Part shown: positions 1 through 32,000 of the stretch, piece by piece
How the letters are laid out: each line of letters begins with the position of its first letter
Position numbering within the stretch: the first letter of the stretch is position 1
Assembly (NCBI RefSeq): GCF_000014265.1
Contig: NC_008312.1
Coordinates: forward strand, 7,560,001-7,592,000
Origin: Trichodesmium erythraeum IMS101
Lineage (GTDB): Bacteria > Cyanobacteriota > Cyanobacteriia > Cyanobacteriales > Microcoleaceae
Direction of reading: 5' to 3'
DNA length: 32,000 bases
Translations under genes and position numbers: made by a program
Notes under the pieces: model-generated
What the model was told of the DNA's origin: nothing
The model's input: only the letters and a program-made list of their open reading frames with translations
The model's database searches: none

Positions 1-3000
1 TTGAAGATAAGATTTGCATAATTCCTCTAATTTTAACTTCTTACTTACATCCTGTAAAAATTCAGGCATCTGTTGTTGCCATTCTTCCCGGGATGAGAGG
101 TAAGACCCAAACCATTTTTCCCAAATCCAGTTTTGCAGTTCTTTAAGCCCCAACCCTTCGTAAGTATGAACTTTTACCCCATCTTGTCGCAATACAAATA
201 AATAGGTATCGTCGGTGATAGTATAAAAACTCAATATCGCTGTGGTGGGCTCCTGGATCAATGCTTGAATTTTTGGAAATTCCAGTGGGGCAACTTGAAT
301 TCCCTCTGCTAATACCCGGTCGAAGCTGCGGATTTTTTTATAAACTTCCTGCTTTTTGGCTTCTAATTCCCCAATGCGTTTGTTTCTGGCTTCTGTCGCA
401 GCTCGCCCCCTAGTTGCTACAGCTAAATCTTTCGACTCTATTTGACTGCCCTTTTGTTGTTGTTCCCAAAGTTGATTAATTTGCTGTTGAATAGCTTCGT
501 GTTCTTTTAACCGTTCTTCAACTTCTCCTGGCATTTCACCTTGGGAGTAGCGATCGTTACTTGCCATTATGTCTACTAACCGTTTGGAGCGAGAACGCTC
601 TACATATTCTAAGGCTTTTTCTATTTGATCGCTATTCACGTAAGCTTGTACTATCTTGCGGTAGACACCTATAGACTCTTCGATGATTTCTTGGCGACGG
701 TCGTCATCTTTTGACCAACTGCGGCTGAGTTCCACTGCGGTTATGGCTTTTTTATAGTTGTCGGCGGCGAGTTGCCAGTTTTGGTTGTCGAAATATAGGT
801 TGCCTAGGTTGTTGGTGGTTTGGAGGTGGTTGATGGGGTCTGCTTCTAGGGTGCGCACCAGCAAAGCTTGTTCGTATGCAGCAATGGCGGCTTCAATATT
901 TTCGGCTTTGTCTCCCCTTATTCTGTAAATGTAGGCAAGGCCGAGATTATTTTGAGTTTGTGCCCATTCCATGGGGAAGTCAGTTTGGGTGCGCACCAGC
1001 AAAGCTTGTTGGTATGCAGCAATGGCAGCTTCAATATTTTCGGCTTTGTCTCCCCTTATTCTGTCACTGTAGGCAATGCCGAGATTATTTTGAGTTTGTG
1101 CCCAGTCGATGGGGAAGTCAGTTTGGGTGCGCACCTGCAAAGCTTGTTCGTATGCAGCAATGGCGGCTTCAATATTTGCAGCAATGGCGGCTTCAATATT
1201 TTCGGCTTTGTCTCCCCTTATTCTGTCACTGTAGGCAAGGCCGAGATTATTTTGAGCTGCTGCCCAGTTGATGGGGAAGTCAGTTTGGGTGTACACCAGC
1301 AAAGCTTGTTGGAATGCAGCAATGGCAGCTTTAATATTTTGGGCTTTGTCTCCCCTTATTCTGTCACTGTAGGCATTGCCGAGATTATTTTGAGTCATTG
1401 CCCATTCCATGGGGAAGTCAGTTTGGGTGCGCACCAGCAAAGCTTGTTGGTATGCAGCAATGGCAGCTTCAATATTTTCGGCTTTGTCTCCCCTTATTCT
1501 GTCACTGTAGGCAATGCCGAGATTATTTTGAGTTCTTGCCCAGTTGATGGGGAAGTCAGTTTGGGTGTACACCAGCAAAGCTTGTTGGTATGCAGCAATG
1601 GCAGCTTCAATATTTTCGGCTTTGTCTCCCCTTATTCTGTCTCTGTAGGCAATGCCGAGATTATTTTGAGTATTTGCCCAGTCCATGGGGAAGTCAGTTT
1701 GGGTGCGCACCAGCAAAGCTTGTTGGAATGCAGCAATGGCAGCTTCAATATTTTCGGCTTGGTCTCCCTTTATTCTGTTACCGTAGGCAGAGCCGAGATT
1801 ATTTTGAGTATTTGCCCAGTCCATGGGGAAGTCAGTTTGGGTGCGCACCAGCAAAGCTTGTTGGCATGCAGCAATGGCGGCTTCAATATTTTCGGCTTTG
1901 TCTCCCCTTATTCTGTTTCTGTAGGCAGCGCCGAGATTATTTTGAGTCATTGCCCAGTCCATGGGGAAGTCAGTTTGGGTGTACACCAGCAAAGCTTGTT
2001 GGTATGCAGCAATGGCGGCTTCAATATTTTCGGCTTTGTCTCCCCTTATTCTGTCACTGTAGGCAATGCCGAGATTATTTTGAGTCATTGCCCAGTTGAT
2101 GGGGAAGTCAGTTTGGGTGTACACCAGCAAAGCTTGTTGGAATGCAGCAATGGCGGCTTCAATATTTTCGGCTTTGTCTCCCCTTATTCTGTCTCTGTAG
2201 GCAGCGCCGAGATTATTTTGAGTCATTGCCCAGTCCATGGGGAAGTCAGTTTGGGTGTACACCAGCAAAGCTTGTTGGCATGCAGCAATGGCAGCTTCAA
2301 TATTTTCGGCTTTTTCTCCCCTTATTCTGTCACTGTAGGCAGCGCCGAGATTATTTTGAGTCATTGCCCAGTCGATGGGGAAGTCAGTTTGGGTGAACAC
2401 CAGCAAAGCTTGTTGGTATGCAGCAATGGCGGCTTCAATATTTTCGGCTTTGTCTCCCCTTATTCTGTAAAAGTAGGCACCGCCGAGATTATTTTGAGTC
2501 ATTGCCCAGTCGATGGGGAAGTCAGTTTGGGTGTACACCAGCAAAGCTTGTTGGCATGCAGCAATGGCGGCTTCAATATTTTCGGCTTTGTCTCCCCTTA
2601 TTCTGTTTCTGTAGGCAGCGCCGAGATTATTTTGAGTCATTGCCCAGTCCATGGGGAAGTCAGTTTGGGTGTACACCAGCAAAGCTTGTTGGTATGCAGC
2701 AATGGCGGCTTCAATATTTTCGGCTTTGTCTCCCCTTATTCTGTAAAAGTAGGCACCGCCGAGATTATTTTGAGTCATTGCCCAGTTGATGGGGAAGTCA
2801 GTTTGGGTGTACACCAGCAAAGCTTGTTGGAATGCAGCAATGGCGGCTTCAATATTTTCGGCTTTGTCTCCCCTTATTCTGTTTCTGTAGGCAATGCCGA
2901 GATTATTTTGAGTTCCTGCCCAGTCCATGGGGAAGTCTGTTTGGGTGCGCACCAGCAAAGCTTGTTGGTATGCAGCAATGGCAGCTTCAATATTTTCCGC

Positions 3001-3648
3001 TTTGTCTCCCCTTATTCTGTCTCTGTAGGCAGCGCCGAGATTATTTTGAATAGTTGCCCAATTTTCCCGGTGACTCTTATGTGTAAAAACCTTTAGCACT
3101 ACTTCATAACCTGCAATGCTAATTTCCATGTTGTTTGCTTGGCTGCCCAGAGGAAATTGCTGAATGAGGTTACTTAACTCACCAACACACATAGCAATGT
3201 ATTCTGCTACACCCGCCTCCGCTTCAGAAAATTTAGCAGTTGCCCAGTTTCGCAATATATCAGCAAAGTTATCATCAAGTTTATCTAAGTTTTGCTGCAG
3301 GAATGGGTAGACAACCTTCGAGTCACCTTTGCTTTCTGCAGTTGCCTCCAATACCTCTTCTAAGAAATTAAAATATTCTGCCGATGAGTAATGAGTTGAG
3401 GGAGAATATTCTGAAATTTCTAGTAACTCTACAAGCTGACTCCTGAGATGACGTAAAAAATTAGCAGCGTTTTGAGCATTTTCGTCATCGTTTTCTGCCA
3501 GTTGTTGTGCGTAAAGTTCCATTATTTCCAGTAACCCTTCATCTACCAACTCTTGGTTGGCTTCGAGGATTTTTTCTACCTCACCGCTGGGGGAATTTAG
3601 CAGTTGGTTAATGAGGTTGACGTATGCTTCTATGCGTTTGTTGTCCAT
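1..3648 (-). CDS. Large TPR-repeat protein, truncated at its 3' end by the window edge; probably TPR-CHAT family (CHAT domain itself not in window)
   Basis: Absent from the ORF track because it runs off the left edge. My minus-strand translation from ATG 3648-3646 reads [54 protein letters not shown]... It continues into 16 tandem 46-aa units such as [46 protein letters not shown]. It then reads ...[31 protein letters not shown]...[16 protein letters not shown]...[30 protein letters not shown]... and stays open to base 1 (3648 = 3 x 1216). The final segment resembles the linker that precedes CHAT domains in cyanobacterial TPR-CHAT proteins. Confidence 0.8.
   Translation of the reverse strand, partial: [1216 protein letters not shown]
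851..3083 (-). repeat. 16 tandem 138-bp coding repeats (46-aa TPR-like units) inside the TPR gene
   Basis: The motif gtgcgcacc/gtgtacacc recurs at 851, 989, 1127, 1289, 1427 ... 2945. The period is exactly 138 bp apart from one unit lengthened by 24 bp. Several units are near-identical at nucleotide level (for example 2418-2555 versus 2694-2831). Confidence 0.95.
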
Positions 3649-3976
3649 TTTTAGTTATTAGTTAGTTGATATATTTTGTTGGATATTAGCCATTAGGTAT
3701 TAGGTATTAAGTTTTAAGCCTTTGTGCATTTAAACCACTAATTCTTGTATACCTCAGTTCAGATAAAAAAACCTTCTCAATTCTAAATTTTCATACTTAG
3801 CCACCGACATAAAAATTAGAGAATTTTATACCCATCTCCTTCTGTCCCATTTTGAAATAGCTTGGGGGTGTTGATGGCTTTCCCAGTAGTAGCCCTCAAG
3901 ACATTCCCCCTCGCAACAAAAACATTTTACAAAATAAACATTTGAGAGCAATAAAATCCAACTTTTAAAGTTTGAC

Positions 3977-4768
3977 TTATTCCCCCTCCCAAATTTTCAC
4001 CAACTTATTAATCAAATCTTCTGCCAAGTCACTCAACTTAACATCCCTATCCTGAACATCATCCTCCTTGAGATTTGCCATAAAATTACTAGCTAATTCT
4101 TCTTTCTCATCATCCAAATATGTCACAAACAAACTCTTAGTAGCAGCTCGCCACTCATAACTTTTTTTAGTCCGATATATCCACTCCAACTGAGCAATAA
4201 TATTAGTAAAATTATCCATCGCCAACCTATCTTTAACCCTAGAAAAAACCGGGTCAACCTCAGCAGAAAAAGCAGAATTAGCAGACTCTAAACGTTGTAA
4301 ACATTCAAACAAAACCTCTATATGTTCCAACTCATCAACCTCCAACTCTTCCGGCATTTCCTCCGGATCATCCATAGGCAAAAACCCCAATATTTCCCCA
4401 AATTGTAAACTCTGATCTAACCGAACCAAAATATAACCAATTCTATCCTCAAAAACCTCTAGGGGCAACTCTATTTTATCCTGTTCAGGTAATACAAAAC
4501 GACATTCCAACTTACCTCGATCAACAACAACCAAATCCGCCACATTCTGATAAAAACGGATTGCCGGATTCCAAAAATCAGAAGCCTCCAAATCAGTTTT
4601 AATATCCATCATTTTCAGGAAATTATCTACAGCATAAACCACCAAAGTATTCAGATAAACTTGAGTCTTTTTTTCCGAATTAGGTTGTTGAGCCGCAAAC
4701 TTTTGAGCAGAACTATGAGCCTCCATAGGGATAGGAATATTAATAGCATCATTATCTGTAATAGTCAT
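3977..4768 (-). CDS. DUF1822-family protein (cyanobacterial, function unknown)
   Basis: 263-aa ORF. N-terminal pattern ...AQKFAAQQPNSEKKTQVYLNTLVVYAVDNFLKMMDIKTDLEASDFWNP...GKLECRFVLPEQDKIELPLEV..DRIGYILVRL...ILGFLP matches my memory of DUF1822 proteins. Its ATG overlaps the upstream stop codon (TAATG). Confidence 0.7.
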   Translation of the reverse strand: MTITDNDAINIPIPMEAHSSAQKFAAQQPNSEKKTQVYLNTLVVYAVDNFLKMMDIKTDLEASDFWNPAIRFYQNVADLVVVDRGKLECRFVLPEQDKIELPLEVFEDRIGYILVRLDQSLQFGEILGFLPMDDPEEMPEELEVDELEHIEVLFECLQRLESANSAFSAEVDPVFSRVKDRLAMDNFTNIIAQLEWIYRTKKSYEWRAATKSLFVTYLDDEKEELASNFMANLKEDDVQDRDVKLSDLAEDLINKLVKIWEGE

Positions 4769-5499
4769 TATTTTTCTCCTGAAAGTTCTTGATAAATTTT
4801 CCGCAAAAGTGGTTTACACTTTCTGTTCCAATGAGCCGTCAAAGTTCCCAGAGGTACCTTTAATTCTTCCGCAATATCCTTCTGTATTTGGGGAGGATCC
4901 ATGAAGAAATTCCGTCGAGCAATTTCCCCACAAGTACATTGAGGATATTTTTTAGGATGACAACCCAACTTTTGAACTTCTGCTGATAGTTTATCCCCAA
5001 AATCTTGTTGACTTAAACTTTCCATCGGTTCCGGAAAATTACCAGCAATAACATCTTCTAAAGTAGGTATATTTAAATCATTATTCCCACCATAAATGGG
5101 TGCATCAAGAGAAGCTTCCCTCTGAGCTTTTTGCTTATATTCCTGATATAAATCAAGAATTCTGTATCTAAGACCCAAACCATAATTATTCTTTCTATAA
5201 TTAATCCATAATCTCAAACTATGTAAGAAATTTTTTCCCCTTTTTGGGTCAAACTCCTGACATATTCTTTGAGACAATTCTAACTGAATCTCTTGTAACA
5301 AATCTGGGTACTTTGGGTGTTGAGATGTAGCAAGTATTTTAGACTTTAAAATTCCGGTCCATAAAACATCAAAAGCTCTATGCCATTCCTGGCTTCCTGG
5401 AGTTTCCCCACAGAAATTAGCGATCGCTCCACAGAGTAAATCATTATCAGCCATTTCATTATAAACTTGAGTTAGAGAGACATATTTTGATATTACCAT
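4768..5499 (-). CDS. Sigma-70-like / HTH (region-4-like) protein, divergent
   Basis: 243-aa ORF with ATG start. The C-terminal segment CGEIARRNFFMDPPQIQKDIAEELKVPLGTLTAHWNRKCKPLLRKI looks like a sigma-70 region 4 helix-turn-helix. A 1-nt stop/start overlap links it to the DUF1822 gene. Family call is from pattern memory only. Confidence 0.6.
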   Translation of the reverse strand: MVISKYVSLTQVYNEMADNDLLCGAIANFCGETPGSQEWHRAFDVLWTGILKSKILATSQHPKYPDLLQEIQLELSQRICQEFDPKRGKNFLHSLRLWINYRKNNYGLGLRYRILDLYQEYKQKAQREASLDAPIYGGNNDLNIPTLEDVIAGNFPEPMESLSQQDFGDKLSAEVQKLGCHPKKYPQCTCGEIARRNFFMDPPQIQKDIAEELKVPLGTLTAHWNRKCKPLLRKIYQELSGEK

Positions 5500-5566
5500 T
5501 TAATTAATTCCAACTGTACCATAAAAAATCTTAATTTTTCCTAAAAATAGTCAGTATTCTTGAAGT

Positions 5567-5720
5567 ACAAAACCCCACAAAATAATCTCATTTATCAAAA
5601 AGTTTTCAACTTAAAAAACCAGTAATTAACCCACCCCCATCACCTCCCAAGAGAAGAGTAAAAATCATCAGTTAAGTTGATGCACAAAACCCCAGAAAAT
5701 AACATCATTTATCAAAAAGT
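5567..5720 (-). promoter_or_regulatory. Two 37-nt direct repeats upstream of the sigma-like gene
   Basis: acaaaaccccacaaaataatctcatttatcaaaaagt (5567-5603) and acaaaaccccagaaaataacatcatttatcaaaaagt (5684-5720). About 33/37 identical, 117 bp apart, in the 352-bp spacer between the 4-TM gene and the sigma-like gene. Confidence 0.4.
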
Positions 5721-5851
5721 ACCAGTTCCCAACATAGTCAAATAAATCCTTCCCAGAAAAGACACCCGCACTTGAGAAATTGCCCTATCAACCCTGAATT
5801 TTAGGCAGAAAAACCAAAACCAGAAAACAAAAAATAATACCAAAACCAACC

Positions 5852-6799
5852 TCAACTTGATGGTTTTCCAGATATAGACAACTGCTCATAATAAACATCA
5901 TCAAAATAAACATTAATAGGCACAAACGTAACCTTACTTGTAAAATTTTGATTATGGTAATTAACCGCCGCCTCATAATTTTTACAAGCATGAGTAAAAT
6001 GATATTTTTCCTGATAAAAAATCCTCTTGTATCTGCGCAACTTATATTGCCGACGTAAATAGTTAATTCTAAACCAAAAAAAAGCAAAAGCATTTTGATA
6101 GCGATCGTAACCATAAACCACACCAGCATCAGTCACATAAGCCAAAATTCCCATCGCCAACAACAAAATTATTTCATACAACTCAGGAGGCCACTCCTCC
6201 CCAGTATAGAGAGCAACAGAAGTACCAAGCAACATCGCCGGAGTTACCCAAACAATAGTATTAGCCAGCCTTTGCCAAAGTATAACTTCATCACGAGAAG
6301 AAGGAGACATTTGAGCCGAAAACAACTGAGAACAAACCCCCAACTCAAACAAAACAATAACAAAAGGCAACAATATAGCCGCAACAGTAACAGCAAAAGA
6401 CCCTGGAGGAAATGCCTGGGACGCCAAATATTCCACAGGTTGTTTAATTAAAACAAAATTGATCACCAAAACAGCAATAAAAAACGACAGCATAAAAAAA
6501 TAACCAAGAGTTGTCCTAATACCCTTCCTCAAAAACTCCGGATATTCTTGTTTCAACCGTGCCAACTCATTCTCAGTTTCTAACTTTCTTTCTCGAGTTT
6601 CCCCTGCCTTATAAAAATGCTTAAACCTCAACGACGCAAGCTGACGGATATGATCAAGCGATCGCCTCTCATCTATTTCCCTGTTAGGCCTTTCCCTCTC
6701 ATCCTCATCTTGTTGTTTCCACCCTGCTAACTTTTTATAGTAGTCTTCTTTTGCCGACTGAAAATTTTGACCTTCCTCACCCAAAGACGAATTATGCAT
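5852..6799 (-). CDS. Integral membrane protein: charged coiled-coil N-terminus, 4 predicted TM helices, aromatic/basic C-terminal tail
   Basis: The ORF track starts at TTG 6805. The first ATG is at 6799-6797, 2 nt after the vWA gene stop, with AAGGGAGA upstream. Hydrophobic stretches: GYFFMLSFFIAVLVINFVLI, FAVTVAAILLPFVIVLFELGV, IVWVTPAMLLGTSVALY, IILLLAMGILAYVTDAGVVYG. No family recognised. Confidence 0.65.
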   Translation of the reverse strand: MHNSSLGEEGQNFQSAKEDYYKKLAGWKQQDEDERERPNREIDERRSLDHIRQLASLRFKHFYKAGETRERKLETENELARLKQEYPEFLRKGIRTTLGYFFMLSFFIAVLVINFVLIKQPVEYLASQAFPPGSFAVTVAAILLPFVIVLFELGVCSQLFSAQMSPSSRDEVILWQRLANTIVWVTPAMLLGTSVALYTGEEWPPELYEIILLLAMGILAYVTDAGVVYGYDRYQNAFAFFWFRINYLRRQYKLRRYKRIFYQEKYHFTHACKNYEAAVNYHNQNFTSKVTFVPINVYFDDVYYEQLSISGKPSS

Positions 6800-6801
6800 A
6801 C

Positions 6802-7707
6802 TCAATTTTCTCCCTTATTCACCTGAGTAACCAAATACCGAAAAGCAGCAGGTACAGACTCAAAAGCCTTGTGCTCAATATTTTCAAATATCCCCTTACC
6901 TCCCGCGCCATTTACTAACAAAACCTCAGCATTACTCTTAAACTCCACAGGTTGAACGCCAACATTATCCAAACCATCAGTAATAAAAACAGCAAACTTT
7001 TGAGGTGTTTGTCTCCAAGTCAGATCACTTTCCCCTAAAAATAACTTAGCACGGTTAATTCCTCCTTGAATATCACTACTCCCACAATTAACAGGACGTG
7101 CTAAAATAGGTTTAACTTGAGTTGTGAGAAACTCATTAATTTTTTCCTCACTCTGACTGTGCCACTCTTGCACCGAATTATTATGATCAGCCAAAATTTG
7201 CAGATCATTTTGACGTAGAGTTTTATATTTAACTAACTCTTGTTTATACTGATCCTTTTCCTTCCTATATGTAAAAGCATTACCTTTATTTTTTGGTTCA
7301 ACAGGTGGAACTGGATGATGAAAAACCACTTTTTCCAACAAAGGTTGTTGTTCCACCCTAACCCTTTCTAGGGGGCGGTTACTGTCATCACAAAAATTTC
7401 CTACTGCTAGCTCCCCACCATTAATTTTTAATAGCCGCAAAGATGACTGAACATCTTGGGTTTTTGGTCCTTCGATGCGACTCCAGTCAGCACTAACCGT
7501 CTTATCTATTAGAATGACCACTTTAACCGGAGTTGACCGGGCTTGGTTTTGCAAAGCATTTTTGACTTCTGGTAAAGGTTCAGATATAATAGGAGATGTA
7601 GTCTTAATAGAAGTTTTGCCATCAACTTTTCCGGCACAGCTTGCTATGGATAAAATAGTTGATATAATAATCAGAATACCATATATTTTAAGAATAGTTA
7701 CAATCAT
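6802..7707 (-). CDS. Lipoprotein with von Willebrand factor A (vWA)-like fold
   Basis: Signal peptide with lipobox (ILSIAS|C). vWA-like strands VKVVILIDKTVS (DxTxS MIDAS-like) and FAVFITDGLDN. A coiled-coil insertion lies between them. Its stop is adjacent to or overlapping the start of the next gene. Confidence 0.6.
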   Translation of the reverse strand: MIVTILKIYGILIIISTILSIASCAGKVDGKTSIKTTSPIISEPLPEVKNALQNQARSTPVKVVILIDKTVSADWSRIEGPKTQDVQSSLRLLKINGGELAVGNFCDDSNRPLERVRVEQQPLLEKVVFHHPVPPVEPKNKGNAFTYRKEKDQYKQELVKYKTLRQNDLQILADHNNSVQEWHSQSEEKINEFLTTQVKPILARPVNCGSSDIQGGINRAKLFLGESDLTWRQTPQKFAVFITDGLDNVGVQPVEFKSNAEVLLVNGAGGKGIFENIEHKAFESVPAAFRYLVTQVNKGEN

Positions 7708-7766
7708 TGTTTTTTAGCTCAAAGTGTTGATCCTTAAGTTGATAAATTTGCCTGATGTCAAACCGT

Positions 7767-9990
7767 AAATTATCTGTTCTATTTATTTAACAGCTTGAAA
7801 AAGAACTAACTTTGCAAACTTCAAAAAAAATTTAGCTGAAAATTCTGCCATGACTGCAAATTATCTGTTCTATTTATTTAACAGCTTGAAAAAGAACTGA
7901 CTTGGCAAACTTCAAAAAAAATTTTAGCTGAAAATTCTGCCATGACTGCAAATTATCTGTTCTATTTATTTAACAGCTTGAAAAAGAACTGACTTTGCAA
8001 ATTTCAAAAAAAAATTAGCTGAAAATTCTGCCATGACTGCAAATTATCTTTTCTATTTATTTAACAGCTTGAAAAAGAACTGACTTTGCAAACTTCAAAA
8101 AAAATTTAGCTGAAAATTCTGCCATGACTGCAAATTATCTTTTCTATTTATTTAACAGCTTGAAAAAGAACTGACTTGGCAAATTTCAAAAAAAATTTTA
8201 GCTGAAAATTCTGCCATAACTGCAAATTATCTGTTCTATCTGTTTAACAGCTTGAAAAAGAACTGACTTTGCAAACTTCAAAAAAAATTTTAGCTGAAAA
8301 TTCTGCCATGACTGCAAATTATCTGTTCTATTTATTTAACAGCTTGAAAAAGAACTGACTTGGCAAATTTCAAAAAAAATTTAGCTGAAAATTCTGCCAT
8401 GACTGCAAATTATCTGTTCTATTTATTTAACAGCTTGAAAAAGAACTGACTTTGCAAACTTCAAAAAAAATTTTTAGCTGAAAATTCTGCCATGACTGCA
8501 AATTATCTGTTCTATTTATTTAACAGCTTGAAAAAGAACTGACTTTGCAAACTTCAAAAAAAATTTAGCTGAAAATTCTGCCATGACTGCAAATTATCTG
8601 TTCTATTTATTTAACAGCTTGAAAAAGAACTGACTTGGCAAATTTCAAAAAAATTTTTAGCTGAAAATTCTGCCATGACTGCAAATTATCTGTTCTATCT
8701 GTTTAACAGCTTGAAAAAGAACTGACTTTGCAAACTTCAAAAAAAAATTTAGCTGAAAATTCTGCCATGACTGCAAATTATCTGTTCTATTTATTTAACA
8801 GCTTGAAAAAGAACTGACTTGGCAAATTTCAAAAAAAAATTAGCTGAAAATTCTGCCATGACTGCAAATTATCTGTTCTATTTATTTAACAGCTTGAAAA
8901 AGAACTGACTTGGCAAATTTCAAAAAAAATTTAGCTGAAAATTCTGCCATGACTGCAAATTATCTGTTCTATTTATTTAACAGCTTGAAAAAGAACTGAC
9001 TTTGCAAATTTCAAAAAAAAATTAGCTGAAAATTCTGCCATGACTGCAAATTATCTTTTCTATTTATTTAACAGCTTGAAAAAGAACTGACTTTGCAAAC
9101 TTCAAAAAAAATTTAGCTGAAAATTCTGCCATGACTGCAAATTATCTTTTCTATTTATTTAACAGCTTGAAAAAGAACTGACTTGGCAAATTTCAAAAAA
9201 AATTTTAGCTGAAAATTCTGCCATAACTGCAAATTATCTGTTCTATCTGTTTAACAGCTTGAAAAAGAACTGACTTTGCAAACTTCAAAAAAAATTTTAG
9301 CTGAAAATTCTGCCATGACTGCAAATTATCTGTTCTATTTATTTAACAGCTTGAAAAAGAACTGACTTGGCAAATTTCAAAAAAAATTTAGCTGAAAATT
9401 CTGCCATGACTGCAAATTATCTGTTCTATTTATTTAACAGCTTGAAAAAGAACTGACTTTGCAAACTTCAAAAAAAATTTTTAGCTGAAAATTCTGCCAT
9501 GACTGCAAATTATCTGTTCTATTTATTTAACAGCTTGAAAAAGAACTGACTTTGCAAACTTCAAAAAAAATTTAGCTGAAAATTCTGCCATGACTGCAAA
9601 TTATCTGTTCTATTTATTTAACAGCTTGAAAAAGAACTGACTTGGCAAATTTCAAAAAAAATTTTAGCTGAAAATTCTGCCATGACTGCAAATTATCTGT
9701 TCTATTTATTTAACAGCTTGAAAAAGAACTGACTTTGCAAATTTCAAAAAAAATTTAGCTGAAAATTCTGCCATGACCCTAAATTATCTGTTCTATTTAT
9801 TTAACAGCTTGAAAAAGAACTGACTTGGCAAATTTCAAAAAAAAATTTAGCTGAAAATTCTCCCATGACTGCAAATTATCTGTTCTATTTATTTAACAGC
9901 TTGAAAAAGAACTGACTTTGCAAATTTCAAAAAAAATTTAGCTGAAAATTCTGCCATGACCCTAAATTATCTGTTCTATTTATTTACATC
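7767..9990 (+). repeat. Tandem array of about 24 copies of a 91-93 bp unit (not CRISPR: no spacers)
   Basis: Unit: aaattatctgttctatttatttaacagcttgaaaaagaactgactttgcaaacttcaaaaaaaatttagctgaaaattctgccatgactgc. The internal ATG/ATA recurs at 7850, 7942, 8033, 8124, 8216 ... 9865, 9956. The last copy merges into ORF 9956-10168. Confidence 0.97.
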
Positions 9991-10168
9991 AACTTTCATA
10001 TCCGTAGACCACAGCAGGGAAGTTTCCCTACCCGAGATAAAACGCATTTTTGTTATGCAACGTCCAGACCTACAACATCCCTACAAAGTTATAGTTATAG
10101 CGATACCATTAACCCCCTCCTCAGTCAAACAAAAGGAAATGGCCATTATTTCTAAACTGCTAGCATGA
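9956..10168 (+). CDS. Small hypothetical ORF (70 aa); its first 10 codons are the template of the tandem repeat
   Basis: MTLNYLFYLF... is shared with the repeat-unit mini-ORFs. No recognisable family and no clear Shine-Dalgarno sequence. Confidence 0.3.
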   Translation: MTLNYLFYLFTSTFISVDHSREVSLPEIKRIFVMQRPDLQHPYKVIVIAIPLTPSSVKQKEMAIISKLLA

Positions 10169-10337
10169 ACTAAATTTAAGACGAGTAACAATTTTCTAAC
10201 AGTAATCGAAACTGCTATAACTTGTGATATAAAAAGAAAATCTAGTTATAGTATCTTATCTTAAGTTTTCGGCTACCGCCGACATAAACTGGACGACATG
10301 AACAGCAATTCTGTATATTTTAAATTTAGTATTAAAT

Positions 10338-11768
10338 ATGAAAAAAACTCTATTTTTAAACCCCCCTTCCTTTGATGGTTTCGATGGAGGAGCCGGAGCC
10401 AGATATCAAGCCAAACGAGAAATCACCTCATTCTGGTATCCAACCTGGTTAGCTCAACCTGCTGCCCTAGTTCCCGGAAGTAAATTAGTAGATGCTCCTG
10501 CTCATTATCAAACCGTAGAAGATGTACTGAAAATTGCTAAAGACTATGAACTAGTAATTATGCATACCAGTACCCCTTCCCTCCCCAATGACATTAAATG
10601 TGCAGAAGCAATTAAAAATCAAAACCCTGAGACAAAAATAGGTTTTGTTGGCGCCCATGTAGCAGTTTTACCAGAAAAAACTCTCAAAGATCATCCAATA
10701 ATTGACTTTGTTTGTCGCAACGAATTTGATTATACCTGTAAAGAATTATCCCAAGGAAAACCTTTTGCAAAAATTAAAGGATTGAGTTATTATGATACCC
10801 AAGGTAATATTCACCATACCCCAGAACGAGAATTAATTCATGACTGGGATGCCATGCCCAGTGTTTTTCCAGTTTATGCAGAACATCTCAATATTCGTAA
10901 CTATCTAATTGGTTATTTACTTAATCCTTATATATCCTTATATACAGGACGAGGTTGCCCTGCTAAATGTACTTTTTGTTTGTGGCCACAAACTATTGGC
11001 GGACATCAATATCGGGCTAAAAGTCCAGAAGCAGTAGGGCGAGAAATGGCAGAGGCCAAAGCAATTTGGGGTAGCTCCGTGCGAGAATACTTTTTTGATG
11101 ACGATACCTTTACCATTGATAAAAAACGAGCGATCGCCATTAGCGAACATTTACAGCGACTGAAGCTAACCTGGAGTTGTAATGCTCGTGGGAATTTAGA
11201 TTATAATACCCTCAAAGAATTGAAAAAAAACGGACTACGTTTGCTATTAGTCGGTTTTGAATCTGGAAATCAGAAAATTTTGGATGGAGTCAATAAAGGA
11301 ATTAAATTAGAAGTAGCCCGGAAATTTATGGAAAATTGCCATAAGTTAGGAATTAAAGTTCATGGAGCTTTCATTCTCGGTTTACCCAATGAGAGTCAGG
11401 AAACTATTGAGGAGACCATCCGTTTTGCTTGTGAAGTCAACCCCCATACAATTCAAGTTTCCATTGCTTCCCCCTATCCAGGAACAGAATTATATACTCA
11501 AGCAGAGAAAAATGGTTGGTTTACTGGAGACTCTTTAGTTGCTAGTTCTGGAATTCAAATGTCCGCATTACAGTACCCTCATTTGTCAGGTAGTGAAATT
11601 GAAGATGGAGTGGAACAGATGTATCGACGGTTTTATTTTAGACCCAAGTCTATCATTCCTATAGTTGGTGAAATGTTAGCAGATCCACAAATGTTAGTAC
11701 GTCGTTTACGGGAAGGCAAAGAATTTTTGTCTTACCTGAGAGAGCGTCATCAGAGAGCATTGACTTGA
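10338..11768 (+). CDS. hpnJ: B12-binding-domain radical SAM protein, HpnJ-like (hopanoid biosynthesis associated)
   Basis: 476 aa. N-terminus MKKTLFLNPPSFDGFDGGAGARYQAKREITSFWYPTWLAQPAA matches my memory of HpnJ. Radical SAM cluster motif CPAKCTFC (CxxxCxxC). GFESGNQ motif present. Confidence 0.7.
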   Translation: MKKTLFLNPPSFDGFDGGAGARYQAKREITSFWYPTWLAQPAALVPGSKLVDAPAHYQTVEDVLKIAKDYELVIMHTSTPSLPNDIKCAEAIKNQNPETKIGFVGAHVAVLPEKTLKDHPIIDFVCRNEFDYTCKELSQGKPFAKIKGLSYYDTQGNIHHTPERELIHDWDAMPSVFPVYAEHLNIRNYLIGYLLNPYISLYTGRGCPAKCTFCLWPQTIGGHQYRAKSPEAVGREMAEAKAIWGSSVREYFFDDDTFTIDKKRAIAISEHLQRLKLTWSCNARGNLDYNTLKELKKNGLRLLLVGFESGNQKILDGVNKGIKLEVARKFMENCHKLGIKVHGAFILGLPNESQETIEETIRFACEVNPHTIQVSIASPYPGTELYTQAEKNGWFTGDSLVASSGIQMSALQYPHLSGSEIEDGVEQMYRRFYFRPKSIIPIVGEMLADPQMLVRRLREGKEFLSYLRERHQRALT

Positions 11769-11799
11769 TCAAAGAATAAAGAATAATGATTATTTAAGC

Positions 11800-11866
11800 G
11801 GTCAACTGCAATAAACACATTAAATTGTCTTTCTCGCAATAGCAAGAAGTTGACCACTTTTTGTTT
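11800..11866 (+). terminator. Possible intrinsic terminator after hpnJ
   Basis: ggtcaact (11800-11807) pairs with agttgacc (11848-11855), followed by cacTTTTTgttt. The loop is long, so the call is weak. Confidence 0.3.
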
Positions 11867-12073
11867 CCGCTCACCCCATCTGAATTACAGTTTTTACGAT
11901 CTACACTTTTATCTAAAAGAATCTTTATTCTATGGTACTTACCTCTGAATAACTTGTTTTTCTATTTTTTCTATTGATATCCTCCTAAGATCAAATTAAA
12001 AAATTATGAAAGACGGACTCCTATCTATTCAGATAACCAAAATTGTTAACTCAACCCCCGTTAATACATCATT

Positions 12074-12111
12074 CAAAAAAGAATAGCAGTTTTCATTTAG
12101 GTAGAAAACTG
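12074..12111 (-). terminator. Possible intrinsic terminator after the LpxB-related gene
   Basis: 8-bp stem cagttttc/gaaaactg (12087-12111). On the minus strand it is followed by ctattcTTTTTT. Confidence 0.35.
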
Positions 12112-12183
12112 TAGGCAAGTTCCTAAGAACCTCCCTATAAAAGTTTTTGTTATTAGAAGTATGTTCCATCATAGATGAATTTC

Positions 12184-13545
12184 CTAAACCCAATTTAAAT
12201 TAATTAAAAAATTAGCAATTCTTTTAGCCGCACCTGAGCCTCCCATTCTTTTAACACCATTTTTAGCAATTAAGCGCCGTTGCTCTAAGTTATCTAACAA
12301 AGACTTAACTACACCACAAACTTCTCTAGGATCTTTAACCAGAATTTGAGAAATTCCTAAAAGGCGACTTTGATTTTCTGCAAAAGTGGATGTAAACTGT
12401 GGACCCTTGCCAGGAATAGCGATCGCTGGTTTCCCTAAACCGACAAATTGTTCTGTAGCCGTACCTGCCATAGCAATAGCTAAATCTCCCTGATGTATAA
12501 ATTCTTGAAAAGCCTGTTGATTTAAAATCAGACTTGCATTTTTATTCTGAGAAATAAATTTTATGGGAAAATGAATACTTTTTTCTCTAAAACAAAAAGT
12601 TAGTTCAGGTTTATCAGTTGGCATTTGTAAAATACTGTTTTGGTTCTGAGTTAGAATTTCTTGTTCAGTTTGCCAATTATCAAACAAAAGCTGTTTAGTA
12701 AAAGCTTCCAAATCTAAATTAGGAGCGATCGCTGCCAGAAACAAAAACTTTTTTTGTGGAAAGCTTTCGAGCAACCCTGTCACTGCCTGAAGAATAATTT
12801 GCCAATTGGCATAAGCTTCTGGAGAACGAGACCCTGGTAACAAAGTAATTGTTAATTGATCATGCATCTCTAGCATCCGGGCTTTATTACCAGACATTAA
12901 CTCCATAGAGCTTTTTAACTTGACACCATCCATCATCGGGTTTCCCACACAATAAGCTCGAATAGACTTTTTCTTTAACATTTTTGCTGTTAAATCATCT
13001 CTAGCAAGGACTGCCCCACATTTCTTTCTACTCATTAACCAACGTTCCCAAGGAAAATAGACTGACCCTGAGGAAAGCAGGAAACTTTCCACCCAAGACC
13101 TAGGGAGAAGTTGCTCATTTTGATCTCGAATCAGATATTCAGATTTAGCAGTTCCTAAAAAAGTATAAGGTGCTCCACTTAACCAAGCAAATAATAAAGG
13201 CACAATATCCCCAACTGCCAAAATAACTACTTGATGACCATCATTAGTTTGATCACTTATCCAAGATCTTAATGCTTTCAACTGAGCCAAAACAATACTT
13301 AACAAACCACTTTTAACATCTCGCCATAACTGCTTTCCATCCATATAAATAAATCCACCAGAAGGCATTCTTTGTCGGGGGCCAATAATTGAGAAGTCAG
13401 CTATTGTATAAGCTTGTCCTTCTCCCACTATCGGTAAAGCAACAAGATCAGGAGGAAGAGGATATTTTTTGAGTTCTTGCAAAATTTGAGACCCGATCAC
13501 ATCTTCTCCGTGACCATTACTCACGCAAAGTATTTTTAAGGTCAT
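12184..13545 (-). CDS. Lipid-A-disaccharide synthase (LpxB)-related glycosyltransferase-like protein
   Basis: 453 aa. N-terminus ILCVSNGHGEDVIGSQILQEL...ALPIVGEGQAY and C-terminal ...AMAGTATEQFVGLGKPAIAIPGKGPQFT resemble the cyanobacterial LpxB-related family. Call is from pattern memory only. Confidence 0.55.
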   Translation of the reverse strand: MTLKILCVSNGHGEDVIGSQILQELKKYPLPPDLVALPIVGEGQAYTIADFSIIGPRQRMPSGGFIYMDGKQLWRDVKSGLLSIVLAQLKALRSWISDQTNDGHQVVILAVGDIVPLLFAWLSGAPYTFLGTAKSEYLIRDQNEQLLPRSWVESFLLSSGSVYFPWERWLMSRKKCGAVLARDDLTAKMLKKKSIRAYCVGNPMMDGVKLKSSMELMSGNKARMLEMHDQLTITLLPGSRSPEAYANWQIILQAVTGLLESFPQKKFLFLAAIAPNLDLEAFTKQLLFDNWQTEQEILTQNQNSILQMPTDKPELTFCFREKSIHFPIKFISQNKNASLILNQQAFQEFIHQGDLAIAMAGTATEQFVGLGKPAIAIPGKGPQFTSTFAENQSRLLGISQILVKDPREVCGVVKSLLDNLEQRRLIAKNGVKRMGGSGAAKRIANFLINLNWV

Positions 13546-13546
13546 A

Positions 13547-13574
13547 TCAGTTATCAGTTATCAGTTATCAGTTA
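13547..13574. repeat. Heptamer microsatellite (TCAGTTA) x4, STRR-like
   Basis: tcagttatcagttatcagttatcagtta, directly abutting the ATG (13545) of the LpxB-related gene. Confidence 0.9.
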
Positions 13575-14716
13575 GTCTCCTCTGGAGGAAATGAGTTAAC
13601 ACTACTTCCTCTAATAGTATTAGAAATTTTTTTTATGTATATATTAATTAAGGGAGTAGGGTTAGAGACATTATAAGGGCGTCCGTACAACACCATCTAA
13701 AACTCACATTAATCTATTCAAACAGAGGAATAAGATTATTTTACCTACAATTATTTAAGAACTGAAGTATCTCCAAGGTACACCATTAATATATGGGAAT
13801 TGGTATAAATAGGAGATATTAAAATACGGAATTTTCTTTTTTCTCCCTTTAAGAAACTGTTTGTCAAAGGAATATTAAATCCAAAGCTGGGAAGGGTAGG
13901 GTTGTTTTTGCTGGCGCAAAGCTTTCTTTGGGAATGCTGCGTCAACGCACTTCGGCTATCGCCGACATGAAAAGATGGCAAAGGGTAAATACTGAAGAAC
14001 TAAAATCTTAAGTATACTCCTGAATATAGCACTCAGTATTACTAGACTAGAGTAGATATTTTTGCTCTTCATTAAATATAGTAACAGCTAGCAACAGCAA
14101 TAATGTACGGGTAAATGGATGTTTATCCGTACATACTTCCCACCTTGGAGGTTAGGGGCAGACTTAACTTCTCACTTTAGCTATACCAACTGAATTTTTA
14201 ACTAGAATCAGAAAAATGAAAATATTACGAAACCTACAAAGAGGCAAATATACTTGAGAATAAGAATTAGGAAGGGGTGGCTTTGATAGTAATACCAAAG
14301 CTACTTATAATTATTCTTGAGAACAATATTAACTAAAAACCAAAAAAACTCACCTTTTTAAAATTACTTGTATCTAGTTATATATCTCCTTGAAAATTTC
14401 CTCAATTACTTGAGAACAGCTAAAAACTAAAGAAGAACTTGTAGAGTTAGTGACTTGTTTAACAAGAGAACATTCCCGCCCCAGGAAAAACTAAAAGCCA
14501 TCAAAAGATATGGCTGGTTGTAAGTTAAGGGACATAAAGAAAATGGACATCGGTGTTGTTAAAGTACAGAGAAGAAGTAGACAATATCCTCCAAACTATT
14601 AACTATAAGGGTCTTGTTTTCAAGCAGCATTACAATGCCGACAACACCCGTTACTGGGGAGCGGCTGCTCCTATAAAAATTCAAGGTGCAAGCTTTGAAT
14701 AGATTAAATGCTCCAC

Positions 14717-14745
14717 TTGTCAAAGTTAAAATAATTGTGTATCAT
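14717..14745 (+). promoter_or_regulatory. Candidate sigma-70-type promoter of ssrA
   Basis: TTGTCA (14717-14722), 17-nt spacer, TATCAT (14740-14745). It lies about 20 nt upstream of the mature tmRNA 5' end. Confidence 0.4.
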
Positions 14746-14766
14746 AGTATCAATAAGCAACCATGC

Positions 14767-15161
14767 GGGGCATTAACGGTTTCGACAGGGTGGTGAAATC
14801 TGCTTTGTGATGCAGGCCGAGAGTGAGTCTTCTCTCGAAAATCCTGGACTCAAAAAATAATAAGTGCAAACAACATTGTACCTTTTGCTCGTAAGCAAGT
14901 AGCTGCTCTAGCTTAATTGCAAAAACACCTCTTATAGGTTCGAGCGTCTGTGGTTTGACTCCGTTAATAATTGCAGACTTAACCCCAACGGATGCTCTAG
15001 CAATTTTTCTCTGGTTACCTGCTAGTTAAGATTTAACCAGAGCATCCCACTATCCGGGATAATGGATAGTCCCAGCTCTGAGGGTTAAGAAGGGCTAAAC
15101 CTGTGAATGAGTGAAGGGTGAATAGCCATTTTGGACATGGGTTCGACTCCCATATGCTCCA
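14767..15161 (+). ncRNA. ssrA: tmRNA (SsrA), one-piece form
   Basis: 5' GGGGCATTAACGGTTTCGACAGG. 3' GGACATGGGTTCGACTCCCATATGCTCCA. The acceptor stem pairs GGGGCAT with ATGCTCC and includes the G3-U pair. Tag reading frame 14866-14916 encodes ANNIVPFARKQVAALA followed by TAA, a typical cyanobacterial ANNIV... tag. Confidence 0.93.
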
Positions 15162-15184
15162 TACATTAGTTATAAGTCTCTCCA

Positions 15185-15224
15185 AGCCGTTTTCTGCTTT
15201 TCTAGCAGAGGCCGGCTTTTTTTT
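15185..15224 (+). terminator. Intrinsic terminator after ssrA
   Basis: agccg...ctgc ttttcta gcag...gccggct followed by TTTTTTTT (15217-15224). Confidence 0.6.
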
Positions 15225-15812
15225 ATCGATTTTCTCAAAACATTATTGAGGATAGGAAGTTGATCAGTTGGGTAAGTTTTTGACTTTCTAGTTGTGGCCA
15301 TAATTGAAGGTTTTTGACTATATTCTGGACTAGAGAGAAAAAACTGTAGATAGATATTACGGATATTTACATTTCAAAGCAGAAATCTGTACCTATACAT
15401 ATTGTATATATTCCCAAAAACCTACCCCAGTCAGATAAGTAACGACTTTGTATCCAATTTCCTCATGAAATAGACAAATTAGGCACAATATATTTTTGCT
15501 TTTTTCCTATACCTTAAAAAGATTACTTAACTTTAGCTTTTTAGTTAATAACTGAATTCTTGAGGAACAACAGCATCATTGAATTGGTATTACTTTTAAC
15601 TTTGGACTGGCCTTTATATAGAGCTATAGCCCCTAGCAAAATAAAAGTCCCTAGGCCAGAGTTGACTGAGGGACAAATAACTATTCAGGGTGCATCTATA
15701 AAAAATTATAGTACAAAACCTATGATGGGTAAAACCCATCGACTCAATATAAAAAAATATATTTTAAATCCAAAAAAGTATTAGTTTAACTAAACTAAAT
15801 TCAAAATAGATC

Positions 15813-15943
15813 AAAAAAAAGTCCCTCAACAAATTTCAGTTAAGAGACGATAACTATCAGGGTGCATCTACTAAACGTAGTGTAACACCCCTGAAGGGTT
15901 AGACCCCCTATTTTTATATTTAAATATTTAATGTTACTAATAA
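15813..15943 (-). ncRNA. Candidate small RNA gene (copy 2)
   Basis: Minus strand has a perfect TATAAT (15955-15950). About 130 nt downstream is the hairpin GUCUCUUAAC-N8-GUUGAGGGAC followed by U8. This stem needs G-U wobbles on the minus-strand RNA; the same positions would be A-C mismatches on the plus strand. Internal hairpins: CAGGGGUG..CACCCUG, CUAC..GUAG, GGGU..ACCC. Confidence 0.35.
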
Positions 15944-15962
15944 TCAAAAATTATATCTTAGC

Positions 15963-16095
15963 AAAAAAAAAAGTCCCTCAACAAATTTCAGTTGAGAGAC
16001 GATAACTATCAGGGTGCATCTACTAAACGTAGTGTAACACCCCTGAAGGGTTAGACCCCCTATTTTTATATTTAAATATTTAATGTTACTAATAA
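15963..16095 (-). ncRNA. Candidate small RNA gene (copy 3)
   Basis: Same architecture as copy 2. TATAAT at 16107-16102 on the minus strand. Terminator hairpin GUCUCUCAAC-N8-GUUGAGGGAC followed by U10. Confidence 0.35.
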
Positions 16096-16120
16096 TTAAA
16101 AATTATATTTAGTCAATATC

Positions 16121-16156
16121 CATTTAATTTATAGCTTATAAGCTATAAATTAAATG
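16121..16156. promoter_or_regulatory. Perfect 36-bp palindrome upstream of the PEP-CTERM gene
   Basis: catttaatttatagctta|taagctataaattaaatg. The two halves are exact reverse complements. Confidence 0.5.
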
Positions 16157-16288
16157 CTTTAATCTAATTAATATGTAGCTTTTAATTAAAGAAAAATAGA
16201 GAATTTAGTATTTAAAGGGATTTTAACCTTGACCAATACCAAAGATGTTATAATGGTATAAATACTTAGAACTATAATAGGTAAAACA

Positions 16289-16849
16289 ATGAAAAATATT
16301 TATCAAAAACTAGTTTTTGCTAGTAGCGGAGTAATTCTCAGCTTAAGTCCCTTAACTATGAGTATGCCAGCTGAAGCAGTATCAATGACCAGGTATGACT
16401 TTTCAGTAGAAATTGATGATGGGCCACAAAGTGGCACTATTGGGTCAGGCTATTTTACTTTTGATTCTCTGGGTCAAGAAACTCAAATTGACAGTAATCA
16501 GGTAGTTAAAGAAGTCTTAGATTTTGAGTTCAATTGGTTAAATGAAACCTATGGAGTAGAAGCATTAGATTTTCAAAATGACGCAGATGGTGTTTTATTT
16601 GAAAATGGAGTGTTTCAGGGATTAGATTGGGATTATCGTCCTAGTAGTAGATTGTATTGGGACTTGGAACTGGATGAGTTTGTTTACAATGATTTGAGCG
16701 CTGGTTACTTCAATAGTGAAGGTGAAGGCCTGGTGAGTTATCAGAAAAATGAACCAGTGTCTAGTGTTCCTGAACCAGGAGTTGTCATTGGCTTAGGTTT
16801 AGTAAGTTTGGGATTTTTGCTGAATAAAAAGAAATTATCTAATCGTTAA
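16289..16849 (+). CDS. PEP-CTERM sorting-domain secreted protein
   Basis: N-terminal signal peptide (…SPLTMSMPAEA). C-terminus VPEPGVVIGLGLVSLGFLLNKKKLSNR gives the PEP motif, a TM helix and a basic tail. Confidence 0.8.
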   Translation: MKNIYQKLVFASSGVILSLSPLTMSMPAEAVSMTRYDFSVEIDDGPQSGTIGSGYFTFDSLGQETQIDSNQVVKEVLDFEFNWLNETYGVEALDFQNDADGVLFENGVFQGLDWDYRPSSRLYWDLELDEFVYNDLSAGYFNSEGEGLVSYQKNEPVSSVPEPGVVIGLGLVSLGFLLNKKKLSNR

Positions 16850-17441
16850 ATTAGTAATAAAAATATTTCACTATCAGATTTCTAGAAGTAGATAACAATA
16901 ATAATTAGGGTTAGTTAACCCAGATATCCTAATGACATTTTTTCGAGGGTAAGGGCCAAATAAATTATCCCGTTAATGTATATTGCTTGAATATGGGTTG
17001 ATCATGGCTCAAAATTGCTACTGTGTCCTGGAACTGTAAAAGGAATAGAGTTAAGCTTTTGGGAGTACTGTGTTCTTTTTCTTAATAACCTATTGATTTT
17101 GTCCCTAACCCTGAATTTTTTTTTATATCCAAAAAGTTGTCTGGGAAACCTTAAGAGTTAAAACCCTTAATACTGCTAGATTATACAAGTTATAGTGCCT
17201 GAGAAAAGAGTGAAATTTAATTGTGTCTGGCTACTTATGAGTTGATTTTACTGAAAGGGACGAGAATTTTAGGTTTTTGGGGATAGACGATGATGTGAAA
17301 AAAAATCTTTTACCATGGCCTATACAGAATGGATATAGCAAAAAGTATTTAACAATAGACAGGAGCGATCGCTAACCAGGACTTGAAAAATATGTTCCAT
17401 TAATTGATATCCTGAAAAGCAAAAATCAAGTTATTGAAACT

Positions 17442-19460
17442 ATGCCTGTTGTTAACCCTTCCACTATCATCAACTTTCCCCTAGCTGCCGTAGTTGGACA
17501 AGAAGCAATAAAACTGGCCTTATTATTAGCTGCGGTAGATCCAGGATTGGGAGGAGTGGCCATTGCTGGTCGTCGAGGTACAGCGAAATCTGTAATGGCC
17601 AGAGCTATACATTCCCTTTTGCCTCCTATTGAAATTGTCAAAGGTTCTATTAGTAATTGTAATCCCAACTATCCTGAAGAATGGGATGAGCAAGTTTTAC
17701 AAGAGAGTCCCAACGCTACAGGAGAAGAAATATCTACAGAAGTTATACCTGCACCTTTTATTCAAATTCCTCTGGGAGTGACAGAAGACAGGTTATTGGG
17801 TTCAGTGGATGTGGAAAAATCAGTCAAACAGGGGGAAACTGTATTTCAACCAGGGTTATTAGCTGCTGCTCACCGAGGGGTATTATATGTAGATGAAATT
17901 AATCTCCTTGATGATAATATTGCTAATTTATTACTGACGGTTTTAACAGAAGGCAAAAATCAAATAGAGCGAGAAGGTATTAGTTTTCAACATCCCTGTC
18001 AACCTCTATTTATTGCTACTTATAATCCAGAAGAAGGACCTTTAAGAGAACATTTGCTTGATAGAATAGCGATCGCTCTCTCAGCAGATATGGTCTTAGG
18101 TTTAGACCAACGAGTGGAAGCAGTAGGACAAGCTTTAGATTATGCTAATTCTCCCCAAGCTTTTCTGGAACGATACACGGAAGATATAGATAATCTCAAA
18201 ACTCAAATTCTGTTAGCAAGGGAATGGGTAAAAGAGGTAGTGATCACCCATGAACAAATACTCTATTTAGTAGAAGAAGCAGTTCGAGGAGGAGTACAAG
18301 GACATCGGGCAGAACTTTTTGCTGTGCGAGTTGCTAAGGCATCGGCGGCGTTGGACGGACGAACAACTGTTAATGCTGATGACTTACGCCGAGCAGTGGA
18401 GTTAGTTATTGTGCCACGAGCAACAATAGTGCCAACTCCGCCGGAAGAAGAACAACAACCACCACCGCCACCGCCTCCTCCTCCAGAAGACCAGTCCGAA
18501 CAGGAACAAGATGAACAGGAAGATGAGGAAAAACCTGAACCTCCAGAGGAAGAAGAGGCAAGTATTCCGGAAGAGTTTTTGTTTGATCCTGAGGGAGTGG
18601 TATTGGATGATAGTGTTTTGTATTTTGCTCAAATGGCAAACCGTCAGGGTAAGTCGGGTAGTAGGAGTATAATTTTTTCTGAAGATCGGGGGCGTTATGT
18701 GAAACCAATGTTGCCTAAAGGTAAGGTGCGACGTATTGCTGTGGATGCAACTTTACGGGCGGCTGCTCCTTATCAAAAGTCTAGAAGGGAACGTCAACCA
18801 AACCGCAGGGTTATTGTGGAGCAGGGTGATATGCGGGCAAAACGGTTGGCAAGAAAGGCGGGTGCTTTGGTGGTTTTTGTGGTTGATGCTTCGGGTTCGA
18901 TGGCGTTGAATAGAATGCAGTCGGCAAAGGGTGCGGTGATGCAGTTGTTGACGGAGGCGTATCAGAGTCGTGATCAGGTTTCGTTAATTCCGTTTCGGGG
19001 GGAACAGGCGGAGGTTTTGTTACCGCCGACTCGCTCGATCACTTCTGCCCGAAGACGTTTGGAAAAAATGCCTTGTGGTGGGGGTTCGCCTTTGGCACAT
19101 GGTTTGACTCAGGCGGTGAGAGTGGGTGTGAATGCCAAGCAGTCTGGTGATGTGGGGCAGGTGGTTATTGTGGCTATTACTGATGGGCGGGGGAATATTC
19201 CGTTGGCGCGTTCTTTGGGTGAACCGATGTTGGATGCTGAAAAGCCGAATATTAAGGAGGAGTTATTGGAAATTGCTGGTAAAATTCGGGGTTTGGGAAT
19301 TCAGTTGTTGATGATAGATACGGAGAATAAGTTTGTTTCTACTGGGTTTGCGAAGGAGTTGGCGAAGCAGTCGGGGGGTAAGTATTATCATTTACCGAAG
19401 GCGAGTGATCAGGCTATTGCTGCTATGACTCAGAATGCTCTGAAGGATGCTATTGGGTAA
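17442..19460 (+). CDS. chlD: Magnesium chelatase subunit D
   Basis: 672 aa. AAA+ N-terminal domain ([50 protein letters not shown]). Pro/acidic linker ([24 protein letters not shown]). C-terminal vWA domain with MIDAS motif ([18 protein letters not shown]). Confidence 0.93.
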
Positions 19461-19462
19461 CT

Positions 19463-19490
19463 TCAGTTATCGGTTATTAGTTATCAGTAG
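19463..19490. repeat. Degenerate heptamer repeat (TCAGTTA-like) x4
   Basis: tcagtta tcggtta ttagtta tcagtag, immediately after the chlD stop codon. Confidence 0.8.
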
Positions 19491-19783
19491 ATACTTATAA
19501 TCTTCTATCATACCAATTTCATCAATTTAGGCTACATTATTTAATATTAATAAGATTATATGATTTCATTATTGAGTATGATGTGTAGCCATACCTAAGG
19601 AAATTGGTAGAATTTCTGAGTTATAACTTCTGATTTTTGAGTTATGGCTTTTAATTTTACTATAGTTTTAAAAAATTTAAGCAAAGCTATAAATTTAAAG
19701 GCTATTGTTCCTTAAGATTGGTTTTGTGTTTCAAAATTGTTATCATAAAAGAGCTGATTTTAAAAACTTACTTAAGAGGTAAA

Positions 19784-20219
19784 ATGCAAACAACATAATA
19801 TGGTGGTTTGTAGAATAGAGTTGCAGTATTCTTCATAGATACAATAATTTTACATTCAAATATCTATTATTATATGTCAATTTGTTGTATTTCCAGTGTT
19901 TCATGCAGCAGGTGGAACAGATGAGGGTGGGCGTATCTTAGGTTAGTGTCTCTGCTGGATTTTCAGTTGGCTTTACCATGCAATCATGGAAAGTTCTGGT
20001 AAACAAAGAACTCTAGGGAAAATAGCAGTAAGATTAGTTGTTACCTATAAGAGGGGTAAGCGCCTAACTTTTTGTAGGTCAGCTTATAGACATTTTGCCA
20101 AGTCGCTTTTTGCCACAATGATGATAGGTTGTATCATTGCAGAATTTACAAAGAAAAAGCAAGCTCTCCATGACATGATAGCAGGTACTATAGTTTATCA
20201 GAGGCGACCATCAAAATAG
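19784..20219 (+). pseudogene. Decayed RDD-family membrane protein gene
   Basis: From ATG 19784 my translation reads MQTT*YGGL*NRVAVFFIDTIILH... with two in-frame stops; the RDD-type R..A..ID motif is present. A frameshift follows, then ...FHAAGGTDEGGRILG*CLCWIFSWLYHAIMESSGKQRTLGKIAVRLVV...QALHDMIAGTIVY. The track ORF 19986-20219 is only the C-terminal fragment. Confidence 0.65.
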
Positions 20220-20252
20220 GCTCCCACTTTTCCTGCTTTTTCTGCTAGTTGT

Positions 20253-20687
20253 ATGAGGTTTTTTATAGGGTTGGTGCTTTTGGGGATAGTTAGCGCTATC
20301 GTTTTACCGTCCTTTTTAAATCAAGCAAATAAAGCTAAACAGAATGAGGCGAAAGAATATATTGCTTCAATGAATAGAGGTCAACAAGCTTATTATACAA
20401 AAAAGGCAGAGTTTTCAGACAACATTTCTGCTCTAGGACTAGAGTTCAATTCAGAAACTGAAAATTACTCATACGATATTAGCAAAGTAGATGATGGTGA
20501 TTATGTTATTTCCACTGCTACTGCTAAAAATAAACAATTAAAAAGTTATTCCGGTATAGTTTATGTTGATGACAATACTACTACATTAATGATTTGTGAA
20601 ACTGACAAACCTTCATTAACAGCACCTGAGGATTTTGAATCTTTTGATATATGTCCGCCAGGCTCTTCTAAATTTATAAAAGATTAA
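20253..20687 (+). CDS. Type IV pilin-like protein with atypical or truncated N-terminus
   Basis: LLGIVSAIVLPSFLNQANKAKQNEAKEYIASMNRGQQAYY resembles cyanobacterial pilin-like proteins. The G|FTLIE prepilin cleavage/methylation motif is absent. Arg sits at the position of the conserved Glu5, and a stop codon lies 11 codons upstream in frame. Confidence 0.5.
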   Translation: MRFFIGLVLLGIVSAIVLPSFLNQANKAKQNEAKEYIASMNRGQQAYYTKKAEFSDNISALGLEFNSETENYSYDISKVDDGDYVISTATAKNKQLKSYSGIVYVDDNTTTLMICETDKPSLTAPEDFESFDICPPGSSKFIKD

Positions 20688-21352
20688 ATCTGAATCAGTA
20701 TTTTACATTGATTTTTTGAGGGCTGGTTTTAGCTAAATTTACTTAATTGTTCAGGGCTTACGCCAACTCGTAAATAATATCCTATCTGTAGAAGGCAAAT
20801 ACTAGATAGGTTGCTTCTGCCTCAGCTTTGTTCTTGTGAAATATCTCTTGACATCTTTCCCGGCCTGATCGAGCTGTAGCTCCGGTGTGGGTTTGCATTT
20901 TACAGGATCCCGCGACTGGCACCAGTAGTCGTACATTTGTCGAATCCTCCGTTTTTTTAAGGAGTGAATGCCCAAGAAGTTACTTACTTGACAATATAAT
21001 AAGATAATAACAACATATTATATTGAAAAAAATCAACTAAAAAGTCGTCCGCTTATGGGCGAGGCTTTAAACCAAAATTTTCGGTACATCATTCCTAATT
21101 GCTATATAGCTATGTACTTAATTTTAGGAAAAAGAGAAACTCTTTTTTTGTACAATAATTCTCGCACATCAAGTATCAAAGAAAATACTTCTTGATTTCT
21201 ATCTTCTCCCTGAATATCACAAGCTTTTTATTCAGTTTCCACGTCTAATTTATCTTCAGTAAAAATAACCTGAGTAAAATAATGCTTTAATGGCGAGAAA
21301 AAATTAATTAATTAATTAATTCGGGAATTTTAGGTTTATGAGTTATCAACAT

Positions 21353-21646
21353 TTAAAAGCTATGGTTAATTTTTTGTTTTTTATCTACTGGAATATAAAC
21401 TACCCAAAGGCTTAAAAGTAGATTTTCTGAATTTGGGGGGCAAACTTTTAAGGCTTGATAGGGATATTCTCTGGGAATTGTCATAAGATCAAAATCAAAA
21501 TCTGCTGAGGACGACTCTTCTTTTCGTCTGTCTGCTAATACTAAGCTAGCAGTAGGATGAGGTTCAGCACTGAATTTATATTTCCCTTCTATCCAATTTG
21601 ATCCTTGATAACTTTCTATAATAGAGTTGTTGGAAATTAAGCCCAA
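21353..21646 (-). CDS. Hypothetical ORF (97 aa, TTG start only)
   Basis: Open frame downstream of the giant gene. No ATG, no recognised family. May be non-coding. Confidence 0.2.
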   Translation of the reverse strand: MGLISNNSIIESYQGSNWIEGKYKFSAEPHPTASLVLADRRKEESSSADFDFDLMTIPREYPYQALKVCPPNSENLLLSLWVVYIPVDKKQKINHSF

Positions 21647-21798
21647 AAAATAGCTAACACCATTATTCGTTTATGTTTATAGTGCTTTTAAGGATTAAAA
21701 TCATGAAAACCTTACTATATTTACTATATAAAGTTTTCATGATCTTAAATTTTCTGACACCAAACAACTCTATTATTCTGTAATTTATTTAATGGAAA

Positions 21799-24700
21799 TT
21801 ACATTCCTACCACATCCCAATTTGAATGGAAACCTCCGGGGTTAACTATAGTATCACGTGTGCCATCATCTTTCATCAACCAAATCTTGTTAGCTACATT
21901 TTCAGTACGCCAGAGAATGTCTGCCACTCCATCAGTATTGAAATCTGCGACTCCAGCGACATCCCAATCTGAATGGAAACCTCCAGGGTTAACTATACTA
22001 TCCCGTGTGCCATCATTTTTCATCAACCAAATCTTGTTAGCTCCATTTTCAGTACGCCAGAGAATGTCTGCCACTCCATCAGTATTGAAATCTGCGACTC
22101 CAGCGACATCCCAATTTGAATGGAAACCTCCAGAGTTAACTATACTATCCCGTGTGCCATCATTTTTCATCAACCAAATCTTGTTAGCTCCATTTTCAGT
22201 ACGCCAGAGAATGTCTGCCACTCCATCAGTATTGAAATCTGCGACTCCAGCGACATCCCAATCTGAATGGAAACCTCCAGGGTTAACTATACTATCCCGT
22301 GTGCCATCATTTTTCATCAACCAAATCTTGTTAGCTACATTTTCATGACGCCAGAGAATGTCTGCCACTCCATCAGTATTGAAATCTGCGACTCCAGCGA
22401 CATCCCAATCTGAATGGAAACCTCCAGGGTTAACTATACTATCCCGTGTGCCATCATTTTTCATCAACCAAATCTTGTTAGCTCCATTTTCAGTACGCCA
22501 GAGAATGTCTGCCACTCCATCAGTATTGAAATCTGCGACTCCAGCGACATCCCAATTTGAATGGAAACCTCCAGGGTTAACTATACTATCCCGTGTGCCA
22601 TCATTTTTCATCAACCAAATCTTGTTAGCTCCATTTTCAGTGCGCCAGAGAATGTCTGCCACTCCATCAGCATTGAAATCAAACTGCACGGGAGCTTTGT
22701 TTTCCGTGATATTTACAGTGACATCACTTATACTGATACCATTGTAGTCTCCATCGCTATTGCTAACGTTATGACTAATTATACTGGTGTGATAACTTTC
22801 ATTCTCTCTGTCTTTTTCTGCTTCAACAGTAATGGTTTGAGGAGTATCCCAGTTGGCATCTGTAAAGGTTATAGAGTTGATTTTTTTGACCTCTGCATCT
22901 GTGGTAAAATCAATGGTTACATCTGAAGTAGGCTCAGTTTCAAGAACTATCTGATAAGTATCTGTGGTACCACCTTCAGTTACATCAGTACTGCCATCAG
23001 TTTCGGTAATAGTGACCCCAGGAGTTGAAGTAGTTATGGTGGTTTCAATAGTCAGCTCATAACTACCAAAGCCGGAACCAGAACCGCTACCTTCCGTATT
23101 GGGGTCGTAAGAGCTATTCATCTCACCACTAATACCCAAATAGAACGTGCCGGTTTCCGGAGCAGAGAAAGTACCTTGACCAGGCTCGCTTCCTGGGTTC
23201 CTAGGAATCTCATTTCCTGTAGAGTCAAACACTCGCACTGTCGCCATACCCATGGGCATGTTCTTTTCATCGAACAATTCTGGCAAGTTAAAGTTAACTT
23301 TTTCCCCAATGTAGAGGTCGAACTTAAATAGGTCTACATCTTCCTCTTGTAGGATATTGGTATTGTCGCCGACTTCGCCACTAAAGTTGTAGATGCCTGG
23401 GTTGGTCAAATTTAGTCCGGTGTCGGTGGCATCCGTTAAGATGTCGTTGGCTTCCTCATTTCCCATAGTCCGACCCATGGTTTCAATAGTCAAGTCATAA
23501 CTACCAAATCCCAAACCAGAACCGCTACCTTCGGTATTGGGGTCGTAAGAGCTATTGCCATCACCACTAATACCCAAATAGAACGTGCCGGTTTCCGGAG
23601 CAGAGAAAGTACCTTGACCAGGCTCGCTTCCTGGGTTCGTAGGAATCTCATTTCCTGTAGAGTCAAACACTCGCACTGTCGCCATACCCATGGGCATGTT
23701 CTTTTCATCGAACAATTCTGGCAAGTTAAAGTTAACTTTTTCCCCAATGTAGAGGTCGAACTTAAATAGGTCTACATCTTCCTCTTGTAGAATATTGCTA
23801 TTGTCGCCGACTTCGCCGCTGAAGTTGTAGATGCCTGGGTTGGTCAAATTTAGTCCGGTGTCGGTGGCATCCGTTAAGATGTCGTTGGCTTCTTCATTTC
23901 CCATAGTCCGACCCATGGTTTCAATAGTCAAGTCATAACTACCAAAGCCGGAACCATAACCGCTACCTTCCGTATTGGGGTCGTAAGAGCTATTCATCTC
24001 ACCACTAATACCCAAATAGAACGTGCCGGTTTCCGGAGCAGAGAAAGTACCTTGACCAGGCTCGCTTCCTGGGTTCCTAGGAATCTCATTTCCTGTAGAG
24101 TCAAACACTCGCGCTGTCGCCATACCCATGGGCATGTTCTTTTCATCGAACAATTCTGGCAAGTTAAAGTTAACTTTTTCCCCAATGTAGAGGTCGAACT
24201 TAAATAGGTCTACATCTTCCTCTTGTAGAATATTGCTATTGTCGCCGACTTGGCCGCTGAAGGTGTAGATGCCTGGGTTAGTCAAACTTAGCCCAGTGTC
24301 GGTTGCTTCAGTTAAGGTATCGTTGGGTTCCCCATCTCCCATAGTCCTATCAATAGTTTCAATAGTCAGCTCATAACTACCAAAGTTGGAACCAGAACCG
24401 CTACCTTCGGTATTGGGGTCGTAAGAGATATTGCCATCACCACTAATACCCAAATAGAATGTCCCTGGTTCCGGAGTCAAGAAAGTACCTGTACCTGCTT
24501 CAGTTCCATAGTCCCAATCAATCTCTATACCTGTGGAGTCAAACAGTCGCACTGTGGCCTGGCCAATGGGGGAGTTATTTTCATCTAACAATTCTGGCAA
24601 GTTAAAGTTGACTTCTTCGCCGATGTCGAGGTCGAACTTAAATAGGTCTACATCTTCCTCTTGTAGAATATTGCTATTGTCGCCGACTTGGCCACTGAAG

Positions 24701-27700
24701 GTGTAGATGCCTGGGTTAGTCAAACTTAGCCCAGTGTCGGTTGCTTCAGTTAAGGTATCGTTGGGTTCCCCATCTCCCATAGTCTTATCAATAGTTTCAA
24801 TAGTCAGCTCATAACTACCAAAATTGGAACCAGAACCGCTACCTTCGGTATTGGGGTCGTAAGAGATATTGCCATCACCACTAATACCCAAATAGAATGT
24901 CCCTGCTTCCGGAGTCAAGAAAGTACCTGTACCTGCTTCAGTTCCATAGTCCCAATCAATCTCTATACCTGTGGAGTCAAACAGTCGCACTGTGGCCTGG
25001 CCAATGGGGGAGTTATTTTCATCTAACAATTCTGGCAAGTTAAAGTTGACTTCTTCGCCGATGTCGAGGTCGAACTTAAATAGGTCTACATCTTCCTCTT
25101 GTAGAATATTGCTATTGTCGCCGACTTGGCCACTGAAGGTGTAGATACCTGGGTTAGTCAAACTTAGCCCAGTGTCGGTTGCTTCAGTTAAGGTATCGTT
25201 GGGTTCCCCATCTCCCATAGTCCTATCAATAGTTTCAATAGTCAGCTCATAACTACCAAAGTTGGAACCAGAACCGCTACCTTCCGTATTGGGGTCGTAA
25301 TAGCTATTGCCATCACCACTAATACCCAAATAGAATGTGCCTGCTTCCGGAGTCCAGAAAGTACCACCTGGTTCAGGTCCATAATCCCAATAGTCCCAAC
25401 TAATCTCATATCCTGTGGAGTCAAACAGTCGCACTGTGGCCGGGCCATTGGGGTTTTCATTATCAACCCACAATTCTGGCAAGTTAAAGTTGACTTCTTC
25501 TCCGATGTCGAGGTCGAACTTAAATAGGTCTACATCTTCCTCTTGTAGAATATTGCTATTGTCGCCGACTTGGCCACTGAAGGTGTAGATACCTGGGTTA
25601 GTCAAACTTAGCCCAGTGTCGGTTGCTTCAGTTAAGGTATCGTTGGGTTCCTCATTTCCCATAGTCCGACCGATAGTTTCAATAGTCAGCTCATAACTAC
25701 CAAAATTGTAACCATAACCACTACCTTCGGTATTGGGGTCGTAATAGCTATTGCCATCACCACTAATACCCAAATAGAATGTGCCTGCTTCAGCAGTCCG
25801 GAAAGTACCACCTGGTTCAGGTCCATAATCCCAATAGTCCCAACTAATCTCATATCCTGTGGAGTCAAACACTCGCACTGTGGCCGGGCCATTGGGGTTT
25901 TCATTATCAACCCACAATTCTGGCAAATTAAAGTTGACTTCTTCGCCGATGTCGAGGTCGAACTTAAATAGGTCTACATCTTCCTCTTGTAGAATATTGC
26001 TATTGTCGCCGACTTGGCCGCTGAAGGTGTAGATGCCTGGGTTCGTCAAACTTAGCCCAGTGTCGGTTGCTTCAGTTAAGGTGTCGTTGGGTTCCTCATT
26101 TCCCATAGTCCGACCGATAGTTTCAATAGTCAGCTCATAACTACCAAAATTGTAACCATAACCACTACCTTCGGTATTGGGGTCGTAATAGCTATTGCCA
26201 TCACCACTAATACCCAAATAGAATGTGCCTGCTTCAGGAGTCCAGAAAGTACCACCTGGTTCAGGTCCATAATCCCAATAGTCCCAACTAATCTCATATC
26301 CTGTGGAGTCAAACAGTCGCACTGTGGCCTGGCCATTGGGGTTTTCATTATCAACCCACAATTCTGGCAAGTTAAAGTTGACTTCTTCGCCGATGTCGAG
26401 GTCGAACTTAAATAGGTCTACATCTTCCTCTTGTAGAATATTGCTATTGTCGCCGACTTGGCCACTGAAGGTGTAGATGCCTGGGTTAGTCAAACTTAGT
26501 CCAGTATCGGTCGCTTCAGCTAAGGTGTCGTTGGGTTCATCCCCAATTCGAGAACCTGTAGTTTCAATGGTTAAGTCATAGTTGCCTGCTATAGAACCAT
26601 AACCACTACCTTCTATATTGGGGTCATAATTTGTATTACCAGTACCACTAATGCCAAGATAGAATGTACCTATTTCTAATGCTTGATAGGTAAGAGAGTT
26701 AGGGTCTGGGTAAGAAGATAATGATATATGGCTTCCTGTAGAATCAAACAATCTGATTTCAGCATTACCAACAAAATTACCGTCATCATCCAATATTTCT
26801 ACATTCGAGGATAAACTAACTGTTTCTCCTGCATCCAAGTCAAACTTAAATAAATCTACATCATGTTGTTGCAGGAGATTAGTGTTGTCACCAATTTTAC
26901 CAGAATATGTATATGTACCTGGGTTAGTTAGGGTAAGTCCAGTGTGAGTCGCTCGTGTTATAGTATCATTTGGTTCTTTAAATATAATCGAAACTACATC
27001 GTCACCTCCAAGTGCTGAAATTGGATAATTGTTGATTGTCCGTAAAAGTGTGCCAAAGCGATCAAATACATCGATGTTAGCTGAGCTGTTGTTACCTATA
27101 TAAATCTCGTTATCAACAACAGCAACTCCATTGCTATTGTTAGAGATAGAAAAAGAATTGGTAACTAAACCTGTTGTCGGATTTATTTCTAAAAGTTGTT
27201 CTGGATATTCATTAATTGCTAGTAAGGCATTAGGCCCTGTAATTCCTGCTAGTCCTCGACTTAGTGATACGGGGAAGTTATTAATTCCATCAATATCTAA
27301 CGTCCTAGTAACTTCATCTATTACAGGATCGAACTCCAGAATATCCCCGTCCCCATAGTCTAATATATAAACCTTTCCTTCCAGAACTGCTAAACCTTCA
27401 AAAACACCATAATCAGAAATGGGATCGCTATCCCTTACTGCTCCTGTATCTGGGTTTAGTTCCCATAGCTTGGTACTGTAACCATTATTCTCAACAAAGA
27501 ATAAACTATTACCGTCAAAAGCTAAACCTTTACTTTCTGATGAAAATGTTTCGGGGGCTAAGAAATTATTAATTTCTTCTCCTGTTTCAGGGTTTAACTC
27601 AACTATTTGATTAGAACCGTCATCCTTAAAAGCAAACAAGCGTTCGCTCTCAATTTGACCCATCTGCCGACCAATAGTTTCAATAGTTAAGCCATAGCTA

Positions 27701-30700
27701 CCTGCTTCATAACCATAACCACTGCCTTCTATGTTAGGATCGTAATTTATATTTCCAGGACCGCTAATACCTACATAGAAACTACCTGCTTGGTATTCTT
27801 CAGTAACAATAAAAGACTGATAATCTGGGGAGTCTGGCCATGGGTTCAAAGAATATGAACCTCCTGTAGCATCAAACAGTTGCACTTCTGCTGCCCCAAT
27901 AGGTTCACCTTCTTCACCTATTAATTGTATCACCGTTGGTAAACGGACTATTTCTCCCAGGTCTAGGTGTATCTCAAACAAATCTACATCATTTGGTTGC
28001 AGTAGGTTAGTATTATCCCCTATTTCACCAAAATAGCTGAAAATACCGTGATTTTTCTGGGTTAGTCCCGTCTGAGTTGCCCGTGCTATAGTATCATTAG
28101 GTTCTTCGTAAAAGTCTTCATTAACGAATGCCAAACCCCCACCATATTCTATTCCCGTATCGCCAAGCACAGTTACAACTGCAGTTGATACATCTATCTC
28201 GTAAAGTAAAGTATCCCCATCTCGTTTAGCATATAACACATTTTTCTCTGTATCAAAGGCTAATCCTACATTCTGCCATTGGTAGATTCCCGTTTTTCCA
28301 ATTATAGACCAATCATCAGTATTGGGGTTGTAGAACATCAAATCTTCACTAGGACCCAACCCATATACTCCTTCGTTACCAAAAGCTAATCCATCTAGTG
28401 AACCGGGGGAGCCTAGGTAAGAAATTGGCTCTCCTGTATTGGGGTTGATGGTATGCAAATTATAACCATCTGTTCCATAGAGAATATTTCTGGAGCTATC
28501 GTATGCTAGTCCGTTATAATAAAAAGGGTTATTACTAATTTGATTAGCAACGCTACCATCAGCATTAATTTTGAATAAGGACTCATTACTACCATAGATG
28601 AAGCTTGAAGATTCGCTGGGAGCTAAACCTCTCATCCACATTTGATTTCCGTTAATGGTGACAGGAGTAGCATTACCTGTAGTTGTATTCAGAGTGTATA
28701 AACCATCTCCATAATAATCTGAACTAAAGTACAATTTGCCTTTAGAGACATGATCAACTAATGCTAAACCACCACCATCTGCTATTCCTGTATCTCCAAT
28801 ACTCTGAATTTGTCCCGTTGAAGCATCTATCTCATAAAGTAAAGTATCACCATCTCGTTTAGCATATAAGACATTTTGCTCTGTATCAAAGGCTAATCCT
28901 ACATTATTCCATTCAGAGATTCCCGTATATCCAATTACAGACCAATAATTAGTCTTAGGGTTGTAGAACATCAAATCTGCACTAGAACCCAACCCATATA
29001 CTCCTTCGTTACCAAAAGCTAATCCATCTAGTGAACCGGGGGACCCTAGGTAAGAAATTGGCTCTCCTGTCTTGGGGTTAATGCTATAGAAATCATAACC
29101 ATTTGTTCCATAGAGAATATTTCTGGAGTCATCATATGCTAGTCCTTCATATCCTCCATAACTAGAAAATGGATTAGCAACACTGCCATTAGTATTGATT
29201 TTTAAGAACTCGTAATTGTTACTACCATAGAGGAAACCTGAAGAGTCGCTGGGAGCTAGACCACTGTTTCCCATCAAATAATTATCATTGCTAAAAGGAG
29301 TAGCATTACCTGTGGTTGTATTGAGAGTGTAGAAACCTTCATTATCTGAGCTAAAGTACAGTTGAGCTTTTCTAGTTCCAGTACCTCCCATCTCCCGACC
29401 AATAGTTTCAATAGTTATGCCATAGCTACGTATTTCATCATAACCATGACCACTACCACTGCCTTCTATGTTAGGATTGTAATTTGTGTTTCCAGGACCG
29501 CTAATACCTACATAGAAACTACCTGCTTGATCTTCTTCAGTAACAATAAAAGAGTGATACTCTGGCGAGCCTGGAGAGCCTGGCCATGAGTTCAAAGAAT
29601 GTAAATTTCCTGTAGCATCAAACAGTTGCACTTCGGCATTCATAATAGGTTCACCTTCTTCACCTATTAATTGTATTACCCTTGGTAAACGGACTCTTTC
29701 TCCCAAGTCTAGGTGTATTTCAAACAAATCTACATCATTTTGTGGCAGTATATTAGTATTATCGCCGATTTCACCAACATAGCTAAAAATACCGTGGTTT
29801 TTCTTGGTCAGTCCGGTCTGAGTCGCTCGTTGTATAGTATCATTGGATTCTTTGTAAAAGTCTTCATTAATGAATGCTAAACCCCCACCATCTTCTATCC
29901 CCGTATCCCCCAGGACAGTCACTCCTGCTGTTGATACATCTATCTCGTAAAGTAAAGTATCCCCATCTCGTTTAGCATATAAGACATTTTTCTCTGTATC
30001 AAAGGCTAATCCTACATTATTCCATTCGGAGATTCCCGTATCTCCAATTACAGACCAATCATCAGTATTGGGGTTGTAGAACATCAAATCTTTATTAGAA
30101 CCCAACCCATATACTCCTTCGTTACCAAAGGCTAATCCATGTAGTGAACTGAAAGGGGAGCTTAGGTTAGAAATTGGCTCTCCTGTATTGGGGTTGATCC
30201 TATAGAAATCATTACCATTTGTTCCATAGAGAATATTTTTGGAACTATCGTATGCTAGTCCGTCATAGTTAGAAGGATAGTCATCACTAATTTGATTAGC
30301 AACGCTACCATCAGCATTGATTTTGGATAAGTGCCAATTACCACCATAGATGAAATTTGAAGATTCGCTGGGAGCTAAACCATCCCATTGAAAATTTGGA
30401 TCAGTGGTCAAAAGACGAGTAGCATTACCTGTTTTTCTATTGAGAGTGTATAAATCTTCAGTATTGCCTGAGCTAAAGTACAATTTACCTTTAGCACCTC
30501 CTATCTGACGACCAATAGTTTCAATAGTCAAGTCATATTTTCCAGGAGTTCCTGGACTACCGCTACCTTCTTGCTCAAAGTTATAATTCGTGTTACCATC
30601 ACCGCTAATACCAACATAGAAAGTCCCCGCCTGGTTAGCTTGGTAAATAATATAGTTCGGGTCAACAGGATCATATAACTCCAAGAGCTTCGAGTTATCA

Positions 30701-30924
30701 AACATTTTTAATTCTGCATCACCAATATTATTGTCGTTTTCGTCTAACAAATCAATAGTTTTTGGTAACCGGAGGCGATCGCCTACACCTAAGTCGAACT
30801 TAAATAAATCAACATCTTTCTCAGGGTCAACATTAGGGTTATCTCCAATTTCACCAGAATAGGTAAAAGTACCATCATCACGAAGAGTTAGTCCAGTATG
30901 AATAGCACGAATAGGAAATGTCAT
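21799..30924 (-). CDS. Giant (3041 aa) multi-repeat extracellular-type protein: 12 PPC-like domains, 4 beta-propeller-like modules, Calx-beta-like module, 6 FG-GAP/VCBS-like repeats
   Basis: Single uninterrupted ORF. PPC-like units follow (E)PNDT..ATDTGL...G.VGDN...DVDLFKFDL..GE.V...LFDSTG......AGTFYLGISG.GN..YDPN.EGSG.G...G.Y.LTIET. Propeller modules follow KLYFSS..LYTLN..TGNAT...GLA...ILYGTNG..FY.INPNTGEP...GLAFGNEGVYGLG..DLMFYNPNTDDWSVIG... The C-terminus has six copies of DFNTDGVADILWRTENGANKIWLMKNDGTRDSIVNPGGFHSDWDVAGVA. No N-terminal signal peptide is visible. Confidence 0.9.
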   Translation of the reverse strand: MTFPIRAIHTGLTLRDDGTFTYSGEIGDNPNVDPEKDVDLFKFDLGVGDRLRLPKTIDLLDENDNNIGDAELKMFDNSKLLELYDPVDPNYIIYQANQAGTFYVGISGDGNTNYNFEQEGSGSPGTPGKYDLTIETIGRQIGGAKGKLYFSSGNTEDLYTLNRKTGNATRLLTTDPNFQWDGLAPSESSNFIYGGNWHLSKINADGSVANQISDDYPSNYDGLAYDSSKNILYGTNGNDFYRINPNTGEPISNLSSPFSSLHGLAFGNEGVYGLGSNKDLMFYNPNTDDWSVIGDTGISEWNNVGLAFDTEKNVLYAKRDGDTLLYEIDVSTAGVTVLGDTGIEDGGGLAFINEDFYKESNDTIQRATQTGLTKKNHGIFSYVGEIGDNTNILPQNDVDLFEIHLDLGERVRLPRVIQLIGEEGEPIMNAEVQLFDATGNLHSLNSWPGSPGSPEYHSFIVTEEDQAGSFYVGISGPGNTNYNPNIEGSGSGHGYDEIRSYGITIETIGREMGGTGTRKAQLYFSSDNEGFYTLNTTTGNATPFSNDNYLMGNSGLAPSDSSGFLYGSNNYEFLKINTNGSVANPFSSYGGYEGLAYDDSRNILYGTNGYDFYSINPKTGEPISYLGSPGSLDGLAFGNEGVYGLGSSADLMFYNPKTNYWSVIGYTGISEWNNVGLAFDTEQNVLYAKRDGDTLLYEIDASTGQIQSIGDTGIADGGGLALVDHVSKGKLYFSSDYYGDGLYTLNTTTGNATPVTINGNQMWMRGLAPSESSSFIYGSNESLFKINADGSVANQISNNPFYYNGLAYDSSRNILYGTDGYNLHTINPNTGEPISYLGSPGSLDGLAFGNEGVYGLGPSEDLMFYNPNTDDWSIIGKTGIYQWQNVGLAFDTEKNVLYAKRDGDTLLYEIDVSTAVVTVLGDTGIEYGGGLAFVNEDFYEEPNDTIARATQTGLTQKNHGIFSYFGEIGDNTNLLQPNDVDLFEIHLDLGEIVRLPTVIQLIGEEGEPIGAAEVQLFDATGGSYSLNPWPDSPDYQSFIVTEEYQAGSFYVGISGPGNINYDPNIEGSGYGYEAGSYGLTIETIGRQMGQIESERLFAFKDDGSNQIVELNPETGEEINNFLAPETFSSESKGLAFDGNSLFFVENNGYSTKLWELNPDTGAVRDSDPISDYGVFEGLAVLEGKVYILDYGDGDILEFDPVIDEVTRTLDIDGINNFPVSLSRGLAGITGPNALLAINEYPEQLLEINPTTGLVTNSFSISNNSNGVAVVDNEIYIGNNSSANIDVFDRFGTLLRTINNYPISALGGDDVVSIIFKEPNDTITRATHTGLTLTNPGTYTYSGKIGDNTNLLQQHDVDLFKFDLDAGETVSLSSNVEILDDDGNFVGNAEIRLFDSTGSHISLSSYPDPNSLTYQALEIGTFYLGISGTGNTNYDPNIEGSGYGSIAGNYDLTIETTGSRIGDEPNDTLAEATDTGLSLTNPGIYTFSGQVGDNSNILQEEDVDLFKFDLDIGEEVNFNLPELWVDNENPNGQATVRLFDSTGYEISWDYWDYGPEPGGTFWTPEAGTFYLGISGDGNSYYDPNTEGSGYGYNFGSYELTIETIGRTMGNEEPNDTLTEATDTGLSLTNPGIYTFSGQVGDNSNILQEEDVDLFKFDLDIGEEVNFNLPELWVDNENPNGPATVRVFDSTGYEISWDYWDYGPEPGGTFRTAEAGTFYLGISGDGNSYYDPNTEGSGYGYNFGSYELTIETIGRTMGNEEPNDTLTEATDTGLSLTNPGIYTFSGQVGDNSNILQEEDVDLFKFDLDIGEEVNFNLPELWVDNENPNGPATVRLFDSTGYEISWDYWDYGPEPGGTFWTPEAGTFYLGISGDGNSYYDPNTEGSGSGSNFGSYELTIETIDRTMGDGEPNDTLTEATDTGLSLTNPGIYTFSGQVGDNSNILQEEDVDLFKFDLDIGEEVNFNLPELLDENNSPIGQATVRLFDSTGIEIDWDYGTEAGTGTFLTPEAGTFYLGISGDGNISYDPNTEGSGSGSNFGSYELTIETIDKTMGDGEPNDTLTEATDTGLSLTNPGIYTFSGQVGDNSNILQEEDVDLFKFDLDIGEEVNFNLPELLDENNSPIGQATVRLFDSTGIEIDWDYGTEAGTGTFLTPEPGTFYLGISGDGNISYDPNTEGSGSGSNFGSYELTIETIDRTMGDGEPNDTLTEATDTGLSLTNPGIYTFSGQVGDNSNILQEEDVDLFKFDLYIGEKVNFNLPELFDEKNMPMGMATARVFDSTGNEIPRNPGSEPGQGTFSAPETGTFYLGISGEMNSSYDPNTEGSGYGSGFGSYDLTIETMGRTMGNEEANDILTDATDTGLNLTNPGIYNFSGEVGDNSNILQEEDVDLFKFDLYIGEKVNFNLPELFDEKNMPMGMATVRVFDSTGNEIPTNPGSEPGQGTFSAPETGTFYLGISGDGNSSYDPNTEGSGSGLGFGSYDLTIETMGRTMGNEEANDILTDATDTGLNLTNPGIYNFSGEVGDNTNILQEEDVDLFKFDLYIGEKVNFNLPELFDEKNMPMGMATVRVFDSTGNEIPRNPGSEPGQGTFSAPETGTFYLGISGEMNSSYDPNTEGSGSGSGFGSYELTIETTITTSTPGVTITETDGSTDVTEGGTTDTYQIVLETEPTSDVTIDFTTDAEVKKINSITFTDANWDTPQTITVEAEKDRENESYHTSIISHNVSNSDGDYNGISISDVTVNITENKAPVQFDFNADGVADILWRTENGANKIWLMKNDGTRDSIVNPGGFHSNWDVAGVADFNTDGVADILWRTENGANKIWLMKNDGTRDSIVNPGGFHSDWDVAGVADFNTDGVADILWRHENVANKIWLMKNDGTRDSIVNPGGFHSDWDVAGVADFNTDGVADILWRTENGANKIWLMKNDGTRDSIVNSGGFHSNWDVAGVADFNTDGVADILWRTENGANKIWLMKNDGTRDSIVNPGGFHSDWDVAGVADFNTDGVADILWRTENVANKIWLMKDDGTRDTIVNPGGFHSNWDVVGM
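21802..22680 (-). repeat. Six near-identical 141-bp coding repeats (FG-GAP/VCBS-like, 47 aa)
   Basis: Exact 141-bp periodicity with only scattered substitutions (RTENGANK, RHENVANK and RTENVANK variants). Confidence 0.95.
23045..26985 (-). repeat. Nine consecutive PPC-like domain coding repeats in blocks: 3 x 438 bp, 2 x 420 bp, 3 x 444 bp, 1 diverged
   Basis: Domain boundaries (…LTIET…MG../EPNDT) fall near 23460, 23900, 24345, 24765, 25205, 25650, 26093 and 26537. Copies within a block are almost identical at the DNA level. Confidence 0.9.
27660..30500 (-). repeat. Duplicated supermodules (propeller module about 215 aa x3, PPC-like x2) in the N-terminal third of the giant gene
   Basis: Three paralogous propeller segments (about 29860-30500, 28750-29390, 28100-28750). 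Two paralogous PPC segments (about 29390-29860, 27660-28100). Long identical peptide runs occur, for example NVGLAFDTEKNVLYAKRDGDTLLYEIDVSTA. Confidence 0.85.
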
Positions 30925-31516
30925 TAGGTTCTTTTATCATTATGAATAATCCTATAAATTCTACAACTACCAATATCGGGGTTACTATCTAATTAAGCAT
31001 CGAGGCTCATCTTCAAGGTCACCAAACCCTTTGAGCAACTGATAAAAGCATGAAAATGAAAAACTTGCTGTCCTCAAATAAATACATTTTTTTACCAGTC
31101 AATATTAGTACCACTGACATCAAAAACTTTACTTTTGACTACACTGATTTTAAATATATTATATCAGACAATGTCTTGTTTTTATAACAAGTTAAATAAA
31201 ATTAAAGATTTTTGACATCCTCTCTTGAGTTTTTTTTCGATATCGATATTACACCTACCTCCTCTTGCTTCCTTCTTGCGAAAGAATAGAGTACAGTTAT
31301 ACCTCCTTCCTTGTACATTTTTTGTCTCAGAATGCCCACATAAGATTTATTAACTCTATTATATTATTATATTATAATACTATGTACTTAAAACAACAAC
31401 CCAAATTTATAAATTTATTGATCAAATGGGGAAAGTTTTGGTCCTTATGTAAAAATTATGTTGCAACTCAACAGGGTAGGGACTTGTAGACTTTTACATC
31501 ACATTACAACCACCTG

Positions 31517-31565
31517 ATCAGTTTTCAATTATCAGTTTTCAGTTACCAGTTTTTAGTTTTTGATA
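31517..31565. repeat. Degenerate heptamer-type repeat (CAGTTTT / CAGTTAC / TAGTTTT)
   Basis: atcagttttcaattatcagttttcagttaccagtttttagtttttgat, about 110 bp upstream of the trypco2-like gene. Confidence 0.7.
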
Positions 31566-31677
31566 ACCCATTTATTGGTGACTCAAAGTTGAAAATAATT
31601 ATTATATGTTAGTTTTTGATAATTTGATATGACATCCTAAAATAAATACCAGTTAAACTTACCAATAATAATTACAT

Positions 31678-31992
31678 ATGGCCACGAGATTAATTGAGTT
31701 AGAAGGTGGTATTTTGGTTGAGGCAGAAGTTTCCGAAAATGAAGCCCAGCCTATTTCTAGTAATGAAATTAAAGCAGTTAAATCTACTTTTGCTAGGGTT
31801 AAACCTATATTAATTAGTATTAGCCGCCCTATTGCTGAAGCTTGGCAAGAAATTAATCAAGATATGGAAGTAGAACACGCTGAAGTTGAAGTAGGTTTTA
31901 ATTTTGAGGGGGAGGGTAATGTTGATGTTGCGAAAGCCAAGACTGGTAAAAATTTAAAGGTTAAGTTAGTTCTCAAACCTAAAAAAATCTGA
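31678..31992 (+). CDS. Trypco2-like (trypsin-co-occurring domain 2 / CU044_2847-like) small protein
   Basis: 104 aa. MATRLIELEGGILVEAEVSE... ...FARVKPILISISRPIAEAW......EVEHAEVEVGFNFEGEGNVDVAKAKTGKNLKVKLVLKP matches the family pattern as I remember it: N-terminal beta strand, then a C-terminal EVEVEFG...A.....A.A....N..V.L... segment. A new ATG at 31995, 2 nt after the stop, begins a downstream gene that is cut off by the window edge. Confidence 0.65.
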   Translation: MATRLIELEGGILVEAEVSENEAQPISSNEIKAVKSTFARVKPILISISRPIAEAWQEINQDMEVEHAEVEVGFNFEGEGNVDVAKAKTGKNLKVKLVLKPKKI

Positions 31993-32000
31993 GAATGAGT

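What the first reader, a model, noticed from the sequence alone, without database searches (positions are those of the whole stretch)
1..7707. Co-directional cluster vWA-lipoprotein / 4-TM protein / sigma-70-like / DUF1822 / TPR-(CHAT): candidate uncharacterised envelope-to-protease signalling or conflict module
Seen in sequence:
- Five minus-strand genes have no opposing gene between them.
- The first pair (vWA gene TGA 6802-6804; next ATG at 6799, or TTG at 6805) is abutting or overlapping.
- The second pair (sigma-like / DUF1822) overlaps by TAATG, which suggests two translationally coupled pairs.
- The last gene has 16 TPR-like units followed by the helical linker typical of CHAT proteins.

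Established knowledge:
- CHAT is a caspase-fold protease domain.
- TPR-CHAT, vWA and small adaptor proteins recur in the prokaryotic NTP-dependent conflict and programmed-cell-death-like systems catalogued by comparative genomics (Aravind group).
- DUF1822 has no assigned function.

Inference:
- An extracytoplasmic vWA sensor plus a membrane partner could control a sigma-like/DUF1822 pair, analogous to a sigma/anti-sigma pair.
- That pair in turn could control or partner with the caspase-like TPR protein.
- As far as I know, nothing in this arrangement has been characterised.
Basis: partly seen in the sequence, partly recalled or inferred. Interest (0 to 1): 0.75.

Follow-up and report, generated by a model that had tools for sequence, protein, structure and literature searches.

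The report
Caspase-linked sigma factor module in Trichodesmium
This is a five-gene cluster of the marine cyanobacterium Trichodesmium erythraeum: a divergent sigma factor and its DUF1822 partner, next to a caspase-like TPR-CHAT protease and a lipoprotein/membrane-protein pair. The core trio was already catalogued by comparative genomics and resembles the protease-releases-sigma switch of type III-E CRISPR, but no one has tested it experimentally.

Summary
Window 1-7707 carries five co-directional minus-strand genes of Trichodesmium erythraeum IMS101, Tery_4963 to Tery_4960 plus a TPR gene cut by the window edge.

Domain calls:
- **DUF1822:** firm (Pfam E 5e-59).
- **Sigma-like:** supported only by a family profile (RpoD region 2, E 3e-5).
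- **vWA:** fails Pfam but is supported by a structure model and MIDAS-like motifs.
- **CHAT:** lies outside the window but is present in 87%-identical homologues and in orthologues.

Synteny is strong. A sigma-like gene sits directly upstream of DUF1822 in 76 of 79 cyanobacterial loci, and a CHAT gene is in 65 of 80. The vWA/membrane pair lies beside a DUF1822-module gene in 11 of 12 readable contexts.

The claim that nothing here is known is wrong. Kaur et al. 2021 catalogued the sigma + DUF1822 + caspase neighbourhoods. The type III-E CRISPR protease Csx29 (TPR-CHAT), which cleaves the sigma inhibitor Csx30, is a tested mechanistic precedent.

What is new here:
- the TPR-CHAT architecture in place of EACC2-caspase;
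- the lipoprotein-vWA/4-TM accessory pair;
- a restriction-endonuclease-like N-domain in DUF1822 with an invariant D...ExR motif;
- a shared upstream motif;
- a 24-copy amplification of the vWA gene's upstream region.

Verdict: a new variant of a known, uncharacterised kind.

The parts
6802..7707 (-). Tery_4963, a 301-aa predicted lipoprotein with a divergent vWA domain that carries a 59-residue helical insertion
   Evidence: Exact match to Tery_4963. It has an N-terminal hydrophobic segment and a lipobox with an invariant Cys24. Invariant D68..S72 (DKTxS) and T243-D244-G245 motifs. AF2 model pLDDT 77, with PDB fold hits almost all vWA domains. No Pfam or NCBIfam hit. Only 23 homologue clusters were found; every one that carries a name is cyanobacterial.
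5852..6799 (-). Tery_4962, a 315-aa membrane protein with a charged N-terminal ~95 aa, about 4 TM segments and a basic C-terminal tail
   Evidence: Exact match. Hydrophobic segments at 93-126, 129-162, ~178-200 (weak) and 207-230; the C-tail has 13 K/R. No family hit. It always follows the vWA-like gene in relatives. The start is 2 nt after the vWA stop.
4768..5499 (-). Tery_4961, a 243-aa divergent sigma-70 family (ECF-like, sigma2 + sigma4) protein
   Evidence: The family profile matches RpoD/SigA region 2 at E 2.8e-5. The region-4 HTH gets weak Sigma70_r4_2 or generic HTH hits in family members and a faint NCBIfam hit at residues 206-239. UniRef name. It lies directly upstream of DUF1822 in 76 of 79 loci.
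3977..4768 (-). Tery_4960, a 263-aa short-form DUF1822 protein: an alpha/beta N-domain (residues ~10-131) plus a helical C-terminal part
   Evidence: PF08852 E 4.8e-59. The C-terminal 107 aa match DUF1822 profile positions 268-338. AF2 model pLDDT 82. BFVD fold hits reach E 5e-5 to phage proteins, two of them named restriction endonuclease. D78, E88 and C89 are invariant and R90 is present in 82 of 85 sequences. TAATG overlap with the sigma-like gene.
1..3648 (-). N-terminal 1216 aa of a TPR-CHAT protein, cut by the window edge. It comprises a helical N-domain (3079-3648), a TPR array (about 849-3060) and a pre-CHAT linker (1-768)
   Evidence: Translation. TPR_10 E 1.5e-49. The N-domain is conserved in linked TPR-CHAT proteins. 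The last 78-241 aa are 87% identical to P0209 and P0202, which continue into CHAT. Orthologue L012 has CHAT at E 1.7e-31, with the catalytic His and Cys aligned to Craspase TPR-CHAT.
849..3060 (-). Near-identical 138-bp (46-aa) TPR repeat array: 16 units plus a degenerate cap
   Evidence: TRF reports 15.8 copies at 86-93% identity. 32 of 46 positions are invariant, and variation is confined to positions 6, 7, 10, 17, 20, 21, 38 and 45. One unit has an 8-aa internal duplication. Repeat-region length differs among orthologues, which range from 916 to 1248 aa.
5500..5851 (-). Intergenic region upstream of the sigma-like gene, with two 62-nt direct repeats (5542-5603, 5659-5720) and the motif ATCAACTTA at 5673-5681
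   Evidence: The repeats are specific to this species. The 35 nt before the ATG are conserved across genera.
3649..3976 (-). Intergenic region upstream of the TPR-CHAT gene, with TATCAACTAA at 3662-3671, 22 nt before the ATG
   Evidence: The same motif sits at the same distance in L012, L008 and L010, and at -15 in L098.
7708..7777 (-). Proximal upstream region of the vWA gene, with TATCAACTTA (7735-7744) and ACAGATAATT (7768-7777)
   Evidence: The homologous region in L012 and L098 holds the 8-nt inverted repeat GATAATTT/AAATTATC.
7767..9986 (.). Non-coding tandem array of a 91-bp unit, 24.3 copies at 95% identity. It is an amplification of the vWA gene's upstream region. Whether it belongs to the system is uncertain
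   Evidence: TRF. ACAGATAATT occurs in 21 units against 0.3 expected by chance. The unit is similar to the single-copy upstream region in L012 and L098. Public short-read contigs break or collapse here.

Best explanation
**What it is (about 0.8).** A lineage-specific variant of the cyanobacterial sigma + DUF1822 + caspase systems catalogued by Kaur et al. 2021. Here the protease is a TPR-CHAT protein instead of an EACC2-caspase-sensor protein. A lipoprotein-vWA/4-TM pair has been added.

**How it most likely works (inferred, about 0.35-0.4).** By analogy with Craspase:
1. The ECF-like sigma (Tery_4961) and DUF1822 (Tery_4960) are made in fixed proportion from overlapping genes and form a complex that keeps the sigma inactive.
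2. The TPR-CHAT protein senses a cytoplasmic trigger, such as an invader or damage signal, through its fast-evolving near-identical TPR array.
3. This switches on its caspase-like domain, which cleaves the DUF1822 partner or another component.
4. The freed sigma directs transcription from promoters in the cluster, including those of the vWA/4-TM pair and of the protease gene, which share the motif (T)ATCAACTWA.

On this reading the vWA lipoprotein and its membrane partner are an envelope-located accessory arm. I lean slightly towards output over input.

**Shown versus inferred.** Shown: gene identities, conserved linkage, intact catalytic residues in orthologues, shared motifs. Inferred: every protein-protein contact, the cleavage step, and the direction of signalling.
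For: - **Sigma/DUF1822 pairing.** The two are adjacent in 76 of 79 loci. Of the 60 pairs measured, 33 overlap by 1 or 4 nt.
- **Protease linkage.** A CHAT gene is present in 65 of 80 DUF1822 loci and lies directly downstream in 47. Pfam confirms CHAT for sampled loci.
- **Five-gene set elsewhere.** It recurs in Dapis L012 with the same gene order. The order also recurs in metagenome loci L094 and L100, where vWA identity is only 43%; in L094 the downstream TPR gene was confirmed by homology. Okeania L098 and Kamptonema L022 carry variants.
- **vWA/TM pair.** It lies beside a DUF1822-module gene in 11 of 12 readable contexts. Two of these sit next to TRADD-N-DUF1822_C fusions with CHAT-nSTAND or NACHT genes.
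- **Protease competence.** The orthologue's CHAT domain aligns to Craspase TPR-CHAT at E 6e-8 with the His and Cys retained.
- **Precedent.** Csx29 cleaves Csx30, an inhibitor of an ECF-like sigma (PMC10028731, PMC9825189).
- **Prior catalogue.** Kaur et al. 2021.
- **Shared motif.** It lies upstream of three transcription units and is conserved in position across genera.
- **Receptor-like repeats.** The TPR array shows a hypervariable-position pattern.
Against: - No interaction, cleavage or transcription data exist for any of these proteins.
- DUF1822 has no anti-sigma domain and no sequence or fold similarity to Csx30 or to any solved structure. Its invariant D...ExR motif suggests an enzymatic or nucleic-acid-binding role of its own.
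- The sigma call rests on E about 1e-5 for region 2 only. Region 4 is weak, and a comparison with E. coli RpoE was not significant.
- Two gaps of about 340 bp and variable insertions between DUF1822 and TPR-CHAT in relatives (0.2-3.5 kb) allow separate transcription.
- The motif was found post hoc.
- The CHAT part of this genome's own gene was not seen, and no full-length protein for it was returned, so a disrupted gene cannot be excluded.
Confidence: 0.45

Rival explanations
1. **Effector-nuclease model.** The DUF1822 N-domain is an active restriction-endonuclease-fold (PD-(D/E)xK-like) enzyme and is the toxic effector. The sigma-like HTH protein is its inhibitor or DNA-targeting partner, not a transcription factor. 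The CHAT protease activates the nuclease, giving abortive infection or programmed cell death.
For: - The AF2 model (pLDDT 82) has the alpha-beta-beta-beta-alpha-beta order.
- BFVD has 7 hits at E < 1e-3 (probability 1.0, TM 0.5-0.6) to 160-180-aa phage proteins, two of them named restriction endonuclease.
- The weak PDB top hits are HincII, a splicing endonuclease and Hjc.
- D78, E88 and C89 are invariant, and R90 is present in 82 of 85 sequences; they lie on adjacent strands with the spacing of the D...(D/E)xK motif.
- Kaur et al. list REase and ECF-like HTH among the N-terminal effector domains of TRADD-N proteins.
- The DUF1822 C-module is shared with TRADD-N fusions.
Against: - PDB fold matches are not significant (best E 0.48).
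- There is no sequence-profile match to any solved nuclease or to the Uma2 family.
- Lys is replaced by Arg in the motif.
- Most BFVD hits are unnamed.
- The sigma-like protein keeps region-2 features of true sigma factors.
Confidence: 0.2
2. **The first reader's envelope-to-protease relay.** The periplasmic vWA lipoprotein senses an extracytoplasmic ligand and signals through the 4-TM protein to the sigma/DUF1822 pair. That pair then controls the TPR-CHAT protease.
For: - The vWA protein is predicted to be exported and lipid-anchored, with MIDAS-like residues kept.
- The vWA and TM genes are translationally coupled.
- The TM protein has large cytoplasmic N- and C-terminal regions that could contact cytoplasmic partners.
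- The pair co-occurs tightly with DUF1822-module genes.
Against: - Most sigma/DUF1822/CHAT loci lack the pair: it was detected in only 2 of the 80 genome loci, plus remnants in 2 more. It is therefore an add-on, not the core input.
- In relatives it is sometimes degraded while the rest persists (L007, L008, L098).
- The external loops of the TM protein are very short.
- The TPR array is the more obvious sensor.
- The vWA gene shares an upstream motif with the protease gene, which suggests it is regulated alongside the protease rather than acting upstream of it.
Confidence: 0.2
3. **Mere neighbours.** An ordinary orphan sigma/partner pair happens to lie next to an unrelated TPR-CHAT gene and an unrelated lipoprotein operon, with no joint function.
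For: - Two intergenic gaps of about 340 bp.
- Unrelated genes (PIN, Uma2, small toxins) are inserted between DUF1822 and TPR-CHAT in relatives.
- One distant vWA-like homologue sits in a conjugation (TraG) context without DUF1822.
- The promoter and terminator scan was uninformative.
Against: - The same components recur together across genera and at low sequence identity, in more than one order.
- The linked TPR-CHAT proteins share a specific N-terminal domain.
- Shared upstream motifs.
Confidence: 0.07

Closest known systems
Sigma (ECF-like) + DUF1822 + EACC2-caspase neighbourhoods of multicellular bacteria (Kaur, Iyer, Burroughs & Aravind, eLife 2021, PMC8195603)
   Same: The ECF-like sigma gene and the DUF1822 gene are adjacent and linked to a caspase-fold (CHAT) protein gene. 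The system is mostly cyanobacterial and predicted to be a conflict or apoptosis-like system with a transcriptional output. I reproduced that arrangement in Nostoc, Capilliphycus, Oscillatoria and Rivularia loci: sigma, then DUF1822, then [N-domain-CHAT-PBP, Peripla_BP or kinase].
   Different: - The protease here is N-helical-domain + TPR array + C-terminal CHAT, not EACC2-caspase with a variable C-terminal sensor, and no such gene is in the window.
- DUF1822 is a short form of 263 aa.
- The lipoprotein-vWA/4-TM pair does not appear in that paper's text: every mention of vWA shown is in another context and 'lipoprotein' never occurs.
- The paper calls DUF1822 a TPR protein, whereas my model shows an alpha/beta N-domain.
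Type III-E CRISPR Craspase signalling arm: Csx29 (TPR-CHAT), Csx30, Csx31 and CASP-sigma/RpoE (PMC10028731, PMC9825189)
   Same: A TPR-CHAT protease is encoded beside an ECF-like sigma factor and a small partner protein. In Craspase the protease cleaves the partner, which inhibits the sigma. The best solved-structure match of the orthologous CHAT domain is Craspase TPR-CHAT (E 2e-7 to 6e-8), with the His and Cys aligned.
   Different: - There is no Cas7-11 or CRISPR array here, and T. erythraeum is reported to have no cas genes (PMC4143802).
- DUF1822 is unrelated to Csx30 by sequence and by fold.
- There is no Csx31 counterpart.
- The TPR array here is much longer and repeat-homogenised.
- The activating signal cannot be crRNA-guided RNA binding.
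Classical ECF sigma/anti-sigma pairs released by regulated proteolysis (RpoE-RseA with DegS/RseP)
   Same: The sigma and partner genes are co-transcribed and overlapping, and a protease is encoded nearby. Envelope proteins are in the same cluster.
   Different: - The partner is soluble, with no TM segment.
- The partner has no recognisable anti-sigma domain.
- The protease is a cytoplasmic caspase-fold enzyme, not a periplasmic or intramembrane protease.
[quoted passage not shown] 2020, as summarised in PMC8195603)
   Same: They contain a vWA domain, occur in multicellular cyanobacteria and are often linked to caspase or STAND proteins.
   Different: There is no MoxR AAA+ gene in the cluster. 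The vWA protein here is an exported lipoprotein without a vWA-L/effector tail.

Membership tests
Sigma + DUF1822 + caspase system (Kaur et al. 2021) | A gene encoding a Pfam DUF1822 protein | tested here: met
   PF08852 E 4.8e-59, score 200.7 against a cutoff of 25.
Sigma + DUF1822 + caspase system (Kaur et al. 2021) | An adjacent ECF-like sigma factor gene | tested here: met
   The family profile hits sigma region 2 at E 2.8e-5. The gene overlaps DUF1822 by TAATG. The same pairing occurs in 76 of 79 loci. Region 4 is only weakly supported.
Sigma + DUF1822 + caspase system (Kaur et al. 2021) | A linked caspase-fold (CHAT) protein | tested here: met
   The evidence is indirect for this genome, because the window ends where CHAT begins. 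The 87%-identical P0202 and P0209 continue into CHAT. Orthologues L012, L008 and L010 have CHAT at E 1e-25 to 1e-31.
Sigma + DUF1822 + caspase system (Kaur et al. 2021) | Caspase protein architecture of an N-terminal EACC2 domain, then caspase, then a variable C-terminal sensor | tested here: not met
   Here the order is helical N-domain, TPR array, then C-terminal CHAT. An HMM built from EACC2-type proteins finds nothing in the window.
Type III-E CRISPR Craspase module | A TPR-CHAT protease homologous to Csx29 | tested here: met
   The orthologue's CHAT domain matches 8d9f, 7y83 and 7x8a at E 2e-7 to 6e-8, with the catalytic His and Cys aligned. The homology is at domain level only.
Type III-E CRISPR Craspase module | Cas7-11/gRAMP effector and a CRISPR array in the locus | tested here: not met
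   There is no such gene among the window ORFs. Rfam finds only tmRNA and NsiR1. The genome is reported to lack cas genes (PMC4143802).
Type III-E CRISPR Craspase module | Csx30 and Csx31 homologues | tested here: not met
   The DUF1822 profile and model match no solved chain at a meaningful level. None of the other cluster proteins has a family hit.
Classical ECF sigma/anti-sigma pair | The partner carries an anti-sigma domain (ASD/ZAS), usually with a TM helix | tested here: not met
   Pfam and NCBIfam give no anti-sigma family above noise. There is no hydrophobic segment. The model is an alpha/beta N-domain plus helices.
vWA domain superfamily (for Tery_4963) | Rossmann-like vWA fold with MIDAS residues (DxSxS ... 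T ... D) | tested here: inconclusive
   Pfam and NCBIfam are negative for the window protein. VWA_2 scores E 5e-4, below cutoff, in homologue L022. The model's PDB hits are almost all vWA domains but weak (E 1e-3 to 0.2, TM about 0.3). DKTxS and TDG are invariant. On balance it is a divergent vWA.
MoxR-vWA ternary conflict systems | A MoxR AAA+ ATPase gene paired with a cytoplasmic vWA protein that carries vWA-L and an effector | tested here: not met
   There is no AAA+ gene in the cluster. The vWA protein has a signal peptide and lipobox. The only AAA+/vWA protein in the window is ChlD, 10 kb away.
PD-(D/E)xK nuclease fold (for the DUF1822 N-domain) | An alpha-beta-beta-beta-alpha-beta core with D and (D/E)xK on adjacent strands | tested here: inconclusive
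   BFVD hits reach E 5e-5, some named restriction endonuclease. PDB hits are not significant. D78 ... E88-C-R90 is invariant, but Arg replaces Lys. There is no profile match to known nucleases.

The most novel reading that the evidence does not exclude
A CRISPR-independent counterpart of Craspase operates in Trichodesmium. An immune-receptor-like TPR-CHAT protease with a hypervariable repeat array recognises an invader or damage signal. It cleaves a restriction-endonuclease-fold DUF1822 protein that doubles as an anti-sigma factor. This releases both a transcriptional programme (through the divergent sigma) and a nuclease activity. A lipoprotein-vWA/membrane pair forms the envelope arm. Such a pathway could be one genetic route to the caspase-like programmed cell death seen when Trichodesmium blooms collapse.
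Probability: 0.15. Interest if true: 0.8.

Novelty: new variant of a known kind. Interest (0 to 1): 0.55.

Why it matters
- **An open biochemical question.** Sigma + DUF1822 + caspase neighbourhoods are widespread in filamentous cyanobacteria: at least 593 places encode a DUF1822 relative among species-representative genomes. None has been studied experimentally.
- **A concrete hypothesis.** The Craspase work shows that a TPR-CHAT protease can free an ECF-like sigma. This locus suggests the same logic exists without CRISPR, which gives a testable cleavage-and-release hypothesis.
- **Ecological interest.** The host, T. erythraeum IMS101, is a globally important nitrogen fixer. From my own knowledge, its bloom collapse has been linked to caspase-like activity, so a genetically defined caspase-to-transcription module there would be useful.
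- **New handles.** The restriction-endonuclease-like fold of DUF1822 and the vWA/membrane accessory pair can both be followed up directly.

Tried and rejected
- **Family libraries.** Pfam and NCBIfam gave nothing above threshold for the vWA-like, TM and sigma-like proteins. PADLOC gave no hit for any of the five.
- **Structure prediction.** Both jobs were then spent on the vWA-like protein and DUF1822.
- **Pairwise profile comparisons.**
  - TPR-CHAT N-domain against the DUF1822 and sigma families, looking for a shared adaptor domain: nothing. Pfam on that N-domain gave only noise.
  - DUF1822 against a Uma2 nuclease-family protein: nothing.
- **DUF1822 against solved structures.** The sequence profile found nothing. 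The fold search was not significant.
- **A hidden TRADD-N domain in DUF1822.** Rejected. Pfam TRADD-like_N hits only the fusion proteins, not canonical DUF1822.
- **Recovering the sequence left of the window.** An exact DNA search of metagenome contigs found nothing. Exact-protein look-ups returned only contigs that break in the repeats. The protein search with the last 256 aa returned fragments only, not the full-length IMS101 protein.
- **Literature.** The look-up of P0005 found no record. No paper mentions Tery_4959-4963. The supplement of the IMS101 primary-transcriptome paper is not held, so no TSS data were available.
- **Promoter and terminator scan.** Counts were no higher than in shuffles.
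- **Early misreadings.** I first read the window as a heterocyst-former because of NsiR1, and suspected hetF nearby. Both were rejected: the organism is Trichodesmium and the 672-aa ORF is ChlD.

Full report
**Source and layout.** The four complete proteins of the cluster are identical to Tery_4963, Tery_4962, Tery_4961 and Tery_4960 of Trichodesmium erythraeum IMS101. All five genes lie on the minus strand:
- 7707-6802: 301 aa
- 6799-5852: 315 aa
- 5499-4768: 243 aa
- 4768-3977: 263 aa
- an ORF from ATG 3648 that runs off the window at base 1, at least 1216 aa

Gene calls on identical public contigs show only these five genes. The vWA stop TGA is followed after 2 nt by ATG, with GGGAG upstream. 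The sigma-like stop and the DUF1822 start overlap as TAATG, with AGGAG upstream. The other two junctions are gaps of 352 and 328 bp. A consensus promoter/terminator scan found nothing beyond shuffle levels, so the operon structure remains open.

**Identity of the parts.**
- *DUF1822* is unambiguous (PF08852, E 4.8e-59).
- *The sigma-like protein* has no Pfam hit and only faint NCBIfam hits. A profile of 27 family members matches region 2 of RpoD/SigA structures at E 2.8e-5 to 4e-4. Members give weak Sigma70_r4_2 and generic HTH hits at the C-terminus. UniRef labels the protein a sigma-70 family factor. I accept it as a divergent sigma2 + sigma4 protein.
- *The vWA call* fails Pfam and NCBIfam. 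The family alignment shows an invariant lipobox Cys, DKTxS and TDG motifs. The AF2 model (pLDDT 77) retrieves almost only vWA domains from the PDB, though weakly, because of a 59-residue helical insertion. The family is tiny: 23 clusters, and all that carry a name are cyanobacterial.
- *The membrane protein* has three strong hydrophobic segments and one weak one, with a charged N-terminal region and a basic tail.
- *The TPR protein* has a conserved helical N-domain and 16 near-identical 46-aa units plus a degenerate cap. A linker follows whose last 78-241 residues are 87% identical to two Trichodesmium-type fragments. Those fragments continue directly into a CHAT domain, and CHAT begins exactly where the window ends. 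Orthologues in Dapis, Okeania and a Microcoleaceae MAG are full TPR-CHAT proteins. The Dapis CHAT domain aligns to Craspase TPR-CHAT with the catalytic His and Cys in place.

**Conservation of the arrangement.** I fetched 80 DUF1822 loci from species-representative genomes, all cyanobacterial, and scanned their ORFs locally.
- With the family profile, a sigma-like ORF lies directly upstream of DUF1822 in 76 of 79 evaluable loci. Of the 60 pairs measured, 33 overlap by 1 or 4 nt.
- A CHAT-type gene is present in 65 of 80 loci and lies directly downstream in 47.
- In Nostoc, Capilliphycus, Oscillatoria and Rivularia loci that downstream gene is [N-domain-CHAT-PBP_like_2, Peripla_BP_6 or protein kinase]. 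This is the EACC2-caspase architecture of Kaur et al. 2021.
- Many loci also carry a window-type TPR-CHAT gene nearby. In the window's own clade, which has short-form DUF1822, only the TPR-CHAT type is present.
- The full five-gene set recurs in the same order in Dapis L012. The same order also appears in metagenome loci L094 and L100, where the vWA-like protein is only 43% identical. In L094 the downstream TPR gene was confirmed by homology. In L100 it is a gene cut by the contig end whose identity was not tested.
- Okeania L098 and Kamptonema L022 carry variants.
- The vWA/TM pair also occurs divergently from a 317-aa protein made of a TRADD-like N domain plus the C-terminal module of DUF1822. 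That protein sits next to CHAT-nSTAND1 or NACHT proteins.
- Only the most distant vWA-like homologue (37% identity) sits elsewhere, in a TraG conjugation context.

So the pair is an accessory that travels with DUF1822-module systems. Most such systems lack it.

**What is already known.**
[quoted passage not shown] They propose caspase-dependent activation leading to a sigma-mediated transcriptional response.
- The type III-E CRISPR work showed experimentally that the TPR-CHAT protease Csx29 cleaves Csx30. Csx30 binds and inhibits an ECF-like sigma, CASP-sigma/RpoE (PMC10028731, PMC9825189).
- T. erythraeum is reported to have no cas genes (PMC4143802), and none is in the window.
- The vWA components of the catalogued MoxR-vWA systems are cytoplasmic and MoxR-paired, unlike this lipoprotein.
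- No paper in the library mentions Tery_4959-4963.

**New observations.**
1. *DUF1822 fold.* The AF2 model (pLDDT 82) has an alpha/beta N-domain followed by helices. It has no significant PDB match; the weak top hits are HincII, a splicing endonuclease and Hjc. In BFVD it matches a set of 160-180-aa phage proteins at E down to 5e-5, two of them named restriction endonuclease. Across 85 distinct DUF1822 sequences, N40, A77-D78, E88-C89, R109 and G128-F129 are invariant, and R90 is present in 82. D78 and E88-x-R90 lie on adjacent strands, like the D...(D/E)xK motif with Arg in place of Lys. This is a lead, not a proof.
2. *DUF1822 C-terminal module.* The module (Pfam profile positions 214-370) is shared with the TRADD-N fusion proteins. 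This suggests it is the common adaptor part.
3. *TPR variation.* Variation among TPR units is confined to 8 of 46 positions, and repeat number differs among orthologues. From my own knowledge, this is the pattern described for NLR-like receptors with internally conserved repeats.
4. *Shared upstream motif.* TATCAACTWA occurs only twice in the 32-kb window: 22 nt before the TPR-CHAT ATG and 36 nt before the vWA ATG. It is conserved at those places in other genera. The shorter ATCAACTWA also occurs upstream of the sigma gene, so 3 of the 5 window hits lie in these three upstream regions. The motif was found post hoc.
5. *Tandem array.* The 2.2-kb array of 91-bp units at 7767-9986 is an amplification of the vWA gene's upstream region. 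21 units carry ACAGATAATT. That element occurs once, as half of an inverted repeat, in the homologous region of Dapis and Okeania.

**Mechanism.**
- *Favoured model.* A Craspase-like switch: the sigma is held by DUF1822, the TPR-CHAT protease acts as sensor, cleavage releases the sigma, and cluster promoters are among the targets. Shown: identities, linkage, catalytic residues in orthologues, motifs. Inferred: every contact and the cleavage step.
- *Main rival.* DUF1822 is itself a nuclease effector.
It is weakened because the pair is absent from most systems, is sometimes decayed, and appears to be co-regulated with the protease gene.
- *Caveat.* No full-length IMS101 TPR-CHAT protein was retrieved, so the integrity of the gene beyond the window is unverified.

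**Verdict.** It is a new variant of a catalogued but experimentally untouched system, with a clear mechanistic precedent. Interest is moderate to good.

Noticed in passing
window 7767-9986: Non-coding tandem array of a 91-bp unit, 24.3 copies at 95% identity, directly upstream of the vWA gene. 21 units carry ACAGATAATT, an element found once upstream of the vWA gene in Dapis and Okeania. Short-read contigs of the same species break or collapse here: the gap between the radical-SAM and vWA genes is about 525 nt in L088 against 2631 nt in the window. Its function is unknown; it could be a decoy site, multiple promoters or an ncRNA source.
   Followed up: partly
window 3662-3671, 5673-5681, 7735-7744 (minus strand): The motif (T)ATCAACTWA lies upstream of the TPR-CHAT, sigma-like and vWA genes. 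It is conserved at the same distance from the ATG in other genera. It is a candidate shared promoter or operator element, but it was found post hoc.
   Followed up: partly
window 5500-5540; L012 9230-9278, L008, L010, L098: In relatives the sigma-like gene is preceded by a Shine-Dalgarno sequence and a 9-codon upstream ORF, MIYG(I/M/K)VGV(S/I)*, whose stop abuts the sigma ATG. In the window that ATG is lost, and a different-frame 9-codon ORF overlaps the sigma start. This may be translational control.
   Followed up: no
window 5542-5603 and 5659-5720: Two 62-nt direct repeats (82% identical, 117 nt apart) lie upstream of the sigma-like gene. They are present in all Trichodesmium erythraeum-type contigs but not in other genera, which instead carry small hairpin repeats there.
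   Followed up: partly
window 4768-5499 (protein residues 180-228): The sigma4-like region holds a Cys/His cluster, C-H-x6-C-x-C ... H-x4-C. Across 84 family members, C228 is kept in 76, C190 in 69, H223 in 56, C188 in 53 and C180 in 50. It may be a zinc or redox site.
   Followed up: partly
window 849-3060 (TPR array): One TPR unit carries an 8-aa internal duplication (NIEAAIAA). The plus strand across the array has a 742-aa open frame (868-3096). I take it to be an antisense shadow of the repeats, but this was not tested.
   Followed up: partly
L092 1220-2173, L093 1577-2530, L099 3945-4898: These 317-aa proteins combine a Pfam TRADD-like_N domain with the C-terminal module of DUF1822. They sit between a vWA-like/TM pair and CHAT-nSTAND1 or NACHT genes. 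The DUF1822 C-module is therefore shared between two system types. In L099 an adjacent 223-aa protein has a faint EcsC match (E 3.5e-4, below cutoff).
   Followed up: partly
window 15814-15873 and 15966-16025 (minus strand): Two copies of the NsiR1 nitrogen-stress sRNA score above the Rfam gathering threshold in a non-heterocystous cyanobacterium. A tmRNA gene lies next to them at 14767-15164.
   Followed up: no
window 21799-30924 (minus strand): A 3041-aa ORF with FG-GAP repeats and PPC (pre-peptidase C-terminal) domains, probably a giant surface protein. A pilin-like gene lies at 20253-20687 and a Trypco1-domain ORF at 31678-31992.
   Followed up: no
window 17442-19460; L094 1202-3250: A ChlD-like Mg-chelatase subunit (AAA+ plus vWA) lies 10 kb from the cluster in the window. 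In metagenome locus L094 it lies immediately and divergently beside the homologous cluster. This is probably shared chromosomal position rather than function.
   Followed up: no

Follow-up and report, generated by a model that had tools for sequence, protein, structure and literature searches.

Tandem copies of a putative promoter region form a 24-unit minisatellite beside a vWA-protein operon in Trichodesmium erythraeum IMS101

Trichodesmium erythraeum is a globally important nitrogen fixer in which about 40% of the genome is non-coding, for reasons that are still debated. In strain IMS101, the divergent spacer between a gene for a vWA-fold protein and hpnJ is filled almost entirely by a short tandem repeat, and this locus raises the question of where the repeat unit came from and what, if anything, its many copies do. 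The window analysed here is a stretch of 32,000 nucleotides (NC_008312.1, positions 7,560,001 to 7,592,000), and all coordinates below count from its first base. The array and the features on its two sides are the following:

7767..9986, no strand: tandem array (Tandem Repeats Finder; unit table; 24 occurrences in the window of a 24-mer from the unit, with 0.00 expected from 100 shuffles)
7923..8653, no strand: first copy of a 731-bp exact internal duplication
8930..9660, no strand: second copy of the same duplication (exact recurrence)
6802..7707, minus: Tery_4963, vWA-fold protein with an N-terminal unstructured or signal-like region, first gene of a leftward cluster (exact match to ABG53877.1 / Q10V47; AF2 model)
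3977..6805, minus: remaining leftward cluster (Pfam, source names, weak sigma matches; gene order the same in relatives)
5852..6805, minus: 317-aa protein of the leftward cluster
4768..5499, minus: Tery_4961, possible divergent sigma-70-like protein (weak sigma matches, database names)
3977..4768, minus: DUF1822 protein (Pfam DUF1822)
10338..11768, plus: hpnJ, B12-binding radical SAM (TIGR03471, 832 bits; ABG53878.1)
9956..10168, plus: 70-aa ORF with its first 10 codons in the last units (not annotated in IMS101)

The initial annotation, made from the sequence alone, had described about 24 copies of a 91-93 bp unit spread over 2.2 kb, and this description held. Tandem Repeats Finder reported a period of 91 over 7767-9986 with 24.3 copies, 95% matches, 1% indels and a score of 4008, together with a higher-order period of 183 bp, and splitting on an anchor gave 24 full head-to-tail units of 91, 92 or 93 bp followed by a 22-bp partial 25th unit at 9965-9986. 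The units were 93-100% alike, with 15 distinct sequences among the 24, and differed in the length of an A(7-9)T(2-5) tract and at about nine SNP sites. Eight units' worth of sequence, 731 bp, recurs exactly at an offset of 1007 bp (11 units), such that units 3-9 are identical to units 14-20 and in the same order. As had also been claimed, the array occupies nearly the whole spacer (2220 of the 2630 bp from the vWA gene start at 7707 to the hpnJ start at 10338, or 84%), and it is not a CRISPR array, since the units abut directly with no unique spacers at the joins. The right junction likewise reads as first described, with ...TATTTATTTA|ACAGC within the array and |CATCA at the unique flank, and the last partial unit overlaps the ATG and first 10 codons of the 70-aa ORF. 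This ORF is probably not a gene; its frame is broken in a second Trichodesmium species, about 120 bp of it is deleted in MAG_R02 and it matched no family.

Repeats that are spacerless and head-to-tail, a non-coding site and a copy number that varies between lineages together identify the array as an intergenic minisatellite (VNTR), a curiosity of a repeat-rich genome and not a new kind of element; the statement that no described element matches it was thus too strong. A dispersed or mobile element, whether a MIRU-like family or the common MITE-type repeat that the first reading had allowed for, was rejected within the scope of the searches, which for the IMS101 chromosome itself was the window. 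The exact unit pattern had 0 matches in species-representative genomes, JGI metagenomes and viral contigs, and a profile of the unit matched this locus alone among 111 loci. Neither terminal inverted repeats (TIR) nor a target-site duplication (TSD) was visible at the array.

On the left side, the assignment of Tery_4963 as a vWA protein was upheld by its AlphaFold model (pLDDT 77), for which the top Foldseek matches were nearly all vWA domains; the sequence itself had no Pfam, NCBIfam or PDB match. The identity of hpnJ on the right also stood. ABG53877.1 (Tery_4963) and ABG53878.1 (HpnJ) are consecutive, and therefore nothing is annotated between them. Within the leftward operon, Tery_4961 matched sigma families at NCBIfam E-values of 3e-4 and 7e-3, short of the family cut-offs by a wide margin, its best Foldseek matches were sigma-70 chains at E of about 0.2-1, a PDB sequence search with it came back empty and some databases name it a sigma-70-family protein; the assignment of this putative sigma factor is a weak one. 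PADLOC found nothing in the four operon proteins, and the literature searched makes no mention of Tery_4962 to Tery_4965. In relatives, the orthologous vWA gene adjoins genes for TRADD-N/DUF1822, STAND NTPase and toxin-domain proteins.

The origin of the unit was apparent from the same relatives. The unit is homologous to single-copy DNA upstream of the vWA gene in Dapis, Okeania and a Microcoleaceae MAG, and has its homologue in another Trichodesmium too. Dapis sp. BLCC M126 carries one diverged copy of the unit in the same divergent vWA/hpnJ spacer, beside the vWA gene, and the Microcoleaceae MAG has the divergent vWA/hpnJ arrangement of T. erythraeum. When vWA-upstream regions of six taxa (T. 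erythraeum, another Trichodesmium, Dapis, the Microcoleaceae MAG, Okeania and one Logan contig) were aligned, all six shared the arrangement ...T-run..TTGCA..CTTCAA..CGTTAAGTAATT..AGAACAGATAATTTACGG..., at a fixed distance from the ATG, with a conserved leader in between; two more distant orthologues (L110 and L113) retained the distal part of the conserved stretch only. The repeat boundary lies 3 nt after a GATAAT (minus strand, 7774 to 7769 in unit 1), and the repeat extends about 90 bp upstream. The conserved region within the unit runs from this minus-strand GATAAT back to about -95 and includes the TTGCA box, the T-run and a CTTCAA...GTTAA block. Two further features define this end of the array:

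7769..7774, minus: proximal -10-like GATAAT, present once per unit at the unit start (within AGAACAGATAATTTACGG, which is conserved in 6 taxa with a constant distance to the vWA start codon)
7708..7766, minus: unique leader between array and start codon, putative 5'UTR of Tery_4963 (homologue of the 5'UTR that the orthologues conserve)

No other hexamer in the unit comes as close to a -10 box as GATAAT (5/6); its -35 partner is weak (TTCAAG, 3/6, at a spacing of 19 nt), and a strict promoter scan found no consensus sigma-70 promoter inside the array. We infer that GATAAT is the -10 box, with a predicted transcription start site (TSS) at about 7759-7764 and a 5'UTR of ~52 nt, a length equal to the median 5'UTR for IMS101 (PMC4143802).

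Reiterated promoters had been one of several functions suggested for the array, with the TTGCAA and GAAAAT of each unit as the plus-strand hexamer pair. Of that suggestion, the idea of repeated promoters is the best-supported option, but on the minus strand and with GATAAT; the plus-strand pair was rejected, as its hexamers lie 20-22 nt apart, varying with homopolymer length, where our criterion for sigma-70 was -35 and -10 hexamers separated by 16-18 nt. All of the motifs first listed (CTGTT-N10-AACAG, TTGCAA, GAAAAT and the A/T tract) do occur in every unit. A related reading, in which each unit is a rightward promoter or a leaderless mini-gene encoding the 16-aa peptide MTANYLFYLFNSLKKN, appears very doubtful to us. 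Each unit does place an ATG 6 nt after GAAAAT, the 16-codon ORF ends at a stop in the same position in most units of both species, and the few IMS101 substitutions are mostly silent. Against this, beyond the variable hexamer spacing, the variable columns fall evenly over the three codon positions (15/15/14), several units have lost the start codon, and relatives with a single copy conserve the DNA block just as well although they lack the ORF. The double change TTA>CTG, one of the 'silent' ones, copies an adjacent TATCTGTT 8-mer and is therefore probably one templated event. No ORF longer than 39 aa was found within the array, and the minus-strand mini-ORF shifts frame with homopolymer length; mini-ORF peptides on either strand were thus without a coding signature. 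Finally, hpnJ has a conserved proximal element of its own outside the array:

10216..10252, plus: hpnJ-proximal conserved element with the promoter-like site GTGATA-17-TATAGT (promoter scan; similar upstream regions in Okeania and MAG_R02)

The array might instead consist of tandem NsiR1-type small-RNA genes, each unit comprising a promoter, a short RNA and a terminator. Like the NsiR1 array, it is made of direct tandem repeats that lie between genes of a cyanobacterium, and both may have a promoter in every unit (Ionescu et al. 2010; RF02399). In addition, the RNAs that are most abundant in IMS101 cells come from another tandem array of this genome (PMC4143802). We nevertheless consider this reading extremely unlikely and rejected it. 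NsiR1 units contain a 60-nt structured RNA with a terminator, whereas the 91-bp unit has neither: the 2.8 kb from 7600 to 10400 contained 0 terminator-like sites, one-unit RNA folds on either strand did not exceed shuffles in stability (z = +0.5 to +1.8), 150-nt two-unit folds across the unit junction gave z = -0.2 and -0.9 against shuffles, and the unit had no Rfam match at E <= 1. The two actual NsiR1 copies that lie 6 kb from the array, unlike the unit, show a clear hairpin and U-run. The small hairpin CTGTT/AACAG to which the initial annotation drew attention is present in each unit, but its stability is no better than chance and it is not conserved, AACAG having changed to AACGG in the sister species. 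The highly transcribed 7-repeat array of IMS101 (Pfreundt et al. 2014, PMC4143802) resembles the vWA locus in being an intergenic tandem array of the same genome with a duplicated piece of a neighbouring gene region in every repeat. Its units, however, are 736-973 bp long, each with one TSS and an ncRNA of ~260 nt, whereas those of the vWA locus measure 91 bp and hold no discrete RNA gene.

Just as improbable, in our judgement, is an array that serves in protein binding, as a decoy or titration device, or as intrinsically bent structural DNA. The 24 copies of blocks conserved across genera could be operator or activator sites, and the adjacent operon may encode a sigma-like protein; no recognisable binding motif was found, however, and an informal check of the unit by eye against consensus sequences showed no NtcA, LexA, Fur, Pho or DnaA boxes. 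The lack of conservation of the CTGTT/AACAG inverted repeat also argues against this reading. Bent DNA, which had been offered as a structural role, found no support, as the phasing of A/T tracts at 10.1 bp was not significant and was reached by 9.8% of shuffles.

Comparison between strains and species, proposed at the outset as a check on copy number, was informative for the second Trichodesmium species (MAGs St16_bin2-tuft and others) and less so for T. erythraeum. In the second species, in which the vWA protein is 79% identical, 3 or 4 units lie directly upstream of the orthologous gene, and one contig has another run of at least 4 units nearby. These units are 73-91% alike (one pair at 96% excepted) as against 72-85% when compared with T. 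erythraeum units, and the presence of 3-4 or more such diverged units beside the orthologue in the second species marks the multi-copy state as old. The distal units share AACAG with T. erythraeum and the proximal ones share AACG with outgroups, from which at least two unit lineages seem to be older than the split between the species. Natural alleles of this species in which a 42-bp deletion removes the proximal GATAAT, or in which a MITE leaves less than one unit, show that the multi-copy state is dispensable. Overall, the units per locus number 4, 3 or < 1 in alleles of the second species and 1 in Dapis and others.

The IMS101 array itself is a recent expansion, as shown by its 731-bp exact internal duplication, the signature of recent unequal exchange, and by the higher-order period of 183 bp. 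In T. erythraeum-type short-read assemblies, most contigs end within the array; GBRTRLIN201 begins with two units exactly equal to the first two of IMS101 and other strains begin with variant units. First and last units thus differ between strains of this species, and the short-read contigs do not resolve true copy number. A few T. erythraeum-type metagenome contigs cross the spacer with 1-2 units only, which could reflect either genuine low-copy alleles or collapse by the assembler. We also considered whether the repeat was over-expanded during assembly of the reference, since an exact internal duplication of this size is hard to resolve and some contigs hold so few units. This is the least likely of all the explanations weighed here: most of the independent short-read assemblies break exactly at the array, as expected of a long one, the first two units of IMS101 are matched exactly in GBRTRLIN201, and the unit variants follow an ordered, non-random pattern.

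Based on these data, we lean slightly towards the array being a minisatellite of the promoter region, in which up to 24 copies of the vWA-operon promoter lie one behind the other in the same direction with no terminators between them. A segment of ~91 bp directly upstream of the putative TSS of the Tery_4963 operon was repeatedly duplicated in tandem through slippage or unequal recombination, and each unit carries the conserved upstream region in full, facing the vWA/sigma-like/DUF1822 operon. With neither a terminator nor a structured RNA in the unit, transcripts from distal copies would read through the proximal ones and carry repeat-containing leaders. From the sequence, we infer that inner copies may fire and that copy number may affect the output of the operon.

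The main alternative is a neutral expanded minisatellite of the same origin, in which the inner copies are inactive or of no consequence and the array amounts to junk tolerated in a genome of which 40% is non-coding, and we judge it a serious, though distinctly less probable, explanation. It is favoured by the natural occurrence of low-copy and disrupted alleles, by variation between units that comes mostly from homopolymer slippage and a small number of SNPs and bears no mark of selection, and by the abundant repeats for which IMS101 is known (PMC4143802); the array is also outside the list of the 20 strongest IMS101 TSS (Table 1, PMC4143802). Two observations speak against it, namely that multi-copy arrays persist at the vWA gene in two species in spite of the divergence of their units and that the conserved GATAAT block is intact in every IMS101 unit. 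The stack of promoters and the neutral minisatellite share one sequence origin.

For the stack of promoters, the closest functional parallel is synthetic. Promoter clusters such as 5CPtacs (Li et al. 2012, cited in PMC3311589) likewise place identical core promoters in tandem toward one operon, and such clusters raise transcription with copy number up to a saturation at about five copies. Those clusters are engineered, however, whereas the IMS101 array is natural and has 24 copies of a putative promoter. Given saturation at about five copies in the synthetic clusters, 24 copies need not add output, and much of the present array length may be neutral. We regard it as improbable that every one of the 24 units is an active promoter, possibly one recognised by Tery_4961, with the array acting as a natural promoter amplifier or self-reinforcing switch for a conflict-system-like vWA/DUF1822 operon, as a factor sink or as a source of abundant repeat-leader RNA; if it were so, recombinational changes in copy number would tune expression among the genome copies of a polyploid filament.

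Set among natural bacterial repeats, the array is closest to the intergenic minisatellites. Mycobacterial MIRUs, which are one example, have units of about 40-100 bp. Such VNTRs (PMC3635867) share with the array their head-to-tail units of tens of bp, their intergenic position beside operons, a copy number that varies by strain or species and small incidental ORFs that span units. In contrast to the interspersed MIRU family, the IMS101 array was found at one locus and its 24 copies are a high number, and, again unlike MIRUs, its unit is demonstrably the conserved upstream (promoter) region of the neighbouring operon itself.

The array illustrates a concrete route by which non-coding DNA arises, in which the promoter region of a gene is duplicated in tandem in a runaway manner, and more than one species can retain the resulting multi-copy state. 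Were the copies active, the locus would be a natural counterpart of the engineered tandem-promoter clusters and a handle on the regulation of an uncharacterised vWA/sigma-like/DUF1822 operon; were they silent, it would be a useful hypervariable marker for typing Trichodesmium strains. In either case, the array explains why short-read assemblies break at the vWA/hpnJ locus.

The units of the second Trichodesmium species, whose MAGs carry their own diverged copies upstream of the orthologous vWA gene, form two runs (L100, reverse complement of 1-900; L099 4990-5420). The roughly 300 bp between them hold the homologue of the right flank of the IMS101 array, comprising the start of the 70-aa pseudo-ORF. 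Within the distal run two unit types alternate to form a higher-order repeat of about 183 bp, as in IMS101, and beyond the array L099 carries sulfotransferase genes, not hpnJ. In some second-species alleles the first unit is interrupted by an element resembling a MITE, its inverted ends being CAGGACTTACGCA...TGCGTAAGTCCTG; it was located on the following contigs:

L108 1-690, L101 and L103: MITE-like element
L019 2063-2152: MITE-like element

The same element was also found upstream of hpnJ in the Trichodesmium MAG_R02. On a contig of Trichodesmium sp. ALOHA_ZT_67 (L009 4150-4180), the vWA gene is fused at about codon 21 to the middle of a unit, giving a product of 281 aa; the junction spans the common 8-mer ACAGCTTG and results from a microhomology deletion or else from mis-assembly.

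On the hpnJ side, CTATAACTTGTGATATAAAAAGAAAATC (window 10216-10252) is kept upstream of the gene in MAG_R02 and in Okeania, and Dapis has a similar sequence there. A promoter-like GTGATA-17-TATAGT site overlaps this element, which is likely to be the real hpnJ promoter or regulatory site.

For the vWA gene (Tery_4963), the neighbours in relatives (L110, L113, L114, and L115) include a fusion of a TRADD-like N domain with DUF1822, together with NACHT/nSTAND1 NTPases and a gene with a Tox-PL-2 domain. Based on these neighbours, the analysis suggests that the Tery_4960-4963 cluster is part of a conflict or signalling system; PADLOC returned no model covering the cluster.

Tandem repeats are unusually abundant in the window, and those noted outside the array include the following:

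849-3060: period 138 bp, overlapping ORF 868-3096
13545-13574: TATCAGT heptamer, 4.3 copies
15813-16112: period 152 bp, tandem repeat holding the two NsiR1 copies
21812-22680: period 147 bp, within the 3041-aa ORF 21799-30924
23042-26538: period 438 bp, within the same ORF
31517-31560: TCAGTTT heptamer, six copies

The counterpart of ORF 868-3096 in orthologous contigs is called as a TPR-type gene beside a DUF1822 gene. Both heptamer runs are presumably of the type called STRR repeats in filamentous cyanobacteria, and the first adjoins the start codon of an LpxB-related gene (12184-13545).

Searches with Rfam models placed a tmRNA gene and NsiR1 copies in the window, and a shared motif precedes each NsiR1 start by about 15-35 nt:

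14767-15164, plus strand: tmRNA gene (RF00023, 124 bits)
15814-15873 and 15966-16025, minus strand: two tandem copies of NsiR1 (RF02399)
15888-15908 and 16040-16060, minus strand: GGGGGTCTAACCCTTCAGGGG

The core of this motif, GGGTCTAACCC, may resemble the Nostoc HetR-binding inverted repeat. With 48.1 and 46.4 bits, the two NsiR1 copies exceed the gathering score of 39; in each the 5' part is conserved and a terminator is present. NsiR1 has been described from heterocyst formers, with its tandem arrays lying upstream of hetF (PMC6596454); T. erythraeum is non-heterocyst-forming.
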